Shown here: positions 1 to 64,000 of the stretch, one piece after another
Layout: every line of letters starts with the position of its first letter
How positions within the stretch are numbered: the stretch's first letter is position 1
Assembly (NCBI GenBank): GCA_041665885.1
Contig: JBAYHY010000002.1
Span: forward strand, 19,129 to 83,128
Length of the DNA: 64,000 nucleotides
DNA from: Minisyncoccota bacterium
GTDB taxonomy: Bacteria; Patescibacteriota; Minisyncoccia; Phycocordibacterales; UBA9973
Reading direction: 5' to 3'
The notes under the pieces: generated by a model
Told to the model about the DNA's origin: nothing
Seen by the model: the letters and a program-made list of their open reading frames with translations, nothing else
The model's database searches: none
Position numbers and translations under genes: made by a program

Positions 1-441
1 TTCAATTTTATTTGCCATTATTCTTTCTCTCAAATAAATATATGTCCACCACAAAAGATGGATACCTCGACGCCTGGGTTTATCTATGAGATCCCATTTT
101 CTTTTGATGCTTTCTCTTAATAATTTTCTTGGACCATCAACAGCATATATTTTAGTTTTATGACCAATCTTTTGGAGCTTAATAACATTTTTTCTCTTTG
201 GAATATCAGACATCACCCAGGGAAATTTTGGTGCGATCTTTCGCATGTCTTTTGTTAGTTTTTTTAGTTTACTTTCTTGTTTTTTTATTGAATCGTTGGG
301 GTTATAGCCTAGTTGAGCCGTTCTTCCCTCGCCACTCGGGGCTTCGTCAATTATAATATCTGGCCGATGTCGCAGAACAGCATTCGCTTGTCTTAAATCT
401 ATGCCTTTTTCCTCACGACAATTATACTGAAGAATTTTCAT
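1..441 (-). CDS. hypothetical protein; an 87-aa ORF runs 441->178, and a second open frame (+1) continues to the window edge, so likely one gene broken at an A6 run near 185-195
   Basis: Manual translation gives MKILQYNCREEKGIDLRQANAVLRHRPDIIIDEAP... with a stop at 178-180. The +1 frame stays open to position 1 (..KLQKIGHKTKIYAVDGPRKLLRES..). This ORF is absent from the supplied track. No family recognised. Confidence 0.25.
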   Translation of the reverse strand, partial: MKILQYNCREEKGIDLRQANAVLRHRPDIIIDEAPSGEGRTAQLGYNPNDSIKKQESKLKKLTKDMRKIAPKFPWVMSDIPKRKNVIKLQKIGHKTKIYAVDGPRKLLRESIKRKWDLIDKPRRRGIHLLWWTYIYLRERIMANKIE

Positions 442-448
442 AAATTAA

Positions 449-1135
449 TTATTTAATAGCTTTTAACCTCTCTCCTTGCCAATATTCATAAAAAGGTCCA
501 AAAACAAGTCCTGACATAAACCAAAAAACAAATTCTTCTATTGGAACCCCTACCAATCTGGCGCCGCCTAAACCTGACAGGTAGGTTTGGTTTAACCACT
601 GTGGAGAAATTATAATAATAACTAAATAAAACAAAACAGAGATTGCGTCCATCAAAATTCCTGAAATAAGTGCGTTCATTATCAAATCCTTTCTCATAAA
701 TAGCATTACGACAGCAACAAGAAGCATTGCTACCATGCCTGACCAAAAAGAAGTTAGCCCTACTCCCCAAAACAAAAACATTGTAGTTTGCGCGAGCAAA
801 AATAGAATCATAAGACCTCCTCCCAGGTGGTGGTGCAATTTTCTTCTATAAAAACCGCGCTTGAACACTATTTCATAGATAGTCGCCATAATACCTCCCG
901 AAGTAAATCCCATGATAAAATCTTCAATTCCAATTTTAGTGCCGGTAATATTAATTGGCCTCCACCAATCAATGGTCCACCAGTAATAAGAAGTAAGTAG
1001 GCTTACAATCCCTATCATAATACTCATTAAGAGCATTTCTTGTCTCAAATCCTTTCTTTTTAGAAAAATTAAAACCCAAATTAAACAAAATGGGGTGAGG
1101 GCGATCAAATAAACATATTGATCAGTAATTTGCAT
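449..1135 (-). CDS. polytopic membrane protein with two internally repeated halves carrying P-I-E-E/D-F motifs; resembles lycopene cyclase domain (CrtYcd-like) proteins
   Basis: 228 aa, very hydrophobic. The motif ...PIEEFVFWFMSGL...YEYW is repeated as ...GIEDFIMGFTSGG...YEI. Confidence 0.35.
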   Translation of the reverse strand: MQITDQYVYLIALTPFCLIWVLIFLKRKDLRQEMLLMSIMIGIVSLLTSYYWWTIDWWRPINITGTKIGIEDFIMGFTSGGIMATIYEIVFKRGFYRRKLHHHLGGGLMILFLLAQTTMFLFWGVGLTSFWSGMVAMLLVAVVMLFMRKDLIMNALISGILMDAISVLFYLVIIIISPQWLNQTYLSGLGGARLVGVPIEEFVFWFMSGLVFGPFYEYWQGERLKAIK

Positions 1136-1147
1136 TGATTAATTATA

Positions 1148-3418
1148 TCATTTCTTTTTTAAACGAGCCCTTAGCACAATTATTTCGTCCCTTAGAATAG
1201 CAGCGGATTCGAAGTCGAGTTCTTTTACCGCTTTATTCATTTCTTTCTCTTTTATTTTAATTATTTTCTCATAAATAAAATTACCAATTTCTTCATCAGA
1301 CAAAATTGACTGACCTAAGCTTGTATTTGGAACTCTTTTTTTGTTTTTATTTTCTTTATTAAATTCTTTCGCATAAGCACGTTTAAAAACTTCCAGGTCG
1401 AGGTTAAGTTCTGCATTTACCGCTTTTCCATGCTCACTTTCCAACTCTTCGGTAATATCTTTTATCTTTTTCATAATCGTTTTCGGAGTAATGCCATGTT
1501 TTTTATTGTAAGCAAGCTGAATATTTCGGCGGCGAGTAGTTTCTTTGAGCGCATACTCCATTGCTCCCGTTATAATGTCAGCATAAAGAATTACCTTTCC
1601 TTCGCTGTTGCGCGCTGCACGCCCTATCGTTTGAATTAAGGAAGTTTCCGAACGTAAAAACCCCGCCTTATCGGCATCCAGAATACCAATGAGCGCCACT
1701 TCCGGCAGATCAAGTCCTTCACGTAAAAGATTAACGCCAACCAAAACATCAAACGCTCCTTTTCTAAATTGAGTAAGAATTTTTATTCGGTCTATCGTTT
1801 TTATATCGCTGTGCAAATATTCTGCTTTAATTTTTTTATCCTTAAGATAAACAGACAAGTCTTCCGCCATTTTTTTTGTTAATGTTGTAGCCAAAACTCT
1901 AAAACCTTTTTTAATCGTTTTTTCTGTCTCTTCAATAAAGTCCGCTATCTGTCCTTTGTAATTTCCTTTTTCACTAACAGGTCGAACTATTGTCTCTGGA
2001 TCCACAAGCCCAGTCGGGCGGATAATTTGTTCCACAACTTGTTCACTCTGGCTGCGTTCTTGTTCACTCGGCGTGGCGCTAGTGTAAATTACCGGACCGA
2101 TACGCTTTTGAAATTCTTCATATTTAAGCGGTCGATTATCTTTAGCCGAAGGCAAGCGAAAACCATATTCTACAAGAGTACTTTTACGAGAAGCATCGCC
2201 TGCATACATGCCTTGTAATTGTGGTAAGGTCACGTGCGATTCATCTATTATGGTGAGGAAGTCAGGCACATGCTCGTAGGAGTCTTCGCTACGTTCAGAA
2301 AGCAAATCTAGAGAATTTTCGAACGGTCTGGCCGGGGTGTGGGGCCCCGGAGAACCGAGGACCTGAGAAAATTCTACTGGATTTGCTTTGCTATGTGGAA
2401 AATACGAAAGTAGCGTTTCCGGTGGTTCACCTTCTTTTTTACCTGATAAATGTCTGGAATAATTTTCTATGCCGCTGCAATAACCAACTTCTTTAATCAT
2501 CGCGAGATCATAATTGGTTCTTCTTTTTATACGCTCGGCTTCTAGGAGTTTTCCCTCTTTCCCAAATTTTTTTAACTGCCCAGCCAATTCTTTTTTAATA
2601 TTAACTAGTGCTTTTTTAAGTTTCCCTTCTTCGGTAATAAAATGTTTGGCCGGAAAAATAAAGACATTTTTTTCTTCCGCTAAAATCTGCGAAGAAATAG
2701 GGTCAATTTTTGTTATTTTTGATATCGCATCACCCAAAAATTCTATTTGATACATAATCGTTTCCGAAATCGGCATAAATTCTACTCGCGCACCGACAGA
2801 ACGAAAAGTTCCGGGATTCAAGTCTGCATTTGTGCGCTCAAAATAAATTTCAATTAACTTTTTCATCAAAGTCATTCGATCCATCTTCGTGCCGATCTCA
2901 AGCTTGAGATTTACTTTTTCATACTCCTCCGGAGAACCCAAACCATAAATACAAGAAACAGAAGCAACAATTATCACATCTTTCCTTGTTAACAATGCTT
3001 GCGTGGTAGCGTGGCGCAAACGATCTATTTCTTTGTTTATTTGCGCATCTTTTTCAATATAAGTATCGGACACTGGCATATATGCTTCCGGTTGATAATA
3101 GTCATAATAAGAAACAAAATAATGGACAGCTGCCTCCGGAAAAAATTCGCGAAACTCTTGCGCGAGCTGAGCAGCCAGGGTTTTGTTGTGAGCTATCACA
3201 AGTGTGGGTTTGTTATACTGTGCGATAACGTTTGCCATAGTAAAAGTCTTACCGGTACCCGTCGCCCCCAGCAGGGTTTGCTTCCTCATTCCCCTATTAA
3301 GCCCGCCTAGAAGCCCTAAAATAGCTCCAGGCTGGTCTCCCGCTGGCTCAAACGGACTATTTAATTTAAATATATTTCCTTGATTTTTCGGCATATTTCT
3401 TATATTATCATAAGGCAA
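1148..3418 (-). CDS. uvrB: excinuclease ABC subunit B (UvrB), carrying a ~40-aa in-frame insertion
   Basis: Walker A LLGATGTGKTFTMANVIA, ENYSRHLSG and DESHVT helicase motifs, C-terminal UVR domain (ESAAILRDEIIVLRARL). 756 aa is longer than typical UvrB (~665 aa) because of the insertion at nt ~2275-2395. Confidence 0.95.
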   Translation of the reverse strand: MPYDNIRNMPKNQGNIFKLNSPFEPAGDQPGAILGLLGGLNRGMRKQTLLGATGTGKTFTMANVIAQYNKPTLVIAHNKTLAAQLAQEFREFFPEAAVHYFVSYYDYYQPEAYMPVSDTYIEKDAQINKEIDRLRHATTQALLTRKDVIIVASVSCIYGLGSPEEYEKVNLKLEIGTKMDRMTLMKKLIEIYFERTNADLNPGTFRSVGARVEFMPISETIMYQIEFLGDAISKITKIDPISSQILAEEKNVFIFPAKHFITEEGKLKKALVNIKKELAGQLKKFGKEGKLLEAERIKRRTNYDLAMIKEVGYCSGIENYSRHLSGKKEGEPPETLLSYFPHSKANPVEFSQVLGSPGPHTPARPFENSLDLLSERSEDSYEHVPDFLTIIDESHVTLPQLQGMYAGDASRKSTLVEYGFRLPSAKDNRPLKYEEFQKRIGPVIYTSATPSEQERSQSEQVVEQIIRPTGLVDPETIVRPVSEKGNYKGQIADFIEETEKTIKKGFRVLATTLTKKMAEDLSVYLKDKKIKAEYLHSDIKTIDRIKILTQFRKGAFDVLVGVNLLREGLDLPEVALIGILDADKAGFLRSETSLIQTIGRAARNSEGKVILYADIITGAMEYALKETTRRRNIQLAYNKKHGITPKTIMKKIKDITEELESEHGKAVNAELNLDLEVFKRAYAKEFNKENKNKKRVPNTSLGQSILSDEEIGNFIYEKIIKIKEKEMNKAVKELDFESAAILRDEIIVLRARLKKK
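2275..2395. repeat. imperfect palindromic element inserted in frame in uvrB; encodes ..SKANPVEFSQVLGSPGPHTPARPFENSLDLLSERSEDSYEHVP..
   Basis: Outer inverted repeats agcaaatctagagaattttc / gagaaaattctactggatttgct flank a GC-rich core ggccggggtgtggggccccgg. At this position E. coli UvrB has only ~4 residues (PADG). Confidence 0.6.
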
Positions 3419-3427
3419 AGAAAAAAT

Positions 3428-3500
3428 GCGCCCGTAGCTCAGCTGGTAGAGCAGATCCCTTTTAAGGATAAGGTCCTCGGTTCGATCCCGAGCGGGCGCA
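3428..3500 (+). tRNA. tRNA-Lys (anticodon TTT), no encoded CCA
   Basis: Cloverleaf folded by hand: acceptor GCGCCCG/CGGGCGC, anticodon loop CTTTTAA, T-arm CTCGG-TTCGATC-CCGAG. Confidence 0.9.
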
Positions 3501-3502
3501 CA

Positions 3503-4165
3503 CTAAAAAGCCTCAAGTAAAAACTGTTCTAGTGCTGATTCTGCATCTTGTCCGTTTTTGCGAGCTTCTGGTAGAAGATACGAGATTCTGGTGGCGTAAT
3601 TTTTAAGATCCTTCTCCTTGTGCTTATTAAAATTCTTTTTTAAAAGCAGATCTTTTATTTTCCAAAAAAGAACGCCCGTGATTTCCTCTAGGCTCACCCC
3701 GACGTCCACTGCCTGGCGAAAATAAATCCAAGTGTTGAGTTTATCCTTATTCGCAAAAGCGTTCGCTACTAAAAAATTGTCATATTTTTCTTTTTTTTCT
3801 TTTGGCAGTTCAAAAATATTGAGTTCGGCTCTGGCTTTTTTAAAAGCATCCAAAGTTGGTTTATTTAACTTTCCTTCCAAAAAAACAAAAGTGTTAATTG
3901 ATGCACCCATCTGCTCCATTTTTTCCAAAACAAAATCACGCGTTTCTTCGTGTTCAAAAATACCTTGAAAAACAACCGCACACAAGGCCGAAAAAAGGCT
4001 CGCTCCGGAATACAGGCTTTCTATTTGAATTGGGTCAAAATTATTCCTATTTACAAAAAAAACCTCTTCTGGCGAGATCCCTGCCTGCACAGGCAGGGAT
4101 TTTATGAATTTTTCATAATTAATAATTTTATTTTTTGCGTCGTCGCCAGAGAAAAGATAAATCAT
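3503..4165 (-). CDS. holA: DNA polymerase III delta subunit (HolA-like), short form
   Basis: N-terminal MIYLFSGDD (the YLLYGEE-type motif), followed by conserved hydrophobic blocks and a C-terminal W..G...EEI.G..FW block. Confidence 0.5.
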   Translation of the reverse strand: MIYLFSGDDAKNKIINYEKFIKSLPVQAGISPEEVFFVNRNNFDPIQIESLYSGASLFSALCAVVFQGIFEHEETRDFVLEKMEQMGASINTFVFLEGKLNKPTLDAFKKARAELNIFELPKEKKEKYDNFLVANAFANKDKLNTWIYFRQAVDVGVSLEEITGVLFWKIKDLLLKKNFNKHKEKDLKNYATRISYLLPEARKNGQDAESALEQFLLEAF

Positions 4166-4166
4166 A

Positions 4167-4676
4167 TTAAAACTTTACTATTTTTTTATATTCTCGATAA
4201 GGCACACCGTATTTCGCTTCCAGAAGTTTTTCTTGTTTATTTAAAAACGTATATTTTGCAAAAACAAAAGAGATAAATGAAAATAATATAACAAAAAAAG
4301 TATTCATAATCAGCCCAAAACCCAACATCAATAAAAAAAGTCCCCAGTGCGTAGGCCCCCGAGTGTATTTGTACGGTCCACGGTAAAAATTTTCTTTTGT
4401 GAGATTTTCTTTATTTAAATTCCTTGATGTTTTTTGGGCCCAAAAAACCAAAAGACTTCCGGAGATTAAAAAGAAAACACCGACGGGCACCATCAATGGG
4501 CTACTTGATACCTTAAAATTAAAAATTAAATCTAAAAAAATACCGCCTAGAAAAAAAGTAAAATAAACAGAGTATGAGTGAGCTAAAACCTTGTGAATAC
4601 TTCCCCTTGGGATGTAATTTTCCATATAATTATTGTACCTCGTAGTAAAACTTTTTACAAAGCCCCCTTTTAACAC
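4167..4676 (-). CDS. membrane methyltransferase of the isoprenylcysteine carboxyl methyltransferase (ICMT/PEMT) family
   Basis: Four or five TM helices. FYRGPYKYTRGPTHWGLFLLMLG resembles the GxYxxxRHPxYxG motif of ICMT-family enzymes. Confidence 0.4.
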   Translation of the reverse strand: MLKGGFVKSFTTRYNNYMENYIPRGSIHKVLAHSYSVYFTFFLGGIFLDLIFNFKVSSSPLMVPVGVFFLISGSLLVFWAQKTSRNLNKENLTKENFYRGPYKYTRGPTHWGLFLLMLGFGLIMNTFFVILFSFISFVFAKYTFLNKQEKLLEAKYGVPYREYKKIVKF

Positions 4677-4688
4677 ACCACAGGCAAA

Positions 4689-7145
4689 TCACTTAACTTC
4701 CATAAAATTATCCCCAGACCCATAGTGCACCTCAAGTGGAATTTCTGTTTTGTAATGTAAATATGATCTCTCGAGCACACCTTCCATCGCTTTTTCTATT
4801 ATTTTTGTTGCTTGTGCCGATACCCCTTCTTCTATTTCATAAACTAGCTCGTCGTGTATTTGAAGCACTAGGTGAACTTTTTCCAACAGTGCCGCCTTTT
4901 TTAAATCTTCCTCTGCATACCTTATGGCAAGCTTGATAATATCCGCCGTAGCCGTACCTTGGACTGGCGCATTCATCGCTGTCCGCTCAGCCATATTTTT
5001 CAAAAATGGAATTCTGGATTTTATGTTTGGAAAATATCTGCGCCTGCCAAACATAGTCTCCGTATAATAATTTTTAGAAGCATCCACTTTTACTTTCTCT
5101 AGATAATCCCGCACCCCAGAAAACTGATTAAAATAATTATCATAAAACTTTTGTGCCTCCTCTCGGGTGCCTCCGAGATTTTTTCGAAGAGCTGAAACAC
5201 CCATACCATATATGATACCAAAATTTATTACTTTTGCTTTCCGTCTCATTTCTCTATCCACCGCATCTATCGGAACACCAAAAACAAAAGACGCTACTCC
5301 GGCGTGAATATCTTTTTTGTCTTTAAATATTTGAGTCATTTTCTTGTCCGCGGAAAGAATCGCGACGACCCGAAGCTCAATCTGGCTATAATCAAAAGCA
5401 ACAAGTTTAGAGCCCCCGGCGGCGACAAAGCCACCCCGAATCTTTTTTCCTAGCTCTGTTTTTACGGGTAAATTTTGTAAGTTTGGATCTTGAGAAGAAA
5501 ATCTTCCTGTTGTGGTATTGTTTTGTAAAAACTTGGCGTGTAGCCGCCCGTCTTCTGCAACCATTTTAGGAATTACATCGATGTAAGTTGAAAGCAATTT
5601 TTGTAGTTCTCTATAAGCTAAAATTTCTTTTATAATCGGATTATCTTCTTCCAGTTCTTCTAAAATGGAAACCTTGGTGGAGAAAGATCCACTGGCCTTT
5701 TTCTTTTTTCCGGAGACTATTCCCATTTTCTCAAAAAGCACTTCGCCCAGTTGTTTTGGTGAATTAATGTTAAATTCTATCCCCGCAATTTTATATATTT
5801 TTTTGGTTAAGTCATCCAACTCTGAGTGATATTCATTTGATAATTTTTCAAAATATTTCTTATCTATTAAAATCCCAAAATCCTCCATCTTTTTAACAAT
5901 TGGAATAATCGGGCGCTCTATCTCCTCATATACATTATATAAGCTTGCCCCGCCCTGGCGTGGGTTTTGCTCATTTAGCTTCTCAAAAATATATTTATAG
6001 GCGTCCTCAAAAGATTTTGTTTTAGCAAAAAGTAAAATATCTTCCAGCTGCGGATTTGAAATATCGGAATTAATCAACCAAAGAGCAATACTGGCTTCTT
6101 GTAATTTTTGAGAAGAAATCTGAGAAAGCAAAGTTTTCTCGGGTCCTCGGAACTCTCCGTCCCCTACCCCAGCCAGACCAGCTCTAAAACTTTCTTTCTC
6201 AAATTTCTCTCCGTCTCCGTTGCCTAAAAAACTTTTTAACCGCGCGAATAAACTTCTAAATTCAAAATTAGTAAAAACTCCTTCTATTTTTTCTGGCTCC
6301 ACGCTCTCCCAGAATGTTTTTGTTGGTAAAACAAAATCTATCGGGGCATCGGTACGAATAGTCGCGAGTGTTTTAGAAAACAACGCCTCTTCTTCGTTAT
6401 TTTTAAGTAATTCAACCATCCTCGGGCTAATCCCGATTTTTGTGAAAGCGTTTTCATCTTTTTTAATTTTCTTATATATTTCTTCTACCGTTCCAAAACT
6501 TGAAATTAAAATTTCAGCAGTTTTTTCCCCAATACCTTTAATGCCGATAATATTGTCTGATGGATCACCGCGAAGTCCTTTGTAGTCCGGCAAAAACTTG
6601 GGCTTAAAATGAAAACGATTTATAACGGCGTCTTCATCATACAAAATGGTGTCATTAATCCCTTTCTTTAAGGTATACACTTGCACCTTTTTATCATCCA
6701 CGAGTTGCATGGTATCCATGTCTCCCGAGGCAATAATAATTTTTATGTTTTTGTCTTTTTTGTGTTTTTCTACTATTGTCCCCAAAATATCATCAGCCTC
6801 AAAACCAGGGGCATCATAAATAGGAATATTAAAACAAGTAAAAATTTGGCGCGACTCTTTGAGCTGCATCACCAAAGCATCGTCTGCTTTTGCTCTCCCT
6901 GCTTTGTATCCGTCATATGCTTCATGCCTGAACGTTTTTTGAGGTAGATCATAACAAGCGACAATATAGTCCGGCTTAAGCTCAGTAATTATTTTCATGA
7001 GCATGCTGGCAAGTCCATACAGAGCCCCCGTTGGTTCACCCTTAGAAGATAAAAATTCGGGCAGAGCGTGATACGCCCGGTGAATAATGGCGTGAGCGTC
7101 GAGTAATATTAGTTTTTTGCTTTTCCCTTCGTTTGGTTTAGGCAT
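4689..7145 (-). CDS. polA: DNA polymerase I (5'-3' exonuclease domain plus polymerase domain)
   Basis: N-terminal LILLDAHAIIHRAYHAL (5'-3' exo). Polymerase motifs RRKAKVINFGIIYGMG and QIHDELVYE. Confidence 0.95.
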   Translation of the reverse strand: MPKPNEGKSKKLILLDAHAIIHRAYHALPEFLSSKGEPTGALYGLASMLMKIITELKPDYIVACYDLPQKTFRHEAYDGYKAGRAKADDALVMQLKESRQIFTCFNIPIYDAPGFEADDILGTIVEKHKKDKNIKIIIASGDMDTMQLVDDKKVQVYTLKKGINDTILYDEDAVINRFHFKPKFLPDYKGLRGDPSDNIIGIKGIGEKTAEILISSFGTVEEIYKKIKKDENAFTKIGISPRMVELLKNNEEEALFSKTLATIRTDAPIDFVLPTKTFWESVEPEKIEGVFTNFEFRSLFARLKSFLGNGDGEKFEKESFRAGLAGVGDGEFRGPEKTLLSQISSQKLQEASIALWLINSDISNPQLEDILLFAKTKSFEDAYKYIFEKLNEQNPRQGGASLYNVYEEIERPIIPIVKKMEDFGILIDKKYFEKLSNEYHSELDDLTKKIYKIAGIEFNINSPKQLGEVLFEKMGIVSGKKKKASGSFSTKVSILEELEEDNPIIKEILAYRELQKLLSTYIDVIPKMVAEDGRLHAKFLQNNTTTGRFSSQDPNLQNLPVKTELGKKIRGGFVAAGGSKLVAFDYSQIELRVVAILSADKKMTQIFKDKKDIHAGVASFVFGVPIDAVDREMRRKAKVINFGIIYGMGVSALRKNLGGTREEAQKFYDNYFNQFSGVRDYLEKVKVDASKNYYTETMFGRRRYFPNIKSRIPFLKNMAERTAMNAPVQGTATADIIKLAIRYAEEDLKKAALLEKVHLVLQIHDELVYEIEEGVSAQATKIIEKAMEGVLERSYLHYKTEIPLEVHYGSGDNFMEVK

Positions 7146-7214
7146 CGTATAAATTGTGTCCGATAGCGAAACTATACTAAATAAAGTTTTACTATCGAAT
7201 TATACCATTTTAAG

Positions 7215-7220
7215 TTATAA
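7215..7220 (+). promoter_or_regulatory. TATAAT -10 box 9 nt upstream of the gspE ATG (near-leaderless transcript)
   Basis: ttataatctacttaaATG; there is no SD in between. Confidence 0.3.
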
Positions 7221-7229
7221 TCTACTTAA

Positions 7230-8926
7230 ATGGCCTCATTTGACGAAGAAAAACAAAATAAGCAATTAGAAGAGTTGCACAAACAAGAAGAAGAGCAGCT
7301 GGTCGCCACCTTGGCAGAATCAAAATATCATCTTCCTTATGTAGATTTACAGCGGCTGAGCGTGGACAATGAAGCGCTTCGAATAATTTCCGAAAAGGAT
7401 TGCCGAGAAATGAATGTGGCTCCGTTTAAACTCTTCGGGAAAAATATTTTTATTGCAGTACGTTCTCCAAATGATGACCTCTTGAGAAAACTAAAAGAAG
7501 ACGTGGAAAGAAAAAATTTAATTCCCACCTTTTATATGGTTTCAACCGCCAGTATTAATAAGGTTTGGGATAGATATAAAGAAATATCCATGGCAGAAAG
7601 TTCAAGAATCGGGGGTATCGATATTTCCGGAGAAATTTTAAGAGAAACTTCAAAAAAAATAGAAAAAATACAGGATATCCAAAAGATGGTGACCGAGGCG
7701 CTGGAGGGAAACAAAATTCATAAAATCTCTCGATTATTGGAAATAATTTTAGCCGGGGCCATCGCCATAAAGCTTCTGATATACACATTGAACCGGAACA
7801 AGAGCGCGGAAGATTGAGGCTACGTCTCGATGGAGTATTGCAGGACACAAATTTTTTCGGATTAGATGTTTACCGATTATTAAATTCTCGTATCAAGCTC
7901 CTCTCTGGGATGAAACTTACTTCCAAAATTGCCCAAGACGGGCGCTTCAGCATCATAGAGGACAAAGATGAAATAAGTATTCGTGCTTCACTTATCCCGG
8001 GAGCTTATGGTGAATCAATCGTCATGCGTATTTTGGACCCAAAATCTATCCAAGTAAAATTAGAAGAGATTGGTATTGAACCCTTCCTTTTTTCTATCAT
8101 TCAAGAAAAAATATCAAAACCAAATGGTTTAATCCTGGTCACCGGCCCAACCGGCTCTGGTAAGACCACCACCCTTTATGCCTTCCTACGAAAAATTTAC
8201 TCCTCAGAAATAAAAATAATAACCATTGAGGACCCAGTGGAATATCATTTATCCGGGGTGACCCAAACCCAAACGAATGAGGAAAAGGGCTATACCTTCG
8301 CAGAGGGCTTGCGCTCTGCTCTTCGCCAAGACCCGGACGTGGTGATGGTTGGAGAAATTCGTGACAACGAAACTGCGGAAATAGCGGTTCAGTCCGCTCT
8401 CACGGGGCACATCGTTTTTTCCACCTTGCACACAAACAATGCAGCGGGAGTTATTCCTCGCCTTATTAATTTAGGCGTAAACCCTAAAATTTTAGTTTCC
8501 GCCCTTTCTCTTTCCATCGCCCAGCGGCTAGTGCGCAAACTATGCACCTCTTGTAAAAAAGAAAAAACCCCCACCGAGGCTGAAATACAAATTTTGAAAC
8601 TAGTTATACAAAGCATCAAAGACGAGGGCAAAAATCTTTCAAATTATAATATCAACCCAGACGCCCCAATTAAATTATTTTCAGCTGTCGGTTGTGACAA
8701 ATGCAACATGACCGGCTACAAAGGACGTATTGGTATTTTTGAAGCAATAAAGACAGACGAAGCAATAGAAAAAATAATCCCGGAAAATCCAAGCGAAAGG
8801 GAAATCAAGGTTGTCGCCAGAGGTCAGGGAACCCTTACCATGCGCCAAGACGGAATTGTAAAAATAATAAACGGCACCACTTCCATGGAGGAAGTGCAAA
8901 GTGTGGTTGATCTAACAGAAGAATAA
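7230..8926 (+). pseudogene. gspE: type II secretion / type IV pilus assembly ATPase GspE/PilB, broken by a -1 frameshift near 7768-7775 into ORFs 7230..7817 and 7814..8926
   Basis: ORF1 carries the T2SSE N-terminal domain and ends ..ILAGAIAIK. In the -1 frame the sequence continues ASDIHIEPEQERGRLRLRLDGVL, then Walker A LILVTGPTGSGKTT, the TLHTNNAAG His box and tetra-Cys CTSCKK..CDKCNMTG. Adding one G after ataaag would fuse the frames. Confidence 0.85.
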
Positions 8927-8940
8927 TCTTCCCACAAAAA

Positions 8941-9091
8941 AAGCATTAATCTCTAAACAATCCTTTTGGGGCTGTGCCCCAAGAGTAACAAAGTATTATA
9001 GGATAGTACCAGCGAACTAATTAAAGTGCCAAAACGTCCTATGCAAATTCGTATAACCTGTGGCTGATTGCTTAGAGATTAATGCCTTCTA
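8941..9091. repeat. ~150 bp structured element closed by a 20-bp inverted repeat (19/20 match); MITE-like or small structured RNA
   Basis: gcattaatctctaaacaatc ... gattgcttagagattaatgc, with internal hairpins ttggggc-tgt-gccccaa and ataggat..gtcctat. Lies between gspE and ruvB. Confidence 0.4.
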
Positions 9092-9134
9092 AAAAATCTC
9101 TTGTTCTATTGTACTATGATTAAATTTTCAGCAA

Positions 9135-9143
9135 ATGTTATAA
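9135..9143 (+). promoter_or_regulatory. extended -10 (TGtTATAAT) candidate promoter for ruvB
   Basis: tgttataat lies ~70 nt upstream of the ruvB ATG. Confidence 0.3.
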
Positions 9144-9212
9144 TGTGTATAGCTATGTGTATACCGTGTTGATAAAACAACGATATAACCAATATAGCAT
9201 AATATTAAATAA

Positions 9213-10253
9213 ATGTCAAGCAAAAATACTAAAAACCTAAACGAAACAGCTCCGGAAAAAATTGTAAACAATGACGACTCTTTTTTAGACCAAACCCTCC
9301 GCCCCACCCGCTGGGATGAGTATATTGGCCAAAAACACATAAAAGATAACGTTAGAATCCTCCTTCGGGCCGCTGAAGAACGAGGGCATATTCCTGAACA
9401 CATATTGTTTTACGGGCCTCCTGGGCTTGGAAAAACGACCCTAGCCCACCTGATTGCCAAAGAAACAGGAAGACAAATGAAAGTCACTTCTGGACCGGCA
9501 ATTGAAAAAGTGGGAGATTTGGCCTCCATTCTTACAAATTTAGCTGCTGGCGACATTCTTTTTATAGACGAAATTCATAGACTCAATAAAATGGTTGAAG
9601 AAATTCTCTACCCCGCGATGGAATCCGGTGTTTTAGATATCATTATCGGAAAAGGACCCTCGGCCCGCACCATTCAACTTGAACTGCCTCCTTTTACCCT
9701 AATCGCGGCGACCACCAGAGTGGCGATGGTTTCCTCTCCCCTTCGTTCTCGCTTTTCGGGTGGCGTTTTCCGTCTGGAATTTTATTCCAACGAAGAAATT
9801 GCAAAAATTATAGAACGCTCCAGTAAACTTTTAAAAACGAAACTGGAAAACGATGCCTTGAAAGAAATTGCCGAAAGAAGTCGTTTTACCCCCCGCACCG
9901 CAAATTATTTTTTGAAACGTTGTCGTGATTTTGCCCAGGTGCACAAAAAGGGGCTAGACAAAAAAACAGTTCGCGAGGCGCTTAATATGTTGGCAATAGA
10001 CGATATCGGCCTAAATTCGTCTGATAGAAAGTTTTTGGAAATATTAATTGAAAAATTTGGTGGCGGACCAGTCGGATTAAAAACAATTGGTGCGGCAATG
10101 TCTGAAGAAGAAGCAACAGTAGAGGAAGTGATAGAACCATATTTGATCCAACTCGGCCTCCTCGAGCGCTCCCCGCGCGGCCGCATCGCCACAAATAAAG
10201 CATATGAACACTTGGGGTTTGATCTTAAAAAAAATCAGGAAAAACTTTTGTAA
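9213..10253 (+). CDS. ruvB: Holliday junction branch-migration helicase RuvB
   Basis: YIGQ.., Walker A GPPGLGKTTLAHLIA, DEIHRL, and a C-terminal winged-helix region. Confidence 0.95.
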   Translation: MSSKNTKNLNETAPEKIVNNDDSFLDQTLRPTRWDEYIGQKHIKDNVRILLRAAEERGHIPEHILFYGPPGLGKTTLAHLIAKETGRQMKVTSGPAIEKVGDLASILTNLAAGDILFIDEIHRLNKMVEEILYPAMESGVLDIIIGKGPSARTIQLELPPFTLIAATTRVAMVSSPLRSRFSGGVFRLEFYSNEEIAKIIERSSKLLKTKLENDALKEIAERSRFTPRTANYFLKRCRDFAQVHKKGLDKKTVREALNMLAIDDIGLNSSDRKFLEILIEKFGGGPVGLKTIGAAMSEEEATVEEVIEPYLIQLGLLERSPRGRIATNKAYEHLGFDLKKNQEKLL

Positions 10254-10283
10254 AAAAAGATGCCGCCCGATGATTTGGGCGGC
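10251..10283 (-). terminator. rho-independent terminator for the minus-strand small gene (hairpin gccgccc..gggcggc followed by a T-run on the minus strand)
   Basis: The plus strand reads aaaaaaagatgccgcccgatgatttgggcggc; on the minus strand the hairpin is followed by tcttttttt. Confidence 0.5.
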
Positions 10284-19329: not shown

Positions 19330-19656
19330 ATGCTCCCCAAAAAAAGCAGGGCAAACAAAAAAACAATAGAAAAGATTTTTAAAGAGGGCAATTTTATTAA
19401 TTCACCCACTTTATCTTTTAAGTTTGTTTTAAATCAAAACAAAAAAGATCCACAGATTTCCTTTATCGCGCCTAAAAGCGTAGCAAAGCTTGCAGTGGAG
19501 AGAAATTCATTAAGAAGGAGTGGTTATTTAGCATTTGAAAAACAGACAAACATCCTCCCCCGGGGCCTATCGGGAGCTTTTGTTTTTAAAAAATCGGAAA
19601 GTAATATTCAAATACTCAAAAATGAAATTAAAACGATTCTTCATAAAATTAGTTGA
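19330..19656 (+). CDS. rnpA: ribonuclease P protein component
   Basis: Sits in the canonical rpmH-rnpA position; RnpA-like basic motif ..ERNSLRRSGYLAFEK... Confidence 0.8.
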   Translation: MLPKKSRANKKTIEKIFKEGNFINSPTLSFKFVLNQNKKDPQISFIAPKSVAKLAVERNSLRRSGYLAFEKQTNILPRGLSGAFVFKKSESNIQILKNEIKTILHKIS

Positions 19657-19837
19657 TTTTTACCAAAAGTATATTTCAATTTTTATAAAACCAAGCTGCG
19701 TTTTTTTCCCTACTTGTTCCGAATATACGAAACAAGCTCTGGAAAAATATGGCGTCTTTCGAGGAGCATATTTAGGGGGCCGGCGTATTTTGCGTTGTCA
19801 CCCCTGGCAAAAAAACCACATAGATCCGTTAGATTAA
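19622..19837 (+). CDS. yidD: membrane protein insertion efficiency factor YidD (start refined to the internal Met)
   Basis: ..FIKPSCVFFPTCSEYTKQALEKYGVFRGAYLGGRRILRCHPW..DPLD matches YidD. Overlaps the rnpA 3' end. Confidence 0.8.
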   Translation: MKLKRFFIKLVDFYQKYISIFIKPSCVFFPTCSEYTKQALEKYGVFRGAYLGGRRILRCHPWQKNHIDPLD

Positions 19838-19907
19838 ATAATTTTATTTTAATATTTGCTTTGTAGTAAATTTTGCTAAAAATTTTACTTCGGAGTAAGA
19901 TTAGGAA

Positions 19908-20642
19908 ATGATTTCAAGTATTTGGAATGCGGTCTTATATCAACCACTATTAAACGCCCTGGCGCTCCTGGTGTCGATTATCCCAGGGGGAGACGTCGGA
20001 ATTGCCGTTATTATTTTGACTATTATAGTTAAATTAATTCTTTTCCCCCTTTCTCAAAAATCTATTGAAAGTCAGGCAGAAATGAATATTTTAACGCCGG
20101 AGCTCAACAAAATAAAAACCAGTGGAGCCTCTAAAGAAGAGCAGGCCAAGCAAACCTTCGATCTTTATAAAAAACACAAAGTTAACCCCTTTTCCGGTTG
20201 TCTTTTGGTTTTGGTCCAGATTCCCGTTATTTTTGCTTTATACTATGTTTTTTCCAAAGGCATAAAATTTGACAGTAGTCTTCTTTATTCTTTTGTTCAT
20301 CTTCCAGCGCAAGAAAATATGATGTTTTTGGGCCTTATTAACGTGGGCGGAAAAAGTTTAGTGTTAGCCATTTTGGCCGGAATATCACAATATTTGCAGG
20401 CAGTTTCTATGCCTAAGCCTGTTGTCACCCCCGTTGTCAGTGGGAACGCCCCTTCTTTAACAGAAAGTTTTTCTAAAAGCATGAGCATGCAAATGAAATA
20501 TATTTTTCCTTTTGTGGTTGCTTTTATCGCTTATAGTATTTCGGGTGCGGTCGCTCTTTATTGGACAGCAAGCAATTTATTTATGGTCGCTCAGCAAATT
20601 TATGTAAAAAGAGAGAAAACATTTAAAACAGTAGTTAAATAA
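19908..20642 (+). CDS. yidC: membrane protein insertase YidC (short form)
   Basis: Five TM helices, conserved YidC core, position after rnpA-yidD. Confidence 0.9.
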   Translation: MISSIWNAVLYQPLLNALALLVSIIPGGDVGIAVIILTIIVKLILFPLSQKSIESQAEMNILTPELNKIKTSGASKEEQAKQTFDLYKKHKVNPFSGCLLVLVQIPVIFALYYVFSKGIKFDSSLLYSFVHLPAQENMMFLGLINVGGKSLVLAILAGISQYLQAVSMPKPVVTPVVSGNAPSLTESFSKSMSMQMKYIFPFVVAFIAYSISGAVALYWTASNLFMVAQQIYVKREKTFKTVVK

Positions 20643-20664
20643 TTTCCCGCGAGGGGCGGACAAT

Positions 20665-21147
20665 ATGAAAAAAGACGAAATTCAAAATTTAATAAAAGAG
20701 CTAATTGAAAAGACTACGGTAAAGTTAAACACGATTTCCATTCTTGAGGAAGGGCCTAGAAGCATCTGGATTTCTGCGGAAGTTAGCGAACCACATTTTT
20801 TTATTTCGCGCGAGGGAGAAGGGTTGCAGGCGTTAAACCATCTCGTACATAGAATAGTCGAAGCCAAAACCCCGAGAGAGAAAAATGGAAGCCTAGAGCA
20901 AGGGCTGGGAATCCTCGTGGATATCAATGGTTTTCAAAAAAAACGAGTGGAGAACGTCCGCGCGATTGCACACATGATGTCCGAAAGGGCTCGATATTTC
21001 AAATCAAACATAGAAATAGATCCAATGTCGGCGTTCGAACGAAGAATCATTCATGAATTTTTGTCTGACGCGAACGATCTAAAAACAGAGTCCACGGGGA
21101 TGGGACGAGACCGCCGGGTAGTAATCAAATACACCGGATCTATTTAA
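20665..21147 (+). CDS. jag: Jag/KhpB-like RNA-binding protein (R3H domain)
   Basis: C-terminal R3H motif ..ERRIIHEFLSD..GMGRDRRVVIKY. Canonical position after yidC. Confidence 0.6.
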   Translation: MKKDEIQNLIKELIEKTTVKLNTISILEEGPRSIWISAEVSEPHFFISREGEGLQALNHLVHRIVEAKTPREKNGSLEQGLGILVDINGFQKKRVENVRAIAHMMSERARYFKSNIEIDPMSAFERRIIHEFLSDANDLKTESTGMGRDRRVVIKYTGSI

Positions 21148-22678
21148 TTTTAAGTTCCCAGAGGAAAGAATCTTTTTTGTTTACAAAAAATAAGTAATTT
21201 TCTGTTTCGTCTGTTCCAAGTTTTATGCCATCAATTTCCTCTCCCCCGGTCGTTGTGGTGGGGTCTATTATTTGAGTTGCATTTCCCGTTACAATATCGA
21301 TTTTCCAAAGTTGGTCGGAAAAAGAAACTTCTCCCTGGTACCAGACATCAGGGTATGTGCTTCCACCAGCACCCCCGGGGACCGCACAATAAAGGGTCGT
21401 GCTAGTTTTGTTCCAGACACATTTTTCTGGAAGGGTTTTTACCCCAAACGGCTCGACTGTTTTTGTGTCTGTGTGGAAAAGATTCAAGGCAAGAGTATTA
21501 TTTCCATAAAGTATCATTTTGCCGTCAGGACTCATGAGGGTGGTGAGTCCATTTATTTTACCCATAACTTGACTAAACCTTTGGCTGTTTAGGTCTTTTG
21601 TGTACATATAGCCTGGAACCGAGAAAGATGGCTTGGTGGTGAGGGTGATAGTTTTGCTATTTGGCCAGGAGGAAAGCCATTCGGTAAATGGAGAATCGAA
21701 GATTTGTGTTTTTTTATTGGTTAATAGGTTTAAGGTGGTGCCGACTATATTGTCTCCGCTATTGAATAAGTAAAACACGCTCTTTGTATCAGGGGCTAGG
21801 CTTAAATCTTTTACATCCTCCGGTAAAAAGGTTCCCTTTATTTCATTTCCGTCCGTTGTGTCCCCTGCCAACAATTCTTTTGGCAAATTTCCAACGAAGG
21901 ACTCTATCGTTTTTCCGTCTGTTTTTAGATATCTCATAATCACGGATTCTCCCTTATTCCCGAAGATTGCCTCATAGACTTTTGGTATTATTGTTGTGGT
22001 GAATTTTGTTTCCTGTATTTTATCTACAAATGTTTCATAAATGTTTCCTGAAGCTCTATCTACATATCTTAGGGCCGGGACAAGCTCGGTCGGTGGTGGG
22101 GTCGGATTAATTACTTGCCCAACCGAGGAATACATCGCTGTTTTTGTTTTTGTTCCAACCACCCCATCTGAAGCTAGGCCGTGATCTTTTTGCCATGATT
22201 TAACTGCGGTAGTTAAATTGCTGTCGAAGATTCCATTAATTTCTATACTCAGGCCGAGGGTAGCGTTCAAAAATTTTTGAAGTTCGCTTATCGCATCCCC
22301 CGTGTTTCCCTCTCTGAGAGTAGTGTTACCAAAATTATAATTTACAGAAGGAGTTTCTGTGGGGATTGGCATGTCTATTAGTCGTTCTTTGTTGAATACT
22401 ACATATCCCGCCACCGGCATGCTTGAGACCTTTTTTAATTGGTTGTTTTCTGTCGTTTCATTTGTCGGCTCTGGTTGATATCCTGATATGTCAGTCGGGG
22501 GGGTGCCGGTCGCTGGGGTGGCTGGTTTACTTGGGCCAAATGGGCTAAAAAGAGAGCCGAAATTTATTCCTCCCTGGGGCGTGTCCGTTGTTGGTTGGCG
22601 AAAATATAAAGTTCCCAGAACTATGAGAGTTATTGTGATTAAAATTATTATTAAAAGTATTAAATTTCTTTTTGACAT
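21140..22678 (-). CDS. secreted or membrane-anchored protein with a peptidoglycan-binding domain (PG_binding_1) and a beta-rich C-terminal region
   Basis: N-terminal TM segment. GDAISELQKFLNATLGLSIEINGIFDSNLTTAVKSWQKDHGLASDGVVGTKT matches the PG-binding domain. Confidence 0.5.
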   Translation of the reverse strand: MSKRNLILLIIILITITLIVLGTLYFRQPTTDTPQGGINFGSLFSPFGPSKPATPATGTPPTDISGYQPEPTNETTENNQLKKVSSMPVAGYVVFNKERLIDMPIPTETPSVNYNFGNTTLREGNTGDAISELQKFLNATLGLSIEINGIFDSNLTTAVKSWQKDHGLASDGVVGTKTKTAMYSSVGQVINPTPPPTELVPALRYVDRASGNIYETFVDKIQETKFTTTIIPKVYEAIFGNKGESVIMRYLKTDGKTIESFVGNLPKELLAGDTTDGNEIKGTFLPEDVKDLSLAPDTKSVFYLFNSGDNIVGTTLNLLTNKKTQIFDSPFTEWLSSWPNSKTITLTTKPSFSVPGYMYTKDLNSQRFSQVMGKINGLTTLMSPDGKMILYGNNTLALNLFHTDTKTVEPFGVKTLPEKCVWNKTSTTLYCAVPGGAGGSTYPDVWYQGEVSFSDQLWKIDIVTGNATQIIDPTTTTGGEEIDGIKLGTDETENYLFFVNKKDSFLWELKIK

Positions 22679-22694
22679 AAAATTTTGACTTTAT

Positions 22695-23729
22695 TTATTG
22701 ACATCCTTCGCTGGCAATCTGGGCGTTTATGCTAGCCATTCTATCTACAACCTGTTGCGCATAATCAATTCCCCCGAAACTACACTTACCAAAATATTTG
22801 CAAGCAGCTTGATAGGGGCTCGAAGAGTCACTTATATATGTAGCCGCCACGGTCATTGCGTCTCCGGTGTTCCATGGATTTTTTCCAGTACCGCCGCTTG
22901 CGAGCCATGTACTAGGAAGAATTTGCATACCCCCCATCGCACCCCCGTGACCGCCAGTTCCAGCGCATGATACGTTAACCGGAGGACTTTTTCCTAATCC
23001 GGCCAAGATTGTTTGAAGGTTTGCAACATCTGCCGGGTACATATTTGCAGTTTTCCCTTGTGCATTAGGAGATCCATCAGAAGAACATCCTCCAACATTT
23101 ACCCCCCCACTTGATTCTTGGGCAAAGATGGACAAAATAAGTGCCCTATCTACTCCAGTTGCTGCTTGTGCGGCAGTTGCCGCCGGACAAGCATCGGCCT
23201 TGAAATTAATTTTAGCCCCAGTCTTTCCATCAAGGCTTTGTGCCCCAGAAAGCACAAAATCATTTATTATTGTTACATTTTTTAAACTGGATAAGTCGGT
23301 TTTTAATAAATCAGGGTTGATTGTATTGAGAATCAACCAAGCACCGAGGGCCAGAAGAAGACCGAAAATTGCATGTGTGATTCTTTCTTTTCCATGTCCC
23401 TTGTTTCCCGGTAATTCACTTGCCATGTATTCAATTCCGCCCACCACTATCATTATTACAGCCAGGACAGCGCATATGCCGATAAATAAACTTATCATGA
23501 TATTTAAATATTTTCCCAAATTGCTTGCTTGCGTCGGGTCAAAGGTTTTAAGTTCACCGTTAACGCACCCCTCGGTGCCCGGGGTACATGGCAGTGGAGC
23601 CAAAAGTTGATACTCAGTATTAGTTGTTGGTGGAAGGGGCGGTCCTATGAGGGCAGTGACCTGAGTCGCGGGGCCCAAAAACCCGCCTAGCACGAAGAGT
23701 ATTAAAATATAAGGTAAAAGTTTTTTCAT
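22695..23729 (-). CDS. lytic transglycosylase (SLT domain) protein, VirB1/CwlT-like, with signal peptide and a central TM segment
   Basis: SLT motifs ..AQESSGG.. and GGMQILPSTW. The N-terminal MKKLLPYILILF signal resembles that of the 28452..31412 protein. Confidence 0.55.
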   Translation of the reverse strand: MKKLLPYILILFVLGGFLGPATQVTALIGPPLPPTTNTEYQLLAPLPCTPGTEGCVNGELKTFDPTQASNLGKYLNIMISLFIGICAVLAVIMIVVGGIEYMASELPGNKGHGKERITHAIFGLLLALGAWLILNTINPDLLKTDLSSLKNVTIINDFVLSGAQSLDGKTGAKINFKADACPAATAAQAATGVDRALILSIFAQESSGGVNVGGCSSDGSPNAQGKTANMYPADVANLQTILAGLGKSPPVNVSCAGTGGHGGAMGGMQILPSTWLASGGTGKNPWNTGDAMTVAATYISDSSSPYQAACKYFGKCSFGGIDYAQQVVDRMASINAQIASEGCQ

Positions 23730-23730
23730 T

Positions 23731-24729
23731 TTAAAATTCTACGCTAAGTTCTTTGCTGGCTGTTTCAAAAATTTTATAAATATTATTGATTTCTAATTTT
23801 ATTTTTGATGTTCCGGAAACCCCAGATTGTACTTTTACTGGCATTAAATTTTTATCAAGACTGTTTGTGTCTATCGGACTGCCGTTGATGGACCAATCCC
23901 ACGCAAGAATTGGATTTTTTATGTTTTGTGAAGAGATAAAATATGGGACCGCTTCTATAATTTCGTCGCTTATTATTTTATGTCCATCCAAAAGTGCTTT
24001 TTCCCAAAGGGTGCCCCTGGTTAAGTCGTGTTTATAAAAGACAAGTTTGGGAGCAAAAGTTATTATATCCACTGCTGCCCCCGTTTCGTATTTTTGGTCA
24101 ACGGTTGAGGCTTTCACACTGATATTATTTGAATCGTCTAAATAATCACTCGTGTAAACAAAAAAGTTTTTGCCATATCCAGAACTATCTGGGTTGTTTG
24201 TATAATCTTTTTTCCAGGAGTATGTCATCGTTTTGGGGTTTATGAGTTGAGAGCCGGAGTTTATTTCCGGCATAAAAACCACCTTGATTCCGCTGCCCGG
24301 ACCCGGCAATGCTTTTCCTTTATAAAAAGGGGGAACATAAGAGGCATTTGCCTGCCAAAGAAGGGTTGCAATGCTTGGCTTTACTATTATTATTTTTTCT
24401 ACTGTATTGTTGGGCAAGGCGACAGTGGCCACGACTCGCGCCTCTCCTCCACTGGTCGGAGCACTTAAGGATAAGGATTTTTTCCCTATTCCGGACAGAA
24501 CATTCTTTCCATTGACAGACCAAGAAATTAAAATGCTATCTAGTTTTGCTGAATAGCTACTTAAAGTAATGCTTGTATTTTCTCCCGGATTTGGGTTTTG
24601 TGGAACAACGCTCACATGGATACTTTCCGCAGACGGCGAAACTGCGTTCGTTATAAGGGGAAACGCAAACAAGAGGCCCCCGGCCATAAATAAAAATATA
24701 GATAATAATTTTAAAAGACCCTTCAACAT
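23731..24729 (-). CDS. secreted or membrane-anchored hypothetical protein in the T4SS-like operon (possible VirB8-like position)
   Basis: N-terminal TM/signal sequence, then a ~300-aa beta-rich domain. No motif recognised. Confidence 0.35.
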   Translation of the reverse strand: MLKGLLKLLSIFLFMAGGLLFAFPLITNAVSPSAESIHVSVVPQNPNPGENTSITLSSYSAKLDSILISWSVNGKNVLSGIGKKSLSLSAPTSGGEARVVATVALPNNTVEKIIIVKPSIATLLWQANASYVPPFYKGKALPGPGSGIKVVFMPEINSGSQLINPKTMTYSWKKDYTNNPDSSGYGKNFFVYTSDYLDDSNNISVKASTVDQKYETGAAVDIITFAPKLVFYKHDLTRGTLWEKALLDGHKIISDEIIEAVPYFISSQNIKNPILAWDWSINGSPIDTNSLDKNLMPVKVQSGVSGTSKIKLEINNIYKIFETASKELSVEF

Positions 24730-24782
24730 AACTTAATTATATCATTTTCTAATATTTAACACCTAATTTACGCATTTGCTGG

Positions 24783-26627
24783 CTATCTTCCAGTTATTTC
24801 TTCCGCCTCCTGTTCTTCTTTGGCTTTTTTGTTTGATAATATTTGAGAAGGATCAGAAGTGATTATTTGGTCTTCGGTGTAGGAGGAAACTATTTTTATC
24901 GCGACGTGCTTTAGCCCCGCAAAAAAGATTCCCTCCCCCAGGCCGGACTCCAAGAGTAAATATTTTTCTTCATCGGTTAAATTAAAGGTTTTTTGCAATA
25001 TGTCGATAGTTGTCGGGGATTGTTTTAAAAGAAGTTGAATGGAGGAGTTGGTGATTATCGGCACTCCGTATGGAGACTTCATAAAATCAGCTGCATCCTG
25101 AGTAATAGTAGAAAGGCCCAGATAATATTTTCTGCCCCTTTTGGCGATGGAATAAAGGAAAGAAGCCGTATCTTCGGATTTCATCATCCACCAGGCTTCA
25201 TCTACCACCAGCAGACGTTTTTTCAAGTTTTTTCGTATGGTGTTCCAAATATAATGCATCACGATATACATAGCGACGGGTTTTAATTCGTCTTCCATAT
25301 CTCGAACGGAGAACACCACGAATTTTTTGTTGATATCCACATTGGACGGCCTGTTTAAGAAAGTTGCCCACGAACCTTTCGTGTATTTTACCAGTCTGGC
25401 CACCACAGAGTTGCTACCTTCCATGCCTGAAAGCACCATTTCAAAATCTGTAAGAAGAGGAGGCTCAATGTTTGAAAAATCTGATTCAGGGGTAATATCT
25501 TTTATTGCATAGGTTTCTGAAATAGCTCGGTCTACCATTGAATCTTCTTCAGGGGTAAGACCACCCAACATCAAACGAAAAAGTCCAACAAGGTTGATGA
25601 TATTTGAACGCAAAACATCTTCTGCTGTTTCATCCTCGCGGGGAATTGGTAAGTCGAATGGGTTGATATGGTGGTCGGAGGAAAGCGAAATATTAAAATA
25701 TCGCCCACCAACAGCCTCGGACAAAAATTCATATTCTCTTTCCGGGTCTATCACGATAACGTCAGTGTCAAACATCAACGACCTTAGAATTTCTAGCTTG
25801 GTTGCATAAGATTTTCCGGAGCCGGATTTGGCGAAAGTCACAGAATTATAATTCTCTAAACTGAATCGGTCGAAGATAACGAGGGACGAGTTATGCCTGT
25901 TTATTCCATAGAGAATTCCTTTGTCAGAAGTTAGGTCGGAGGAAATAAAAGGGAAAACACTAGAAAGCGGCTCCGAGTTTAATTTTTGATGAATATTTAA
26001 CAAGTCAGTTTCAATCGGAATAACACTTTTGAATCCTTCTTCTTGTTGGAAGAGGGCCGGTTTGATATAAATAAGCTTTGATTCAAGCATTGATTTTATT
26101 TCATTTTCTATTTTAAAGAGTTCCATCTCGTTGTCGGCATAAATCGTAATATAGACGCCCACGTCGAACATTTTTTCCTGGGCCTGGATTAGATTATTGC
26201 GCAAGGTTTCTAAGTCTTCATACGCGGTGTCGAGCATTGGGTCACGGACCATTCCCCTTGCCGCCCTTACGTTTATTTGGCTTTGCACCTCGGCAGTTTT
26301 TTTCTGAAATTGTCTTAAAACCAAGGAGGTGTCTATCGGATGAATAAAAATAGAAATGTCGAAAACCTTATCTAAATTAATGATTGGCGAGAACCAATTG
26401 TCGGTCAAATATCTCGGATAAGAGATTATAAAAAAAGTACGAGCGATTTTATTTCCGAGATTTATTGATTTTGACTCTATTTTTAGGGCGGACGGGGCGA
26501 TGACGTCTTGGAGCTCCAGATTGGCAGATTCGTAAATTTCTTCCGGCAAAACTGCCAAAACAGAAGCCTGCGGTTCTATCTTTATACCTATTTTTTTATT
26601 ACCGAATAATTTTTTTAAAAAATCCAT
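24783..26627 (-). CDS. VirB4/TrbE/CagE-family type IV secretion ATPase (central + C-terminal ATPase part)
   Basis: Walker A FAKSGSGKSYATK, Walker B LLVVDEAWWMM (the hhhhDEAW form typical of VirB4), C-terminal ..GLSTITQ... Confidence 0.65.
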   Translation of the reverse strand: MDFLKKLFGNKKIGIKIEPQASVLAVLPEEIYESANLELQDVIAPSALKIESKSINLGNKIARTFFIISYPRYLTDNWFSPIINLDKVFDISIFIHPIDTSLVLRQFQKKTAEVQSQINVRAARGMVRDPMLDTAYEDLETLRNNLIQAQEKMFDVGVYITIYADNEMELFKIENEIKSMLESKLIYIKPALFQQEEGFKSVIPIETDLLNIHQKLNSEPLSSVFPFISSDLTSDKGILYGINRHNSSLVIFDRFSLENYNSVTFAKSGSGKSYATKLEILRSLMFDTDVIVIDPEREYEFLSEAVGGRYFNISLSSDHHINPFDLPIPREDETAEDVLRSNIINLVGLFRLMLGGLTPEEDSMVDRAISETYAIKDITPESDFSNIEPPLLTDFEMVLSGMEGSNSVVARLVKYTKGSWATFLNRPSNVDINKKFVVFSVRDMEDELKPVAMYIVMHYIWNTIRKNLKKRLLVVDEAWWMMKSEDTASFLYSIAKRGRKYYLGLSTITQDAADFMKSPYGVPIITNSSIQLLLKQSPTTIDILQKTFNLTDEEKYLLLESGLGEGIFFAGLKHVAIKIVSSYTEDQIITSDPSQILSNKKAKEEQEAEEITGR

Positions 26628-26655
26628 ATAATTTTTGTGATATTAAGCCCGTAGT

Positions 26656-27294
26656 TTATTCCAATTTGATTTTTCCTTCCAGTTCTCCCGGATTGAAAAC
26701 TTTATAAAATATTTCCACCACTTCCTCGGTGCCTAGTTGGGCTGAATTTATGCCACAACGTCCAAGTCCTTGTTGAATAACAGCCACTCTTTCTTCGAGC
26801 TGGGATCTTTTTTCTTCAAAAGCGACTTGTCTTGCCGCTCGGACCTCTTCCTTATTTTTTTTTGAGAATATTTTATTCAATATTCCGGTGTCTGATTTTA
26901 ACACAGTATGTGTGTAAGGCACGACCACAAAAAAGCTTTTTGTCATGATGCTAACCGAATCGGTAAAATTTTTAATGAATTCTATATATTCTCTGGTTTG
27001 TAGTTTTAAAAGCGGTTCATTTTGTACTTTCATGCGATTTTCCAAAAGAAGCAGATACGGGCGAATATCTAAGCGCCTAGACTGAATCGATATTTGTACG
27101 GAAAAATCCAGAGTATTAAGAAAATTTTGAAATTGCATTATGGTCGCCCTTTGCTCGTCGGATGATTTTAAAGAAAGATTGATTGAGTTGGCGAGAACAA
27201 TAGCCCGGAGATCGTCGTTTTTCAACACGACGATTCCGTCGCGTACTTCTTTAATCGGGATAAATTCTTGGGTTGCTTTTGCTTTTAAGGCCAT
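26656..27294 (-). CDS. VirB4 N-terminal domain-like protein (separate ORF)
   Basis: ..EFIPIKEVRDGIVVLKNDDLRAIVLANSINLSLKSSDEQRATIMQFQNFLNTLDFSVQISIQSRR matches the VirB4/TrbE N-terminal domain pattern. A 28-nt gap with stop codons in intervening frames argues for a genuine split. Confidence 0.45.
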   Translation of the reverse strand: MALKAKATQEFIPIKEVRDGIVVLKNDDLRAIVLANSINLSLKSSDEQRATIMQFQNFLNTLDFSVQISIQSRRLDIRPYLLLLENRMKVQNEPLLKLQTREYIEFIKNFTDSVSIMTKSFFVVVPYTHTVLKSDTGILNKIFSKKNKEEVRAARQVAFEEKRSQLEERVAVIQQGLGRCGINSAQLGTEEVVEIFYKVFNPGELEGKIKLE

Positions 27295-27299
27295 AATAT

Positions 27300-27728
27300 T
27301 TATTGGGTATCCTCTTTTTGTTTGCTTAAATCTAATACGTTTAAACTCCAGGCCAGGTCTCTCAACTTGCTTCCACTTAATTTTGTTGGGACCATTATTG
27401 TTTTATTTTCATCTAAAACTTGTGCTTGATCGGGCTTATTTTTTTGGTTTTTTTGTTTTTTCCAAATATAAAGTTTGTTTTGGGTAAAATATTTGAATCC
27501 GTATTCAAGCATGTTCACAAAGGGTTTATTATTTGGTCGATAAAAAGTAAGCAACAAGGAAAATCCCGCCATAACCAAAATCGGGATTGCTCCCCAGAAA
27601 AGGCCCAACAATTTATAAAGAGTAAAACATAAACCTCCGCCACCGACTAAGTAAATAAACTCCCTAAAAGTAAAAGGGCCAAAAATTTTATCTTCTATCT
27701 CTAAAAATTGTGGAACTCGGAATTGCAT
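27300..27728 (-). CDS. PrgI/VirB3-like small membrane protein
   Basis: MQFRVPQFLEIEDKIFGPFTFREFIYLVGGGGL followed by two TM helices. Closely matches the PrgI-family (VirB3-like) N-terminal consensus of Gram-positive-type T4SS. Confidence 0.5.
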   Translation of the reverse strand: MQFRVPQFLEIEDKIFGPFTFREFIYLVGGGGLCFTLYKLLGLFWGAIPILVMAGFSLLLTFYRPNNKPFVNMLEYGFKYFTQNKLYIWKKQKNQKNKPDQAQVLDENKTIMVPTKLSGSKLRDLAWSLNVLDLSKQKEDTQ

Positions 27729-27734
27729 AATTTT

Positions 27735-28427
27735 TTATTCAGGTTTTATTCTGTATGGGTCCTCCCCTATCGAATAAGAGGGAGAAAGTTTGCTTGTGTC
27801 CGTGGATGCGGGTTTTATATTTCCCATAATGCTTGAAGGGGAAAGGGGGACCGGGGGTGTCGTGGGAGAATTCACCCCAGGACCAGAACCCTTTGTGATA
27901 TTTTCTAAAGTATGTTCTGTCCTCGCCACCCCACTTTGAACGGAGGAAGATAATTTTTGAGCCAAGATGGTGTGCACATCTTCTTTAAGTTTTTTTTCAC
28001 CAATATCGTTTGTCGGAGTATTCTTCGTTGGAAGAACTTCAATGCCAGCCGAGTTTAATATCTCTGTATTTTTTTCTTCTTCTGCTTGTATGTTTTTAGT
28101 TTCGGGCGCAGGATTATACATCGCCATTATTTTTACCCTAATTTCTTTTAATATTTTTTCATTAACAGCGTTGACCACAGCTTGAGTCTTTTCGTCACCC
28201 AGCTTCATGCTGTTTTTAACGGATTCTTTAAACTTATCCGGGTGAGTAAAACCAAACATTACCATGTGTGTTTCTAGGGAAAGTTGCCCCATTTGTTCCA
28301 CGTTTAGCCCCTCTGTTTGACCTATCTCAATAATATTATCATCTACCTTGGCTGCCATAATCGCCCATTTCAAATCTTCCGGCAAAGTTTCAAATTTTTT
28401 TTGTATTTCTTCTAATGTTATTTCCAT
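27735..28427 (-). CDS. hypothetical soluble protein with a Pro-rich C-terminus, in the T4SS-like operon
   Basis: 230 aa, no TM segment, no recognisable motif. Confidence 0.35.
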   Translation of the reverse strand: MEITLEEIQKKFETLPEDLKWAIMAAKVDDNIIEIGQTEGLNVEQMGQLSLETHMVMFGFTHPDKFKESVKNSMKLGDEKTQAVVNAVNEKILKEIRVKIMAMYNPAPETKNIQAEEEKNTEILNSAGIEVLPTKNTPTNDIGEKKLKEDVHTILAQKLSSSVQSGVARTEHTLENITKGSGPGVNSPTTPPVPLSPSSIMGNIKPASTDTSKLSPSYSIGEDPYRIKPE

Positions 28428-28451
28428 AATATTTTTTTAGGTTAATAATTT

Positions 28452-31412
28452 TTAAGGATTAACAGGTCCTCCGTATTTACCGCTTGGTGGGCTACTTACC
28501 GTTGGGTGTGTTGCTGGCGCGCCCTGAGGTTTTTCTTCCGTTTTTGGTGAACGCGCCCCCGCCCCCGACGCGCGCTCCCTCTTTTCTTTTTCTGTTTTTG
28601 GTTTTCCATCCGTGGCTGCTTTCTCTCTCTTTTCTTCAAGAGATGATTTGTCTTTATTAAGTCTATGATTTTCTATTCTCAGTTGCTTTTCTTTCGCCAC
28701 TGCTGCCCTTAATTCGTTTAACTTAAATATTTCAAAATTATTTTTTCCAATGGTAACTTCAACAGCCCTCATTTTGTTTTTTGTTTCTTCATCATATTCA
28801 CCATTCTCGTCAATCCTACCCTGTTGCTCAATACGTCGAAGTCTAAGTTCTTCTCTCCTTGCGATGTTTTGTAGCTCAATTAGTTCTTTTTCAAGGCCGT
28901 CCGTTGTGGCAAAACCATTTTCTTTACTGCCGCTTATTTTTCCATTCTTGACCGCTGTTTCTAATAAGTCATGGAGCCCTTCTAGGGTCTTTTTGTTTTG
29001 TTCCATGATGTCTGTTATTCTGCTCATTTGAGCGAATTCTTTGTCAGTCTTTTTAGAAAAGATAGCTTCACCGGCTTTTTCACTCCCGACAGGGGTTGCT
29101 TTGTATACACCTGCCGCCCCGCCCCCCATTGCTCCTGCGCCTGCACCCATAGCACCTGCCGCCACACCACCGGTCATCAAACCGGCAACAGCCGCTGCCG
29201 TACCACCAACAACCAGCTTAGTGTTCTGAACCCTCCCATCGTTGATGCTTTTGGCTGTTGGTTCCGGATGTTCTGCTTTATATATTTCATCAAATCTCGG
29301 TTTTTTAAAGTAGTCACCCTCTTTTTTCATGGCCTGTTTTTCGGCCTCATCTCTTTCTTTCTTCCAAGCCAGATATTCTTTTGAATTTTGATAGTGTTTT
29401 TTGTTGAGCAATGGATCTCCCTTATCGTCTACCAATTTATCTCGTTTTTTTACAATTTCAAAAGCCACGGCCCCTGTTAGCCCCGTTTTTCCAAAATTAC
29501 TTATGAATTCGTTCATTCGGTGGTTGTTTAAGCCCTCCGCCGTTTTATACCAATCTGGTCTTGGGCCATTTTTTCTTACATAGTCTTCCTCAAAAGCTTT
29601 TGCTTTTGCTGGATCGATATCGAGTGATTTGCCACCTACTGCATTTTTTGCTTCTTCCTTTTTCACGTCGTATTTGTCTTGTTCTCGTTTTGACCAAGCT
29701 TCTGTTTGCGTATCTGTCATTTTTGTTTTATATAGTTTTGATTCTTCTTCAAGAACTTTTGCATGTCTTTCTCCTGCTCCCCTGAATCCGCCCTCCTTGG
29801 GACCTAAGCCCAATATTTTGGCAGATGATAAGTCTAATCCGGCTCTCTTGGTTAGAGACCCCACACCCGGAGCTTTTCCTAGATCAAACGAAGCCTTGGA
29901 GCCAAGGTCTGTTGTCTTTAGTTTCATTCTTGCCACAAGCCCTCCGAAGCCACCCTTGTTGGCTTGTTCCCTCCAGACCTCCCCCTTGCTTGCTAATTGT
30001 TCAGCCGCTGTTGCTCCAATCGTCTTGGTGGCCAGAAGAGCAGCTCCGCCCGTCGCAGCACCCAAGGCAACTCCACCTACCATTTTTGCTCCAGTCATTA
30101 ATACTTCCCCCAATTTTCCTGAACCCTTTTTGGCAAACTCGGTCGCCTTTAAAAGAAGAGTTAGAACAATAGCAGCAGGGATAACAAGCAGTAAGATCGT
30201 TGCTATCATGCTTGTGTTTGTAGGCGAAACAAAACCGTCGAATATCTTTTTTCCAATTAACATAAATATAAAATACAAAAAGAACATAAAAATCGGCGCC
30301 ATAAAGGCCGTCTTAAGTAAGCGTTTAAACCAGGGTTCCCATCCCAAGTATTCAATATTTGCTAGTTTCGGAACAGTTGACGACATAAAAGCAAAAGGAG
30401 AAAAAATAATCAGGATAAACAATTCAATCATTCGAACCAAAAAAGCCACACCTGCCCACAGGAGGCAATAAGCAGCAAAGAGCATGACTGTTCCAGCAAG
30501 AATAGTAACCCCGATTAATATTCCGGGAGGTACCTGTTTGCTTTTAGTCGGCGGGAGGCCTGGCACTTGTTGCACCTTGGCCTTTTCAAAGAACTCTTGG
30601 GTTAATAGTCTGGTGGGGTCAAAGGATTGAACCATCCCCCCTGCTATGTCTTTGTCCCCGATTACATCGTCGTATGGTCTTGGTGTGCCGTTTGGGTTGC
30701 GTGCCTGAACATCTATTTTATTATAAAAAATCAATGCCAACATATTTGATGAATCAATAATCACTTCTGTAAAAAACATAGAAAAATTTATAAGCAAAGC
30801 GACAACAACAACCCTCGCTATCATTTTTTTTGCTTCTGCCCCCCCGATGTCCAGAATTATTTTGATAGCAATGTAAAGAAGAATAAGGATAAAGAAAATA
30901 TTAGAAAGATCTCGCACCACTGCCCAGGCTTCAGGGATAAAAGTAGAGCCAGCAAACAGCTTGCTATACAGGGTGATTTTTATTAAAACATTAAAAAAAT
31001 AAGCGGAGAACCACAACAAAAAGGTGGGAATTGCATAAAAAATAGCGTACGAGGCTTGGATAAAACATCCGGGCCAAAAGGTACCACTGGAAAAGGGGTT
31101 CGTGGAACATTTATTCTTGCTTATTTCTTTTTCAAAATCTGATCTTGACTCAGTGGTCGACTGATAAATTTGACTTCCATTCTGGGCAGCACAATCTGCT
31201 GTGGTGGTTTGTATCTCCGTACCGTCCGGCAATTCGCAAGTTATAAATGGTTGCCAGACCCCGCCTGCTTGAGTACAGGCATCAGGGGTTACAAATGGAG
31301 GGATAGTACAAACCCCGGGTGCTTCCGTCTGCGCGTAAATTTTTGTTGTCGGGCTAAAAAGTCCGATCAAAACAAAAACAATTATTAAAATATAAGGTAA
31401 AAATTTTTTCAT
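28452..31412 (-). CDS. large polytopic membrane protein, VirB6/TrbL-like, with a Cys-containing extracellular N-domain and a long C-terminal coiled-coil, Gly/Ala-rich tail
   Basis: Signal peptide MKKFLPYILIIVFVL. More than eight TM helices in the 100-470 region. C-terminal 500 aa are hydrophilic with KE-rich coiled coil and GA-rich stretches. Confidence 0.45.
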   Translation of the reverse strand: MKKFLPYILIIVFVLIGLFSPTTKIYAQTEAPGVCTIPPFVTPDACTQAGGVWQPFITCELPDGTEIQTTTADCAAQNGSQIYQSTTESRSDFEKEISKNKCSTNPFSSGTFWPGCFIQASYAIFYAIPTFLLWFSAYFFNVLIKITLYSKLFAGSTFIPEAWAVVRDLSNIFFILILLYIAIKIILDIGGAEAKKMIARVVVVALLINFSMFFTEVIIDSSNMLALIFYNKIDVQARNPNGTPRPYDDVIGDKDIAGGMVQSFDPTRLLTQEFFEKAKVQQVPGLPPTKSKQVPPGILIGVTILAGTVMLFAAYCLLWAGVAFLVRMIELFILIIFSPFAFMSSTVPKLANIEYLGWEPWFKRLLKTAFMAPIFMFFLYFIFMLIGKKIFDGFVSPTNTSMIATILLLVIPAAIVLTLLLKATEFAKKGSGKLGEVLMTGAKMVGGVALGAATGGAALLATKTIGATAAEQLASKGEVWREQANKGGFGGLVARMKLKTTDLGSKASFDLGKAPGVGSLTKRAGLDLSSAKILGLGPKEGGFRGAGERHAKVLEEESKLYKTKMTDTQTEAWSKREQDKYDVKKEEAKNAVGGKSLDIDPAKAKAFEEDYVRKNGPRPDWYKTAEGLNNHRMNEFISNFGKTGLTGAVAFEIVKKRDKLVDDKGDPLLNKKHYQNSKEYLAWKKERDEAEKQAMKKEGDYFKKPRFDEIYKAEHPEPTAKSINDGRVQNTKLVVGGTAAAVAGLMTGGVAAGAMGAGAGAMGGGAAGVYKATPVGSEKAGEAIFSKKTDKEFAQMSRITDIMEQNKKTLEGLHDLLETAVKNGKISGSKENGFATTDGLEKELIELQNIARREELRLRRIEQQGRIDENGEYDEETKNKMRAVEVTIGKNNFEIFKLNELRAAVAKEKQLRIENHRLNKDKSSLEEKREKAATDGKPKTEKEKRERASGAGARSPKTEEKPQGAPATHPTVSSPPSGKYGGPVNP

Positions 31413-31434
31413 TTTATAAAAAACTCACTAATCA

Positions 31435-33252
31435 TTATTCATTCTCGATCCACACTCCCTCCTGTGCCGTACAATCGGATTCCGAAATATCTTGCAGTAT
31501 TTCTCCGCTGCTTAAGGTACAGGTACCTAGAATTGTCGGGGCCTCTATCGTGATATTGAGGGTAATTGTTTCCCCCATAGAGTCTGTTATCGTGGCTGAT
31601 GTTTGTCCTAAATTAATACCGCTAACAACTAAGGTAGGGTCAGTAAAGTCTGAGATTGCGATAGTTGCGCTCGGGCTTGCCGACATGTGATAGGGAGGGG
31701 TGCCACCAGATACTGTGGCGATAGCTGTGCCACCAATTCCAGTGGTGATGCTTGCTGGAATAATCATCAAATCTCCATTTTCAACAACCGTAATATTTAT
31801 TTTAACTTTTTTTGCGTTTGGAGAAGAATCTTTGACTGTGACTGAAGTCCCTCCGTGGGAAATTCCCGTAATAGAAAGATCATATCCACCGCTGTCGTTA
31901 TTGAGAATTGAAGCAGTCGCTATCGCTGGGTTGGGAGTAATTGGGTCCGTAACTTTTATGCTATAAGGAGGTGTTCCTCCGGAAATTGTCGTGCTAGTCG
32001 GGTTTGTTCCCCCCATGGTAATGGAAACATTTTGTGGAATATCGAGTGCCCCTGCCCCTCCTCCACCAGTGCCACTGGTTCCATCGAGGGATTGTCCGTC
32101 ATAGGTCCAGTTGTCTACCGGTTCTTCTGTCCCGCTAATCGTGTCTGACAAGGAATTTAGCCCATCGCTCAAAAACTTATTTAATAAAGCATTTATTATG
32201 GTTGCTATGCTGGCTTGGATAGACCCCAAAACCGCGCCCTGTATGGTCTCATCTTTTCCGGCACTCAACGAACCCATTATTTGATCTGCCACCACAGAAC
32301 CCGGGGTGGTGTTTACTAAATTTTTACAAGTATTTTTTGATGCCCAGTCTGCTTGAGCGCTGTCCATTGCTAGTTGGTAACCACTGTGGCAAGCATCGCA
32401 TGCCATTGCATTATATCCTGGGTCCTCTGAGTTTCGTGGTCCCACCAAGGGACAACCTGGGACACCACAAATCCACTCAACGGTTGATCTGTCAAAGGTC
32501 GGGCGATTCCATGCGTTAGCCATAACGTCATTGTATTCGGTGCCTTCATCCATACATTTCTCTGGAGAAAGGAAACCCATTCCCTGATCAAGAAGAGTAT
32601 TTACTTTTTCTGCTGGAGCTTTGAATGTTCCCTGAACCAGGCTGGCGAGTTCTTCGTTTGCCAGCATTTGAAAGCCCAGATAATTGTTTTGCGGATATTG
32701 AGTATTAATGAGAAAACCATTCCATCCACCGACATTAAAATCATCTCTAAAACTAGCCGCTTGTTGTTGGCCCATGACGGAGCTCAGGGTATATGCCACG
32801 TTGCTTTCAAGTTTACTTTTATAGGCACTGATTGTGTTTAGGGCCCAGGCTCGGCCGAAAGGAAATCTGTTTAAATCATAGCCGAACTGGTCAATCATTG
32901 TTTTAATCTCAGATTTTGCAATATCCTTAAAGAAGGAATCAGGATTTTCTAGAAAAAGTGGCGAACCGTGAAACCCGGAATTAATCCAGCCGACGACGTC
33001 TTGGGTCATCTGGTCTAAAATACGCTGAATGATTGCCATCAGGACATATTCGGCAACCCTTTTTACTTGTTGCCAGACATTTGCTGCTGCATTTGGTGTC
33101 GCTATCGCGTCTGAAAAAAGCGCGACCGTCGGGACCATTATACTGGCGTCGAGCGCCGCTTTTGCATTTTTGGGATATAGAAACACAGACCCCGGAAGAA
33201 GAAAAGAAATGATTAACAGAACAGAGATTAATTTTTTATTTTTAGTCAGCAT
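31435..33252 (-). CDS. secreted protein with two tandem ~80-aa Ig-like repeats (GGTPPY..), possible surface or pilus-associated adhesin
   Basis: Signal peptide. C-terminal tandem repeats ..ISGGTPPYSIKVTDP.. / ..VSGGTPPYHMSASPS... Confidence 0.4.
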   Translation of the reverse strand: MLTKNKKLISVLLIISFLLPGSVFLYPKNAKAALDASIMVPTVALFSDAIATPNAAANVWQQVKRVAEYVLMAIIQRILDQMTQDVVGWINSGFHGSPLFLENPDSFFKDIAKSEIKTMIDQFGYDLNRFPFGRAWALNTISAYKSKLESNVAYTLSSVMGQQQAASFRDDFNVGGWNGFLINTQYPQNNYLGFQMLANEELASLVQGTFKAPAEKVNTLLDQGMGFLSPEKCMDEGTEYNDVMANAWNRPTFDRSTVEWICGVPGCPLVGPRNSEDPGYNAMACDACHSGYQLAMDSAQADWASKNTCKNLVNTTPGSVVADQIMGSLSAGKDETIQGAVLGSIQASIATIINALLNKFLSDGLNSLSDTISGTEEPVDNWTYDGQSLDGTSGTGGGGAGALDIPQNVSITMGGTNPTSTTISGGTPPYSIKVTDPITPNPAIATASILNNDSGGYDLSITGISHGGTSVTVKDSSPNAKKVKINITVVENGDLMIIPASITTGIGGTAIATVSGGTPPYHMSASPSATIAISDFTDPTLVVSGINLGQTSATITDSMGETITLNITIEAPTILGTCTLSSGEILQDISESDCTAQEGVWIENE

Positions 33253-33309
33253 TTTTTATTTTGTGCCAGTCTGTTTCATTATAATATATAGTTTATTTGA
33301 TGTGAAGGA

Positions 33310-34200
33310 TTATTTTTTTGCTATTTTTTGATTTACAGTGTTTGTTAAATTTTGTACGGTTTGTACGTAGAGCTCTAGGTTTTTTTCATATTGATTCATC
33401 CCGCCCAGGGCCACAAGGGGGTCACCTTCGTATAATTGTAGGTCGCTTAAATTTTCGACTATTCTTTCTATCCCGTTTAAATAGTCTAAGTGTTGATAGG
33501 CGAAAGCACGAGGAACGCTCATCTCGGTCATAGCTTCGATTACTTTATTCGCGCTTGCAATAATCGGGTCCAGGTCTCTTAAGGCTGTAATGTCAATGTT
33601 TTTTTGATCATTTACAAATCTTTCCAATACTTCTGTCACGGTGTAATCCTGTTTGTTGTTTTGTTTCCAAATGCTCATAACATTGGTGCTGTAATTTGTA
33701 TAAGTTTCAAGGCTAGTATTTTCTGTTATTTTTAGATCAGAAAGAACGAAAACTCTCTTTTGGGGAGTGTTTTGTATTTTATCGGCGAGGGAAACGCCGA
33801 TTTGTTCTGTTAGTGTTTGGTCGAAGGTTCCACTTTGGCCGACGGAGGCAGCCGTTGAAAAAAGTTCTCTCGCGAATTTTTCTGTTTCGGTTAGATTTTC
33901 TGTATCTTGATTTTCATTTATTGAAATTAGTCCTTGTTCGGTTCTTAATTTGTTTATTGTCGTGGAATCAGGAACCCCGGGAACGGTTTCTCTTTTGGTC
34001 GGATCTAGCCCGTACAATTTTTCTTGCCAATCTGGAATAGTGTCTCCATCAGTATCCATTTCCACCAATTGTTTGATTGTCGTGTCGTCATAGGCTAAAC
34101 CATTTTGTGTTTTTTGGATTAGAGCCACGGTCTTTTCGAATAGAGTTGTCTTCTTTGCTAAAAAAAGCACGACAAGAAATAGCACCGCAAAGGTGATCAA
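33310..34200 (-). CDS. membrane-anchored hypothetical protein (first gene of the T4SS-like operon) with a DTDGD Ca-binding-like motif
   Basis: N-terminal TM, then EMDTDGDTIPDWQE. Confidence 0.35.
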   Translation of the reverse strand: MITFAVLFLVVLFLAKKTTLFEKTVALIQKTQNGLAYDDTTIKQLVEMDTDGDTIPDWQEKLYGLDPTKRETVPGVPDSTTINKLRTEQGLISINENQDTENLTETEKFARELFSTAASVGQSGTFDQTLTEQIGVSLADKIQNTPQKRVFVLSDLKITENTSLETYTNYSTNVMSIWKQNNKQDYTVTEVLERFVNDQKNIDITALRDLDPIIASANKVIEAMTEMSVPRAFAYQHLDYLNGIERIVENLSDLQLYEGDPLVALGGMNQYEKNLELYVQTVQNLTNTVNQKIAKK

Positions 34201-34304
34201 AAATACTTTCTTGTATTTTAACCAAATATTTTTAATTATGCTTTAATTATAAGCTTTTTTGTTTTGTAAAGAAAGCAAAATGCCTGTGCATAAGTTCCTG
34301 TTTG

Positions 34305-34313
34305 TGCTATAAT
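34305..34313 (+). promoter_or_regulatory. extended -10 (TGcTATAAT) 9 nt before the ATG at 34322 (leaderless transcript)
   Basis: tgctataatttttttttaATG. Confidence 0.35.
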
Positions 34314-34321
34314 TTTTTTTA

Positions 34322-35407
34322 ATGAATAAATCTTATTTATTTTTATTTATTTTTTTTATTTTTCCCTTTTTTGCGCAAGGAATTTTTGCCACAGTCGCCT
34401 TTTCAGCTGTTCCAGAAGCAGCTAATTGCCCCATTCTTTCTACCTTGAGAGTGGGCTCCGTCGGAGAGCAGGTAAAATGTCTTCAAAAAATCGTTGGAAC
34501 AAGCCCGGACGGTTATTTTGGTCCATTGACCAAGGTGGCCGTTCTTTCGTGGCAATTAAGCCACAATTTAGTGGCAGACGGGGTGGTTGGTCCTCTAACT
34601 CGAACAATTCTAGTGAGCTTTACTGTTGCTAGTGACTTTCCGGAAGGGTGTACTCAAACCACGACATATAGCCCAACGACCGGAAAAAAGTGCAATGGCA
34701 GTGAAACAGCAGAAAATAGCGCTGGTCTTTCCCCTGCCTCTGTTTCATCAACAAATCCTGTCGTTATCCCGGGTACAAAAGTGGCTGTCGGTAGTAAGAT
34801 GCCGGAATCCTTAAAAGATCCCCAGCAAAACCTAGAAAATTACATTGCCTCAGTAAAAAGCGATCTTGTTAAAAGAGGCGAAACGCTGAGTACAATATTG
34901 CTTATTGAAGAAAGTATAAGAAACAGTGTTGCAGAAAACCCTAATGCAACCCAACAATTTTTTGATGCTCAAAGAGAAATTTATAATAAGACGGCTTCAG
35001 GGAAAATTTCTAAATTGTCCGCATTAGTTTTTTTTGATAAAGTTTTTTCTTTTTTCAGTAAAACTTTTTCTACAAACAAAGCTCAGGCGGCATCACAATT
35101 ACCGTTCGGGGGATTCGTTGGTGTATTCCCCGATTGTACTTGCACAGGTGAACCACCGGCGGTGGTCCAACTTTTTGTTACATTGCCAAGTGCCCCCACA
35201 GGAATTTCTAATATAAAGTTGAATTATGCGACGGGGACCCAGGCATTTTTGAATTTTAATTTACCGCTGGAGGGAGTTGCGGTGCTTGGTTTTTATAATC
35301 CTGCAGCCAATGTGGCATGTACAGTAACCATAGGGACGGGATGCGGCATAATACCCGCGGAAGGTCAGATTATTCCCACAGTGGGGTCTTCTCTTTCTCC
35401 GTCATAA
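34322..35407 (+). CDS. secreted protein with an N-terminal peptidoglycan-binding domain
   Basis: Signal peptide. ..GSVGEQVKCLQKIVGTSPDGYFGPLTKVAVLSWQLSHNLVADGVVGPLT matches PG_binding_1. Confidence 0.5.
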   Translation: MNKSYLFLFIFFIFPFFAQGIFATVAFSAVPEAANCPILSTLRVGSVGEQVKCLQKIVGTSPDGYFGPLTKVAVLSWQLSHNLVADGVVGPLTRTILVSFTVASDFPEGCTQTTTYSPTTGKKCNGSETAENSAGLSPASVSSTNPVVIPGTKVAVGSKMPESLKDPQQNLENYIASVKSDLVKRGETLSTILLIEESIRNSVAENPNATQQFFDAQREIYNKTASGKISKLSALVFFDKVFSFFSKTFSTNKAQAASQLPFGGFVGVFPDCTCTGEPPAVVQLFVTLPSAPTGISNIKLNYATGTQAFLNFNLPLEGVAVLGFYNPAANVACTVTIGTGCGIIPAEGQIIPTVGSSLSPS

Positions 35408-36320
35408 TTGTCAGCCACTCTTTTAAGGAAACATCTTCTGCTCGAGCGTTTTCTTTTATTCCAGCGCTAGTTAAAATTTTCAAAGAATTGTTTCCAAACA
35501 GCGAGCGCAGGTTTCCATTAAGTTTTTTTCTTTTATGGGCGAAACCTGCTTTTACAATTTCCCAAAATTTTTCTTCATTAATATTATTTTCTATAAAAGT
35601 TTTACGGGAAATATTGTTTATGGCAATTACCGCTGAGTCCACCTTCGGGGCTGGAGAAAAATAACGAGCCGGCACTTTCATAATTAATTTTGGCTCTCCG
35701 TAGGCCTTAACAGAAATAGAAAGAATGCTTTCCTTCCCACCTGCCCCGCCATGGCGCGGGTTGCGCGCGATTATTCTTTTTGCCACTTCATGCTGGACCA
35801 TGAGCACCATGGACGCGGGTTGGTTTTTTCCCGTCAAAAATTTTTTCAAAATTGCGCCGGTAATGTTGTAGGGGATGTTGGCTATGATTTTGTAAGAGCG
35901 CAAGATATTATTTTGCTCAACACGCATATTCGCCTGCTGGCGAATTGCTATGCTCGCGCCGTCGCGCTGCGCAATGTTTTGCAAAGCAATATCTTGCTTT
36001 AGATTAAAGTTTAAAATGTCTTCGTTTACTAGTATTAATTTTTTTTCAGCAATTTCTTTTGCAAATTTTTCTCCTAAAAATTCAAAAAGTTCGCGGTCCT
36101 TTTCCACGGCGATGACCAGTCCGGATTTTTCCAAAAGTTTTTTTGTTAATACGCCTTTTCCGGGCCCAATTTCTAAAATTACATCGTCTGGCCTGATGTT
36201 TCCCGCCTCTATTATTTTTTTCAAAGCAATTTCTGACTTTAAAAAATTTTGCCCTAAAGCCTTTTTGGCTCGGACGAAAACAGTTTTATTTTTAAGCCCT
36301 GGTGATTTTTTTGTTTTCAT
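35370..36320 (-). CDS. rsmA: 16S rRNA (adenine1518/1519-N6)-dimethyltransferase RsmA/KsgA
   Basis: ..LGQNFL... and the SAM motif VILEIGPGKGVLTKKL. Confidence 0.9.
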   Translation of the reverse strand: MKTKKSPGLKNKTVFVRAKKALGQNFLKSEIALKKIIEAGNIRPDDVILEIGPGKGVLTKKLLEKSGLVIAVEKDRELFEFLGEKFAKEIAEKKLILVNEDILNFNLKQDIALQNIAQRDGASIAIRQQANMRVEQNNILRSYKIIANIPYNITGAILKKFLTGKNQPASMVLMVQHEVAKRIIARNPRHGGAGGKESILSISVKAYGEPKLIMKVPARYFSPAPKVDSAVIAINNISRKTFIENNINEEKFWEIVKAGFAHKRKKLNGNLRSLFGNNSLKILTSAGIKENARAEDVSLKEWLTIMTEKEKTPLWE

Positions 36321-36328
36321 GTTTTTGC

Positions 36329-36348
36329 ATCTACGCCATGGCGTAGAT
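36329..36348. repeat. perfect 20-bp palindrome atctacgccatggcgtagat in the helicase-rsmA spacer
   Basis: Exact self-complementarity; could be an operator or hairpin site. Confidence 0.4.
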
Positions 36349-36352
36349 ATGT

Positions 36353-38593
36353 TTATAAATAAATTGTTTTTATTCCACTACTTTCCCCCTCTTTTTCTAG
36401 CAAATCAGCTGGAATATCGGAAATAAATTCAGACGGTGCGTTTATTTGGCGCGAGCCGAAAATGGTGCGGAAGTTCGCGAAGGATAAAAATAATTTTTCT
36501 TTTGCTCGAGTGAGGGCTACATAGAAAAGTCGTCTTTCTTCCTCTCTGTCTTCTCCTGTCTGTCCTTCGTTTTGCCTTTCGTGCGGGAAAAGCCCGTCTT
36601 CCATTCCGGTGACGAAAACATATTTAAATTCAAGGCCTTTTGACGCGTGCACGGTCATCAGCTTTATGGCACTGACTTCTTTTTTTTGTTTTTCTTCAGT
36701 AATCATTAATGAATCTTGGTCCGAGGCGAGCGAAGCATCTTCCAGAAGTTTTTCTATTCCGACACCACCTTCTAGGCTGTCGTATTTAATGGCCAGGGTT
36801 GCTAATTCCTTTATGTTTTCCAGTCTTTCCATGTCTTCTTCTCCCCCATTACTGAGTTCCTGTTCTATCCCTGATTTTTTGACCACAAATTTTATCGTGT
36901 CACTGGCTTTTGTTTTTTGAATTTTTTCTTTTATTTCTTCCAGGGTTTGATAAAAATTATCGACTTTTATTCTCACCTTTATCGGCAACTCTTCCTTTTT
37001 CCCGGTAAAAATTTTTGCCAAGGTGACTTTGCCGATGCCACGGGTTGGGAAATTGATAATTCTTTTTATGTCTGACAAGCTGTCTGGATTTAGGGCAGCC
37101 CGCAAATAGGCCAAGGTGTCTTTTATTTCTTTTCGTTCAAAAAATTTAACCCCGAGGACCTGATATGGAATATTGTAACGAAGCATCGCTTCCTCCAACG
37201 CGCGCGATTGAAAATTTGCGCGATAAAGAACGGCGACTTCGGGGAAAACATTCTCGGACTCACCACGAAAATTTTCTGCTGAAAATTTTCTCTGTCCGTC
37301 GCCGTCGCTCCTCCCAAGGGTTCGCTCGAGAGTGTTTTCCCCTTCGCCGGCGTAGTTTTTTCCAATTTTTTGTTCCCGAGGGTCCCACTTTGAGCCCGAA
37401 GCGCCCAAAGAAGGGCGCAGGGACAAAAAATTGGAAGAGACGAAGCCATCTCCATCAATAATTTCTAAAATTTTTGTCGCGACGTAGTCCGCTTCGTCGT
37501 TTTCGTCAAGCGCCTCATATAATCCTATTTTTTCACCCTCTACGTTGTCGGTAAATAAGTTTTTATCAGGCCTGTATACGTTTTTTTTGATTATTTCATT
37601 GGCTGCTTCCAGAATATTTTTGGTGGAGCGGTAATTTTGTTCCAATAAAATTATTTTTGCGTTCGGATAATCTTTTTCAAAATTTAAAATATTTTTTAGA
37701 TTTGCTCCGCGCCAGGAATAGATGTTCTGGTCCGCGTCTCCGACGACACAAATATTTTTATTATTTTCCGAAAGCAATTTTGTCATTAAATATTGCACCT
37801 CGTTCGTGTCTTGATACTCGTCCACATGGATATATTCCCATTTTTCTTGGTAAATTTTTCTGACTTCCTTGTTTTCCTTTAATAATTTTGTTGCTTTCAA
37901 AAGCAAGTCATCAAAATCAAGAGAATTTTCTTTCAGTTTTTGTTTTTCGTATAAGTTCCAAACCCGAGCGATTATTTGCCCCAGGGTATCTACCGCTCTT
38001 TCTGCGTAATCTTCCAAATGGGTGAATTTTCCTTTTTCTCTTGAAATTATATTTCTTATTTTTTTCGGATCATATTGTTTTGGGTCTATCCCGAGCTCCT
38101 TCAGAATATTTTTTATCAAGGTGACAGAATCCCCTTCATCCAAAATGGTGAAATATTTAGTTAAGCCCAATAATCGAGCATTTTCTTTTATGATATAAAC
38201 ACCCAGAGAATGGAAAGTGGAAACAAAGGGCTCTTCTGGATTTTTCGCGTAGCTTTTTTCAATTTTTTGATCCCGAGGGTCCCACTCGGTATCCCGAGAA
38301 GGGCGCAGGGACGAAAAATTGGAAGAAGCGAAGCTTTCTTTTATTGCAAAACTTATTCTCTCCCGCATTTCTTTGGCGGCCTTGTTGGTAAAGGTTACCG
38401 CCAGGATTTTGTCAGGAGAAACTCCCTCTTTTATCAGATTTACGATTCGGTGAGTGATGGTTTTTGTTTTACCCGCCCCTGCCCCCGCCACGACAAGAAG
38501 AGGGCCCTCTCGGTGCAGAGCAGCTTCTTTCTGTTCTTTATTTAGCCCTCTTAAGTGTTCTTTGTTTGTTTCCACCTTCTTAATATAGCACAA
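36353..38593 (-). CDS. UvrD/PcrA/Rep-family ATP-dependent DNA helicase containing three in-frame palindromic-element insertions
   Basis: Walker A AGAGAGKTKTITHRI, the ..VSTFHSLG.. motif, QDTNEVQY, and conserved C-terminal helicase motifs. Extra segments are present relative to PcrA: ~25 aa and ~60 aa. Confidence 0.9.
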   Translation of the reverse strand: MCYIKKVETNKEHLRGLNKEQKEAALHREGPLLVVAGAGAGKTKTITHRIVNLIKEGVSPDKILAVTFTNKAAKEMRERISFAIKESFASSNFSSLRPSRDTEWDPRDQKIEKSYAKNPEEPFVSTFHSLGVYIIKENARLLGLTKYFTILDEGDSVTLIKNILKELGIDPKQYDPKKIRNIISREKGKFTHLEDYAERAVDTLGQIIARVWNLYEKQKLKENSLDFDDLLLKATKLLKENKEVRKIYQEKWEYIHVDEYQDTNEVQYLMTKLLSENNKNICVVGDADQNIYSWRGANLKNILNFEKDYPNAKIILLEQNYRSTKNILEAANEIIKKNVYRPDKNLFTDNVEGEKIGLYEALDENDEADYVATKILEIIDGDGFVSSNFLSLRPSLGASGSKWDPREQKIGKNYAGEGENTLERTLGRSDGDGQRKFSAENFRGESENVFPEVAVLYRANFQSRALEEAMLRYNIPYQVLGVKFFERKEIKDTLAYLRAALNPDSLSDIKRIINFPTRGIGKVTLAKIFTGKKEELPIKVRIKVDNFYQTLEEIKEKIQKTKASDTIKFVVKKSGIEQELSNGGEEDMERLENIKELATLAIKYDSLEGGVGIEKLLEDASLASDQDSLMITEEKQKKEVSAIKLMTVHASKGLEFKYVFVTGMEDGLFPHERQNEGQTGEDREEERRLFYVALTRAKEKLFLSFANFRTIFGSRQINAPSEFISDIPADLLEKEGESSGIKTIYL
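37249..37340. repeat. Type 1 palindromic element (copy B) in frame in the helicase; encodes ..TLERTLGRSDGDGQRKFSAENFRGESENVFPE..
   Basis: ttctcggactcaccacgaaaattttctgctgaaaattttctctgtccgtcgccgtcgctcctcccaagggttcgctcgagag, with TIR ggggaaaacattctcg / cgagagtgttttcccc. Further copies at 48772, 52685 and 62547. Confidence 0.7.
37355..37445. repeat. Type 2 palindromic element (copy a) in frame in the helicase, adjacent to the Type 1 copy; encodes ..SSNFLSLRPSLGASGSKWDPREQKIGKNYAG..
   Basis: tccaattttttgttcccgagggtccc...gggcgcagggacaaaaaattggaaga; long inverted arms. Confidence 0.65.
38250..38335. repeat. Type 2 palindromic element (copy b) in frame near the helicase N-terminus; encodes ..SSNFSSLRPSRDTEWDPRDQKIEKSYA..
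   Basis: ttcaattttttgatcccgagggtcccactcggtatcccgagaagggcgcagggacgaaaaattggaag, ~85% identical to copy a in the same reading frame. PcrA has ~10 residues at this position. Confidence 0.65.
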
Positions 38594-38635
38594 CCCTTTT
38601 TCATTTATTTTTGATTAAGATGTGATTAAAATAGT

Positions 38636-38644
38636 TATCCACAG
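38636..38644 (+). promoter_or_regulatory. perfect DnaA box TTATCCACA ~45 nt upstream of the helicase start (divergent promoter region)
   Basis: Exact 9-mer. Confidence 0.35.
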
Positions 38645-38654
38645 GCAGCTCTTC

Positions 38655-38887
38655 CCAAATTGACTTTTGGGCTATTTTGCGATAATCTATAAATTGTAGT
38701 CCTGAACAGAAGTAGGGTATGAGCTGACAGAATTCCAGGAAGATAGTAACCATCGTGAGAACCTTTGTTTGCAGAACTAATAGGTCGTCCTGTAATTCTA
38801 GCCTTATTCTAAAAGGCAGAAAAGGCAATCTCGCGGTATTTCGTTTGTTTTATAAAACCTAAATTTAAAATATTAAAAACCATTTTA
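38655..38887 (+). ncRNA. candidate structured 5' leader or small RNA upstream of the LysM-M23 peptidase gene
   Basis: Promoter-like TTGACT-17-TAATCT at ~38661. Followed by ~200 nt of comparatively GC-rich (~43%) non-coding sequence with long-range complementarity (agaattccagg / cctgtaattct). Overlaps minus ORF 38601..38828, which has no protein-like signal. Confidence 0.3.
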
Positions 38888-39898
38888 GTGTCTTCCCTTT
38901 TGCTTAGGGTGGTTTTGTTCGTGCCCTTGGCAGCAGAGGCTGATTACAATTCTCAAAATATGCCTCTCCTCACCTCAAATCTTGCCATGATCTCAGATAA
39001 AGAAGAAATGATGGCGGGGGTAAACATTGTTTCCGATAATGCCATGGTTCCAGCGGTCGGGGCACTGGGTGTATCTAATGGAACGGACCCTCTTCCAGAT
39101 TTACTGCCAGAAAACAGTGTTTATGTGGTTCGAAAAGGAGATTCCCTATCTCAAATCGCTGAAATGTATGGAGTTTCTGCCAATACGGTTTTGTGGGCAA
39201 ATGATATGAAAAAGGGAGATAAAATCTCCGAAGGAGATGTGCTTGTAATTTTGCCTGTTTCTGGGGTTGAACACAGTGTTACTAAGGGACAGACCCTGCA
39301 AAGCATTGCCAAGCTTTACAAGGCAGACGCCGGTGATATTGCTCTTTTTAATGAAATAGCGATAGATTCAAGCCTAAACATCGGAGACAAACTTCTTATC
39401 CCGGATGGTGAAATGATGGACGAGGGAGGAGACAGGCCGACAGCGAACCTGAAGGCGACAGAAACCAAAGACATAAAATACTACGCCACCAGCTTTCTTA
39501 AAAATCTCGTTGGTTATTTCATAAATCCAGTACCGACCGGGCACAAAACTCAAGGACTCCACGGTCCAGGAATGAGAGGCATAGACATCGGAGCGCCAAC
39601 GGGTACAAATCTTTATGCCTCTGCGTCGGGTGTCGTTATCGCAACTAAAACTGGCTGTACCGTCGGTTATTCCAGGTGTGGTGGTGGATATGGAAACATG
39701 GTACAGATTCAACACCCAAATGGTACAAAAACATTATATGGACACATGTCGAAAGTTTTTGTCCCCATGGGTACTAAAGTAGAAAGAGGCGATGTTATCG
39801 GTTTAGTAGGAAACACTGGACACTCCACCGGCCCACACGTTCACTTCGAAGTTTTCAATGCTAAGAATCCTGGAGCCAGTTGGTCTTGGGCAAAATAA
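38888..39898 (+). CDS. LysM-LysM-M23 family peptidoglycan endopeptidase (GTG start)
   Basis: Signal peptide; two LysM repeats (YVVRKGDSLSQIAEMYG.., HSVTKGQTLQSIAKLY..); M23 motifs HxxxD (HGPGMRGIDIG) and HxH (GHSTGPHVHFEV). Confidence 0.85.
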   Translation: MSSLLLRVVLFVPLAAEADYNSQNMPLLTSNLAMISDKEEMMAGVNIVSDNAMVPAVGALGVSNGTDPLPDLLPENSVYVVRKGDSLSQIAEMYGVSANTVLWANDMKKGDKISEGDVLVILPVSGVEHSVTKGQTLQSIAKLYKADAGDIALFNEIAIDSSLNIGDKLLIPDGEMMDEGGDRPTANLKATETKDIKYYATSFLKNLVGYFINPVPTGHKTQGLHGPGMRGIDIGAPTGTNLYASASGVVIATKTGCTVGYSRCGGGYGNMVQIQHPNGTKTLYGHMSKVFVPMGTKVERGDVIGLVGNTGHSTGPHVHFEVFNAKNPGASWSWAK

Positions 39899-39904
39899 GT
39901 TATC

Positions 39905-39937
39905 TAGTAAAGAAAAACCTGCGTGGCGGGTTTTTTG
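39905..39937. terminator. bidirectional intrinsic terminator between convergent M23 peptidase and ZIP genes
   Basis: aaaaacctgcgtggcgggttttttgtttt. Confidence 0.5.
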
Positions 39938-39939
39938 TT

Positions 39940-40689
39940 TTATTCAAGAAAGATCAGAGCGATCATCAATAGGACGCCGAGAAGTAAAATTAATATTTGG
40001 AAAATAGAATGTTTGATCTCTTTGGTGTTTTGTAATTCGGGAATCAAGTCGGCCAGGGCAATGTAAATAAACCCACCAGCGGCGATGGGGAGAATCCACA
40101 TAGTAAATGATTCCGCCATGCTTCCGAATACCAAAGCGAGGATAACACCGACAACGGCCGTAAGGGCCGAAAGAAAATTTAGCCACAGGGCTCTTTTGGC
40201 TGTATATCCAGAATGAATAAGGACAGCAAAATCCCCTATTTCCTGCGGAATCTCGTGTAAAACTACGGCCAGGGTGGTAGCTATTCCAAGGGGCATGCTA
40301 ACTAAAAAACTTACTCCAATAATTATCCCATCAATTAAATTGTGAAAACCATCTGTGAAAAGAATTAATTTTCCTGCCGGGTGAATATGGTGTTCTATGG
40401 TGTCGTCTTCGTGATGGTGCCAGTGAAGGAATTTCTCCATCACAAGGAAGATAATGATTCCGACGATAATCAATATGCCAGCTAAATTTTTGTTTGAAAA
40501 TTTTTCTGAAATTTCGGGAATTATGTGGATAAAAGCATCACCCAAAAGCGCTCCGACCGCCAGACTGATAAAGAGTTCTACATATTTTTTGACTTTTTCT
40601 TCTCCAAGTGCGAGAAAAAAGACTCCGACGAAAGAGATAAGGCTTACGATTACTACACTAATTATTGCGTAAATATATGTTGATATCAT
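39940..40689 (-). CDS. zupT: ZIP-family divalent metal (zinc) transporter, ZupT-like
   Basis: Eight TM helices, His-rich loop HWHHHEDDTIEHHIHP, conserved HNLIDG and HEIPQEIGDF motifs. Confidence 0.8.
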   Translation of the reverse strand: MISTYIYAIISVVIVSLISFVGVFFLALGEEKVKKYVELFISLAVGALLGDAFIHIIPEISEKFSNKNLAGILIIVGIIIFLVMEKFLHWHHHEDDTIEHHIHPAGKLILFTDGFHNLIDGIIIGVSFLVSMPLGIATTLAVVLHEIPQEIGDFAVLIHSGYTAKRALWLNFLSALTAVVGVILALVFGSMAESFTMWILPIAAGGFIYIALADLIPELQNTKEIKHSIFQILILLLGVLLMIALIFLE

Positions 40690-40690
40690 G

Positions 40691-40761
40691 TGCGGGATGG
40701 GAGAATCGAACTCCCAACCTCAGTTTGGAAAACTGACGTTTTACCATTAAACTAATCCCGC
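40691..40761 (-). tRNA. tRNA-Gly (anticodon TCC)
   Basis: Reverse complement gcgggat..ttttccaaa..gggagttcgattctccc atcccgc A; anticodon loop TTTCCAA. Confidence 0.85.
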
Positions 40762-40901
40762 AATATGTTTTAAAAGACCACCTGGTCGGGCTGCTGGGAT
40801 CGGCTATTACATAGCCAGGTGCTTTTCTGTTTCATTTCATTCAACATAGAAAAGCCTTTCGCTTCCCAACGTAGGCAAATAAATTTGCCTACTGCATCCC
40901 T

Positions 40902-40972
40902 TCGGGCTGCTGGGAATCGAACCCAGTCTAAACGCTCCCAAAGCGCTTGTACTACCGGTATACTACAGCCCG
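40902..40972 (-). tRNA. tRNA-Pro (anticodon TGG)
   Basis: Reverse complement cgggctg ta gtat..agcgc tttggga gcgtt..ctggg ttcgatt cccag cagcccg A. Confidence 0.8.
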
Positions 40973-41029
40973 TTGACAGTTAAAGCTTTGGCGGGCAAGC
41001 CCGTTTAACTTTAAAGCAAAATGAGTATA

Positions 41030-41458
41030 TCACAAAATAATATCACTGACCACTTTTACTCTCGCCCTTTTTTCCTTTTGGCATAAATAAACAACCAAGA
41101 GATCTACTTGCCATTCTTTTTCGTCTGGCACCTTCTCGGACAACAAATATGTTTGAATTGTCCGAGACAACCTTTTTAGTTTCCAGGGGTGCATGTTGTC
41201 CTCGGGCCTGTGTTGGTATCTTTCGTCCGAATCATTATAAGACTTGGGGATAAAAGTATTCAATGTTTCTCGTGAAACGCTTTTTACTTCAACGAAATAT
41301 AGTTTGCCCTTCTTTTCCGCTATGATATCTATCTCTCCCCACTTCTTCGTATAGTTGCGGTCCAAAATAGAGAAATTATGTTTCACGAGAAACCTTGTGG
41401 CAATATTTTCCCCGATTTCTCCTATTTTTTGTGTTTCTGATGTAAATTTTTTCGGCAT
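41030..41458 (-). CDS. YraN/UPF0102-family (Holliday-junction-resolvase-like) endonuclease
   Basis: ..GEIGENIATRFLVKHNFSILDRNYTKKWGEIDIIAEKKGKLYFVEVKS.. fits the UPF0102 PD-(D/E)xK pattern. Confidence 0.6.
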   Translation of the reverse strand: MPKKFTSETQKIGEIGENIATRFLVKHNFSILDRNYTKKWGEIDIIAEKKGKLYFVEVKSVSRETLNTFIPKSYNDSDERYQHRPEDNMHPWKLKRLSRTIQTYLLSEKVPDEKEWQVDLLVVYLCQKEKRARVKVVSDIIL

Positions 41459-41535
41459 CCCGGTACTAAAATTTTAAGTTCTTAGTAATAATCGTTATAT
41501 ATTTTAATCAAAAATTTAGTACGGGACAAGTTTTA
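41459..41535 (-). promoter_or_regulatory. conserved inverted-repeat leader (copy 2 of 3) abutting the yraN-like start codon
   Basis: In gene orientation: ..ACTTGTCCCGTACTAAATTTTTGATT..(35 nt)..CTTAAAATTTTAGTACCGGG-ATG. Confidence 0.55.
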
Positions 41536-41566
41536 GTTAGTTTCACCTGAAACATGTTTCACGTGA
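41536..41566. promoter_or_regulatory. tandem palindromic sites GTTTCACCTGAAAC / GTTTCACGTGAAAC just upstream of the yraN-like leader
   Basis: Two adjacent 14-bp palindromes, the second a perfect one. Confidence 0.35.
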
Positions 41567-41687
41567 AACAAATCATCAAAATTATGTGTCTTTTATTAAA
41601 ATATCCTTATTTTACAACATATTTTAACTAAAAAGGGCACTCAAAGACAGCTTTTTGGTGTGTCCTTTATAAACATTACCCACATAG

Positions 41688-41696
41688 TTATCCACA
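41688..41696 (+). promoter_or_regulatory. perfect DnaA box TTATCCACA with an adjacent near-box TTACCCACA
   Basis: cccacatagttatccacag. Confidence 0.35.
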
Positions 41697-41770
41697 GTTA
41701 TTGTAAATATCCTTAGAATTTCATCTGGAATTCACTTTTCGGGCAGTTTTTATAAAGGACAACTGTTTTG

Positions 41771-41841
41771 TGCGGCCAGGGAGAATCGGACTCCCGTCTC
41801 ATCCTTGGCAAGGACGTGTTCTACCACTAAACCATGACCGC
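41771..41841 (-). tRNA. tRNA-Gly (anticodon GCC)
   Basis: Reverse complement gcggtca tg gttt agtggta gaac a cgtcc ttgccaa ggatg agac gggag tccgatt ctccc tggccgc A. Confidence 0.85.
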
Positions 41842-41856
41842 AATATTAGTATTATC

Positions 41857-41885
41857 TTGTAAAAAACTTGCTCCCAAATTATAAT
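41857..41885 (+). promoter_or_regulatory. sigma70-like promoter TTGTAA-17-TATAAT upstream of the HNH endonuclease gene
   Basis: Consensus-like hexamers with a 17-nt spacer, ~70 nt upstream of the ATG at 41957. Confidence 0.45.
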
Positions 41886-41956
41886 ATTTTTTTAACGTTA
41901 ATGCAATAATACTTCGAACATAGATTGTATTTCGAAGTTAATTGTGATAAAATCAA

Positions 41957-42394
41957 GTGATAATGAGATGTACAAAATGCAAAAAGGAAAAACTAGAGGA
42001 TGAATTCAATTTCAAAATAAAATCTAAGGGATTACGGCAATCGCAATGCAAGGTGTGCACTCGCTTATTAATAAGAAATCATTATAATAGAAATAAGGAA
42101 TATTATTTACAAAAAACCCACAAAAGAAATGCAGAATTAAAATCTAAAACATTCCTGTATTTAAAGGGTTTTTTAGCAAATAATCATTGTGTTGATTGTG
42201 GAGAGTCTGACATAACAGTCCTTGAGTTTGACCACAAAGGCAATATTCCCAAGTTTAGGGCAGTTTCGTCTTTAATGAAAAATCGGTATTCATTAGAAAA
42301 AATTAAAGAGGAAATTGCTAAATGCGAGGTTAGGTGCGCAAATTGTCATAGGAGAAAAACAGCAAGGGATTTTAAGTGGATTAAAAGTATTTAG
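41957..42394 (+). CDS. HNH endonuclease (zinc-finger-containing), stand-alone, between tRNA genes
   Basis: CTKCKK..C..C at the N-terminus and an HNH core ..CVDCGESDITVLEFDHKGN..ANCHRRKT. Confidence 0.6.
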   Translation: MIMRCTKCKKEKLEDEFNFKIKSKGLRQSQCKVCTRLLIRNHYNRNKEYYLQKTHKRNAELKSKTFLYLKGFLANNHCVDCGESDITVLEFDHKGNIPKFRAVSSLMKNRYSLEKIKEEIAKCEVRCANCHRRKTARDFKWIKSI

Positions 42395-42397
42395 AAG

Positions 42398-42472
42398 GCG
42401 CCCGTAGTTCAACGGATAGAACATCGATCTTCGGAATCGATGATGTGGGTTCAATTCCTGCCGGGCGCACCA
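42398..42472 (+). tRNA. tRNA-Arg (anticodon TCG) with encoded CCA
   Basis: gcgcccg ta gttc aacggat agaac a tcgat cttcgga atcga ... gtggg ttcaatt cctgc cgggcgc ACCA. Confidence 0.8.
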
Positions 42473-42481
42473 TAACATGTC

Positions 42482-44053
42482 ATGATGGAGAATTCTCTAA
42501 AAAACTTAATATCAAAAATACCCAAAGAAGTTTCACATGTAACAAGCACTCTTGAGAATGCCGGTTTTGAGGTATACCTCGTCGGAGGATGTGTTCGGGA
42601 TCTATTTTTAGACAGAGAGCCGAAAGACTGGGATATTACTACAAATGCCAAACCGGAACAAATCATTGCATTGTTTGAAAAAACCGTTTATGAAAATACT
42701 TTTGGTACGGTGGGGGTATGTTTGCCTGTTAATTTGAAGGACGGTGTTCCATGTGAAACGTCAGATAGTAGTGTTTCACGAGAAACGCCCGAATACAAGA
42801 TTATTGAGGTAACTCCCTATAGGGTTGAGGCAAAATATAGTGATTTTAGGCATCCCGATGAAGTAAAATTCAGTGAAAAGTTAGAAGATGACCTTAAAAG
42901 GCGTGATTTTACTGTTAATGCGATGGCCCTAAGTTCTAAAGGACAGCTTGTGGACTTGTTTGAGGGCGTAAAGGACATTGGTGACAAGATGTTGAAAGCG
43001 GTAGGGAACCCGGATGATCGTTTTGCCGAGGATGCTCTCCGGATGCTTCGAGCTGTCCGTTTCGCTTGCCAACTTAATTTTTCTGTGTCATATGAAACAA
43101 CGGAAAGTATTTTAAAAAATGCGAAGTTAATAAAAAAAATATCCGAAGAAAGAATTCGTGACGAGTTCATAAAAATAATTATGTCACCCAATCCGGCGGT
43201 TGGAATTGTGATGTTGCAGAAATTTAAAATACTCTTAAATGTAATTCCAGAGCTGGAGGAGGGAATCGGCTGTGAGCAATCTGGCGGACATATCTATGAC
43301 GTTTGGGAGCATTTATTGCATGCGGTGCAACATGCGGCAAACAAAAATTGGCCTTTAGAAATAAGGCTCTCTGCACTTTTCCACGATATTGGGAAACCGC
43401 GGTCAAGAAGGGAAACAAAAGATAAAACAAAAAAGAAATATACTTTTTACGGGCATGAAGTGGTGAGTGCGAGGATGACGAAAAAAATAATGGAAAGATT
43501 AAAATTTCCGAAAAAAGAAATTGATCTTGTGGAAAAATTAATTCGCAATCATATGTTTTTCTCCGACACTGAGCTCATTACTCTTTCTGCGGTGCGAAGA
43601 ATTATTTCCAAAGTCGGGAAAGAAAATATTTGGTCGCTAATGGACATGCGTGAGTCCGATAGGGTGGGCATGAAAAAGAAAGAAGCGCCTTACCGGTTAC
43701 GAAAATATTTTGCCATGATTGAGGAGTCCTTGAGAGACCCGATTTCTGTCGGACAGCTTAAGATAGACGGGGAATACATGATGAAAGAGCTCGAAATCAA
43801 ACCTGGACCACGAATGGGATGGATTTTGCATGCTTTGCTCGAAGAAGTGTTGGATGCTCCGGAGAAAAACACCGTAGAGCATTTGTCAGAATTGGTAAAA
43901 TCATTAAATGTTCTTGGAGACGACGAACTTTGCACCCTCGGCGAGCGCGGAAAAGAAAAAAAAGAAGAACTAGAGGAAGAAGAAGTATCAAAGCTTCACG
44001 AGAAGCACGGGGTGAGGTCGGGGAAAGGACCCGACCGCAAGGCCGGAGCCTGA
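42482..44053 (+). CDS. cca: CCA-adding tRNA nucleotidyltransferase (PolyA_pol head + HD domain) with a GC-rich C-terminal tail
   Basis: YLVGGCVRDLFLDREPKDWDITT (nucleotidyltransferase motif GxxxRD..D.D) and the HD motif ..HLLHAVQHA...LFHDIGKP. Confidence 0.85.
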   Translation: MMENSLKNLISKIPKEVSHVTSTLENAGFEVYLVGGCVRDLFLDREPKDWDITTNAKPEQIIALFEKTVYENTFGTVGVCLPVNLKDGVPCETSDSSVSRETPEYKIIEVTPYRVEAKYSDFRHPDEVKFSEKLEDDLKRRDFTVNAMALSSKGQLVDLFEGVKDIGDKMLKAVGNPDDRFAEDALRMLRAVRFACQLNFSVSYETTESILKNAKLIKKISEERIRDEFIKIIMSPNPAVGIVMLQKFKILLNVIPELEEGIGCEQSGGHIYDVWEHLLHAVQHAANKNWPLEIRLSALFHDIGKPRSRRETKDKTKKKYTFYGHEVVSARMTKKIMERLKFPKKEIDLVEKLIRNHMFFSDTELITLSAVRRIISKVGKENIWSLMDMRESDRVGMKKKEAPYRLRKYFAMIEESLRDPISVGQLKIDGEYMMKELEIKPGPRMGWILHALLEEVLDAPEKNTVEHLSELVKSLNVLGDDELCTLGERGKEKKEELEEEEVSKLHEKHGVRSGKGPDRKAGA

Positions 44054-44055
44054 CG

Positions 44056-44082
44056 AGGCGAGGAGGGCTCGCAAGATTTTTA
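44056..44082 (+). terminator. candidate intrinsic terminator after cca
   Basis: gcgaggagggctcgc hairpin followed by aagattttta. Confidence 0.35.
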
Positions 44083-44109
44083 GTAAAAAATACTTGTGAG
44101 AGGAAATAG

Positions 44110-45849
44110 CTAATAAACCTCCTGCTGGTAGCAACTCTCGCAATAGACTATTTCTGCTCGGTCGGGGGAGTAAGATGTTTCAAATTCATTTTTGCATTTT
44201 TTGTCACCATGGGTGTGGTTTTTCAACTCGCACATACAAGAGCGGCGCCACAGTGTTAGGGGATTTTTTTGTTTTAGCCTGTTGTAGTGTCGGCAATTTG
44301 GACACAATCTAGGTAATGGCAGGTCCATGCGTTTGTAAAACTGAAGCTCGTCGGGAGTTATTTTGAAAGCCTCGGTGCACACAGCCTCACAGTTTGCTTC
44401 TTCGTGATTATTTTTGTCGTGATGGGCGCAACCTATTACTTTTTCTAATATTTCCTCGCTAACGTTATCAGACAAATCTTCCGCTTTTATGTCGATTTTA
44501 TAATTTCTGGTTTCTTTTTCTTTCCATGGATACCCATTTTTAAGTGCCTCATCGTGGGTCAATGGAAAATTTTCTTGTACAGCTGTTTCGTTGTAGCAAA
44601 AAGGGGAGAATTCTGATGGGAAGAAATCACCATATACAAAGCTCTTACCATTTTTATCTTTATACGGCATGTCTTTCATGTGTTGTTTTATTTTTGGTAT
44701 TAATTCTTCATATTTCTCTTTAGTATATTGCTTATTTAAAATACAATATTTTTTCTTTTTTAGGCCTACACAACCAAACAAGTTGTCGACATTTTCGCAG
44801 GTATCACAATAAAAGGTATCAAAACAATGCCAGGCACAATAGCAACTGTGCGCGTTATTCAAGCTAATTGCGCTAACTATCTCGTGAGAAAGTTCACAAT
44901 TATCTACAACGACGTAACCATCCATGCAATCTTTCGCCTTATTACCATAATTTACATAATTACAATTTTCCAATAGATCAGAATTAAAAATATTATGAGA
45001 ATTTTTTGAACCAAAGATATAATCTCCTGAAATATCTATATTTTGCAGGCCGTGAACATACTTGACTGGGAAATTAAGCCAAAATTTCTTAGCCTTTTCC
45101 CTTGTTTCCATCATGTTTTTATACAAAGAAAACCCAATTTTTTCTTTTTCTTTCAAATACTCTTCTTTTGAGTATTGTTTGTTAAAAATACAATATTGTT
45201 GATTGCGTAAATTTACCGAAGCGATGCAGTCATGGCAATTTGAGCAATTTTTACAAAAATATAAATCCTGGGAATTTGAACAATCTTCTGAGAAGAGAAC
45301 ACGATAAGATTTTTTGCAGGTTATAGAATCATATAAAAATTCACATTCAGTAGAATTTAGAGAATCCATTGTATTTTTACAATTAAAAATATTGTGAGAA
45401 TACAGTGAGTCCTCGTTATGGTCGCTTACAAATATTAAATAACAATTTTTATTATAAGCAGCACCATTTACATAGTCGCTATTGTGGTTTTGAAAAACAA
45501 AAGCGTATAAACGGGGCACTTTTAGTTGAAGTTCACGAAATTGTTGTAAAAAAGGTTTTGAAAAATCTAAATCTAAACCATAGTCCGTTGCGTTCCAACC
45601 ATCTCCGTGGAAGCACTCATTGCAATAAACCTTGTATGGTTTGTCCTCGGAATATATAGTAATAATGTTTTTTTGGCACAGGTCGCATGTTCTTTTATAG
45701 AGACTTCTCTCGTTTCTCCAGTTCATTTTATTTTGCATTCTGCAGGTTGGACAGTAATTGGGCGTTTCAGTTTCTATTTTGGAATAAAAACCCAGCTCAT
45801 CTTTGGTGATTTCGAAATCCTTTTTACAGTTTTGGCAAATTTTTTGCAT
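44110..45849 (-). CDS. large Cys-rich protein with duplicated N- and C-terminal zinc-ribbon modules (MJ0042-like CxxC...F.IT.DEL.FY...CPxCR) and a repetitive Cys-containing middle region
   Basis: N-terminus ICQNCKKDFEITKDELGFY..YCPTCR. C-terminus CTEAFKITPDELQFYKRMDLPLPRLCPNCR. About 20 C..C / NC..C repeats between. Confidence 0.4.
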   Translation of the reverse strand: MQKICQNCKKDFEITKDELGFYSKIETETPNYCPTCRMQNKMNWRNERSLYKRTCDLCQKNIITIYSEDKPYKVYCNECFHGDGWNATDYGLDLDFSKPFLQQFRELQLKVPRLYAFVFQNHNSDYVNGAAYNKNCYLIFVSDHNEDSLYSHNIFNCKNTMDSLNSTECEFLYDSITCKKSYRVLFSEDCSNSQDLYFCKNCSNCHDCIASVNLRNQQYCIFNKQYSKEEYLKEKEKIGFSLYKNMMETREKAKKFWLNFPVKYVHGLQNIDISGDYIFGSKNSHNIFNSDLLENCNYVNYGNKAKDCMDGYVVVDNCELSHEIVSAISLNNAHSCYCAWHCFDTFYCDTCENVDNLFGCVGLKKKKYCILNKQYTKEKYEELIPKIKQHMKDMPYKDKNGKSFVYGDFFPSEFSPFCYNETAVQENFPLTHDEALKNGYPWKEKETRNYKIDIKAEDLSDNVSEEILEKVIGCAHHDKNNHEEANCEAVCTEAFKITPDELQFYKRMDLPLPRLCPNCRHYNRLKQKNPLTLWRRSCMCELKNHTHGDKKCKNEFETSYSPDRAEIVYCESCYQQEVY

Positions 45850-45976
45850 ATAATTTTATAATTATAACAATAAGTATGATTTTTCGCTCTTTTGAGCTCA
45901 TCAGTTAGGACACACATCCTAAAAAATCGGTTCGTATCGTGAACCACACGGATAGTTTTCGATATCAGCGATTATA

Positions 45977-46723
45977 TTAGTTTATCTTGGAGAGAGCTTC
46001 GCGTGTTTTTTGGATTCCTTTTTCCAGTCGTTCTCGCTTCCTGTCTTGCGCTGAGGGGAGTTCACTTTCCAGTTTGCTCAACTGCTTGGCGAGCAGATCC
46101 ATCTTGGTTTCATTGAACTCGCTGATGTCTGCACCAAGTTTTTGAAGTTGCTCGATGTTGTTTTGAAACTCGCTTAAATCAACGAGTTCGGTTTGGGCGT
46201 CGTTGTCCCAACATAATGGTGCAGGCTGTCGAAGTTTCCAGAGAAGGAATTCCTTCTCAGTGTCGAAGCGGTGTGTTTTGATGCGTGCAGGAATTTTTTT
46301 CATCCAACGTAGGTTTTCGGCCGTAAGATGAAAGTCGGCTGGTTCGTCGTCGAACTTCGCATATCGCACGAAGTCATCGACGAGTCGATCTGAGCAGTTG
46401 GGGTCGCGAAGCTCATTGGCTCCCATGAAGGACACCCTGTTGAACCTCTTGATCCACCCATCCATTCGCCGTTTCCAGAGAATGTGCGTGAAATGCGAAA
46501 GGCTGTGTACCCAGTAGCCATGCTGCTCGTGGCGATTCTCTCGCGTGCCGAGGAAAGCCTCGAGCGCCGCCTCCACCAAATCCGGCATGGATTTCTCCTC
46601 GCGCAGAACTACGAAGACAAACTCCTCGCTTTCATGATAGTTCTTTGTGCCCCTAACCATTTCAATGGCTTGGTTTGTTTTTCCGTCTTGAATGAGTCCC
46701 GTCAATTGGTCGTTCATTGTCAT
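45977..46723 (-). CDS. hypothetical protein (248 aa) in a GC-rich island, C-terminal coiled coil
   Basis: Local GC ~50% against ~35% in the flanks; codon usage unlike its neighbours. Overlaps the next gene by 4 nt, so likely an operon. Confidence 0.4.
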   Translation of the reverse strand: MTMNDQLTGLIQDGKTNQAIEMVRGTKNYHESEEFVFVVLREEKSMPDLVEAALEAFLGTRENRHEQHGYWVHSLSHFTHILWKRRMDGWIKRFNRVSFMGANELRDPNCSDRLVDDFVRYAKFDDEPADFHLTAENLRWMKKIPARIKTHRFDTEKEFLLWKLRQPAPLCWDNDAQTELVDLSEFQNNIEQLQKLGADISEFNETKMDLLAKQLSKLESELPSAQDRKRERLEKGIQKTREALSKIN

Positions 46724-47088
46724 CTCCTTTGAGTGAGGTTGCCTACGATCATTTTCAGATCGCTGGAGTTTCTGTTTGCTGTTCCGTCAACTTCCACGCC
46801 AACTTGATTGAACTGTTCTGCACCACCTCCACTGTTGGCGATGATGTTGCCGTTGTATCCTCCTTGACGGAGAGAACGGACAACATCAGCTCCGGTAATG
46901 TTTGTTTTTCCTAATCCATAACCCACAAGCACGACATCCGGTTCGAGGGCATTCACCATCTGGCAAGTTCGTTCGACAGAATCGAACTGTTCCAGGGGTA
47001 ACAGCTCATGGTTGCTTGCACAACCAGAGAGTTGCCATTGGCGGATTATTTCATTGGGTCGGTCGTCTATGAAAAAAACTCGCATCAT
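46720..47088 (-). CDS. stand-alone receiver (REC/CheY-like) domain protein in the GC-rich island
   Basis: MRVFFIDDRP..(Asp pocket)...DVVLVGYGLGKTNITGADVVRSL...NIIANSGG resembles a response-regulator receiver domain. Confidence 0.4.
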   Translation of the reverse strand: MMRVFFIDDRPNEIIRQWQLSGCASNHELLPLEQFDSVERTCQMVNALEPDVVLVGYGLGKTNITGADVVRSLRQGGYNGNIIANSGGGAEQFNQVGVEVDGTANRNSSDLKMIVGNLTQRR

Positions 47089-47229
47089 TTTTCTCTCCTT
47101 TCAAAAAACATTTTTCCTCTGAAAGTATAGCATATTAAAAATAATTGTCAAGAAATATAATCAAAATTTATTCAAAATAGTTTATTTTTAAAGCTTTAAA
47201 ATAGATAGTAAAAATTTTGTTCATACATA

Positions 47230-47257
47230 TTGACAAGTTTATAGGCATTATTATATA
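47230..47257 (+). promoter_or_regulatory. sigma70-like promoter TTGACA-16-TATATA placing the TSS at or next to the trmB-like ATG (leaderless)
   Basis: The -10 ends 10 nt before ATG 47268. Confidence 0.4.
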
Positions 47258-47267
47258 CTTAGAATAT

Positions 47268-48041
47268 ATGAATGAGAATTTAAGTTTTAAAAAATCTTTA
47301 GAATATATTGGTTTTAGCGAGAAGGAGGTTTTAGTATATTTAGCACTGCTAGAAATAGGCAGAGGGACAGTTACACAAATTTCTCGCAGGGCCGGAATTA
47401 ATCGCCCAACGGGGTATCATGTTTTGGCTTCACTTGAGGCAAAAGAGTTAATAAAAATTTCTGGCAAGGAGCCAAAACAAGAATATTTAGCAGAATCCCC
47501 AGAGCAAATTGAAAAATTACTTTTTAAAAAAATTGAAAATGACCAGGCCTTTATAGAGGAAGCAAGAAAAATTATTCCGGAATTGAAATCAATTCACAAT
47601 GTTGCTGATCGGCCCAGGGTTATGTTTTATGAAGGCAAGGAAGGAATTAAAAAAGTTTACGAGGATACACTGAGTTCAACTGAGCCAATACGAGCCTACG
47701 CCAGCGTAGGAGATATGCACGCTGGATTGCCAGGATATTTTCCAGATTATTATAAAAGAAGGGTTGGTAAGGGTATTTCAATACGAGCAATTGTGCCAAA
47801 AACAGAAGCAGGGATAGAACGTAAAAATTTAGATAGTAAAGAAATGAGGGAGACGGCATTGGTGCCTAAAGATGTTTTTAATTTCCACCCAGAAATAAAC
47901 ATTTATGACGACAAGGTGATGATTGCTTCTTGGCGGGAAAAACTAGGCATTATTATCGAGAGTACTGAAATAGCCGAGGCAATGAAAAAAATATACGAAC
48001 TTGCTTGGGCAGAGGCAAAAAGATTGGAAAAAAACAATTAG
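47268..48041 (+). CDS. TrmB-family HTH transcriptional regulator (start refined to MNENLSF)
   Basis: ..LEYIGFSEKEVLVYLALLEIGRGTVTQISRRAGINRPTGYHVLASLEAKELI matches the TrmB N-terminal winged helix. Confidence 0.55.
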   Translation: MNENLSFKKSLEYIGFSEKEVLVYLALLEIGRGTVTQISRRAGINRPTGYHVLASLEAKELIKISGKEPKQEYLAESPEQIEKLLFKKIENDQAFIEEARKIIPELKSIHNVADRPRVMFYEGKEGIKKVYEDTLSSTEPIRAYASVGDMHAGLPGYFPDYYKRRVGKGISIRAIVPKTEAGIERKNLDSKEMRETALVPKDVFNFHPEINIYDDKVMIASWREKLGIIIESTEIAEAMKKIYELAWAEAKRLEKNN

Positions 48042-48718
48042 TCCGCAAAATGGCCCTTGGTGTCTTCGCCAAAGAAGAGATGGTGGAGATTTTTTAGGGC
48101 ACTTTCGAAAAGGCGGGTGCTGTAGGAAGAAAGGTTAAAAATTACTGCCAGGGTAAGCAGGACAATAGCAAACTCAATACTTATATAACTAAAGGGGATG
48201 GCGAGAAGAGCAAAAAATACCGGAACAAGGGTGCGAATGGTGCTACCACGGATTTCTCTTTTGCTTATTTCTGGATTTTGAATATGGGGGGAAAAGAGAA
48301 CGTATCTGCGCATCCAATACAAAGTAAGACCAATAAGAATGGTGTGAACGCCGAAGATTATTACCGATAATTCATTCTTGTTATATTGACCGAGGACGCT
48401 AGCGGAAAAGGGGACCAAGCTTATCAACATGAAAAATAGAGCATTAATATTGGTGAGCATTGGGTCCACGTTTTTCGCATAGACAGAAACGAAAAAGTGA
48501 TGGGCTCGCCAATAGGTAAAAAGAATGGCAAAACTTAGGACGTAACTCAAAAGGAGGGGAAAGAGCTTTTCGAGTTGGAGCCAAAGCCCCATATTGTCTA
48601 TCGGCCCCCAAATAGCTGGTAATCTTATCTCAAAAACGAGAATCGTCATCACTATCGCGAAGATGCTATCGGATAGTTGATCTAATCTTGCGTGGTTCAT
48701 ATGTAAATAATAGCACAC
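48038..48718 (-). CDS. DUF1211/TMEM175-like membrane protein (putative K+ channel family)
   Basis: RLDQLSDSIFAIVMTILVFEI at TM1 (the R.e.fSDgvfAIaiTLLvlei signature); six TM helices. Confidence 0.5.
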   Translation of the reverse strand: MCYYLHMNHARLDQLSDSIFAIVMTILVFEIRLPAIWGPIDNMGLWLQLEKLFPLLLSYVLSFAILFTYWRAHHFFVSVYAKNVDPMLTNINALFFMLISLVPFSASVLGQYNKNELSVIIFGVHTILIGLTLYWMRRYVLFSPHIQNPEISKREIRGSTIRTLVPVFFALLAIPFSYISIEFAIVLLTLAVIFNLSSYSTRLFESALKNLHHLFFGEDTKGHFAD

Positions 48719-48771
48719 AATTTACCGCATTATCAATTTTTGCTCAACAACAGATTAAAAACAAATGTTTA

Positions 48772-48837
48772 TTCACCACGAAAATTTTCTGCTAAAAATT
48801 TTCTCTGTCCGTCGCCGTCGCTCCTCCCAAGGGTTCA
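48772..48837. repeat. Type 1 palindromic element, truncated intergenic copy (A), between the divergent TMEM175-like and murI genes
   Basis: ttcaccacgaaaattttctgctaaaaattttctctgtccgtcgccgtcgctcctcccaagggttca. Confidence 0.65.
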
Positions 48838-48876
48838 TAAATATTCGTTTTTAATCTGCCATGTTATATTGTAAGT

Positions 48877-49743
48877 ATGAAAAAAAGAGAAGGAATGAAT
48901 CCCGTTAGGGGCCGCGAGGGCTCGCAGCGACCCTCTGCCTCTAACGGGATGAAAATCGGGATTTTTGATTCAGGACTTGGTGGACTAATAGTCACCAGGT
49001 CAATCGTGAAAGCGATGCCGGAATATGATTATGTATATTTGGGGGACACCAAAAGAGTGCCCTATGGCAACCGTTCTCATGATGCAGTTTTTGAATTTAC
49101 CAGAGAATGTGTGGACTATCTTTTTCGTAAAGAAAATTGCGCGATAGTGGTCGTGGCTTGCAACACCGCTTCGGCCAGAGCGCTCCGAAGAATTCAGCAG
49201 GAATATTTACCGAAAAATTTCCCGGAGAGAAAGGTCCTGGGGGTTTTAATTCCTGCGGCGGAAGAGTGTGTAAAATTTAAAAGAATTGGAGTTTTAGGAA
49301 CTGCGGGCACGGTTGCCTCGAATACTTTCCTGAGAGAAATTCTCAAGTTAAATAAAAAAGTGAGGATTTTTCAAAACGCGGCCCCGATGTTGGTGCCCCT
49401 GGCAGAAGAAGGGGAGGAGAAAAACGTGGCCCCATTTATAAAAAAATACTTACAGCCGTTCTTAAACAAAAAATTAGATGTTTTGGTTTTGGGTTGTACT
49501 CATTATCCTTTATTTAAAAGCCAAATTAAAAAGTTGTTACCGGGCGGCGTGAAAATTATTTCCCAGGATGAAATAATACCAAGAAAATTAAAAGATTATT
49601 TGATAAGACATACTGAAATTAGGGCAAGACTTTCCCAAAAGGGAACTAGAAAGATTTTAGTAACCGATATAACAAAAAACGTAGAAAAACTTTCCCAAAA
49701 ATGGTTTGGGCCGAAGGCAAAACCTAAATTAGTAGAAGTATAA
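48877..49743 (+). CDS. murI: glutamate racemase, with a 24-aa N-terminal extension encoded by a GC-rich palindrome (conserved start probably at 48949, MKIGIF)
   Basis: MKIGIFDSGLGGLIV..., ..VVACNTAS.., ..LGCTHYP... Extension MKKREGMNPVRGREGSQRPSASNG is encoded by the palindrome at 48898..48952. Confidence 0.9.
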   Translation: MKKREGMNPVRGREGSQRPSASNGMKIGIFDSGLGGLIVTRSIVKAMPEYDYVYLGDTKRVPYGNRSHDAVFEFTRECVDYLFRKENCAIVVVACNTASARALRRIQQEYLPKNFPERKVLGVLIPAAEECVKFKRIGVLGTAGTVASNTFLREILKLNKKVRIFQNAAPMLVPLAEEGEEKNVAPFIKKYLQPFLNKKLDVLVLGCTHYPLFKSQIKKLLPGGVKIISQDEIIPRKLKDYLIRHTEIRARLSQKGTRKILVTDITKNVEKLSQKWFGPKAKPKLVEV

Positions 49744-49875
49744 AAAACTCGTCGCAGGTGTAGTTTTTATGAAACATTGCGCAGGCGGGTAGCCGAGCAT
49801 AGTAAATTTTCAGTAGAAAATTATACGTGTTGAACAAAAACTATACAAAGAAAGAGTTTTGTAACTACAACGAGT

Positions 49876-50640
49876 TTATAATTCAATCCAAATAGGGCAA
49901 TGGTCTGAGCCGTAATATTTGTTTAGCATACCGACTCCTTTGATTTTGGGAACGATTTTTGTGTCAGCGAAAAAATAATCCAACCGCCAGCCGACATTTC
50001 GGTCTCGGGAGCGAGTTTTTTGATCCCAGTAAGTGTAAGCACCTATTTTATCCGGATAAAAAATTCGAAAAGTGTCGGCAAAGTTATTTTTAATTACTTT
50101 ATCAATCCAGGCGCGCTCAATGGGCAGGAAGCCAGTGTTTTCCACGTTTTCCTTGGGCCTGGCTAGGTCTACCGCCCTGTGGGCGGTGTTTACGTCCCCG
50201 CAGAAAATTACCTTTTCACTATTCTTGCGAAGTTTCAAAATGAATTTTAAAAAAGCGTCGTAAAATTCTAATTTATATTTTAACCTTTCCGGGCCCTGGC
50301 CCCCATTCGGAAAATATCCGTTGATAATAGTAAAATTTTTGAATTTGACCCCGATCAACCGTCCCTCGTCGTCTAGTTTTTTGATTCCCATTCCGTAAAA
50401 AACTTCTTTTGGTTTTTCTTTGGTATAAATTGCTACTCCGCTGTAGCCTTTTTTTGTTTTGGGATGCGAAAAATAGGAAAAATAGCCAGGAATGTTTTTA
50501 ACTTCTTCCGGCAATTGTGCTGGCTCTGCTTTGGTTTCTTGTAAACACAAAACATCGGGGCGCTCATCAAAAAGAGGAGTAAAAAATCCTTGTTTGGCGG
50601 TGGCCCGCAGGCCGTTTGTGTTCCAGGAAAGTATTTTCAT
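49876..50640 (-). CDS. xth: exodeoxyribonuclease III / AP endonuclease
   Basis: MKILSWNTNGLRA..PDVLCLQETKA, ..GDVNTAHRAVD.., C-terminal ..SDHCPIWIEL. Confidence 0.9.
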   Translation of the reverse strand: MKILSWNTNGLRATAKQGFFTPLFDERPDVLCLQETKAEPAQLPEEVKNIPGYFSYFSHPKTKKGYSGVAIYTKEKPKEVFYGMGIKKLDDEGRLIGVKFKNFTIINGYFPNGGQGPERLKYKLEFYDAFLKFILKLRKNSEKVIFCGDVNTAHRAVDLARPKENVENTGFLPIERAWIDKVIKNNFADTFRIFYPDKIGAYTYWDQKTRSRDRNVGWRLDYFFADTKIVPKIKGVGMLNKYYGSDHCPIWIEL

Positions 50641-50649
50641 TTGGTTTTG

Positions 50650-51300
50650 CTATTTATTTTTTTGGAAAAGTGTTTCGAGCAATACCACTCCGTCGTTTTT
50701 GGTGGCAAGGCTTGTTCCTTGAGAAATCGTTTCTAATTTTCCCGAAAAAACACTTTTCATTTCAGCCTTTTCAAAAAAATGATAATGAATTCCGTATTTT
50801 TCAAAATCTTTCTCGGTGCTACCCTTGGGCGAGAATTCGAAAAAATGGCCTGTCTCGGCGGAAAGAGAAACATTAAAATAAAAACCACCCGGCTTCAGAA
50901 CTCGATTTACTTCACTCGCATATTTTTCCCAATCGTTTTTGTATAAAGTTTCGAAAAGGCCGAAATCACAAGCTGCGTCAAAACTAGCGTCTGGAAAGGG
51001 AATAGATAGAGCGTCCGCTTCTACGAATTTTACCCGGCCCTCGAGTTTCCAGTCCATGATGTCGCCGTTTGCTTTGTTAACAATGTCGCCGTCAAAATCA
51101 ATGCCGATTACCTTGAAGCCCATTTCAGCTAAATGTTTTGCCAAAAAACCACGTCCTGAGCCAATGTCTAGGATATATGCATTGGGGGATAGTTTTTCCG
51201 TGAGTTTTAAGCTTTCTCTGTCGGTGTATGGGTGGGTCCAAGCATCTGTTCCGGTTTTATAAGCGGCGTTAAAATGTTTTTTGTGTTCTTGATAGTCCAT
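50650..51300 (-). CDS. class I SAM-dependent methyltransferase
   Basis: Motif I YILDIGSGRGFLAKHLAEMGFKVIGIDF. Confidence 0.75.
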   Translation of the reverse strand: MDYQEHKKHFNAAYKTGTDAWTHPYTDRESLKLTEKLSPNAYILDIGSGRGFLAKHLAEMGFKVIGIDFDGDIVNKANGDIMDWKLEGRVKFVEADALSIPFPDASFDAACDFGLFETLYKNDWEKYASEVNRVLKPGGFYFNVSLSAETGHFFEFSPKGSTEKDFEKYGIHYHFFEKAEMKSVFSGKLETISQGTSLATKNDGVVLLETLFQKNK

Positions 51301-51361
51301 ATATTTATTATACCCGGTAGTGAGATTTTTAACAAAATTCTACTGCCGGGTTATACTATTT

Positions 51362-52282
51362 TTACCTTTTTGAATGAAATTTTTTATGAATGTCTCGCAA
51401 TTGTTTGTCTGTGACGTGGGTATATATTTGAGTTGTGCCGATGTTCGCATGGCCGAGCATCATCTGGACCGAGCGAAGGTCTGCTCCGTTGCCCAAGAGG
51501 TCCGTGGCGAACATGTGGCGCATTACGTGAGGGGTCACTTTTTTTGAAATACCAGCCTTGATTGCATGTTGTTTTACTATTCTTTCTATGGACCGGCGGG
51601 TTAGGGGAGTGTTGTTCGTTTTTTTTGAAATTTTATTGTCTATCTGTACAAAAAGTGCCTCGCTCATGTCTTTGCGGGCCGATAAATAATTTTTTACATA
51701 TTTTTTTGCCTCGTCTGAAATAAAAACTACTCGTATTTTTCCACCCTTGCCGCGGATAGACAATTCATCTGAATGTAAATCAATATCGGAATTTAGTGAA
51801 CATAGTTCTGAAACACGGAGCCCGGTAGAAAACAAAAGTTCTAAAATTGCTTTATCTCGCAAATCTTTTAAAGTATTTCCTTTAGGTGAGTCCAATAATC
51901 TAGAGAGTTCGGTGCGGGTGATGAGATCGAGAGAGCGTTCTCCGACCCTGGCTAATTCTATTTGTTCCGCGGACATACACTGGATGCCTCTTTTCGTTAG
52001 ATATTTTAAAAAAACTCGAAGAGCAATCATGTAATAGTTTTGGGTTTTTTTAGAAACAGTATCTCCGGTTCTGCGGTTGTTGCCGGTGACTTGTCTGTTT
52101 AGCCACAAGCGGAATTCTCTTACGGAAGAATCTGTAATATCCGGCGCTTCTGTTATTTTCCCGAATTCAAAATAGCGAGTGAGATAGTGTTCGTAATTTT
52201 CTATGGTTCGCAAAGCAGAACCTTTTTCAATTTCTAGATATTCGAGAAATTCACGCTTCAGTTTTTCGATTTCTGTCGCCAT
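51362..52282 (-). CDS. tyrosine recombinase, XerC/XerD family
   Basis: N-terminal SAM-like domain. Catalytic R..(ELSRL)..K..HVMRHMFAT..R..LGHANIGTTQIYTHV with the Tyr nucleophile. Confidence 0.85.
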   Translation of the reverse strand: MATEIEKLKREFLEYLEIEKGSALRTIENYEHYLTRYFEFGKITEAPDITDSSVREFRLWLNRQVTGNNRRTGDTVSKKTQNYYMIALRVFLKYLTKRGIQCMSAEQIELARVGERSLDLITRTELSRLLDSPKGNTLKDLRDKAILELLFSTGLRVSELCSLNSDIDLHSDELSIRGKGGKIRVVFISDEAKKYVKNYLSARKDMSEALFVQIDNKISKKTNNTPLTRRSIERIVKQHAIKAGISKKVTPHVMRHMFATDLLGNGADLRSVQMMLGHANIGTTQIYTHVTDKQLRDIHKKFHSKR

Positions 52283-52375
52283 AAGACAATTTTAGCACAC
52301 TATCAAATACCTGCCCCGTACCAAGCTTGCTTTGGTTCGGGGTTTGGCGACACGGCTGGGTTTTTCTTCCTGGGC

Positions 52376-52404
52376 TTGCAAATTATGGTAGTTTATGCTA
52401 ATAT
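52376..52404 (+). promoter_or_regulatory. sigma70-like promoter TTGCAA-17-TAATAT placing the TSS at the rpsO ATG (leaderless)
   Basis: The -10 ends 7 nt before ATG 52412. Confidence 0.4.
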
Positions 52405-52411
52405 AACAAGC

Positions 52412-52675
52412 ATGTTAGCAAAAAAGAAAAAACAAACAGTGATTAAGAAAAATCAGATTCACGAGACGGATACCGGTTCTCCGGAAGTGCAAGTGGCTGT
52501 TTTGTCTATGCAAATTGATGCTTTGGCTAAACATTTAAAGAAACACAAGAAGGATAACCATTCTCGCCGAGGACTAATCAAGATGGTGGCTGATAGACGT
52601 ACGCATTTGAAATATCTAGAACGCAAAGATAAGTCTCGCTACACTTCTCTAATGAAGAAAATGGATTTAGCCTAG
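52412..52675 (+). CDS. rpsO: 30S ribosomal protein S15 (start refined to MLAKKKK)
   Basis: ..GSPEVQVAVLSMQIDALAKHLKKHKKDNHSRRGLIKMVADRRTHLKYL matches S15. Confidence 0.9.
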   Translation: MLAKKKKQTVIKKNQIHETDTGSPEVQVAVLSMQIDALAKHLKKHKKDNHSRRGLIKMVADRRTHLKYLERKDKSRYTSLMKKMDLA

Positions 52676-52684
52676 TGTTTTCGT

Positions 52685-52804
52685 AAAATATTCTCGGACT
52701 CACCACAAAAATCTTCTGCTGAAGATTTTTTCTGTCCGGCGCCGTTCAGAAAATGTACTCCCAGCACATTTCTGCTACCAAGGGTTCGCTCGAGAATATT
52801 TTAC
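52685..52804. repeat. Type 1 palindromic element, full-length intergenic copy (E), with 15-bp TIRs and an extra internal hairpin, between rpsO and the NYN gene
   Basis: TIRs gtaaaatattctcgg ... cgagaatattttac. Core is homologous to the copies at 37249, 48772 and 62547. Confidence 0.7.
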
Positions 52805-52863
52805 TTCAACCGTGCTATAATCAACTAGGTTGAATTTTTAATATTTTTATAAGTAATTTTTAT

Positions 52864-53373
52864 ATGACAGTAATAAAACATAAAGAACAAAGAGTTGGGG
52901 TTTTTATTGATACGCAAAATTTATATCACTCTGCCCGCAACTTATATCAGGCACGAGTGAATTTCGGTGCGGTTTTGAAGGATGCGGTGGCGGGCAGGAA
53001 GCTCGTGCGGGCGGTGGCCTATGTGATTACCACGGAGGCCGGAGACGAAAAGAATTTTTTTGAGGCTTTGGAGAAACTTGGGATAGAAACAAAGACGAAG
53101 GATTTACAAATATTCGCAGGTGGAGCAAAAAAGGCGGACTGGGATGTCGGCCTAGCCGTAGATGCGATCAAAATGTCTCCCCGTCTAGACTCGGTGGTAA
53201 TTGTTTCCGGGGATGGTGATTTTATTCCATTAGTAGAATATTTACAGACCAATGGAGTGCAGGTGGAAGTCGTTTCCTTCGGCAAATCAACTTCCGGGAA
53301 ACTTCGTGAAGCAGTAGATGATTTTGTGGATCTTTCAGAAAATCCTAGAAAGTATTTAATGAACGTCAAATAA
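52864..53373 (+). CDS. NYN-domain (LabA/YacP-like) protein, predicted RNase
   Basis: ..RVGVFIDTQNLYHSAR...LVRAVAYV..DVGLAVDAI...VIVSGDGDFIPLV fits NYN. Confidence 0.65.
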   Translation: MTVIKHKEQRVGVFIDTQNLYHSARNLYQARVNFGAVLKDAVAGRKLVRAVAYVITTEAGDEKNFFEALEKLGIETKTKDLQIFAGGAKKADWDVGLAVDAIKMSPRLDSVVIVSGDGDFIPLVEYLQTNGVQVEVVSFGKSTSGKLREAVDDFVDLSENPRKYLMNVK

Positions 53374-53538
53374 TTCCTTACAAATTTTTGCTTTTTTTGA
53401 ATAAAATGCTAGGATAAACCTAGTATTTTATTAGTTAATCAGTTCGCGTTCAGACACATAGTAATGTTCTTCTTAAAGAACAATACTGCAGTTTGGACAC
53501 GAACCTATGTAAATTTACAAAATATCAACTTTCTTTCG

Positions 53539-53599
53539 GCACGGATTTTTTGAAGCTTAAAAAATCCTGAAATTCTCGGCTCGCCAGCCTCGAAACCCC
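53539..53599 (+). repeat. Type 3 repeat (copy 1): A/T hairpin ggattttttgaagcttaaaaaatcc plus ttctcggctcgccagcctcgaaacccc, ~40 nt upstream of pnp
   Basis: About 90% identical to 63578..63637, which sits upstream of comM. Confidence 0.6.
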
Positions 53600-53636
53600 T
53601 TCAGAAAGTTATATTTTATAAATTTTATAAAAATTT

Positions 53637-55751
53637 ATGCAAAAGAAAGAATATAGTGTAGAAATTGGAGGTAAAACATTAACCGCTATTTTTACCGACC
53701 TAGCAGAACAAGCTCACGGCTCGGTGATGTTAAAGTACGGCGAGACGATAGTCCTCGCCACGGCATGTATGTCTCACGACAAACAGGAGGGTTTGGGGTT
53801 TTTCAATTTAACGGTGGATTATGCGGAGAAATTTTATGCGGCAGGGAAAATCTTGGGCTCGCGTTTTGTGCGCCGAGAGGGAAAGGCTTCCGAGGAGGCC
53901 ATCTTGGCGAGTCGGGTGATAGATCGAACCCTTCGTCCGCTATTTGAACAATCTATCCGTCATGCTGTGCAAATCATTGTAACCGTCCTTTCTGTGGATG
54001 AAAATGATCCGACGATTTTGGCGGTGAACGCAGCATCTCTAGCCTTAGCTGTATCAAATATTCCATGGAATGGGCCGATAGGTTGCGTACGTATCGGCAA
54101 GTATGACGATGAGATTTTAAAGATAAACCCACCACAAGCTCTCCGCATCAACGAAGACACGGAATACAAATTTGATCTCACCGTTTGCGGGAAGAGCGGA
54201 AATATAAATATGATTGAGGCCTCCGCCCGCCAGGTGAAAGAGAGTGAGCTCGAAGAGGCGCTTCGGGTGGCGAGCGAGGAAATAACCAAACTCGAAAATT
54301 TCCAGAAAAAAATAATAGCCGAAATAGGCAAGGAAAAAAGGGTAATAGAAAAAGAAACAGCGTCTCCGGAATCAGTGGCGTTGTTCAATGAAAATATTCT
54401 ACCCCAAATGGAGGAAGCTATTTTTGAGGGGCCCGGAAAGGAAAAGATTGATGCTTTGCACAATGTCTGGAACAAAATAGTCAAAGAAAAATTTCCAGAC
54501 CGAAAAGATTTTGTGGTGGAGGATAATTTGTTTGATGACACAGAAAATGACATCTTGCACAAAAAAGCGATAAAAGAAGGAAAACGAGCCGACGGAAGAA
54601 CGATGGATGAACTGCGAGATTTATACGCACAAGCTGGCGGACTTTCTAATCAGCTGCATGGCACCGGAATCTTTTATCGCGGAGGTACGCACGTGCTTTC
54701 TGTCTTGACCTTGGGCGGACCGGAAGAGAGAAACTTAGTTGATGGTCTACAGCTTAAAGTAGAAAAAAGATTTATGCACCATTACAACTTTCCCCCATAT
54801 TCCGGAGGAGAGGTCGGAAGGTTTGGGTTTACTAATCGCAGGGAAACCGGACATGGCGCGCTCGCCGAAAAAGCGCTCGCGATGGTGTTGCCCGCCGTTT
54901 CCGAATTCCCATATACGATGCGCCTCGTTTCCGAATCAATGGCTTCGAATGGTTCTACTTCTCAGGCCTCGATTTGTGCGGGGACACTTGCGCTTTTAGA
55001 CGGAGGGGTGCCGATAAAAGCTTCAGTCGCCGGTATCGCTATGGGGCTTATGCATGAGACTGATGAAAAATATAAAATTTTGACTGACATTCAGGGGCCG
55101 GAAGATCACTATGGAGATATGGACTTTAAGGTGGCCGGAACGAGAGAGGGTGTCACTGCGATACAACTTGACGTGAAAGTAGAGGGAGTGCCGATAAAAA
55201 TATTGGGTGAAGCGATGCTCCAAGCAAAAAAGGCGAGAGTGCAAATTCTCGATAGACTCGAAAAAGAAATTGCCAAGCCACGCGAAACTATTTCTCCGAA
55301 AGCACCGAGAATTTTGATTATTAAAATTGATCCGGAGAAAATCGGTATGGTCATCGGCGGAGGTGGTAAAACGATAAAAGAAATTAAAGAAAAAACTGGC
55401 GCAGAAATAACCATAGAAGACGACGGCACAGTGTATCTGACCGGCAAAGACGGCTCGGCGGAAAAGGCAAAAGCAACAGTAGAAGAAATGACCCATGAAT
55501 TTAAGGTGGGCGAAGTGCTAAAGGGAGAAGTGGTGAAAATTGCCGACTTCGGAGTGTTTGTCAGTCTGAATCCTTTCACGGATGGCATGGTTCACGTCTC
55601 TGAGATGGCCCCATTCCGCGTGGAGAGAATAAGCGATATAATAAAAGAAGGAATGATTGTGCCCGTGAAAGTCATCAACATCGATGCCGAGAGGGGCAGA
55701 ATCGGTTTGTCCATTAAAGAGGCGGATAAAGAATTCTTTAAGAAGTCCTAG
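53637..55751 (+). CDS. pnp: polyribonucleotide nucleotidyltransferase (PNPase)
   Basis: Two RNase PH domains (..FHYNFPPYSGGEVGRFG..RRETGHGALAEKAL..) plus KH and S1 domains at the C-terminus. Confidence 0.95.
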   Translation: MQKKEYSVEIGGKTLTAIFTDLAEQAHGSVMLKYGETIVLATACMSHDKQEGLGFFNLTVDYAEKFYAAGKILGSRFVRREGKASEEAILASRVIDRTLRPLFEQSIRHAVQIIVTVLSVDENDPTILAVNAASLALAVSNIPWNGPIGCVRIGKYDDEILKINPPQALRINEDTEYKFDLTVCGKSGNINMIEASARQVKESELEEALRVASEEITKLENFQKKIIAEIGKEKRVIEKETASPESVALFNENILPQMEEAIFEGPGKEKIDALHNVWNKIVKEKFPDRKDFVVEDNLFDDTENDILHKKAIKEGKRADGRTMDELRDLYAQAGGLSNQLHGTGIFYRGGTHVLSVLTLGGPEERNLVDGLQLKVEKRFMHHYNFPPYSGGEVGRFGFTNRRETGHGALAEKALAMVLPAVSEFPYTMRLVSESMASNGSTSQASICAGTLALLDGGVPIKASVAGIAMGLMHETDEKYKILTDIQGPEDHYGDMDFKVAGTREGVTAIQLDVKVEGVPIKILGEAMLQAKKARVQILDRLEKEIAKPRETISPKAPRILIIKIDPEKIGMVIGGGGKTIKEIKEKTGAEITIEDDGTVYLTGKDGSAEKAKATVEEMTHEFKVGEVLKGEVVKIADFGVFVSLNPFTDGMVHVSEMAPFRVERISDIIKEGMIVPVKVINIDAERGRIGLSIKEADKEFFKKS

Positions 55752-55763
55752 TATTTTTAAAAT

Positions 55764-56660
55764 ATGGAGCCAGAAAATAAAATAAAACCCACCAGAAGTG
55801 AAATAAAAAGTCCCGCGATTATAGAAACCTATGCCGACGATATGGCGGAGGTTTTGGAAAATGATACAGAGGGTTTGGTAAAAAAAATAATTCAAGAAGA
55901 AGAAGGGCACGAGGCGGAGAAAAAAAACCTATCTCCTGAATCAAATAGGAATAAAATTTTTATGCTTGCTGGCGCGGTTCTCGTGCTCGCTTCTGTGGCT
56001 ATTTTATTTTTCTTTGTTTTAAACAAAAATAAAGATACCGTTTTGGTTCAAAAACAGTTCGTGCCACCTATCTTTAATGAAAAAACTACCCTGCTTGAGG
56101 TCGGAAATCTAAAGAAAGAACAAATAGCGCAAACTGTTTTAAATGAAGTTAATGCCACTGAAGTAAAATCTGGAGGAGTGGAGGGCATCTATCTTTCTGA
56201 AAATAAACAGCTCATAGGTTTGCGTCGTTTCCTCTCCTTGGCCGGCAGTAGCTTTGCCCCCGGAGACGACACTTTTTTTGTTAAAGATAGTTTTTTGATG
56301 GGAGTGGTAAATGTGAAAGCGGGGGACATAAGGGCGCCTGGAGAGGGATTTTTTATCCTTCTTGAGGTTCGTTCCACGGCGGATGTTTTTGACGCTTTGC
56401 GCGACTGGGAAGGGAAAATATTTTCTGATTTGCATGGATTCTTGGGAATTCCGCTCTCAAGCGATACGGGCTATCTCCTTAATAAAAGTTTTGTAGACGG
56501 CATAATAGAAAATAAAAATGCCCGCATTCTTTACGATAACGATGGAAAAATAGTCCTCGCTTATATTTTTACCAGTGACACTTCTGTGACCATCACGAAC
56601 TCAGCCGAGGCCACGCACGAAATAGTGCTTCGCCTCACCTCCGCCTCTCAAAAGCATTAG
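55764..56660 (+). CDS. hypothetical single-pass membrane protein with a ~220-aa extracytoplasmic domain
   Basis: Acidic N-terminus, TM helix IFMLAGAVLVLASVAILFFFVL. No motif recognised. Confidence 0.4.
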   Translation: MEPENKIKPTRSEIKSPAIIETYADDMAEVLENDTEGLVKKIIQEEEGHEAEKKNLSPESNRNKIFMLAGAVLVLASVAILFFFVLNKNKDTVLVQKQFVPPIFNEKTTLLEVGNLKKEQIAQTVLNEVNATEVKSGGVEGIYLSENKQLIGLRRFLSLAGSSFAPGDDTFFVKDSFLMGVVNVKAGDIRAPGEGFFILLEVRSTADVFDALRDWEGKIFSDLHGFLGIPLSSDTGYLLNKSFVDGIIENKNARILYDNDGKIVLAYIFTSDTSVTITNSAEATHEIVLRLTSASQKH

Positions 56661-56695
56661 ATAAAAAACTTTGATACAGAATAATACAGATTGTT

Positions 56696-58303
56696 TTATA
56701 TTGTAGGGAGTTCTACGTAGAATTGGGAACCCTTGTTCTCGCCCTCGGATTCGGCCCAAACACGGCCGGCGTGCGCATCCACGATGAGTTTGACGGTGAA
56801 GAGGCCATAGCCGGTCGAATCCACGTTGATTTCGACGGATTTCGCACCTCTGCCGCCTTCGGTAAATAGGTGTTTTTTATCCTCTTCATTTATGCCTACG
56901 CCGTTATCTTTCACGGAGAACAGAATTTTGTTGTTGTGTTTTTTAAGATCAACCATAATCTTTCCTTCCTTCGTGTATTTGATGGAATTTTCCAATAAAT
57001 TATTTACTACTTCTTTGAGCCAGAATGAGTCACCCGTGACACTATATGTTCCGTCCTCTATTTTTGTTTCTATCACAAGACCTTTCTTTTCGGCTGAAAT
57101 TTTCTTTTCAGAAATGGTTTCTTCTACTAAATTCCTAAAATCAGTGGTTTTCATATCATACTTGATGAGACCATTTTGCATATTGGCAACGTTTAGCACC
57201 AAGTCAACGGTTTGGATTCCATTGTCGTCGAATTCAAGACCCTGTTCGGCACGTTTTTTTATTTCAGAAGAAATTTCTCCGAAAGTGCCGTCTAGCATTC
57301 CGGCAAAAAGAAACTTTATGCGAGTAAACGAACCCTTCACTTTGTGAGTGATAAGGTGCACCAAGCTTTCCCTTTGCTTCAAGAGAAATGCCAATTGTTT
57401 TCTTTGTTCTATTTCTTTTTTAACGGATTTGACCAGGTAATAACCCAAAATTATTGAAGCAGCGAAAGTAATTCCGTTCAGTACTCTATTTATCGGGGTT
57501 CTGATAAAGAAAAATTGCGAACCGATAAGTGCAATGAGTCCCCAGATTAGTGCCTGCGTGGCAAGAAGCTTGATGTTAAAGGCCTTGTATTTCACAACCA
57601 TATAGGTGACAGTTACTAGGAAGACAATCATCCCTATAAAACCGAACTCTTCGAATCCAGCCGAGTATCCAAAAATTGTTGGGTTCCACGTAAAAAACAA
57701 AGAAAAAAGCATGGAACTAAGACCAAGCGCCAATAAAACCGTTTTGGTTTTCTCTGATTTTTTTTCATTTTTTATAAAAAGTTCCTTAATTGTCAGGATA
57801 AACATCCACAAAACAGACAAAAGCAACACACTATTTTGATAGGAGACAATTAAACTATTTTCGACAACTTCGCAGTTGTATACATCAAAATATTGCATAT
57901 TGTAACCCCAAAAAACAATGGGTATAAAAGCCGCAATAACTATGATCCCCAGGGTTTTATAAAGAAAAGGTAAGCCCTTCTCGTCCTTTAAAAAAATATA
58001 GAATAAGTAAAGGGAAAAAACAGGTAAAAGCAAAAAAACAAACTGGTTGATAAACCAAAAAAGAGTTAAAATCTCAACGTCCCCACTAATCCAAATAATA
58101 ATATTAGTGGCAAACAGCAGAAAAAATGCAAAGGTTAACATTAACAAAACCAGAGAAGACTTTTTTTTATCACCAAACCTGAAAATCAAAAAACCCAAAA
58201 GCAAAGAAACAATTGCTGCTGGAACATGGGAATAATATAACAAAGAAGGTATTTCTGGAGAAAAAAGCGATATAAAAGGCTGACTTAGTCCTGTGCAAAA
58301 CAT
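56696..58303 (-). CDS. sensor histidine kinase with a polytopic N-terminal membrane domain
   Basis: About 7-8 TM helices, H-box ..LITHKVKGSF.., and HATPase_c N/G boxes ..NLLENSIKYT.., DNGVGI, GYGL. Confidence 0.8.
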   Translation of the reverse strand: MFCTGLSQPFISLFSPEIPSLLYYSHVPAAIVSLLLGFLIFRFGDKKKSSLVLLMLTFAFFLLFATNIIIWISGDVEILTLFWFINQFVFLLLPVFSLYLFYIFLKDEKGLPFLYKTLGIIVIAAFIPIVFWGYNMQYFDVYNCEVVENSLIVSYQNSVLLLSVLWMFILTIKELFIKNEKKSEKTKTVLLALGLSSMLFSLFFTWNPTIFGYSAGFEEFGFIGMIVFLVTVTYMVVKYKAFNIKLLATQALIWGLIALIGSQFFFIRTPINRVLNGITFAASIILGYYLVKSVKKEIEQRKQLAFLLKQRESLVHLITHKVKGSFTRIKFLFAGMLDGTFGEISSEIKKRAEQGLEFDDNGIQTVDLVLNVANMQNGLIKYDMKTTDFRNLVEETISEKKISAEKKGLVIETKIEDGTYSVTGDSFWLKEVVNNLLENSIKYTKEGKIMVDLKKHNNKILFSVKDNGVGINEEDKKHLFTEGGRGAKSVEINVDSTGYGLFTVKLIVDAHAGRVWAESEGENKGSQFYVELPTI

Positions 58304-58311
58304 ATTTTTTA

Positions 58312-58710
58312 TTATTCAACGTTATCTATTAATGGACTGTTTTCATCTGGTTGTGAATTATCTACTGGTTGATTTTCTTCTTGATTGTCCTCTTCAACCT
58401 TAAGGCTGCATGCTCCATCGTTTTGGCATTTTTCAAGACATTGATTAAAATCAAAACTATCACAATTTTGTAAAAAATAATTTTCTCTTAATAGCACAAA
58501 TCTTGTAGGGCTTAATTCTCCATCAATTTCCACACAAGTATTAGAATCTGTGTCGCAATCTTCAGGAAATCTTATAAAAAAATCATGTTTCGCATAAATT
58601 TTTATAAAAATAACAGCAACAACAGCAAGCAAAACGATCATGAATGTTGTCTTGAACCAATACCTATTAATAATTTTTGAGAACGCAGTTGTTTTTATTG
58701 ACATAATCAA
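58312..58710 (-). CDS. small membrane-anchored Cys-rich protein
   Basis: N-terminal TM, six Cys in ..CDTDSNTCVE...CDSFDFNQCLEKCQNDGAC... Confidence 0.35.
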   Translation of the reverse strand: MIMSIKTTAFSKIINRYWFKTTFMIVLLAVVAVIFIKIYAKHDFFIRFPEDCDTDSNTCVEIDGELSPTRFVLLRENYFLQNCDSFDFNQCLEKCQNDGACSLKVEEDNQEENQPVDNSQPDENSPLIDNVE

Positions 58711-59485
58711 CTAATGAATTATTGATATTTTTATTATAGCACCACCAAAAGAAATCTTCATCTTTGTTTTGGTTGTCTGGGTATAACTTTACAATAATCG
58801 GGCTAAGGCCGAATTTTTTTTCTAAAAAATTAATAGCAGGGATAGCAACTTCTTCTGTGAACTTATATTCATGTGTTTCAGGGTTAGTTTCAAAATTTTC
58901 GAACAATACCCCGTGGCAAATAAAATTTGCTAAATATTGTGGATAATAATCTTTTGGTTTGCCATAAGACTTGAAATATTTGCTTACCTCGGATATTTCC
59001 CCAGTGGGATATTGGGAAATATTAAATAAATTATGATGAAAATCTATCAAACTTTCTCCAGAAACAACCCTTACCTCCGGTAGTTGTTTTCCGTGGTATT
59101 CTTTAAAATTAACTATGTCCGCTAATTTTTTTGTTCCGTCTGGCCATAAAAGATGTATTCTAGATAAACCCAATTTTTCTTCACTTAATCCTATAAACAA
59201 ATCATCGGTATATTCTGACAACAACGATTTAAGTCCTAAATATTTTGCGTTTAAATAAAAAAAATCATAACCGTTGTCAGGAGACATTATGCTTCTTACG
59301 AGGACAGCTCTCGGCTCATCTGTTGAAAGTCCGGGTAAAAAATTACTAGCCAAAAAATCCTCAACCTTCTTTTTCAAGTTATTATCCTTCCACCTTCTTT
59401 TTATCTCTCCCCTTGCTTCGTCTAAGCTGTAATAAATATTATTTTTCATATGTTCAAGATATATACCAACGTGGTGCCTATACAA
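58667..59485 (-). CDS. unknown-function protein, paralog of 60374..61186 (conserved D-F-H and C-x-G-hLFENF blocks)
   Basis: Pairwise similarity to the 60374 ORF: ..GESLIDFHHNLF.. against ..GEPLVDFHKKLF.., and ..FICHGVLFENF.. against ..VTCFGILFENF... Confidence 0.4.
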   Translation of the reverse strand: MYRHHVGIYLEHMKNNIYYSLDEARGEIKRRWKDNNLKKKVEDFLASNFLPGLSTDEPRAVLVRSIMSPDNGYDFFYLNAKYLGLKSLLSEYTDDLFIGLSEEKLGLSRIHLLWPDGTKKLADIVNFKEYHGKQLPEVRVVSGESLIDFHHNLFNISQYPTGEISEVSKYFKSYGKPKDYYPQYLANFICHGVLFENFETNPETHEYKFTEEVAIPAINFLEKKFGLSPIIVKLYPDNQNKDEDFFWWCYNKNINNSLVDYVNKNNCVLKNY

Positions 59486-60372
59486 ATAATCAAAATACTA
59501 ACAATTTCTTTTATCAAATTTTTCCGCTTTATTTTTTCTTCAAAAATTTTAGGGGAAACGAAATAAAATAGAAAAGCCCAAAAAAGAACAAAAATTGGTT
59601 GATAAGAATCCGCCAAAGAGACCAGGGCGACCGGAGCCATTATTAAGGCAAACTGAACGCAGAGGTTACTAATTAGTACAAGAATCTCGGCGGTAATGTT
59701 AAGTGTCATTATTTTCCCCTTGTTTTCTTTGAATACCCACAAAAATCTTTTTCTGTAATTTTTAATAAAAATAAAGATAAACAAGCCAGTGATGAAGAGT
59801 CCAAAATTTTCCCAAAAAATTGAAGTCCAAAAAGAGCTTTCTAAAGCTATTTTTTTAAAAATGATACCATTAAATGAGAAAAGAAATGATGACACGAGCA
59901 TCAAAGTCACGGCCTTTTTTTTGAATCGATAACTATTTACTTCGTCGAGTTCCAGGGATAAAATTATTGAACCAGCAATTATCACAAGCATTCCAATCAC
60001 TTGTAAGGTTGTGATGGTTTCTCCTAGAAAAAAATATCCTAATATTAAAAAAAAGATAGGGATTGTCTGGAAAAAGGGGACGACAACTGTCACCTCTTCA
60101 TCCTCTAGTGCAAAGAGGTAAGCAAAAACAGCCAGGGCACTTAAAATACCCAATACTGTTAGAATAATCATAAATAGTATGGGCATGCCAAAAATATTTT
60201 CTGTGGAAAAAAACCAAGCAACCGGCAAAACCAAAACACCAGCCAACGAGGAAAAAACCATAAGTGCGCCCACTCCGCCATCCTTGAAATACTTTTCAAG
60301 CATGTATTTATCAACGTGATTTACTAGAGCTAAAAGTAAGGGGCTAACAAAAGCAAGCAATATCCAATGCAT
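59446..60372 (-). CDS. EamA/DMT-superfamily transporter (10 TM)
   Basis: Two 5-TM EamA-like halves; highly hydrophobic. Confidence 0.6.
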   Translation of the reverse strand: MHWILLAFVSPLLLALVNHVDKYMLEKYFKDGGVGALMVFSSLAGVLVLPVAWFFSTENIFGMPILFMIILTVLGILSALAVFAYLFALEDEEVTVVVPFFQTIPIFFLILGYFFLGETITTLQVIGMLVIIAGSIILSLELDEVNSYRFKKKAVTLMLVSSFLFSFNGIIFKKIALESSFWTSIFWENFGLFITGLFIFIFIKNYRKRFLWVFKENKGKIMTLNITAEILVLISNLCVQFALIMAPVALVSLADSYQPIFVLFWAFLFYFVSPKIFEEKIKRKNLIKEIVSILIICIGTTLVYILNI

Positions 60373-60373
60373 A

Positions 60374-61186
60374 TTATTTTAAATAATTTTTAATTGAACT
60401 TTTAATTACTGGGGAATGATAATACCAAAAATCAGCGGTCTCAAGGTCCATTGATTCAATGGGGACTATTAATGGTTTTACCCCCGTTAGGTTGATAACC
60501 TTTTCCAGTGCCGGTAAAACCACATCCCTTGTAAATTCACCCTCAATGCCTTCTTTTAACAACAAAAAATTTTCGAACAGAATTCCAAAGCAAGTGACCA
60601 GTAAAAAGAATCGAACATAGAACTCAATAGGCTTTTCGTTGCCCTTTTTATACCAATCCGTTTCCTCAAAAAACGAAAAGTCTTTCAACTTATGTAGCTC
60701 AAAAAGTTTTTTATGGAAATCTACCAAGGGTTCACCCCACAGGGTTTTGATTTCTCTTAATTTTTTTCCGTCTGCTTTACCAAAATCAATGATGGAGATT
60801 TTTTCAACGCAGCGGTCCCCGTTTTTGTCGATTTTATTTTGTATATGTAATTTTCCCAAAGAGTGCTTGTATTTATTTACGGAAGTAAATTTGTCATCGA
60901 AATATTCCAGAAAAACCGGGTGCAGGCCGACTTCATTTGCTAAATTTATAAATCTTATATTTTCATAGTTTGGCGTGGCTAGTTGTCTCGCCATGATAGC
61001 GCATTTTTTTTCTCGAAAAACTTCCGGAATATTTCCGTTTAATAATTTTTTTACTCTTGCCATGAGTACCGGATCCTTTTGTCTTTCGTTGAGTAGCCGA
61101 ACCGCATCAGATAAGGGAGTGTATACAACCTGATTAAAAAGATTTCGATCAGAGGTTATTTTTTTATAATTGCCAATTTCAATCAT
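60374..61186 (-). CDS. unknown-function protein, paralog of 58667..59485
   Basis: See the 58667 entry; the two paralogs flank the DMT transporter. Confidence 0.4.
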   Translation of the reverse strand: MIEIGNYKKITSDRNLFNQVVYTPLSDAVRLLNERQKDPVLMARVKKLLNGNIPEVFREKKCAIMARQLATPNYENIRFINLANEVGLHPVFLEYFDDKFTSVNKYKHSLGKLHIQNKIDKNGDRCVEKISIIDFGKADGKKLREIKTLWGEPLVDFHKKLFELHKLKDFSFFEETDWYKKGNEKPIEFYVRFFLLVTCFGILFENFLLLKEGIEGEFTRDVVLPALEKVINLTGVKPLIVPIESMDLETADFWYYHSPVIKSSIKNYLK

Positions 61187-61328
61187 ACTTTTTACCTACC
61201 CCTAAAAATTTTATTGTGGGATGATTATACCACAAAACTCTTTTATTATAAAGAGTTTACGAAGTTATCTATTTTTTAAAAAAGACAGATTGATGATTTT
61301 ATTTTTGTAGGGAGCGACTTTAGTTTTT

Positions 61329-61904
61329 TTAAATATATGGGTTTTCCATATCAAAAACTATTTTGGGAGTGCGGTCGTTGACTTGTTCTTCGGTTATTCC
61401 GTGTTTTTCTGCAATTAAAGCACCTGCTGCGCAGAATTTTGCTTTATTCCAATCGAAGCCAAGTTTTTCCGAAACATTTTTCACTTCTTCTTCTGAATGG
61501 CCTTCAACCTCGACATAGGGTTCCAGGAAAGGCCATTCATCTATGGTTATTTCCACGCCGTTTAATTTCCAAAGTTCGCGCTTGCTTTCCTGATATGACT
61601 TGGGCTCGCAACCGAGCAATTCTAAAAGGTTAACAGCTTCATCGAAATTATTTACCTCAAGACACAGTTCTTTTTGGTCTTCTATTTTATCTCCGTGAAA
61701 TGCTTTATAGCTCAGAGTAATTTTATTTCCTTCGTCGCGAACTCTGATAAATTTATTTTCTGCCCGTTTCCCTTTCGGGAGGTGAAATGGAATTCGTTTT
61801 TGTAAAAATTCTGGTCGTACTAATAATGCGCCCGCCTTCTTTAGGCGTTCTCGCATTTCATCTTTATTTATATTTGGAAAAGTCGCTTCGTATTCTATTT
61901 GCAT
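61329..61904 (-). CDS. CYTH-domain protein (class IV adenylyl cyclase / triphosphatase family)
   Basis: N-terminal MQIEYEATF (the ExExK-type motif) and beta-barrel acidic residues typical of CYTH. Confidence 0.6.
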   Translation of the reverse strand: MQIEYEATFPNINKDEMRERLKKAGALLVRPEFLQKRIPFHLPKGKRAENKFIRVRDEGNKITLSYKAFHGDKIEDQKELCLEVNNFDEAVNLLELLGCEPKSYQESKRELWKLNGVEITIDEWPFLEPYVEVEGHSEEEVKNVSEKLGFDWNKAKFCAAGALIAEKHGITEEQVNDRTPKIVFDMENPYI

Positions 61905-61905
61905 T

Positions 61906-63072
61906 TTATTTTAACTTTTCTATTTTCTCCCACGGGAGGTTTGGTTTACCGAAGTGGCCGTAGGTGGCGGTTTGAAAAAAGATTGGCTTGCGAAGACCGA
62001 GGCGTTCAATAATAGAGAGTGGTTTGAAGTCAAAATTTTTGCGAACCACTTCCGACAAGTCTTCACCCTTCTCGTTTATCGCCTCTATCATGAGGGGCTC
62101 TGCCATGCCGATAGCGTAAGCGACGGAGACGAGCGCTTCCTTGCCGTAACCATTCGCCACTAAATTCTTCGCGACGAAGCGCGCCATGTAAGCGCCGGAG
62201 CGGTCCACCTTCGTGGCGTCTTTCCCTGAGAAACATCCTCCGCCGTGTGGAATGATTCCTCCGTAAGTGTCCACCATTATTTTGCGTCCGGTTAATCCTG
62301 TGTCGGCCTCGAAGCCTCCTTGGATAAATTTACCTGTTGGGTTCACTAAAATTTTCACGTTTCGCTGTTCCTCGGGTGTGAGTAACGGGTAAATTATTTT
62401 TTCCGTGATTTCTTTTCTAATTTCTTCCAGTGAAACTTCTGGTGTGTGTTGAGCAGATACGAGGACGGTATTCAGTTTGCCATTCGTATAAGTGACTTGA
62501 GTTTTGCCGTCGGGGCGTAACCAAGGAATGTTGGCGGGGAAGATGTTCCCGGACTCACCACGAGAATTTTCTGCTGAAAATTCTCTCTGTCCGTCGTCGC
62601 CACTCCTTCCAAGGGTTCGCTCGGTAACATCTTTCCCGCCACGGCGCGCCTCCTCCAGCCGTTTCGCCAGTTTGTGCACGAGGACGACACCCTTCGGTAG
62701 AAATTCCGGCGTTTCGTCCGTCGCGAAGCCATACATGATGCCTTGGTCGCCGGCGCCACCATTGTCCACTCCCTGGGCTATTTCCGAGGACTGGGTGACG
62801 AGGTGGGCAGAAATTTCAAGTTTATTTTCATACCCGATCTTTTTATAAACATCGCGAGCAATTTTTACATAATCAACTTCTCCTCCCGAGGTCACCTCTC
62901 CGCCTATTGTGAGCCGGCCATGACCACCGAAAACCTCTACCGCCACGCGGCTTTTGGGGTCTTGCGCTAAATAAGCATCTAAAATAGCATCGGAAACTTG
63001 GTCGCAAATCTTATCCGGATGTCCGGAGGTTACGCTCTCTACTGTGTAGTTGTCATTATGCTTGTAAAACAT
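61906..63072 (-). CDS. metK: S-adenosylmethionine synthetase with an in-frame Type 1 element insertion
   Basis: ..[24 protein letters not shown].., GGGAFSGKD, ..[12 protein letters not shown]... Insertion peptide ..[31 protein letters not shown]... Confidence 0.9.
   Translation of the reverse strand: [388 protein letters not shown]
62547..62634. repeat. Type 1 palindromic element (copy D) in frame in metK
   Basis: gttcccggactcaccacgagaattttctgctgaaaattctctctgtccgtcgtcgccactccttccaagggttcgctcgg, with matching TIRs gggaagatgttcccg / cggtaacatctttccc. Confidence 0.7.
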
Positions 63073-63118
63073 AAGTATGAGTATAGCATTGATTAGTTTT
63101 TTTCATAATGCTATGATT

Positions 63119-63195
63119 TAGGCACTTGTCCCGTACTAAATTTTTGATTACGGGACATAAAGATAAATATTATTAGTTAAAATTTTAGTACCGGG
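63119..63195 (+). promoter_or_regulatory. conserved inverted-repeat leader (copy 3 of 3) abutting the dksA-like start codon
   Basis: CACTTGTCCCGTACTAAATTTTTGATT..(30 nt)..TTAAAATTTTAGTACCGGG-ATG. Confidence 0.55.
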
Positions 63196-63552
63196 ATGTT
63201 GGATAAAAAGAAAATTAAAGAAAAACTGGAAAAAGAGAGGGATGAATTGCTCGAAGAGATGAAGGATATGGGCAAGTTTGATATTGAGACGGGCGAATGG
63301 GAGACCACGCCGGAAGAATTGGATTTTCCCGATACTGATGACAACGACAAGGCGGACCGCTTTGAAGATTTTGAAGCGAGGAGCTCGATGATGAAAACTC
63401 TGGAGCCGAGACTGAAAAATATTTTGAAAGCATTGAAAGGGATAAACAGAGAATCTTTCGGTAAGTGTGAAATTTGCAAAAAAGATATTGAGATGAGTCG
63501 CCTGGAAGCAAATCCGGCAGCCCGCACCTGTAAGAAACACATAGAAAGTTAA
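63196..63552 (+). CDS. DksA/TraR-family C4 zinc-finger protein
   Basis: Coiled-coil N-terminus and C-terminal ..CEICKKDIEMSRLEANPAARTCKKH. Confidence 0.65.
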   Translation: MLDKKKIKEKLEKERDELLEEMKDMGKFDIETGEWETTPEELDFPDTDDNDKADRFEDFEARSSMMKTLEPRLKNILKALKGINRESFGKCEICKKDIEMSRLEANPAARTCKKHIES

Positions 63553-63577
63553 ATTTTTTAGTATATTTTTCTAGGGT

Positions 63578-63637
63578 ACGGATTTTTTGAAGCTTTAAAA
63601 ATCCTGAAGTTCTCGGCTCGACAGCCTCGAAACCCCC
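63578..63637 (+). repeat. Type 3 repeat (copy 2), ~40 nt upstream of the comM/yifB-like gene
   Basis: acggattttttgaagctttaaaaatcctgaagttctcggctcgacagcctcgaaacccc. Confidence 0.6.
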
Positions 63638-63679
63638 TAAAAAACATACTAAAAAATTGTTAGTAATTTTTAATTATTT

Positions 63680-64000
63680 ATGAGTTTTGCCAAAGTCTAT
63701 TCTGCACAAGTTAATCTACTTAGTGGGGTGATCGTGACGATTGAGGTGGACCTTTCCAGGGGGCTCCATTCTTTTAATATTGTCGGTCTTCCGGACAAGG
63801 CGGTGGATGAATCCAAAGACAGAGTAAGCGGAGCGATAAAAAATTCCGGTTTTCAATCTCCAAAAGCAAAAAATCAGAAAATAATTGTTTCTCTTTCGCC
63901 AGCTGACCTAAAAAAAGAGGGGCCGTTTTTTGATTTAGCCATTGCGCTCGCGTACATGCTCGCGGCGGGGGACATCAAATTCAATTCCGAGAAAAAAATA
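63680..64000 (+). CDS. comM: YifB/ComM-family Mg-chelatase-like ATPase (N-terminal part; continues beyond the window)
   Basis: MSFAKVYSAQVNLLSGVIVTIEVDLSRGLHSFNIVGLPDKAVDESKDRVSGAIKNSGF matches the ComM N-terminal Lon-protease-like domain. Confidence 0.75.
   Translation, partial: MSFAKVYSAQVNLLSGVIVTIEVDLSRGLHSFNIVGLPDKAVDESKDRVSGAIKNSGFQSPKAKNQKIIVSLSPADLKKEGPFFDLAIALAYMLAAGDIKFNSEKKI

Follow-up and report, generated by a model that had tools for sequence, protein, structure and literature searches.

The ten-gene operon at 21140-34200 of this window (the whole 64,000-nucleotide stretch that was analyzed) resembles a type IV secretion system (T4SS) of the conjugation-like, Gram-positive type, and raises the question of what such a machine does in a Candidatus Paceibacterota genome. 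We put the probability at roughly 80% that the operon is a chromosomally fixed, vertically inherited Patescibacteria-clade T4SS, derived from Gram-positive MPF-FATA/CD1110-CTn2-like conjugation machinery, that it is non-conjugative and belongs to a Paceibacterota (Nomurabacteria-like) genome, and that it most likely carries out contact-dependent exchange with a host.

ORF calling placed ten co-directional genes on the minus strand, with intergenic gaps of 16, 1, 53, 28, 5, 6, 24, 22, and 57 nt. The first-pass annotation had described a tightly packed ten-gene operon here, and every ORF was recovered with exactly the same coordinates; its proposal of a CPR origin also held, the organism being CPR/Paceibacterota. 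The operon lies beside the replication origin, flanked by jag-yidC-rnpA/dnaA-dnaN on one side and by ksgA-pcrA on the other, and its GC content (0.38-0.42) resembles that of the surroundings, with no compositional break. DNA repair and recombination genes (pcrA, ruvB, ruvC, polA, and uvrB) are plentiful around the operon within the window, and a comM-like gene is found ~8 kb past the window end.

For the comparison with relatives, 554 relatives were confirmed, and the 80 loci kept are from Paceibacteria-type genomes. The order pcrA-ksgA/operon/jag-yidC-rnpA/dnaA-dnaN was retained in about 80 Paceibacteria species. The divergent neighbor of the operon on the plus strand (34322..35407), a 361-aa PG_binding_1 protein (Pfam, 1.8e-8), was present in only 4 of the 80 related loci, and it is doubtful that this gene is part of the conserved T4SS. 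Two PG_binding_1 proteins had been assigned to the operon; the one encoded by the last operon gene is indeed inside 21140-34200, and the second is this divergent gene, just outside.

The ATPase of the operon (24783..26627, minus strand, 614 aa) matched the NCBIfam model of the CD1110-family VirB4 (NF045971) at 8.1e-110 (368 bits, cutoff 325), covering model positions 182-733 of 752, so that the first ~180 residues of a full-length VirB4 are missing. The possibility that this protein is a HerA/FtsK ATPase was rejected, since its Pfam match to DUF87/HerA (5.8e-6) was far weaker than that to P-loop_TraG (4.7e-25) and than the NCBIfam match, and the identification as VirB4 stands. In the PDB profile search the best solved structure was the Thermoanaerobacter VirB4 (4AG5, 1e-48), followed by TrwK (1e-5), and only VirB4 chains were found at or below 1e-3. 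The Walker A motif AKSGSGKS (266-273) and the Walker B motif LLVVDE (472-477), the latter also found by pattern search, have invariant Walker residues.

Directly upstream is a 212-aa TrsD-like protein (26656..27294, minus strand), which matched positions 1-163 of the same CD1110 VirB4 model (NCBIfam, 5.3e-5) and thus complements the ATPase at 182-733. It also matched positions 101-252 of the Mycoplasma-ICE VirB4 model (1.2e-10), positions 3-174 of TIGR00929 VirB4 (4.5e-4), and the TrsD/TraD model at 2.4e-5, which is under that model's cutoff (all NCBIfam). No similarity between this protein and the operon's own VirB4 was detected (hhalign probability, 0.2%). Its counterpart was a separate ORF in all 80 loci, with a median identity of 70.8%, and TrsD is the most abundant component in a survey of Patescibacteria (PMC12102498). 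The complementary coverage of one model bears out the earlier reading of separate N-domain and ATPase ORFs. VirB4 is genuinely split into two polypeptides, a TrsD-like N-domain and an ATPase.

Two further membrane proteins were assigned. The 142-aa product of 27300..27728 (minus strand), with a transmembrane (TM) helix at 40-58, matched Pfam PrgI at 1.7e-8 (35.3 bits, cutoff 27), and its match to TcpE was weaker. PrgI was present in 76 of the 80 loci, directly upstream of TrsD-VirB4. The gene had been called PrgI/VirB3-like, and a match above the Pfam cutoff of this small membrane protein to a VirB3-type profile confirms the call. The 986-aa product of 28452..31412 (minus strand) is an extended polytopic protein. 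Its signal peptide is followed by an exported N-terminal segment rich in Cys and by a bundle of membrane helices (~115-450), and K, E, A, and G are abundant in its 536-aa tail. Its description as polytopic and VirB6-like holds, at the fold level only.

The gene at 22695..23729 (minus strand, 344 aa) had been annotated as a VirB1-like SLT transglycosylase. The SLT domain is there, but it does not stand alone: the first-pass annotation overlooked that the transglycosylase is joined to a VirB2-like pilin domain. After the signal peptide comes a VirB2-like T4SS-pilin module (~70-140), which a linker connects to an SLT_2-type lytic transglycosylase domain at the C-terminus. In the pilin module, two hydrophobic helices (77-95 and 117-135) are separated by the basic loop ...PGNKGHGKERITH..., and residues 80-137 matched Pfam T4SS_pilin at 2.8e-9 (37.4 bits, cutoff 26.6). 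Weaker pilin matches were to Pfam TrbC (0.0044) and the NCBIfam Mbov_0395 pilin-like model (2.3e-7). The C-terminal SLT_2 match was weak in this protein (Pfam, 0.0019; NCBIfam MltB_2, 0.006) and above the cutoff in the cluster-mate L010 (35.8 bits, cutoff 24.3); the transglycosylase motifs ESSGG and MQ are at 205 and 268. The signal peptide, the two helices with a basic loop, and the profile matches are thus those of VirB2/TrbC pilins. Unlike a small VirB2 subunit of ~70-120 aa (mature), however, the protein continues past its pilin module with an enzyme domain of ~200 aa.

The fusion is common among the relatives. The pilin domain was found in 63 of 71 orthologues, while the C-terminal peptidoglycan-enzyme domain was variable, and 73 of 76 related pilin ORFs had a C-terminal extension of at least 60 aa. 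At least seven families were found fused (NlpC/P60, VanY, YkuD, M15_4, Amidase_5, SLT/SLT_2, and lysozyme-like), plus unknown domains, and the enzyme domain was exchanged even between species with VirB4s 85 to 94% identical. The locus has no other pilin-type gene. No description of a pilin module fused to a swappable enzyme domain was found in the literature searched.

The remaining operon genes, all on the minus strand, encode other exported or surface proteins. The first gene (g33310, 33310..34200) encodes a 296-aa bitopic protein with a TM helix at residues 2-20 and a TSP3-like Ca-binding motif (DTDGDTIPDWQEKLYGLDP), in which D49, D57, W58, E60, and L62 are invariant or nearly so in 32 orthologues. 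Its exported domain is probably helical. The gene was detected by tblastn in 35 of the 80 loci, and its position was the same in each. The next gene (g31435, 31435..33252) encodes a 605-aa secreted protein with a signal peptide, a conserved all-alpha N-domain (~30-400), and two tandem beta-sandwich-type repeats of ~80 aa; the C-terminal part differs between species. We considered this protein as a VirB5 (stalk/pilus-tip) candidate and rejected it, as it does not have the VirB5/TraC-like helical fold. The 230-aa protein at 27735..28427 has no TM helix; its conserved N-domain of ~100 aa is followed by a P/S/T-rich tail of low complexity, and the DPYR motif at its C-terminus is conserved, with D223, P224, and Y225 (nearly) invariant. 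It was detected in 45 of the 80 loci. Searches of Pfam, NCBIfam, and PDB found no relative of this protein or of g33310.

Directly downstream of VirB4, the gene g23731 (23731..24729) encodes a 332-aa bitopic exported protein with a TM helix/signal anchor at residues 8-26, kept at the same position in 75 of the 80 loci. It had no match in Pfam or NCBIfam, its PDB matches to Ig-type domains were non-significant, and internal repeats, for which we looked, were unsupported. The last operon gene (21140..22678, 512 aa) encodes an N-terminal TM anchor (helix 6-24), a P/T-rich linker, a PG_binding_1 domain at 126-182 (Pfam, 1.8e-13), and a TolB-like beta-propeller. The profile of its orthologues matched TolB 7mx5 at 5.4e-4 and four other TolB chains, and the gene was present in 68 of the 80 loci. 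No sequence-profile link to a VirB8-like component was found for g23731, g33310, or the propeller protein; VirB8 is rarely found in Patescibacteria (PMC12102498).

The conservation of these parts was uneven. The operon VirB4 is identical to a protein from a Ca. Paceibacterota MAG, its median identity across 80 species was 84.8%, and its conservation exceeded that of DnaA in all 52 loci compared, with the mild selection bias that the loci were chosen by VirB4 similarity. The nearest non-CPR VirB4s were at most 35% identical. Together with the Paceibacteria-type genomes of the 80 loci, the MAG protein and this distance are indirect signs that the operon VirB4 belongs in the monophyletic Patescibacteria clade of the VirB4 tree. 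The exported operon components, at 29 to 46% identity, diverge fast. A highly constrained ATPase together with fast-evolving exported parts is the signature expected of a host-interface machine.

Pfam scans of the window and the gene lists for 10 kb past each end (~84 kb) contained no relaxase family and no VirD4/TcpA-type coupling protein, which extends the earlier observation that neither is in the window. No element-type integrase was found near the operon. DNA transfer could still take place, because the gene for a coupling protein may lie in another part of the genome. Indeed, every recognizable component is homologous to Gram-positive conjugation proteins, and most Patescibacteria genomes have VirD4 homologues that are far from virB4 (PMC12102498), as would be the case if the operon were a remnant or an active integrative conjugative element with its relaxase, coupling protein, and integrase beyond the examined sequence. 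A tyrosine recombinase is also encoded at 51362-52282. However, this sole recombinase is Xer-like and lies 17 kb away among housekeeping genes, relaxases occur in only ~3% of Patescibacteria genomes (PMC12102498), and neither the unbroken base composition nor a VirB4 conservation exceeding that of DnaA fits a mobile element. The same chromosomal position and flanks in about 80 species largely refute this reading, and we regard it as very improbable. The earlier preference for a cell-contact or uptake apparatus over a conjugative element agrees with this synteny and with the published view.

In the preferred reading, a VirB4 hexamer, completed by TrsD, would dock on PrgI and VirB6 to form a membrane translocon. 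The two-helix VirB2-like module may anchor the peptidoglycan-cleaving domain at the machine, or may polymerize and display the domain, and the cell wall would thereby be opened. The wall-bound PG_binding_1/TolB-propeller protein, together with g23731, g31435, and g33310, could build the wall-spanning, host-contacting part. By analogy, the role would most likely be contact-dependent exchange with the host cell of an epibiont, either as protein export or as import of host material, because Southlakia epibionticum requires a homologous T4SS for epibiotic growth. The pilins of that T4SS are likewise essential for this growth, and its cluster has no recognizable relaxase or coupling protein (PMC10633639; PMC12857230).

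A competence-type system, like the H. pylori ComB or archaeal Ced system, could instead import environmental or host DNA as a source of nucleotides or genes, and would thus account for the absence of a coupling protein and a relaxase from the ~84 kb. The lack of nucleotide synthesis in Patescibacteria (PMC12857230) and the class ABY1 T4SS, which adjoins comF, recG, and radA (PMC12102498), speak for such a role, as do the repair and recombination genes around this operon and the comM-like gene. These repair genes, however, are ordinary origin-proximal housekeeping genes, and no com genes were found beside the operon in the window. Fast-evolving exported parts and swapped wall-enzyme domains are also unexpected for uptake of free DNA. 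In S. epibionticum, deletion of comEC ended competence and viability was kept, yet the T4SS is essential (PMC12857230); since comEC is dispensable for viability, the essential role of that T4SS is not ComEC-dependent DNA uptake. We therefore consider DNA uptake unlikely here. Slightly less likely still is that VirB4, VirB6, and PrgI only build a surface organelle, a short pilus or stalk of the pilin-enzyme fusion for adhesion and wall penetration, with no substrate translocated. Such an organelle would be consistent with a VirB2-like module that is retained in most orthologues and is the sole pilin type of the locus, with VirB4 as the pilus-assembly ATPase of characterized systems (PMC12102498), with the essential pilins of S. 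epibionticum (PMC10633639; PMC12857230), and with the absence of a coupling protein as substrate receptor. On the other hand, Ptl and Brucella VirB secrete proteins without a coupling protein (PMC12102498), and a ~200-aa enzyme domain on each subunit is unprecedented for VirB2 polymers; polymerization itself is an assumption.

Within the host-exchange reading, the fusion and the swapping of its enzyme domain were observed directly; host targeting and polymerization are speculation. A tentative idea, which we hold to be possible rather than probable, is an "enzymatic pilus," in which the stalk or pilus of the T4SS would display the fusion, whose targets would include the wall of the host as well as that of the epibiont, and the type of enzyme would follow the host's peptidoglycan chemistry and help to set host range. 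Should the domain act on the walls of hosts, its type could predict the host range of uncultured CPR bacteria. To our knowledge, no T4SS other than that of the Patescibacteria is so far known to be required by its own bacterium for growth. The locus is a clean, well-conserved Paceibacteria example of this known system and no new kind of system, and it sharpens the picture in three points: an ATPase constraint above that of DnaA alongside fast-evolving exported parts, the split VirB4, and a pilin and a swappable wall-cutting enzyme in one protein. The last of these is the under-described feature, the only pilin-like protein being fused to a cell-wall-cutting domain that differs between related species.

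Among conjugation systems, the affinity is to the monoderm (MPF-FATA) type: besides the Thermoanaerobacter structure, the best NCBIfam VirB4 models were of the Clostridial CD1110 and Mycoplasma-ICE families, and the best plasmid matches were all from Bacillota or Actinomycetota. The C. botulinum plasmid pCDC3875 (NZ_KJ776578.1; CD1110/CTn2-type MPF-FATA) has the collinear core VirB6 (CD1112)-PrgI-VirB4 (CD1110)-SLT hydrolase, as here, although VirB4 identity between the operon and the CD1110/CTn2 type is only ~30%. Unlike the operon, pCDC3875 encodes a VirD4 (CD1115) and a MOBP relaxase; its VirB4 is one unsplit protein of 797 aa, its VirB6 has 260 aa and no long tail, and no pilin module of the Patescibacteria type is detectable in its 957-aa hydrolase. 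The Trs/Tra systems of pGO1/pIP501 share a small TrsD/TraD directly upstream of the VirB4 homologue (TrsE/TraE), but these conjugative plasmids also encode a relaxase, a coupling protein, and a VirB8-like TraM/TraH, and no counterpart of the last was found here. The VirB1 analogues PrgK (pCF10) and TraG (pIP501) are likewise membrane-anchored wall hydrolases just downstream of VirB4 and presumed wall openers; they are anchored by a plain TM segment and have a stable domain set (SLT plus CHAP, with or without LytM), whereas the operon protein has a VirB2-type pilin module as its anchor and an enzyme domain that changes, from one close relative to another, among seven or more families. The ComB and Ced DNA-import systems are VirB4-based and relaxase-free, as is the operon, but no sequence-level affinity to them was seen, and the best matches of the operon VirB4 were monoderm conjugative VirB4s.

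The closest likenesses are within the Patescibacteria. The T4SS of S. epibionticum ML1 (SEML1_0006-0019; Wang et al. 2023, Cell, PMC10633639) is likewise chromosomal, origin-proximal, and Gram-positive-type, with pilin-like genes. Functional data exist for this member alone, but it is from a different class (Saccharimonadia) and has a different gene set from Paceibacteria: its six divergent pilins stand alone in an array, and peptidase and lysozyme are encoded by separate genes downstream of virB4, in contrast to the single pilin module fused to a hydrolase here. The Paceibacteria arrangement of the Patescibacteria-clade T4SS (Quinonero-Coronel et al. 2025, Microb Genom, PMC12102498) has in common with the operon a VirB4 with a separate TrsD, PrgI/VirB3, VirB6, a VirB2-like pilin, and a virB4-associated VirB1-type hydrolase, and it is also relaxase-free and adjoins dnaA, dnaN, rnpA, and ksgA. 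That study lists VirB1 and VirB2 apart and makes no mention of their being a single polypeptide in this lineage, with an enzyme domain that can be exchanged. In architecture and setting, the locus is an instance of the published Patescibacteria-clade T4SS, a description that the first-pass annotation had missed; the first-pass interpretation is supported and is not new, because all of the findings match that system (Wang 2023; Quinonero-Coronel 2025; 2025 FEMS review).

All ten minus-strand open reading frames that the first-pass annotation had placed between 21140 and 34200 were found, with exactly matching coordinates. The genes are separated by intergenic gaps of 1 to 57 nt, and the GC content of the operon (0.38 to 0.42) is the same as that of the remaining window. 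Downstream of the operon, jag (R3H), yidC, and rnpA lie on the plus strand, followed by dnaA and dnaN, while a divergent PG_binding_1 gene, ksgA, and a pcrA/uvrD helicase gene lie upstream. The window also holds the housekeeping genes uvrB, polA, pilB, ruvB, yebC, ruvC, a class-I W/Y-type tRNA synthetase, a class A PBP, an M23/LysM peptidase, the CCA-adding enzyme, PNPase, and a Xer-like recombinase. Two neighboring genes without a Pfam match (44110-46723, minus strand; 579 and 248 aa) adjoin a weak response-regulator-like gene (46720-47088).

We gathered 80 species-level Paceibacteria/Nomurabacteria-type genomes using VirB4. The order pcrA-ksgA, the ten genes, jag-yidC-rnpA, and dnaA-dnaN was kept nearly everywhere in these genomes. 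Median identity to the window proteins was 84.8% for VirB4, 80.4% for DnaA, 70.8% for TrsD, 68.2% for DnaN, 61.6% for YidC, and 54.9% for PrgI, and it fell to 29 to 46% for the exported proteins of the operon. When VirB4 (24783-26627) was compared with DnaA (17702-19042), the VirB4 identity was higher in all 52 comparable loci, by a median of 8.8 percentage points, in a set of loci picked by VirB4 similarity. This pattern marks the operon as a core one, passed on vertically, whose motor is highly constrained and whose exterior evolves fast. Only 4 of the 80 loci have the divergent PG_binding_1 gene that lies between the operon and ksgA (34322-35407, plus strand); this gene looks like a lineage-specific insertion outside the conserved T4SS set.

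The promoter scan returned 37 promoter-like sites against 31.4 in shuffled sequence, which is near expectation. Terminator-like sites were commoner than in the shuffles (32 versus 17.2), yet they marked no operon boundary. The strongest sigma-70-like site of the region, TTCACA-17-TATAAT (33306-33278, minus strand; 11 of 12 positions), falls in the 57-nt gap between g33310, the first gene of the operon, and g31435, upstream of the latter. This match suggests an internal promoter before g31435, in a region whose promoter-like count was not above the shuffled expectation.

The ATPase encoded by g24783 (614 aa) matched Pfam P-loop_TraG (4.7e-25) and the NCBIfam model "VirB4-like conjugal transfer ATPase, CD1110 family" (8.1e-110; 368 bits, cutoff 325) over model positions 182 to 733 of 752. 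A profile of 38 orthologues found the Thermoanaerobacter VirB4 structure 4AG5 (1e-48) and R388 TrwK (1e-5), and no HerA or FtsK entry appeared at 1e-3 or better in this structure search. The protein is thus a VirB4, as the first-pass annotation had proposed. The residues of Walker A and Walker B do not vary among the orthologues, and Walker B was also seen by pattern search. An identical VirB4 is recorded in a "Candidatus Paceibacterota" MAG, and more than 120 protein clusters (clustered at 90% identity) are 88 to 95% identical to the window protein.

The adjacent g26656 product (TrsD-like, 212 aa) matched positions 1 to 163 of the CD1110 model, the N-terminal regions of two more VirB4 models, and a TrsD/TraD model. 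Since g26656 and g24783 cover positions 1 to 163 and 182 to 733 of the same model, respectively, the two open reading frames are complementary pieces of a full-length VirB4. Their lengths add up to 826 aa; the Clostridium homologue, which is not split, has 797 aa. The split was kept in 80 of 80 related loci. We ruled out that TrsD is a paralogue of the N-terminal region of its own VirB4: the two proteins showed no similarity (hhalign probability, 0.2%), and TrsD matches a segment absent from the 614-aa protein.

The type IV pilus ATPase gene pilB (7230-8926, plus strand) is also in two open reading frames, MshEN (7230-7817) and T2SSE (7814-8926). A different assembly of this organism (L083, 2209-3906) carries pilB as a single 565-aa gene, from which the window differs only in lacking one nucleotide of an A-run near position 7768 (AAAA to AAA). 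We therefore dismissed PilB as a second split ATPase, unlike TrsD/VirB4; the break probably reflects a frameshift or an error of assembly, or else variation between strains.

The g22695 product, annotated earlier as a VirB1-like SLT transglycosylase, does have a C-terminal SLT_2-type domain with ESSGG and MQ motifs (a cluster-mate passes the SLT_2 cutoff), but it is a fusion and not a hydrolase alone. Its N-terminal part contains a signal peptide and a pair of hydrophobic helices joined by a basic loop. This pair passes the cutoff of Pfam T4SS_pilin and gives weaker matches to TrbC/VirB2 and a Mycoplasma-ICE pilin-like family. In the 80 related loci, 63 of the 71 genes at this position retained the pilin module, whereas the C-terminal domains fell into 25 sequence clusters, including NlpC/P60 (14), VanY (8), YkuD (5), SLT_2, M15_4, and SLT (3 each), a lysozyme-like group, and several of no known family. 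These types are patchily distributed across species whose VirB4s are 85 to 94% identical. When 1.84 billion representative proteins were searched exhaustively, the pilin module had 14,661 relatives. Of the best 150, 100 were extended at the C terminus by 100 aa or more, and recognizable peptidoglycan-active domains occurred in about half of those 100. From these sequences, the pilin module appears to be a carrier of interchangeable wall-active enzyme domains, possibly aimed at the host wall. No mention of the fusion was found in the Patescibacteria T4SS survey (PMC12102498) or the other literature searched.

An origin of the fusion by joining adjacent genes as in Clostridial T4SSs was not supported, as the Patescibacteria pilin HMM missed the small proteins of the Clostridium botulinum pCDC3875 locus (E of at least 0.16). 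Outside the window, the database protein P0484 (1,775 aa, from a public collection) carries 17 tandem T4SS-pilin modules, a "poly-pilin."

Among the other operon products, g27300 passed the Pfam cutoff for PrgI/VirB3, in agreement with its earlier assignment. The g21140 product has a transmembrane anchor, PG_binding_1, and a TolB-like beta-propeller. The g31435 product is secreted, with a conserved all-alpha N-terminal domain and two C-terminal repeats; a test of it as VirB5 gave no support. Profiles of g23731, g21140, and g33310 did not match VirB8, PrgL, or TraM, and no VirB8-like protein was found in the operon. For g33310 and g27735, Pfam, NCBIfam, and the PDB gave no family or structural relative, and g23731 likewise received no assignment. 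Residues 49 to 67 of the g33310 product (33310-34200, minus strand), right after the membrane anchor, form a thrombospondin-type-3-like Ca-binding motif, DTDGDTIPDWQEKLYGLDP, in which D49, D57, W58, E60, and L62 are invariant or nearly so in orthologues. A strong strand-composition anomaly at 28000-30000 (GC skew, -0.21; AT skew, -0.36) coincides with the minus-strand part of g28452 that encodes the tail, rich in K, E, A, and G, of its VirB6-like product.

The absence of VirD4 and relaxase genes noted earlier held: neither a VirD4/TcpA coupling protein nor a relaxase was found in the window or among the genes called in the 10 kb flanking it on either side. The first-pass interpretation is supported overall, and a non-conjugative host-interface T4SS is the best-supported reading of the operon. 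It was also conceivable that the locus is an ICE remnant or a pilus-only machine; both are less likely. A DNA-uptake machine is likewise less likely. A 2025 FEMS review (PMC12857230) discusses a possible conduit role and reports the viability of a comEC deletion; this is evidence against ComEC-dependent DNA uptake as the essential T4SS function. The only competence-associated genes seen near the locus are a ComM-like Mg-chelatase/AAA gene and a LexA-like S24 peptidase gene (7846-9393 in record L081), about 8 kb past the right end of the window.

T4SSs of this kind are already covered by three papers, and the present locus adds another instance rather than a discovery. Wang et al. (2023; PMC10633639) showed that, for Southlakia epibionticum to grow as an epibiont, the homologous T4SS and its pilins are essential. 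Quinonero-Coronel et al. (2025; PMC12102498) described a Patescibacteria VirB4 clade that is monophyletic and falls within MPF-FATA, in systems with TrsD (the most abundant component reported), PrgI, VirB6, and VirB2-like pilins, with VirB1 near virB4 in Paceibacteria; these systems lack a relaxase and are encoded close to dnaA, dnaN, rnpA, and ksgA. The nearest non-CPR VirB4s, at most 35% identical, are all from monoderms. The pCDC3875 locus is collinear in VirB6, PrgI, VirB4, and the SLT hydrolase but differs in having VirD4, a relaxase, and an unsplit VirB4, whereas pGO1-type systems have a separate TrsD as found here.

What the first reader, a model, noticed from the sequence alone, without database searches (positions are those of the whole stretch)
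37249..38335. Several families of short palindromic (MITE/RPE-like) elements inserted in frame into conserved housekeeping genes
The UvrD/PcrA helicase ORF stays open through three inserted elements: Type 1 at 37249..37340, Type 2 at 37355..37445 and again at 38250..38335. Together they add ~85 residues where PcrA has short loops. Homologous Type 1 copies sit in frame in metK (62547..62634) and intergenically (48772..48837, 52685..52804). A distinct palindrome extends uvrB by ~40 aa (2275..2395). All Type 1 copies have the same orientation, and the coding copies use the same reading frame. This resembles Rickettsia palindromic elements, which I have not seen reported for CPR-type genomes.
Basis: partly seen in the sequence, partly recalled or inferred. 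Interest (0 to 1): 0.85.

Follow-up and report, generated by a model that had tools for sequence, protein, structure and literature searches.

The report
In-frame palindromic repeats in CPR genes

Summary
The uvrD/pcrA ORF (36353..38593, minus strand) stays open through three GC-rich palindromic inserts: T1 at 37232-37350, T2 at 37349-37447 and T2 at 38247-38334. They add about 95 residues where solved PcrA has loops of 6 and 2 residues.

T1 recurs in metK and twice between genes. A third family sits in uvrB. I also found further in-frame elements in polA and ksgA.

These are real repeat families:
- The T1 core occurs in 65 loci of other Paceibacteria genomes and T2 in 40 metagenome contigs, in at least 14 different housekeeping gene families.
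- Among 119 UvrD orthologues (67-100% identity), the two loops are empty in 69 and 19. The rest carry one or more elements from at least 9 families.
- Genic T1 copies use one reading frame 50 times, against 6 and 1 for two other open frames.

The anatomy differs from a classical MITE. The core is near-invariant, while the closing stem varies in sequence but covaries strongly.

Best reading: RPE-like, non-autonomous, structure-dependent repeats that are translated as tolerated loops. How they move is unknown. I found no Rfam match and no published report for CPR. I class this as a new variant of a known kind.

The parts
36353..38593 (-). uvrD/pcrA helicase ORF (746 codons), host of three elements
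   Evidence: The ORF is open throughout. Pfam finds UvrD-helicase plus UvrD_C. PDB 1pjr matches at E=1.2e-154, with unaligned query stretches 83-119 and 381-446.
37232..37350 (+). T1 element in uvrD loop B. The conserved 64-nt core is 37260-37323, flanked by complementary arms. It is read on the minus strand as EGENTLERTLGRSDGDGQRKFSAENFRGESENVFPEV.
   Evidence: Repeat family D1 and inverted repeat I2. Translation. Fold of -48.8 kcal/mol, z -4.6, as a three-way junction. Covariation shown on 69 copies.
37349..37447 (+). T2 element (copy a) in uvrD loop B, directly abutting T1. It is read as GFVSSNFLSLRPSLGASGSKWDPREQKIGKNY. This copy has an enlarged apical hairpin.
   Evidence: Inverted repeat I3 with 28-nt arms. 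Alignment to copy b. Fold of -45.6 kcal/mol, z -5.9. The same enlarged variant occurs in L068.
38247..38334 (+). T2 element (copy b) in uvrD loop A, read as SFASSNFSSLRPSRDTEWDPRDQKIEKSYAKN
   Evidence: BLAST match to copy a at E=1.5e-17. Inverted repeat I16. It is 91% identical to a copy in L058. PcrA has only residues 78-85 at this position.
61906..63072 (-). metK (S-adenosylmethionine synthetase) ORF, host of one T1 copy
   Evidence: Translation. Pfam S-AdoMet_synt N/M/C domains. PDB 3iml matches at E=8e-100.
62532..62641 (+). T1 element in metK. The 33-aa insert is DVTERTLGRSGDDGQREFSAENSRGESGNIFPA (nt 62533-62631), with a compensated variant of the P2 hairpin (GAGAATTTTC/GAAAATTCTC).
   Evidence: 89% identical to the uvrD copy. 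Arms I15 are 90% complementary. It has no counterpart in solved MetK. Orthologues exist with and without it.
48751..48858 (+). Intergenic T1 copy between divergent genes. The core is 98% identical to the uvrD copy, but the 27-nt arms are unrelated in sequence and complementary to each other.
   Evidence: (I25). There are stop codons in the arms in the frame used by the coding copies.
52685..52805 (+). Intergenic T1 copy 11 nt downstream of an rpsO-like ORF. Its P3 mini-hairpin is replaced by a 24-nt longer hairpin, and it carries a compensated P2 variant (GAAAATCTTC/GAAGATTTTT).
   Evidence: The same long-P3 variant occurs in L002, L010 and L026.
1148..3418 (-). uvrB ORF, host of the T3 element
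   Evidence: Translation. Pfam UvrB domains. PDB 2fdc matches at E=7e-230.
2264..2392 (-). T3 (uvrB-type) palindromic element: a 43-aa insert HSKANPVEFSQVLGSPGPHTPARPFENSLDLLSERSEDSYEHVP placed immediately before the DESH box
   Evidence: It has no counterpart between residues 331 and 332 of solved UvrB. Fold of -47.9 kcal/mol, z -6.6. The core at 2316-2371 is 82-89% identical to copies in L031 (two copies), L056 and L057. The same peptide family (FSQVLGSPGPYPGQTIRKS) occurs in 35 UvrD orthologue loops.
6114..6208 (-). Further in-frame palindromic element in polA (ORF 4689..7145, minus strand), peptide EKESFRAGLAGVGDGEFRGPEKTLLSQ. It resembles the 'SSGLAG..GEPRTREN' family seen in UvrD orthologues.
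   Evidence: Inverted repeat I8 with 23-nt arms. Translation. Pfam DNA_pol_A. Fold of -43.3 kcal/mol, z -4.0.
35900..35997 (-). Further in-frame element (family T8) in ksgA/rsmA (ORF 35370..36320, minus strand), peptide KQDIALQNIAQRDGASIAIRQQANMRVEQNNIL
   Evidence: Inverted repeat I10. Translation. Pfam RrnaAD. Fold of -47.1 kcal/mol, z -5.2. The same peptide family is in UvrD orthologues P0006, P0032 and P0076. T1 occupies the same KsgA site in L057.

Best explanation
The region holds three copies, from two families (T1 and T2), of short (about 90-120 nt), GC-rich, non-coding-by-origin repeat elements. Each folds into a long hairpin or a three-way junction. They belong to a larger set of at least 9 families that populate Paceibacteria (CPR) genomes.

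**How I think it works**
- Elements are gained and lost at a limited number of permissive sites.
- Genomes this compact have little intergenic space. Most surviving copies therefore sit inside housekeeping genes, at surface loops.
- A copy persists only if its length keeps the reading frame and if it is read in the one frame per orientation that yields a stop-free, hydrophilic, probably disordered peptide.
- The host protein therefore carries the element as an extra loop.

**Anatomy**
- Each element has a conserved core made of junction strands and small hairpins.
- A closing stem surrounds the core. Its sequence differs from copy to copy, but its two arms stay complementary.

**What is shown**
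- Repeat families spread across many genomes and many genes.
- Presence/absence among close orthologues.
- Frame restriction.
- Covariation in the stems.
- Insertion at loops of solved homologues.

**What is inferred**
- The elements are, or recently were, mobile and non-autonomous.
- They are recognised or propagated in a folded single-stranded form.
- Arm complementarity is maintained by selection or by arm-to-arm conversion.
- Flipping between the inverted arms explains why both orientations occur at one site.
- The inserts are translated.

The mobilising enzyme is unknown.
For: **Repeat families**
- T1 has 4 copies in the window.
- There are 68 strict core matches in 65 loci from GTDB species representatives, all CPR.
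- T2 is in 40 metagenome contigs.
- T3, and the F3 and F4 families, recur in other genomes.

**Hosts**
- Copies lie in UvrD, Fmt, TsaD, KsgA, MetK, Dus, PGM, RecG, UvrB, UvrC, Tgt, MurC, RNase H and DUF4430 proteins.
- 13 of 72 T1 copies are intergenic.

**Gain and loss**
- UvrD loop A is empty in 69 of 119 orthologues and loop B in 19 of 119.
- The other orthologues carry T1 to T9 singly or, in 24 cases, in pairs.
- The MetK loop is short in most orthologues. It holds T1 in at least 8 and T4 in at least 4.
- UvrB in L036 lacks the window's T3 insert but has T1 elsewhere.

**Frame restriction**
- 4 of the 6 frames of the T1 core are open.
- Even so, 50 genic copies use TLGRSDGDGQRKFSAENFRG, 6 use SPRKFSAENFLCPSPSLLPRV and 1 uses a third frame.
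- No genic copy contains a stop codon, whereas intergenic copies have stops in their arms.
- T2 shows the same pattern, with about 23 copies in one frame and 8 in the other.

**Structure**
- For T1, all 17 P1 pairs covary. There are 447 double-change cells against 141±12 in shuffles (0 of 500 shuffles reach the observed value).
- 90% of cells are paired, against 41-59% when the partners are slid.
- For T2, 20 of 35 pairs show compensatory changes.

**Core conservation**
- T1 core positions not fixed by the search pattern are 87% identical between species.
- Third codon positions of the adjoining uvrD segment are only 51% identical.
- In 320 kb of loci chosen without reference to T1, all 4 T1 copies found by nhmmer were near-consensus.

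**Position and composition**
- The inserts fall in loops of solved PcrA, MetK and UvrB.
- They form the lowest-confidence coil in a (poor) AlphaFold model.
- Element GC is about 51%, against 39% for the window.
Against: - No transposase or other candidate mobilising gene was seen next to the copies. Neighbours of intergenic copies are housekeeping genes: exonuclease III-like, a Xer-type tyrosine recombinase, RpoB, S16, AlaRS and S7.
- There is no clear target-site duplication.
- Orthologous copies at one site in many species have a near-invariant core and compensated arms. That fits purifying selection on a functional nucleic-acid structure better than decaying selfish DNA.
- Translation of the inserts is inferred, not observed.
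- No within-population insertion polymorphism was found. The only near-identical sister assemblies carry the same inserts.
Confidence: 0.78

Rival explanations
1. The elements are functional structured nucleic acids, either RNA modules embedded in mRNAs or small RNAs or ssDNA signals. Selection in situ keeps them conserved, and their presence in genes is tolerated or exploited. On this view they are domesticated parts, not mainly selfish repeats.
For: - The layout is a conserved junction or core with variable, strongly covarying helices, as in riboswitches and ribozymes.
- The core is 87% identical across species, where neighbouring synonymous sites are saturated at 51%.
- Copies ascertained without reference to T1 are all near-consensus.
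- Stem mismatches are mostly G·U on the strand that is mRNA-sense for most copies, 49 against 15.
Against: - The elements occur in both orientations relative to transcription, in at least 14 unrelated genes and in intergenic DNA.
- Many orthologues lack them.
- Different families occupy the same site interchangeably.
- In the 7 sense-hosted copies the G·U asymmetry does not follow the mRNA strand (10 against 4), and the counts are not phylogenetically independent.
- There is no Rfam match even at E<=10.
Confidence: 0.15
2. Hairpin-triggered removal from mRNA. Pairing of the two arms would mark the insert for excision and re-ligation at the RNA level, a bacterial analogue of the 'SOS splicing' of DNA transposons described in animals (PMC12779559). 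The host protein would then often lack the insert, and arm complementarity would be selected for that reason.
For: - Arm pairing is actively maintained although arm sequence is free to vary.
- Element lengths preserve the reading frame.
Against: - All 57 genic T1 copies are stop-free through arms and core, and 50 of them use one of four open frames. That is expected only if ribosomes read through.
- Intergenic copies do carry stops in their arms.
- No splicing machinery was examined.
Confidence: 0.04
3. The segments are ordinary lineage-specific protein loops or functional peptide modules, or else they are assembly artefacts.
For: - The encoded peptides are conserved (for example RKFSAENF appears in both orientations).
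- They always sit in loops.
Against: - The same 64-nt DNA, identical at synonymous positions, occurs in unrelated genes and in intergenic DNA.
- The two orientations give different peptides outside the palindromic octapeptide.
- Close orthologues show presence/absence.
- The copies come from more than 100 independent assemblies.
Confidence: 0.02

Closest known systems
Rickettsia palindromic elements (RPE-1 to RPE-10; Ogata et al. 2000, as summarised in PMC10969869)
   Same: - Short palindromic repeats in several families.
- Found in a reduced, host-dependent bacterial genome.
- Frequently inserted in frame in unrelated housekeeping genes.
- Each family encodes a conserved peptide in one frame.
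- Copies also occur in intergenic DNA.
- Insertion sites are compatible with the protein fold.
- No known transposase.
   Different: - A different phylum (Paceibacteria/CPR instead of Alphaproteobacteria).
- Shorter elements (about 90-130 nt against about 100-150 nt).
- Sequence homology to RPEs was not tested and is not expected.
- Here the interior core is the conserved part, while the closing arms vary and covary.
- The same two or three loops of one protein are hot spots shared by many families, often in tandem.
- Both orientations are used, each with its own frame.
Bacterial MITEs (for example Coxiella QMITE1/QMITE2, PMC5896051; Correia, ERIC and Nezha, reviewed in PMC10969869)
   Same: - Small, non-autonomous, multi-copy elements that form hairpins.
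- They can overlap ORFs and create in-frame fusions.
   Different: - MITEs are defined by conserved terminal inverted repeats, target-site duplications and a cognate IS.
- Here the terminal arms are not conserved in sequence.
- No target-site duplication stands out.
- No related IS was seen.
- About 80% of copies are intragenic.
REP/BIME sequences and REPINs mobilised by RAYT (Y1 HUH) transposases; IS200/IS605-derived palindrome-associated elements
   Same: - Recognition is thought to depend on a folded single-stranded hairpin, not on terminal inverted repeats.
- Some T2 copies begin with GCGTAG, reminiscent of the REP GTAG motif.
   Different: - REPs are 20-40 nt and extragenic.
- No RAYT/TnpA gene was identified (not searched genome-wide).
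- T1 orientation shows no relation to local strand skew.
Structured RNA families with a variable P1 and a conserved junction (riboswitch or small-ribozyme architecture)
   Same: - A three-way junction with conserved junction strands.
- A variable, covarying closing helix and expandable peripheral hairpins.
   Different: - No Rfam family matches.
- Copies lie in either orientation inside coding sequence, which is not where cis-regulatory RNAs sit.

Membership tests
Rickettsia palindromic elements (RPE), taken as a functional class | Short palindromic repeat present in many copies per genome or lineage | tested here: met
Rickettsia palindromic elements (RPE), taken as a functional class | Inserted in frame in unrelated protein-coding genes, with the same frame used across copies | tested here: met
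   57 genic T1 copies are all open, and 50 use one frame. Host genes were identified by Pfam.
Rickettsia palindromic elements (RPE), taken as a functional class | Insertion sites lie at surface loops and are compatible with the fold | tested here: met
   The inserts fall between aligned blocks of solved PcrA, MetK and UvrB. They are low-pLDDT coil in the model (the model is poor overall).
Rickettsia palindromic elements (RPE), taken as a sequence family | Sequence homology to RPE-1..10 and occurrence in Rickettsiales | not tested
   No RPE sequences were available in the tools. The organism is a Paceibacteria MAG, so membership by descent is not claimed.
Rickettsia palindromic elements (RPE), taken as a functional class | Insert retained in mRNA and protein | not testable with these tools
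   This needs metatranscriptome or metaproteome data.
MITE | Terminal inverted repeats conserved across copies of a family | tested here: not met
   Arms are complementary within each copy but differ between copies. All 17 P1 pairs vary.
MITE | Target-site duplication flanking each copy | tested here: inconclusive
   The mean best flanking direct repeat is 1.97 nt, against 1.65±0.17 in shuffled pairs. A few copies have 5-6 nt repeats.
MITE | Cognate autonomous IS with matching ends | not tested
   Only the neighbours of 11 intergenic copies were inspected, and none is a transposase. No genome-wide search was possible.
REP/REPIN-RAYT | Extragenic hairpins of 20-40 nt with a conserved GTAG, plus a RAYT gene in the genome | tested here: not met
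   The elements are 90-130 nt and about 80% are intragenic. The presence of a RAYT gene was not tested.
Any Rfam RNA family | Covariance-model match | tested here: not met
   The gathering-threshold scan of the window finds only 5 tRNAs. E<=10 scans of 37150-38450 and 63050-63750 give only chance-level hits.
Intein or self-splicing intron | Size and motifs of a splicing element, with no constraint on the frame of the insert | tested here: not met
   The inserts are 30-43 aa (90-130 nt). Frame and stop-codon constraints are strong.

The most novel reading that the evidence does not exclude
The elements may be a previously undescribed class of structure-specific genetic element. The unit recognised would be the invariant core of about 60 nt, a three-way junction or rod, and not the termini. 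The variable outer arms would be built from, or converted against, the flanking target sequence.

Three observations fit this:
- Empty uvrD loops read GGA GAA AAT, which matches the left arm of filled alleles.
- metK and fmt arms extend into host-conserved codons.
- The net insertion in some alleles equals the core alone.

This would imply either a new insertion mechanism that creates an inverted copy of the target, or insertion into the loops of palindromic footprints left by earlier elements. It could also mean a host-useful folded RNA or ssDNA module with a dedicated binding enzyme.
Probability: 0.2. Interest if true: 0.9.

Novelty: new variant of a known kind. Interest (0 to 1): 0.72.

Why it matters
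**Selfish DNA in very small genomes.** CPR bacteria have some of the smallest, most gene-dense genomes known. Dozens of repeat copies inside essential DNA-repair, tRNA-modification and SAM-synthesis genes would be an independent second case of the Rickettsia paradigm, in an unrelated episymbiotic lineage. That suggests the pattern is a general outcome of extreme genome compaction.

**Protein evolution.** The data show rapid turnover at a few loops: at least 9 families, 0 to 2 or more classified elements per loop, and apparent deletion footprints. This is a concrete mechanism for generating new loop sequence in conserved proteins.

**A handle for finding the machinery.** The conserved-core, covarying-arm anatomy gives defined motifs that can be used to look for the enzyme or RNA that recognises them.

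**Practical consequences.**
- The inserts inflate and misalign marker proteins used for CPR phylogenomics.
- Repeats are likely break points in MAG assembly.
- Presence/absence patterns could serve as strain or lineage markers.

Tried and rejected
- **Short-peptide searches.** The exhaustive HMMER search with the 37-aa T1 peptide gave 9 weak hits, mostly short ORFs. Representatives clustered at 50% identity rarely carry the insert, so the census had to be done at DNA level.
- **Phage vectors.** The T1 and T2 patterns give 0 hits in viral contigs.
- **Replication-strand bias, as expected for IS200/IS605-like ssDNA elements.** Flanking GC skew is positive for 31 T1 copies and negative for 41, and it follows the local coding strand. 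The test is uninformative.
- **Target-site duplication.** No signal clearly above control.
- **Strand of the structure from G·U against A·C mismatches.** The result is suggestive (49 against 15) but confounded by shared ancestry, and it is not mirrored in sense-hosted copies.
- **Strain-level polymorphism.** The 90% cluster of the window's UvrD contains only identical-insert sequences. One assembly has an unrelated frameshift in an A-run.
- **AlphaFold model of UvrD.** Overall quality is too low (pLDDT 60, pTM 0.37) to say more than that the inserts are unstructured. I did not run a fold search on it.
- **Empty against filled site at DNA level (L106 and L107 against L030, L051, L052 and L065).** The comparison suggests host-like left arms and deletion footprints, but the loop is too variable to fix exact boundaries.
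- **Neighbours of intergenic copies.** No transposase was found.
- **Rejected outright.** Intein, intron, CRISPR, DGR and tandem-repeat explanations do not fit the size, the layout or the frame constraint.
Full report
**1. What is at the coordinates**

The minus-strand ORF 36353..38593 is open for 746 codons. It is a UvrD/PcrA helicase by Pfam (UvrD-helicase plus UvrD_C) and matches PcrA 1pjr at E=1e-154. Three self-complementary, GC-rich segments interrupt it (51% GC against 39% for the window):
- T1 at 37232-37350, with a 64-nt core at 37260-37323.
- T2a at 37349-37447.
- T2b at 38247-38334.

In the HMMER alignment to PcrA, query residues 83-119 face PcrA 78-85 and residues 381-446 face PcrA 345-348. 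The inserts therefore add about 95 residues at two short loops.

T1 recurs in the same orientation at three other places:
- In metK, at 62532-62641. This is a clean 33-aa insertion with no counterpart in solved MetK.
- Between genes at 48751-48858.
- Between genes at 52685-52805.

uvrB carries a different 129-nt palindrome (T3) at 2264-2392, inserted between residues 331 and 332 of solved UvrB.

- polA 6114-6208.
- ksgA 35900-35997.

All seven coding elements fold stably as single strands, at -31 to -50 kcal/mol with z-scores of -3.0 to -6.6.

**2. They are repeat families spread over many genomes and genes**

An exact-pattern scan of one genome per GTDB species with 21 specified bases of the T1 core returned 65 loci, all from Nomurabacteria/Paceibacterota-type CPR MAGs. 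A T2 pattern returned 40 metagenome contigs. The T3 core and two intergenic families (F3 and F4) also recur in those loci.

Of 72 T1 copies, 57 lie inside long ORFs, 13 are intergenic or in short ORFs, one lies in a doubtful ORF and one is cut off by a contig end.

After masking the element, the host ORFs cluster as follows:

| Host | T1 copies |
|---|---|
| UvrD | 22 |
| Fmt | 11 |
| TsaD | 6 |
| KsgA | 5 |
| MetK | 4 |
| Dus | 2 |
| PGM, RecG, UvrB, UvrC, Tgt, MurC, RNase H, a DUF4430 protein | 1 each |

Pfam confirmed these host identities except UvrB of L036, which was identified by its similarity to the window's UvrB.

The window's own contig is a 94-kb JGI/NCBI Paceibacterota MAG contig.

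**3. Presence and absence among close orthologues**

I examined 119 UvrD orthologues at 67-100% identity, with lengths of 629-758 aa.
- Loop A is short in 69 of them. In 47 it carries one classified element: T3 in 20, T1 in 13, T4 in 10, T2 in 3 and T5 in 1. Three more carry an unclassified insert.
- Loop B is short in 19. Otherwise it carries T1 (35, one of them in the other orientation), T2 (20), T3 (15), T4 (13), T5 (8), T6 (7), T7 (7), T9 (4) or T8 (3).
- In loop B, 24 proteins have two classified elements in tandem.

MetK orthologues fall into two length classes, about 354 aa and 383-399 aa. The filled site holds T1 in at least 8 and T4 in at least 4. KsgA holds T8 in the window and T1 at the same site in L057. 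UvrB of L036 lacks the window's T3 but carries T1 at another loop.

The segments are insertions with turnover, and a few loops act as shared hot spots.

**4. Evidence that the inserts are translated**

Four of the six frames of the T1 core are stop-free. Frame use among genic copies is nonetheless very uneven:
- 50 copies use the complement frame TLGRSDGDGQRKFSAENFRG.
- 6 copies use the sense frame SPRKFSAENFLCPSPSLLPRV.
- 1 copy uses a third frame.
- None of them contains a stop anywhere in the arms or the core.

The window's intergenic copies do have stops in their arms in the frame that the coding copies use. T2 behaves the same way, with about 23 copies in SSNFSSLRPSRSTEWDPRE and 8 in FNFELPEGPTPVLRGRAQGRK.

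This frame filter argues for read-through and against removal at the RNA level. It remains an inference.

One curiosity: the palindromic P2 hairpin encodes RKFSAENF in both orientations.

**5. Anatomy**

The layout is the reverse of a MITE. The interior of about 64 nt is nearly invariant between genomes. The flanking 15-25 nt differ from copy to copy, yet within each copy the two arms are complementary.

RNAalifold on the 69 T1 copies gives three helices:
- P1, a 17-bp closing stem.
- P2, the hairpin GAAAAUUUUC with a 4-nt loop.
- P3, a mini-hairpin. It is enlarged to a long hairpin in four copies, including the one at 52.7 kb.

Covariation statistics for T1:
- All 17 P1 pairs show compensatory changes.
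- There are 447 double-change cells, against 141±12 in column shuffles (0 of 500 shuffles reach the observed value).
- 90.3% of cells are paired, against 41-59% when the partners are slid by 1-3 columns.
- P2 and P3 also carry compensated variants.

T2 is a rod with conserved internal loops, a variable and covarying apical hairpin, and variable outer arms. 20 of its 35 pairs show compensatory changes.

T8 shares a GCGACGGCG mini-hairpin and a CAGCAG-capped hairpin with T1, which hints at a superfamily.

No Rfam family matches at gathering thresholds or at E<=10.

**6. Core conservation and the question of ascertainment**

I compared T1 copies at UvrD loop B across 19 genomes. Core positions not fixed by my search pattern are 87% identical. 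Third codon positions of the adjoining 50 uvrD codons are 51% identical, and first plus second positions are 91%.

The pattern search could bias this result. To check, I ran an nhmmer profile of the core over 320 kb of loci chosen through T2 or through empty sites. It found four distinct T1 copies, all near-consensus, and only one weak fragment.

Protein-level data do show a few decayed copies, for example in P0007 and P0038.

The cores are therefore either young, which implies frequent turnover or exchange, or constrained. I cannot separate the two.

**7. How they might move**

- **Target-site duplication.** No clear signal.
- **Transposases.** None next to the intergenic copies, whose neighbours are exonuclease III-like, Xer-type recombinase, RpoB, S16, AlaRS and S7 genes.
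- **Phage.** No copies in viral contigs.
- **Strand skew.** No link between orientation and local strand skew.

Comparison of empty uvrD loops (L106 and L107: GAT GGT GGA GAA AAT GAT ATC) with filled ones shows two things:
- The mRNA-5' arm of T1 (GGA CAA AAT ...) resembles the host sequence present in empty alleles.
- Near-empty alleles such as ..GQNILSE.. or ..GEGNIFPG.. look like deletions between the AATATT motifs present in both arms.

In metK and fmt the arms extend into host-conserved codons. In P0097 the net gain is 21 aa, which equals the core alone.

Both orientations occur at the same UvrD site. Inversion between the inverted arms would explain this most simply.

These observations suggest cycles of insertion and deletion at palindromic footprints, or arm-to-arm conversion. 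They are leads, not demonstrations.

**8. Comparison with known systems**

Functionally this is the Rickettsia palindromic element phenomenon. RPEs are multiple families of short palindromes inserted in frame in unrelated housekeeping genes of a reduced genome, each family with a conserved peptide (PMC10969869).

- **RPE.** The elements work like RPEs. Membership by descent is not claimed, because the phylum is different and homology was not tested.
- **MITE.** They fail the classical definition. Terminal repeats are not conserved, target-site duplication is not evident and no cognate IS was seen. Compare the Coxiella QMITEs (PMC5896051).
- **REP/RAYT.** They also fail this definition, on size and on intragenic location.
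- **SOS splicing.** An RNA-excision mechanism triggered by arm pairing, as in animal SOS splicing (PMC12779559), would explain why pairing is conserved. The frame filter contradicts it.

**9. Novelty and verdict**

Seven full-text searches combining CPR, Patescibacteria, Parcubacteria or Nomurabacteria with terms such as palindromic, in-frame, MITE and repeat found no description of such elements.

I rate this a new variant of a known kind. The in-frame palindromic repeats are RPE-like. They occur in a new and very different lineage and have a distinctive anatomy: a conserved core, covarying arms and multi-family hot spots.

Interest is 0.72.

The main open questions are the mobilising mechanism, and whether the conserved core reflects recent spread or function.

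Noticed in passing
window 53538-53607 and 63552-63658 (core 63575-63644): Intergenic repeat family F4, 90% identical between its two copies. The second copy lies between 19-nt arms that are 95% complementary, so it has the same 'variable arms plus conserved core' layout as T1 and T2. Copies that are 97% and 94% identical exist in other genomes (L055 4729-4798, L052 4277-4340). There is no Rfam match.
   Followed up: partly
window 16275-16368, 41456-41535, 63123-63211 (inverted): Intergenic hairpin repeat family F3 (CCCGTACTAAA...TTTAGTACGGG), with related copies in L005. Its function is unknown; it could be a terminator or an operator-like site.
   Followed up: no
window 37274-37297 and all T1 copies: The palindromic P2 hairpin of T1 encodes the same octapeptide, RKFSAENF, whichever strand is translated. 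Both orientations of the element therefore give partly identical protein loops.
   Followed up: yes
window 35900-35997 (ksgA, family T8) compared with T1: T8 and T1 share a GCGACGGCG mini-hairpin and a hairpin capped by CAGCAG, and at some sites they have similar outer arms (CAARATATT/AATATYTTG). They may belong to one superfamily.
   Followed up: partly
L004 ~6445, L008 ~2073, L020 ~4900: In three genomes an intergenic T1 copy lies next to a Xer-type tyrosine recombinase gene (Pfam Phage_integrase). In L004 and L008 it sits between that gene and an exonuclease III-like gene. This is probably conserved synteny and not a mobilising partner.
   Followed up: partly
protein P0065 (UvrD orthologue, 1073 aa): One UvrD orthologue carries a Pfam PF14890 (intein splicing) domain. 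The same gene therefore also hosts an intein in some lineages.
   Followed up: no
proteins P0131 and P0134 (sister assembly of the window's uvrD): A near-identical assembly splits uvrD into ORFs of 344 and 357 aa through a frameshift in an A-run at ..EIIKK|N... The frameshift lies upstream of the elements and is probably a sequencing error.
   Followed up: yes
window 52415-52676 and 52685-52805: A T1 copy with an enlarged P3 hairpin starts 11 nt after the stop codon of a small ORF that looks like ribosomal protein S15 (rpsO). It may double as that gene's terminator.
   Followed up: no
UvrD orthologues P0026, P0027 and P0064 (loop B): Near-empty loops read ..GEGNIFPG.. or ..KNKNILSE... They look like footprints left when an element was deleted between the AATATT motifs of its two arms.
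   Followed up: partly
window 12237-12278 and 41537-41572: Two short near-perfect palindromes in intergenic DNA, likely intrinsic terminators and unrelated to the element families.
   Followed up: no

Follow-up and report, generated by a model that had tools for sequence, protein, structure and literature searches.

The window examined here comprises 64,000 nucleotides of a Minisyncoccota bacterium contig (JBAYHY010000002.1). On its minus strand, comparison with the empty sites of sister genomes delimits an insert of 1,274 bp (Table 1) with two genes that overlap by four nucleotides (ATGA), as the initial annotation had described, and are predicted to be translationally coupled. From their first ATG codons, the reading frames span 122 aa for the small, upstream gene and 248 aa for the large, downstream gene; starts at the second ATG of each, at 47085 and 46717, which give the 121- and 246-aa proteins found in public annotations, are likelier. 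The insert is bordered on one side by a divergent gene for a TrmB-family regulator, with a predicted promoter at 47230–47259 (promoter scan) and a probably leaderless start at ATG 47268, and on the other by the gene for a Zn-ribbon-like protein that is widespread in Paceibacteria and whose own promoter appears to have been taken over by the insert. Besides these two, the annotated genes between 41030 and 53373 encode a UPF0102 protein, a CCA-adding enzyme, TMEM175, a glutamate racemase, exonuclease III, a methyltransferase, a Xer-like recombinase and an NYN protein; an ORF at 41957–42394 matched no family.

Table 1. Positions of the two-gene insert, its parts and its neighbors in the window.
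Feature	Position	Strand	Basis
Zn-ribbon-like, Cys-rich protein of 579 aa (context)	44110..45849	minus	>6,500 homologous clusters, sister synteny
Whole insert	45850..47123	minus	Empty-site alignment with L019/L020, L023/L024, L025 and L033; GC and tetranucleotide outlier
Insert right end	45850..45918	minus	Sequence, homologous segment in L021
Intrinsic-terminator-like hairpin	45919..45946	minus	Terminator scan, motif searches, alignment
Large gene (predicted helical partner)	45977..46723	minus	AF2 model, homologue alignment
Small gene (predicted aspartate-less pseudo-receiver)	46720..47088	minus	AF2, Foldseek, profile alignment, homologue alignment
Insert left end, 5′ leader	47089..47123	minus	Sequence, alignment
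Host promoter P1	47124..47151	minus	Promoter scan, 11/12 matches
TrmB-family regulator (context)	47217/47268..48041	plus	Pfam TrmB, 3.6e-14

The insert is ~49% GC and the window 39%. In 300-bp windows, GC is 0.47–0.55 over 46000–47050 and 0.24–0.36 in the immediate flanks; in 1-kb bins, it is 0.496 at 46001–47000, with a window mean of ~0.39. In sliding windows of the size of the island (1106 bp), the island stands at 0.492 (z +2.6); just 0.4% of these windows have GC this high, and they cover the island and, near 62 kb, the metK region. The tetranucleotide distance of the island to the rest of the window tops that of all other windows (z +5.5), none of which gets to 95% of it. GC3 is 0.586 in the large gene (z +3.5) and 0.463 in the small gene (z +1.4), relative to a host mean of 0.382 (s.d. 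0.059). By synonymous-codon likelihood under the host model, the large gene ranks lowest and the small gene third lowest among 54 genes, at only ~2 s.d. out. The sharp rise in GC and the distinct codon usage noted in the initial annotation are borne out by these sliding-window and tetranucleotide analyses, and the extent given there (45880–47110) was essentially right.

Empty sites were found in four independent sister lineages (L019/L020, L023/L024, L025 and L033), in which the TrmB and Zn-ribbon genes stand back to back, 100–166 bp apart and without the pair, and in which the TMEM175–TrmB–Zn-ribbon synteny is kept. The orthologues are 77% (Zn-ribbon) and 78% (TrmB) identical in L023/L024, and 73% and 81% identical in L019/L020. 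The regulator was noted beside the island from the outset, and it does adjoin it; because orthologues at 78–81% identity also adjoin empty sites, it is a pre-existing host gene that predates the insertion, and not part of the island. The insert takes the place of the 8–9 nt between the −10 box and the Zn-ribbon ATG in the sister genomes. At the same distance upstream of that ATG, a TTGACA-N16/17-TATACT promoter is kept in the sister empty sites; its counterpart in the window, P1 (TTGACA-16-TATACT, with TG before the −10 box), is conserved in an alignment with L019, L023 and L021; in the window, the pair, and not the host ATG, comes next. Since the insert sits between the host −10 box and the host start codon, P1 is best read as a captured host promoter that would now drive the pair.

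At the left end of the insert, the 5′ leader (TTCAGAGG...) has a strong Shine–Dalgarno sequence (AAAGGAG), and its first bases (TT..CAGAG) are common to L021, in which the slot has different cargo. At the end of the pair's predicted transcript lies a hairpin (TGGTTC-ACGATAC-GAACCG) followed by a T-run; its core, GTTCACGATACGAAC, is present once in the window and elsewhere just in the sister contig L021, where it follows a different cargo gene. With this single window copy, and with no copy beside the pair in other hosts, the core was discarded as a dispersed repeat. The Zn-ribbon ATG is preceded, at a distance of 11 nt, by an extended −10 element (TGTTATAAT; TATAAT at 45861–45866), which forms part of a putative replacement promoter (P2) for the displaced gene. 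The slot holds different cargo in L021 and also in L022; the window and L021 have both cargo flanks in common, yet the window is closer to the genomes with empty slots. What fills the slot of L032 is not cargo; it proved to be a tandem Zn-ribbon paralogue.

The abrupt change of composition at both edges would also be expected of an assembly chimera or a contaminant, a concern raised at the outset. However, three other, independent assemblies from different samples reproduce both junctions with 100% identity, the entire TrmB-to-Zn-ribbon region being 100% identical over 2.9–3.1 kb in the corresponding contigs (one of 101.5 kb), and the edges of the insert coincide with functional boundaries, the −10 box and the ATG. 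An artificial join is effectively refuted and its probability negligible.

The family is extremely sparse and its distribution patchy across CPR classes, with gene contexts that differ between genomes. A peptide-pattern scan, which divergent members can escape, located 11 pair loci among 185,579 species genomes, all of them CPR or probably misbinned. In 1.84 billion proteins, the family amounts to 195 clusters at 50% identity. For the large protein, 80 clusters were obtained, versus >6,500 for the neighboring host Zn-ribbon protein. Nor are homologues ubiquitous in sister genomes of matching composition: the closest sisters are without the pair, and the pair is GC-rich in low-GC hosts too (GC3 of 0.52–0.66 where that of the host is 0.33–0.49). 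The composition of the pair equals that of its host in contigs L053, L051 and L007 (50–59% GC), which suggests that higher-GC CPR lineages are the home pool of the pair.

The locus has two hallmarks of a horizontally acquired islet, with an empty site in close relatives and conserved flanking synteny, as well as atypical composition and a patchy phyletic distribution. Because closely related genomes have empty sites at exactly this spot, the segment was very probably acquired horizontally; the proposal of such an origin made from composition has gained in strength from the empty sister sites, the patchy distribution, the differing contexts and the reproduced junctions. A promoterless two-gene cassette would have entered between the host −10 box and the Zn-ribbon start codon, in a slot that is empty or otherwise loaded in related Paceibacterota genomes. 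The pair would be transcribed from the captured promoter, shared divergently with the TrmB-family regulator, and the 3′ end of the insert would bring along a terminator as well as a −10 element that serves the displaced host gene in place of its own. With empty sites known, edges resolved to the base, a host promoter apparently captured and a putative replacement promoter supplied, the locus is an exceptionally clear-cut case of genes gained by CPR bacteria, whose genomes are reduced.

Some of the compositional evidence could also be accommodated by vertical inheritance, with a native pair whose GC content stems from amino-acid or codon selection and which the sisters have lost. Whatever the GC of the host, the GC3 of the pair is nearly always high, and its high level in every low-GC host could reflect selection, not recent transfer. 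Its codon pattern, a preference for C-ending codons, is similar to that of native metK (C over T at two-fold sites of 0.66 in the pair and 0.58 in metK). In the more distant relative L053, moreover, the pair also lies beside a divergent TrmB-like gene, and the identities of the pair proteins (56–78%) are similar to those of host genes (50–70%); given these values, an ancient presence of the pair with repeated loss is, strictly speaking, still conceivable. However, vertical descent requires at least four precise losses, one for each of the closer sister lineages with an undisturbed empty site in which the host promoter stands directly before the host ATG; in tetranucleotide usage the island is the most extreme outlier, which metK is not; and the family is as sparse as described above. 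The trend so far is also for other members of the clade not to carry the pair in this slot. The TrmB genes beside the pair in the window, L053, L017 and L005 are only 22–28% identical and therefore not orthologous. We thus regard a purely vertical history as improbable.

Acquisition left few conventional traces of mobility. Searches for direct or inverted repeats flanking the insert returned only short matches at chance level. A 40-nt inverted repeat at 47145–47236 was rejected as an insert boundary, as it consists of two divergent −35 regions. No integrase, transposase or tRNA target is present at the insert; tRNA adjacency was dismissed for the window, where the nearest tRNA is 3.4 kb away, and in L003 a tRNA lies 95 bp downstream of the pair. 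Rfam searches of the window and of the array contigs described below detected only tRNAs. The sole recombinase nearby is a Xer-like tyrosine recombinase (51362–52282) with counterparts in two sister contigs. Across 12 loci, the non-coding flanks of the pair have only a strong ribosome-binding site (AAAGGAG) and a terminator hairpin in common.

In three unrelated contigs, the pair lies within arrays of small ORFs on the same strand (L005/L006, L007 and L051), each ORF being followed by a module of 70–95 nt that has a variable hairpin center between outer inverted repeats, which are imperfect and specific to each array. A single module together with one gene makes up the whole difference between L005 and L006. 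In four independent contexts, a divergent TrmB-like gene precedes the pair or the array containing it. Together with the alternative cargo of L021 and L022 and the cargo flanks common to the window and L021, these arrays raise the prospect of an integron-like mobile system in CPR with the pair as one of its cassettes, inserted in a site-directed manner next to the TrmB-divergent promoter. In such a system, promoterless genes or pairs, each with a terminal array-specific imperfect palindrome of variable center, would be stacked head-to-tail downstream of the TrmB-divergent promoter and gained or lost one module at a time, and the window would represent the minimal case, with one cassette in a variable slot. 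As with integron cassettes and promoter-capture islets, promoterless cargo of foreign composition and patchy distribution sits just downstream of a resident promoter, with alternative cargo in related genomes. Unlike integron cassettes, the insert has no attC/attI, IntI, target-site duplication, terminal repeats, tRNA or mobility gene. Inspection by eye revealed no canonical attC AAC/GTT boxes (R″/R′, RYYYAAC...GTTRRRY) in the GGTTC-N7-GAACC hairpin or in the modules of L006, L007 and L051; there is no integron integrase in view, the recombinase at 51362–52282 being Xer-like; and the 3′ motif is single-copy in the window. The modules could equally be REP-like, a Y1 transposase gene being present on one such contig, or duplicated terminators, and homologous recombination between repeats accounts equally well for the L005/L006 indel. 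A cassette system of the integron type is on this evidence doubtful, and we are no more inclined to see the pair as a passenger of a new CPR system that is an integron analogue devoid of canonical attC and IntI. The recurring TrmB-divergent promoters and the module-separated small-gene arrays nonetheless hint at an organized flow of accessory genes in CPR.

The two genes appear to form a unit. Among 12 two-gene loci compared, the gene order is the same in 11, with −4 to +3 nt between the genes; in L013, the order is reversed, with the large gene first and ~190 nt between the two. Both proteins are encoded in one fused ORF in L017 and L018, and at least 17 natural proteins join the small and the large protein in a single chain, which argues that the two products act together. 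A seemingly similar 368-aa fusion in L014 proved to be an ORF-calling artefact in another frame; those in L017 and L018, like the other natural fusions, are genuine.

The AF2 model of the small protein (pLDDT 95.8) has alternating strands and helices in the (βα)5 arrangement of CheY. A Foldseek search with this model gave 63 PDB matches at E ≤ 1e-3, and the best 50 of these 63 are almost all receiver domains, including those of EvgA, NarL, PhoP and FrzS (TM 0.6–0.76). At the sequence level, the match to Pfam Response_reg (PF00072) reaches 19.2 bits (E 0.0015), below the gathering cut-off of 30.2, and the top NCBIfam match, EvgA, stays at 20 bits where 251 are required. The position immediately after β3 (residues 51–54), where the phospho-acceptor Asp is expected, is taken by an invariant Gly55, which a profile alignment places opposite D52 of EvgA; it is Gly (once Ala) in all 38 aligned homologues and in all 17 fusions. 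D7 and D8 are invariant, the second Asp of this DD pair being replaced by Asn, His or Gln in distant fused members, and S85 is nearly so. The Lys position is apparently held by the nearly invariant Arg105, an assignment based on secondary-structure register and not on structural superposition. According to the alignment and the secondary structure of the model, the invariant residues group in the β1–α1, β3–α3 and β4–α4 loops. Since the predicted fold is that of a receiver and an invariant Gly occupies the phospho-acceptor position, the small protein is best classified as an aspartate-less pseudo-receiver, not a two-component receiver, and would be uninformative on two-component signaling in CPR. 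The stand-alone receiver domain proposed in the initial annotation is upheld as regards the fold, whereas the sub-threshold PF00072 score and the invariant Gly make it a pseudo-receiver, and the relevance to two-component systems that had been attached to it lapses. No cognate histidine kinase or HPt gene is present among the annotated genes from 41030 to 53373 (~5 kb around the pair).

The large protein is modeled as all-helical (pLDDT 96.5), with N-terminal helical hairpins, a conserved core (residues ~45–162) and a C-terminal helical hairpin (181–245). The core bears the motif HGYWVHSLSHF...W...W...G...C108..R111 (invariant form HGxWVHSxSHF...C..R), with invariant His, Cys, Trp and Arg residues and a His/His/His/Cys/Arg cluster. 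Foldseek searches with the model found no significant match in the PDB (best E 0.057, TM below 0.4) or in BFVD. RapH–Spo0F is one of the non-significant PDB matches. A profile of the family searched against PDB sequences gave coiled-coil noise only, and no family in Pfam, NCBIfam, PADLOC or PHROGs was matched. Pfam EAD11 (PF19964) aligns weakly with the first ~22 residues of 17 of the 57 family members (15–16 bits versus a cut-off of 26, with a quarter of the profile covered); these 17 are closely related sequences that do not include the large protein of the window itself. Membership in EAD11 was set aside on account of these short, sub-threshold matches, which are kept as a lead only. The large protein thus appears to be built around a helical core of unrecognized fold. 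Its initial designation as a coiled-coil protein is too simple: only the C-terminal third is a helical hairpin, which some lineages do without, and conservation lies in the novel helical core.

A tightly overlapping operon with patchy distribution and variable context invites comparison with selfish or conflict modules, toxin–antitoxin-like or anti-phage, in which the small pseudo-receiver would neutralize, or sense on behalf of, an enzymatic helical effector, and in which mobility and patchiness would reflect addiction or defense dynamics. Among the invariant residues of the large protein, His, Cys, Ser and Arg could be catalytic, and the pair occurs among small genes of unknown function in the arrays of L005/L006, L007 and L051. 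EAD11 is an effector-associated adaptor domain of NTP-dependent conflict systems; its matches are, however, sub-threshold, very short and restricted to close relatives. PADLOC, PHROGs, Pfam and NCBIfam yielded no known toxin, antitoxin or defense family, PADLOC giving for the small protein only an insignificant CARF-like match (E 0.028), and a scan of viral contigs found no member of the small-protein family. The neighbors in the window are housekeeping genes and not a defense island. The small protein has no DNA-binding antitoxin domain and is up to 82% identical between hosts, unlike fast-evolving defense and antitoxin proteins, and frequent stable fusion is uncommon in toxin–antitoxin pairs. 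A role in conflict is therefore unlikely, if still worth bearing in mind.

Our best guess is a phosphorylation-independent complex of the pseudo-receiver with its helical partner. The two proteins would form a stable assembly that works without phosphotransfer, with the face of the pseudo-receiver formed by D7, D8, G55–L58 and N84/S85 docking the conserved helix of the partner that bears H66, H71 and H75, by analogy with HPt and DHp helices on real receivers. Possibly, the complex is built around a metal or redox site; it may hold a metal ion, or sense redox state or a ligand. The combination of a receiver fold of ~120 aa with a helical partner recalls CheY, Spo0F, DivK and CpdR with their partners CheZ, Rap and Spo0B/ChpT/HPt, and it is with the face conserved in the small protein that real receivers dock His-bearing helices. 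Unlike these regulators, the small protein has no phosphorylatable Asp and no histidine kinase annotated within ~5 kb, and the large protein does not significantly resemble HPt, DHp, CheZ or Rap in structure. Taken as a whole, the combined reading, in which an acquired promoterless cassette uses a captured promoter to express a pseudo-receiver and a helical partner that act as one unit without phosphotransfer, seems to us reasonably probable.

The small protein falls within the definition of ALR domains, that is, a receiver fold without a phosphorylatable Asp (PMC4395418, PMC12632262). Pseudo-receivers are common, and their working in bacteria is largely unexplained (PMC12632262); in a survey of ALRs, the class with Gly at the Asp position had no characterized member (PMC4395418). 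A Gly-type pseudo-receiver of 121 aa that is always accompanied by, or fused to, one partner provides a compact and highly conserved test case, and a structure of the complex would reveal the role of the receiver scaffold once phosphorylation has been abandoned. As with FrzS, the N-terminal domain of KaiA, the PsR of CikA and RitR (PMC12632262, PMC4395418), the small protein would be expected to act by protein–protein contacts or ligand binding. It differs from these in being a stand-alone domain of ~121 aa below the PF00072 threshold, with Gly at the Asp position and a DD pair and Ser that are largely kept, and in having an obligate partner of unrecognized fold, encoded beside it or fused, and a CPR-restricted, mobile distribution. 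Among these ALR domains, the receiver of FrzS is one of the best structural matches of the small protein (TM 0.73–0.76).

The window carries a 1,274-bp insertion (45850-47123), as follows from sister genomes in which the site is empty. These genomes were located via the protein of the adjacent 579-aa host gene; in L023/L024 (77% identical), L019/L020 (73%), L025 (72%) and L033, the orthologous TrmB-family and 579-aa genes lie back to back, 100-166 bp apart, with TMEM175 also in position and the same promoter retained, the ATG following 8-9 nt past the -10 box. The insertion sits exactly between the host -10 box and the host ATG. In this arrangement, the inserted gene pair has captured the host promoter, and at its 3' end the insert carries a terminator followed by a -10 element that would serve the displaced 579-aa gene in place of the lost one. 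A chimeric join, for which the initial annotation had proposed a check, is contradicted by a further three samples, whose contigs (the longest mentioned being 101.5 kb) are 100% identical from the TrmB gene to the 579-aa gene. The window insert bears no signature of mobility, be it an integrase, a tRNA, a target duplication or terminal repeats. The islet is in itself of an ordinary kind, a small horizontally acquired insert, here unusually cleanly documented. Its 579-aa neighbour (44110-45849), rich in CxxC pairs, matches no family in Pfam or NCBIfam and is common in Paceibacteria (>6,500 homologous clusters, with lineages including Giovannonibacteria, Yanofskybacteria and Nomurabacteria); in L032 the gene is present as a tandem duplicate.

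The abrupt rise in GC content that had first drawn attention to this region is real: 300-bp windows give 0.47-0.55 over 46000-47050 vs 0.24-0.36 in the immediate flanks, and the 1-kb bin 46001-47000 reaches 0.496 vs a window mean of ~0.39. The island is the most deviant tetranucleotide stretch in the 64 kb (z +5.5), and just 0.4% of island-sized sliding windows are equally GC-rich, all of them from the island or from around metK near 62 kb. The latter gene, for S-adenosylmethionine synthetase (61906-63072), is the sole other stretch near 50% GC (GC 0.497, GC3 0.527), in part because a repeat element is inserted in it, and shows no deviation by the same window-wide tetranucleotide measure. GC3 is 0.586 in the large gene of the pair, vs 0.382 ± 0.059 for 54 window genes, and 0.463, closer to the host, in the small gene. 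Codon choice in the island is atypical by only ~2 s.d., and its preference for C over T is common to native metK. Elsewhere, the pair lies 10-15 points above its surroundings in GC in nearly every low-GC host (GC3 0.52-0.66), and its GC is in line with that of the host in contigs of 50-59% GC (L053, L051, L007, L012 and L018). The simplest reading is that the pair family is at home in higher-GC CPR lineages and moves into low-GC ones, although selection on codon usage may also produce the offset.

The original description holds for both open reading frames, the ATGA overlap of 4 nt between them and the adjacent TrmB gene (see the table for the layout). The host genes flanking the island look leaderless, with the ATG 8-11 nt after the -10 box and no Shine-Dalgarno sequence (window 47259-47270 and 45847-45866; L019:5985-6003); the likely start of the TrmB-family gene, 47268, is merely 8 nt beyond its -10 box. 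A strong AAAGGAG is present at both island genes and likewise at homologues from other hosts. Between the TrmB gene and the pair, an imperfect inverted repeat of 40 nt (47145-47236, 73% complementary) spans both divergent -35 boxes and could serve the TrmB-family regulator as an operator.

Features of the insertion locus, of related loci and of repeats (positions in the window unless a contig is named)
Feature	Position	Strand	Detail
Promoter upstream of pair	47151-47124	-	TTGACA-16-TATACT, near consensus
Leader, promoter to small gene		-	35 nt; ribosome-binding site AAAGGAG
Small gene	46720-47088	-	probable start 47085; 121 aa
Large gene	45977-46723	-	second AAAGGAG; probable start 46717; 246 aa
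Terminator-like hairpin and T-run	45946-45919	-	
Extended -10 element		-	TGTTATAAT; 11 nt upstream of ATG of 579-aa Cys-rich gene
Mirror-image promoter	47230-47259	+	drives TrmB-family gene
Array with pair	L006:1543-4980		modules GGGGAAGC..GCTTCCCC plus CTCAATCAAG...TTGACAGAG
Array with pair	L005:4569-7268		
Array with pair	L007:5520-11470		modules CCCACCCGAGC...GCTCAGGTGGG
Array with pair	L051:780-4870		modules CCCTCACTCCAG...CTGAAGTGAGGGG
TrmB gene with pair	L053:2786-4861		
TrmB gene with pair	L017:5029-6879		
TrmB gene with pair	L018:5032-6879		
TrmB gene with pair	L005:2601-7157		
GAAAATTTTC repeats	37240-37338, 48753-48851, 52680-52802, 62535-62633		partial copies near 59725 and 60718
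Two-copy repeat	16289-16368, 41456-41535		
Two-copy repeat	53538-53607, 63575-63644		

The slot between the TrmB and 579-aa genes is variable. In L021 (70% identical) it holds an unannotated 111-aa ORF (slot L021:1389-1975, ORF 1528-1863; GC 0.45 vs 0.39), and in L022 (60%) two small, unrelated and AT-rich ORFs (183 and 96 aa; L022:4829-6000). The window and L021 have cargo flanks in common, TT..CAGAG on the left and ~120 bp including the hairpin GTTCACGATACGAAC on the right, despite the window being nearer to the empty-slot genomes than to L021.

The small protein, originally called a stand-alone receiver domain, has the receiver fold but lacks the phospho-acceptor. Its Pfam receiver match is sub-threshold (19.2 vs 30.2 bits), yet the AlphaFold model (pLDDT 95.8, 38 homologues) has the five-strand, five-helix receiver layout, and among the best 50 of its 63 PDB matches (E ≤1e-3) nearly all are receiver domains (EvgA, NarL, PhoP, DesR and DivK, with the pseudo-receiver FrzS also among them; TM up to 0.76). 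To our knowledge, every true receiver carries a phosphorylatable Asp directly after beta3; here, an invariant Gly faces EvgA Asp52 in the profile alignment, and all 17 fused relatives examined have Gly or, in one case, Ala at this position. The family is strongly conserved (45-82% identity): the acidic pair D7/D8 is invariant, Ser85 is nearly so, and Arg105 apparently stands in place of the conserved Lys. The invariant positions map to the loops of the receiver 'active-site' face and to the alpha1-beta2 loop, where Cys22 and His26 are nearly invariant; that face is therefore still under selection, though not for phosphorylation. The protein fits the aspartate-less class of published pseudo-receiver definitions (PMC4395418, PMC12632262), for whose Gly type no characterized representative is reported (PMC4395418), and is a new, divergent member of the pseudo-receiver class.

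The large partner protein represents a new family of no recognizable fold. In the model (pLDDT 96.5), four short helices at the N terminus lead into a helical core, followed by a small beta-hairpin and, at the C terminus, a hairpin of helices. Searches of the PDB (best E 0.057, TM below 0.4) and BFVD turned up no similar structure, and none of the profile libraries searched recognizes it. H66, W69, V70, H71, S74, W81, W88, G99, C108 and R111 are invariant, and H75, E102 and D105 nearly so. One turn of helix separates H71 from H75, and C108 lies where a helix begins; a metal site may plausibly be present. The C-terminal hairpin is missing in several orthologues and in the short fusions, so the minimal conserved unit comprises the pseudo-receiver and core residues ~26-162. 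In L018, the core domain occurs a second time, as a stand-alone paralogue (7832-8464) 1 kb downstream of the fused gene.

Gene order is the same in 11 of 12 two-gene loci, with a 4-nt overlap or a gap of ≤3 nt, and is reversed in L013 (Saccharibacteria); L015 (Saccharibacteria), cut at a contig end, may be reversed likewise. Both halves are fused into a single chain in at least 17 database proteins and in loci L017 and L018. The conserved order and the natural fusions are strong evidence that the pair forms a physical and functional unit. The two proteins would form a stable, phosphorylation-independent complex, in which the His-rich helix of the partner rests against the acidic, conserved face of the pseudo-receiver, much like HPt or DHp helices docked to true receivers. 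A metal ion may be shared within the complex, or redox state or a ligand may be sensed; such routes are used by known pseudo-receivers (PMC12632262). As one package, an acquired cassette encoding an obligate phosphorylation-independent complex is the reading we favour, with some reserve, and we place far less confidence in the details of metal or docking. The main functional rival, a conflict or toxin-antitoxin-type module, would suit the mobility of the pair, its array contexts and a weak EAD11 hint, but the lack of defence-family matches, the housekeeping neighbourhood, high conservation and frequent fusions make it unlikely.

The large protein forms 80 clusters at 90% identity in a collection of 5.8 billion proteins and, at 50% identity, 195 in a set of 1.84 billion representatives; just 11 pair loci were found in 185,579 species genomes, labelled Portnoybacteria, Paceibacterota, Uhrbacteria, Saccharibacteria, unclassified Patescibacteria and, once, 'Methylobacter'. 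This last contig (L018) is very probably misbinned, since its TrmB-like neighbour and the one in L017, a contig of Patescibacteria, are 91% identical. A Planctomycetaceae-labelled protein pair (P0019 and P0109) lies among CPR-like neighbours, probably on a misbinned contig. A scan of viral contigs with the small protein found no member, and the genomic context of the pair varies from genome to genome.

Directly upstream of the pair, the window, L053 and L017/L018 have a divergently transcribed TrmB-family gene, and such a gene heads the array containing the pair in L005/L006 (four independent contexts). These TrmB proteins are just 22-28% identical to one another and to that of the window, which is clearly older than the insertion. 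The link could reflect regulation by TrmB-type repressors, or promoterless cargo could insert preferentially in the divergent promoter regions of these genes.

The pair is also part of arrays in three unrelated contigs, where small ORFs that match no family follow one another on a single strand. After every ORF comes a module of 70-95 nt, whose outer inverted repeats are imperfect and specific to the array and whose centre is a variable hairpin. L005 and L006 (otherwise 96-99% identical) differ by exactly one module and one gene of 204 aa. Integron-like cassettes and REP-like elements are both candidate identities for the modules, which lack canonical attC boxes; no integrase is in view, and a related contig carries a Y1 transposase gene. 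That the pair belongs to an integron-like cassette system in CPR seems to us improbable. Next to the pair on its downstream side, the array of L005/L006 has a gene (L006:4975-5547) for a 190-aa protein whose receiver-like N terminus (MKILVIDDNP...VALIDLFLP; Pfam sub-threshold, E 0.006) retains Asp at the acceptor position.

The window also contains a GC-rich repeat family of ~90-100 nt with a hairpin GAAAATTTTC..GAAAATTTTC. Two copies are intergenic and two lie within intact genes, a UvrD-like helicase gene (36353-38593) and metK; the genic copies fall where Pfam domain matches break off and resume, which suggests in-frame insertions like Rickettsia palindromic elements. Two further two-copy repeats of 70-80 nt are 85-90% identical, the one with copies at 16289 and 41456 being an imperfect palindrome, CCCAGTACTAAAATTTT...AAAAATTTAGTACGGG.

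Follow-up and report, generated by a model that had tools for sequence, protein, structure and literature searches.

Structured palindromic elements with a fixed core and freely varying stems, mostly in frame within genes, in bacteria of the Candidate Phyla Radiation

The intergenic space that follows rpsO (ORF 52376..52675, + strand) in the window, the whole 64-kb stretch of DNA analysed here, contains a palindromic element, copy E, that begins 8 nt past the rpsO stop codon and ends 59 nt ahead of the next + strand ORF (52864). Copy E is a long variant of an element that we refer to as Type 1, and its parts are listed in Table 1 along with the other copies recognized in the window. The initial annotation had placed the element at 52685 to 52804, and the place is right, with the real start at 52683, so that 52685 falls 2 nt inside the stem. 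The arms it quoted were also right, bar single-base slips: what was read in copy E as 'ccgag...' is 'tcgag...', and thus the fifteenth pair is absent.

Table 1. Positions of the parts of copy E and of the other Type 1 copies in the window.
Feature	Position	Strand	Context or remark
Copy E, long variant of Type 1 element	52683..52804	+	Intergenic; covariance model 98.9 bits
Copy E, P1 5' arm GTAAAATATTCTCG	52683..52696	+	14/14 Watson-Crick pairs with 52791-52804
Copy E, P1 3' arm CGAGAATATTTTAC	52791..52804	+	Perfect 14-bp stem with 5' arm
Copy E, junction CACCAC	52701..52706	+	Columns invariant across 51 aligned copies
Copy E, hairpin P3 AAAAATCTTC-TGCT-GAAGATTTTT	52707..52730	+	Compensatory T-A to C-G versus consensus
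Copy E, long-form hairpin P4 (CAGAAAATGT...ACATTTCTG)	52747..52774	+	24 nt (8 codons) extra
Copy E, junction CCAAGGGTTC	52778..52787	+	Invariant in alignment
Copy B, 102 nt	37241..37342	+	In frame in UvrD/PcrA-like ORF 36353..38593 (-); 132 bits
Copy C	48751..48858	+	Intergenic, 18 nt upstream of murI start (48877); 113 bits
Copy D	62532..62641	+	In frame in MetK ORF 61906..63072 (-)
Copy A, subfamily 1b	35900..35997	+	In frame in RsmA/KsgA ORF 35370..36320 (-); 61.4 bits, E=7e-14
Sixth copy, subfamily 1b	49742..49862	-	Intergenic; 41.7 bits, E=7e-9

The consensus fold of the element is based on an ungapped alignment of 51 copies (alignment A1). Its length is approximately 102 nt, or approximately 126 nt in the long form. 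A closing outer stem, P1, mostly of 16 bp (range 13-27 bp), encloses a conserved three-way core, in which the junction strands CACCAC, CTGTCCG, and CCAAGGGTTC are invariant. Within the core, P3 is a 10-bp hairpin, GAAAATTTTC-TGCT-GAAAATTTTC, with an invariant TGCT loop, and P4 is a small hairpin in which C-G is replaced by U-A in 13 sequences; five of the 51 aligned copies, copy E among them, have in its place a long hairpin adding exactly 24 nt. The terminal inverted repeats (TIRs) of the initial annotation are the stem that closes a structured element, of which they are the least conserved part, and not conserved termini of the transposase type, and the self-complementary gaaaattttc that it had seen twice in the core corresponds to the two GAAAATTTTC strands of hairpin P3, for which copies E and D present compensatory variants.

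The covariance model recognizes six Type 1 copies in the window, four of them intact and two diverged. Copies B, C, and D, on the same strand as copy E, were found by a repeat finder and a profile search, and copy A and the sixth copy were added by the covariance model; the core pattern, TCACCAC-N9-CTGCT-N11-CTGTCCG, has four matches in the window versus 0.00 expected from shuffles. Two weak matches of the repeat finder, at 59725 and 60718, are attributed to chance. Copy B encodes the peptide GENTLERTLGRSDGDGQRKFSAENFRGESENVFP, immediately ahead of the LYRANFQSR motif of the host protein, and its stem, GGGGAAAACATTCTCG / CGAGAGTGTTTTCCCC, is made of 15 Watson-Crick pairs and one T·G, while the stem of copy D has 20 positions with one G·T and one further mismatch, accompanied by a compensatory variant of P3 (GAGAATTTTC/GAAAATTCTC). 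Copy C possesses an intact core, but its 22-position stem is unrelated in sequence to the stems of other copies. The two diverged copies form a sister subfamily, 1b, that is present in another species too, with the junctions CAACAC / CTATGCTCG / GCGCAATGTTT. Copy A keeps both P1 (GCAAGATATTATTTTGC/GCAAAGCAATATCTTGC) and P3 (ATTCGCC-TGCT-GGCGAAT), and the sixth copy, the only one in the window in the opposite orientation, is located between the convergent genes for murI and exonuclease III. The cumulative GC skew of the window (1-64000) has its minimum at about 36-42 kb, near a tRNA cluster, possibly marking a replication origin or merely a switch in gene orientation, and the five Type 1 copies of like orientation are found on both sides of this minimum.

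Beyond the window, a scan for the core pattern in a single genome of each species produced 69 stretches, mostly from assemblies of Candidatus Nomurabacteria, Paceibacterota or Patescibacteria, and scans of JGI metagenomes and of IMG/VR produced 97 and 3 further stretches, respectively. Once a profile search had been applied and exact duplicates discarded, 112 distinct copies were left, almost all from Nomurabacteria/Paceibacterota/Patescibacteria records, i.e., from the Candidate Phyla Radiation (CPR). The retrieval pattern fixes 19 core positions, so that intact cores are favored and decayed copies under-sampled in this collection; all of the copy data originate from metagenome assemblies, and the genome of the window itself is outside the retrieved sets, with the closest relatives there only about 76% identical in host genes. 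Pattern matches in Micromonospora, Streptomyces, and similar records were not confirmed by the profile search and are regarded as chance matches. Three IMG/VR contigs classed as viral (L167, L168, L169), one of which is a metagenome contig already fetched, contain the exact core pattern, and these may be either phages of CPR bacteria or misclassified CPR DNA. Searches against Rfam 15 recognized only tRNAs at the gathering threshold and no family for the element, and in a permissive search with two copies the best E-values were above 1, for unrelated miRNA or snoRNA models. Protein-database searches with the encoded peptide returned 3 and 10 matches, mostly short fragments, uninformative as to host range. 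No account of such elements in CPR bacteria turned up in our literature search, and a search for compensatory changes in Rickettsia palindromic elements (RPEs) found nothing relevant.

As to the proposal that the TIRs differ between copies while staying complementary within a copy, this is borne out by the larger collection. In the 51 aligned copies, changes on both sides are found at all 16 of the P1 pairs, so the differences have compensatory partners and are not random mismatches, and none of 500 shuffles reached the covariation score observed. P1 is paired at 90.7% when read on the + strand (the strand with the core written CACCAC...) and at 95.3% when read on the - strand, and the whole structure in registers slid by 1-3 columns is only 35-63% paired. 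The same is seen among orthologous copies occupying the same site: at UvrD site A (22 sequences) 14 of 16 P1 pairs are changed on both sides with 91.5% paired, and in Fmt (19 sequences) 14 of 23 pairs are changed on both sides with 91.1% paired. As orthologous same-site copies covary, the changes in P1 must have arisen in place after insertion, and are not only differences between source copies. The further claim, of selection on the hairpin, finds support in a strand asymmetry of the mismatches (see below), with two qualifications, that some of the between-copy differences in the window are subfamily differences rather than in-place changes, and that template-switch correction of imperfect palindromes may contribute to stem upkeep.

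Most of the copies reside in genes. Of 112 copies, 94 (84%) are in frame within long open frames, and the remaining 18 are intergenic, in either orientation relative to the neighboring genes. At least 13 independent host sites are recognized, in the genes for UvrD (two sites), UvrB, UvrC, RecG, RsmA, MetK, and Fmt and in unnamed genes, each adjoining a very conserved protein motif. One frame of the - strand is used by 87 genic copies (..LERTLGRSDGDGQRKFSAENFRGESENIL.., ..GQNVLERTLGRSDGDGQRKFSAENFRGESENILP...) and one frame of the + strand by the other 7 (..SDSPRKFSAENFLCPSPSLLPRVRSR..). Four of the six frames are open in the consensus, two of which are never used, and the main frame is the one with the most hydrophilic peptide. 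All genic copies, including those of the long variant, keep the frame and possess no stop codons, and because the frame is conserved, the insert is likely translated, giving the host protein an additional hydrophilic loop of some 34 residues; tryptic peptides are predicted across it (SDGDGQR, KFSAENFR, GESENILPEVAVLYR). The possibility that the plus-oriented genic copies represent in-place flips was rejected, as a symmetric inversion would bring frame +0 into phase, and this frame has a stop in 62 of 64 copies. One example of variable presence is MetK, whose homologues fall into two classes, empty (approximately 354 aa) and filled (385-399 aa), and residues 148-180 of the MetK encoded in the window have no counterpart when aligned to solved MetK chains. 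An AlphaFold2 model of this MetK, built on a 24-sequence alignment, had a mean pLDDT of 53 and was set aside.

Conservation is concentrated in the core. In pairwise comparisons between species, orthologous copies share 92-95% of all core positions and 89-93% of the core positions left free in the search pattern, versus an identity of 55-77% for the arms and 50-61% for the third codon positions of the adjoining host motifs (the latter between orthologous loci). Orthologous cores are as conserved as the first plus second codon positions of the best host motifs. Variability in the core is 7.7% at third codon positions versus 2.5% and 5.6% at first and second positions, and as third positions are only a little more variable, the constraint acts on the nucleotides rather than on the peptide. 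Decay in place would be expected of a purely selfish element, and the conservation of the cores therefore requires a constraint at the level of the host or of the family.

As to gain and loss of the element, a pair of MetK alleles from contigs of two groundwater assemblies is instructive. A filled allele (L170:3001-4164, P0013) and an empty one (L171:686-1750, P0027) are 100% identical over approximately 2 kb outside clusters of mismatches, which include 9 mismatches in the 26 nt upstream of a 99-nt indel, 25 in the 151 nt downstream and a patch of 9 at +427 to +490, along with single mismatches at -845 and +551. This is a mosaic recombination tract from a diverged donor, and at least in this pair, gain or loss of the element took place through homologous exchange of the host-gene segment. 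At the UvrD-A site, in loci that were fetched via another copy, about half of the elements are intact, some are decayed, and other loci are empty or occupied by another family. A third example is RsmA, where three 'empty' sites (L002, L120, L018), just ahead of YKIIANIPYNI, contain perfect mini-hairpins of 6-7 bp, those of L002 and L120 matching the outermost arms of filled copies and differing from each other in a compensatory manner (GTTAGG/CCTAAC vs. GCTAGG/CCTAGC). These mini-hairpins are probably the scars of internal deletions.

Empty UvrD-B sites (e.g., L037, L028, L019, L026), ahead of PFVSTFHS, read GGACAAAAT (Gly-Gln-Asn), equal to the outer 9 nt of a Type 1 arm and complementary to TTTTGTC of the Pro-Phe-Val codons that follow, which may reflect a target preference, a remnant, or a coincidence. 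The outer parts of long stems, as well as GGACAAAAT at these sites, may be host-derived. As a general rule, copying of the arms from the target site was rejected, since most arms share the consensus GGRCAAAATATTCTCG across unrelated sites. TYC trinucleotides are common in the flanks on both sides, and these are no more similar within copies than between copies, with within-copy identity in 11 of 68 versus a permutation mean of 7.8 and maximum of 16. Nor did a transposase or a parent element come to light, which weighs against the account favored below.

The strand that folds leaves a mark in the mismatches of P1. Read on the + strand, A·C is found 96 times and G·T 12 times, or 36 versus 11 times (binomial p=3e-4) if each combination of site-group, position, and base pair is counted once and one recurrent position is dropped. 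This recurrent position presents A-T 17 times, G-C 16 times, A·C 16 times, and G·T never; thus, read on the - strand, AU, GC, and GU are all present and the non-pairing AC is absent. In 106 of 108 copies, RNA of the - strand is more stable than its + strand counterpart, with a mean difference of 8 kcal/mol. Pairing, with G·U counted as a pair, is maintained on one strand in particular, and as neither arm copying nor a realistic mutational strand bias can give such asymmetry, it is the single-stranded fold of the - strand that appears to be under selection. The folding form is most probably mRNA, as the - strand of the element is the sense strand of the mRNA in 93% of the genic copies (87 of 94). 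One rival explanation dispenses with selection and has complementarity kept by mutation, through intramolecular template switching or gene conversion between the arms at replication. In E. coli, mutation through the correction of quasipalindromes is well established, the stems remain complementary even where the canonical core is missing (the 1b copies and the RsmA scars), and they are near-perfect despite the wide range of their lengths and their unrelated sequences. However, arm copying is blind to the type of mismatch and cannot make one transition mismatch outnumber the other 8:1 (or 3.3:1), nor does it explain why three of the four base combinations are equally represented at the recurrent position and the fourth is absent, and the persistence of G·U-type pairs at about 6% of positions implies that correction is not fast; we consider this explanation quite improbable. 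Another rival accepts selection on the - strand and places the hairpin in single-stranded DNA, on the lagging-strand template, where it would be cut and pasted in trans by an HUH-type enzyme, in the style of IS200/IS605 or REP/RAYT, with the core as the recognition site. Consistent with this, the asymmetry follows the strand of the element where this can be separated from transcription, as it is not reversed in the 7 genic copies with the + strand as mRNA (A·C 3, G·T 1) and holds in the intergenic copies (12:2), and the - strand folds better in all 7 of these plus-oriented copies and in 16 of 16 intergenic ones; moreover, target-site duplication is not seen, and five of the six copies in the window share one chromosomal orientation. 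But the counts that separate folding of single-stranded DNA from folding of mRNA are very small and in part go back to a single ancestral position, and the sole polymorphism examined is a tract of homologous recombination, not a clean insertion. IS200/IS605 derivatives have two subterminal hairpins and a fixed 5' target tetranucleotide, and neither is seen in Type 1. On balance, we find the DNA substrate unlikely.

The account that we favor, with moderate confidence, is a joint one, of a mobile and mostly selfish element whose P1 is kept paired in a single-stranded form, probably mRNA, whose core is read by a putative factor, and which is spread in part by recombination. According to this account, P1 would stay paired in the single-stranded form of the - strand, most probably mRNA, through selection, and, having only to close the structure, it would be free to drift by compensatory change, while the fixed junction core would be the sequence-specific part, read by a putative trans-acting factor, either a mobilizing or processing enzyme or an RNA/DNA-binding protein. 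Spread and loss of the element would occur at least partly via homologous recombination. Much of the same evidence, namely the nucleotide-level conservation of the core at orthologous sites, third codon positions included, the fixed three-way-junction nucleotides combined with covarying stems, and the coincidence of the folding strand with the mRNA strand in most genic copies, is also what would be expected of a module maintained by the host, a cis-acting mRNA structure that coordinates excision-repair, recombination, and methyl/formyl-transfer genes and that is recognized or cleaved by, e.g., an RNA-binding protein or an RNase specific for double strands, or binds a ligand at the three-way junction. 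The hosts are indeed enriched for UvrB, UvrC, UvrD, and RecG, along with MetK, RsmA, and Fmt. Against it, many species have empty, scarred, or decayed sites, suggesting that no single copy is needed; intergenic copies are found in either orientation and some genic copies in the opposite one; unrelated palindromic families are found in the same loops, pointing to permissive sites rather than a regulon; and there is no match in Rfam. A host regulon thus seems unlikely to us. Among the four rivals, only removal of the insert by splicing or bypass is close to excluded. In this case the element would behave as an intron at the RNA level, be skipped by the ribosome ('hop' bypass), or be removed by protein splicing, and the host proteins would not contain it, for which one could cite the insertion beside highly conserved motifs, as for inteins and homing introns, the co-conversion of flanks in the MetK pair, and the ability of a stable hairpin to juxtapose both junctions. 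Yet every genic copy is in frame and free of stops, even in the long variant with its exact +24 nt, and only two of four open frames are used, the main one being the most hydrophilic, a constraint not expected of a sequence that is removed; an insert of 34 aa is also far below intein size, and no ribozyme or intron family is matched.

A bolder proposal, possible although doubtful at this point, is that the core is a working nucleic-acid module under purifying selection in translated sequence, rather than a decaying parasite, serving as the recognition site of a homing-like, recombination-based spread or as an mRNA structure bound or cut by a CPR-specific factor. If this were true, the module would represent a previously undescribed class of 'coding-embedded' structured elements in the CPR, found within 13 or more housekeeping genes, with a concentration among those for excision repair and recombination. 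The combination of free stems, a fixed core, and pairing on one strand is a clearer signal than such elements usually give, and allows direct tests of what reads them. On the practical side, loops of approximately 34 aa in MetK, UvrD, RsmA, Fmt, and other marker proteins affect alignments, homology models, and phylogenies of CPR bacteria, and pairs of filled and empty alleles can serve as natural markers for homologous recombination among CPR populations.

By analogy, we judge Type 1 to be a CPR family that behaves like the Rickettsia palindromic elements, its closest analogue among known systems. The RPE-1 to RPE-10 families are several families of short palindromes that the housekeeping genes of a small genome tolerate within their reading frames (Ogata et al., 2000; summarized in PMC10969869). 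From the excerpts of that source, the likeness extends to palindromes of approximately 100-150 bp in several families per small genome, to in-frame insertion into unrelated housekeeping genes with a conserved peptide, along with intergenic copies, and to the lack of a known transposase (PMC10969869). Differences are also apparent. Type 1 resides in Patescibacteria, while the hosts of RPEs are Alphaproteobacteria, and the two are likened here by behavior and description, not by membership of an RPE family. Roughly half of RPEs are intragenic according to the same excerpts (PMC10969869), versus 94 of 112 for Type 1, and the fixed core with free stems, the conservation of orthologs at the nucleotide level, and the strand-specific G·U bias are features that these excerpts do not describe for RPEs. 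In-frame palindromic 'selfish DNA in genes' has so far been essentially a Rickettsia curiosity, and the CPR would present the second clear case, with several families using the same protein loops; recurrence in an unrelated streamlined lineage suggests that such elements may recur in tiny, almost all-coding genomes.

Other known systems are less similar. Bacterial miniature inverted-repeat elements (MITEs) whose RNA folds into hairpins, such as ERIC/IRU, Correia/NEMIS, RUP, and BOX, resemble Type 1 in size, in inverted-repeat ends, in the many dispersed copies and in the occasional in-frame intragenic copy (PMC10969869, PMC2759123), and co-transcription with neighbor genes is plausible for both. 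However, the terminal inverted repeats of MITEs are conserved, recognized by a transposase, and accompanied by target-site duplication, whereas the termini of Type 1 are its least conserved part (55-77% versus 92-95% in the core), with some arms unrelated in sequence, no copy-specific duplication is detectable at its copies, and most of these are intragenic. Inteins and homing introns are similar in distribution only, adjoining highly conserved motifs of replication and repair genes and presenting filled and empty alleles in near-identical backgrounds with a short foreign flanking tract, as recombination-mediated transfer leaves behind, but Type 1 has neither a splicing domain nor an endonuclease gene and is in frame and presumably translated. 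In REP/BIME-RAYT and IS200/IS605-derived elements, as in Type 1, structure outweighs stem sequence and there is one apparent folding strand, but REPs are extragenic and 20-40 nt in length, compared to 102-126 nt and 84% intragenic for Type 1, and the single long closing stem around a three-way core also sets Type 1 apart from both groups.

Type 1 is not the only palindromic family with this life style. The same protein loops are home to at least four further in-frame palindromic families, with arms unlike those of Type 1, and thus a common terminal repeat across the different families was rejected. Two type 2 repeats (arms TTCCAATTTTTTGT/ACAAAAAATTGGAA) are present in the window, at 37350-37451 and 38247-38339, both in frame in the same UvrD ORF as copy B and encoding the peptides SSNFLSLRPSLGASGSKWDPREQKIGKNY and SSNFSSLRPSRDTEWDPRDQKIEKSY, one of them directly adjoining copy B. 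Another example is a hairpin of about 52 nt (ATCCCGTTAG...CTAACGGGAT) at 48899-48950, inside the 5' end of murI, encoding GREGSQRPSASNG; as this peptide recurs as a C-terminal extension of two MetK homologues (P0041 and P0049), the hairpin represents one more mobile in-frame family. In two further MetK homologues (P0017, P0018), a different family (peptide ..LLRQGLSQTDGPRVSA...) occupies the exact MetK site used by Type 1 in the window, and at least five families are found across species in the UvrD loop ahead of LYRANFQSR (e.g., L025, L059). As the MetK and UvrD sites host different families, a few loops are hot spots common to several of them. Repeats are also present between the genes of the window. 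One intergenic pair, 53538-53607 and 63575-63644 (90% identical), has one copy upstream of pnp and the other downstream of a dksA-like gene; the covariance model of Type 1 matches this pair weakly (21-24 bits), perhaps owing to a similar hairpin architecture. Another pair, of 80 nt (16289-16368 and 41456-41535, 85% identical), has inverted ends (CCCAGTACTAAAATTT...AAATTTAGTACGGG), and one of its copies adjoins the tRNA cluster at 40.7-42.5 kb.
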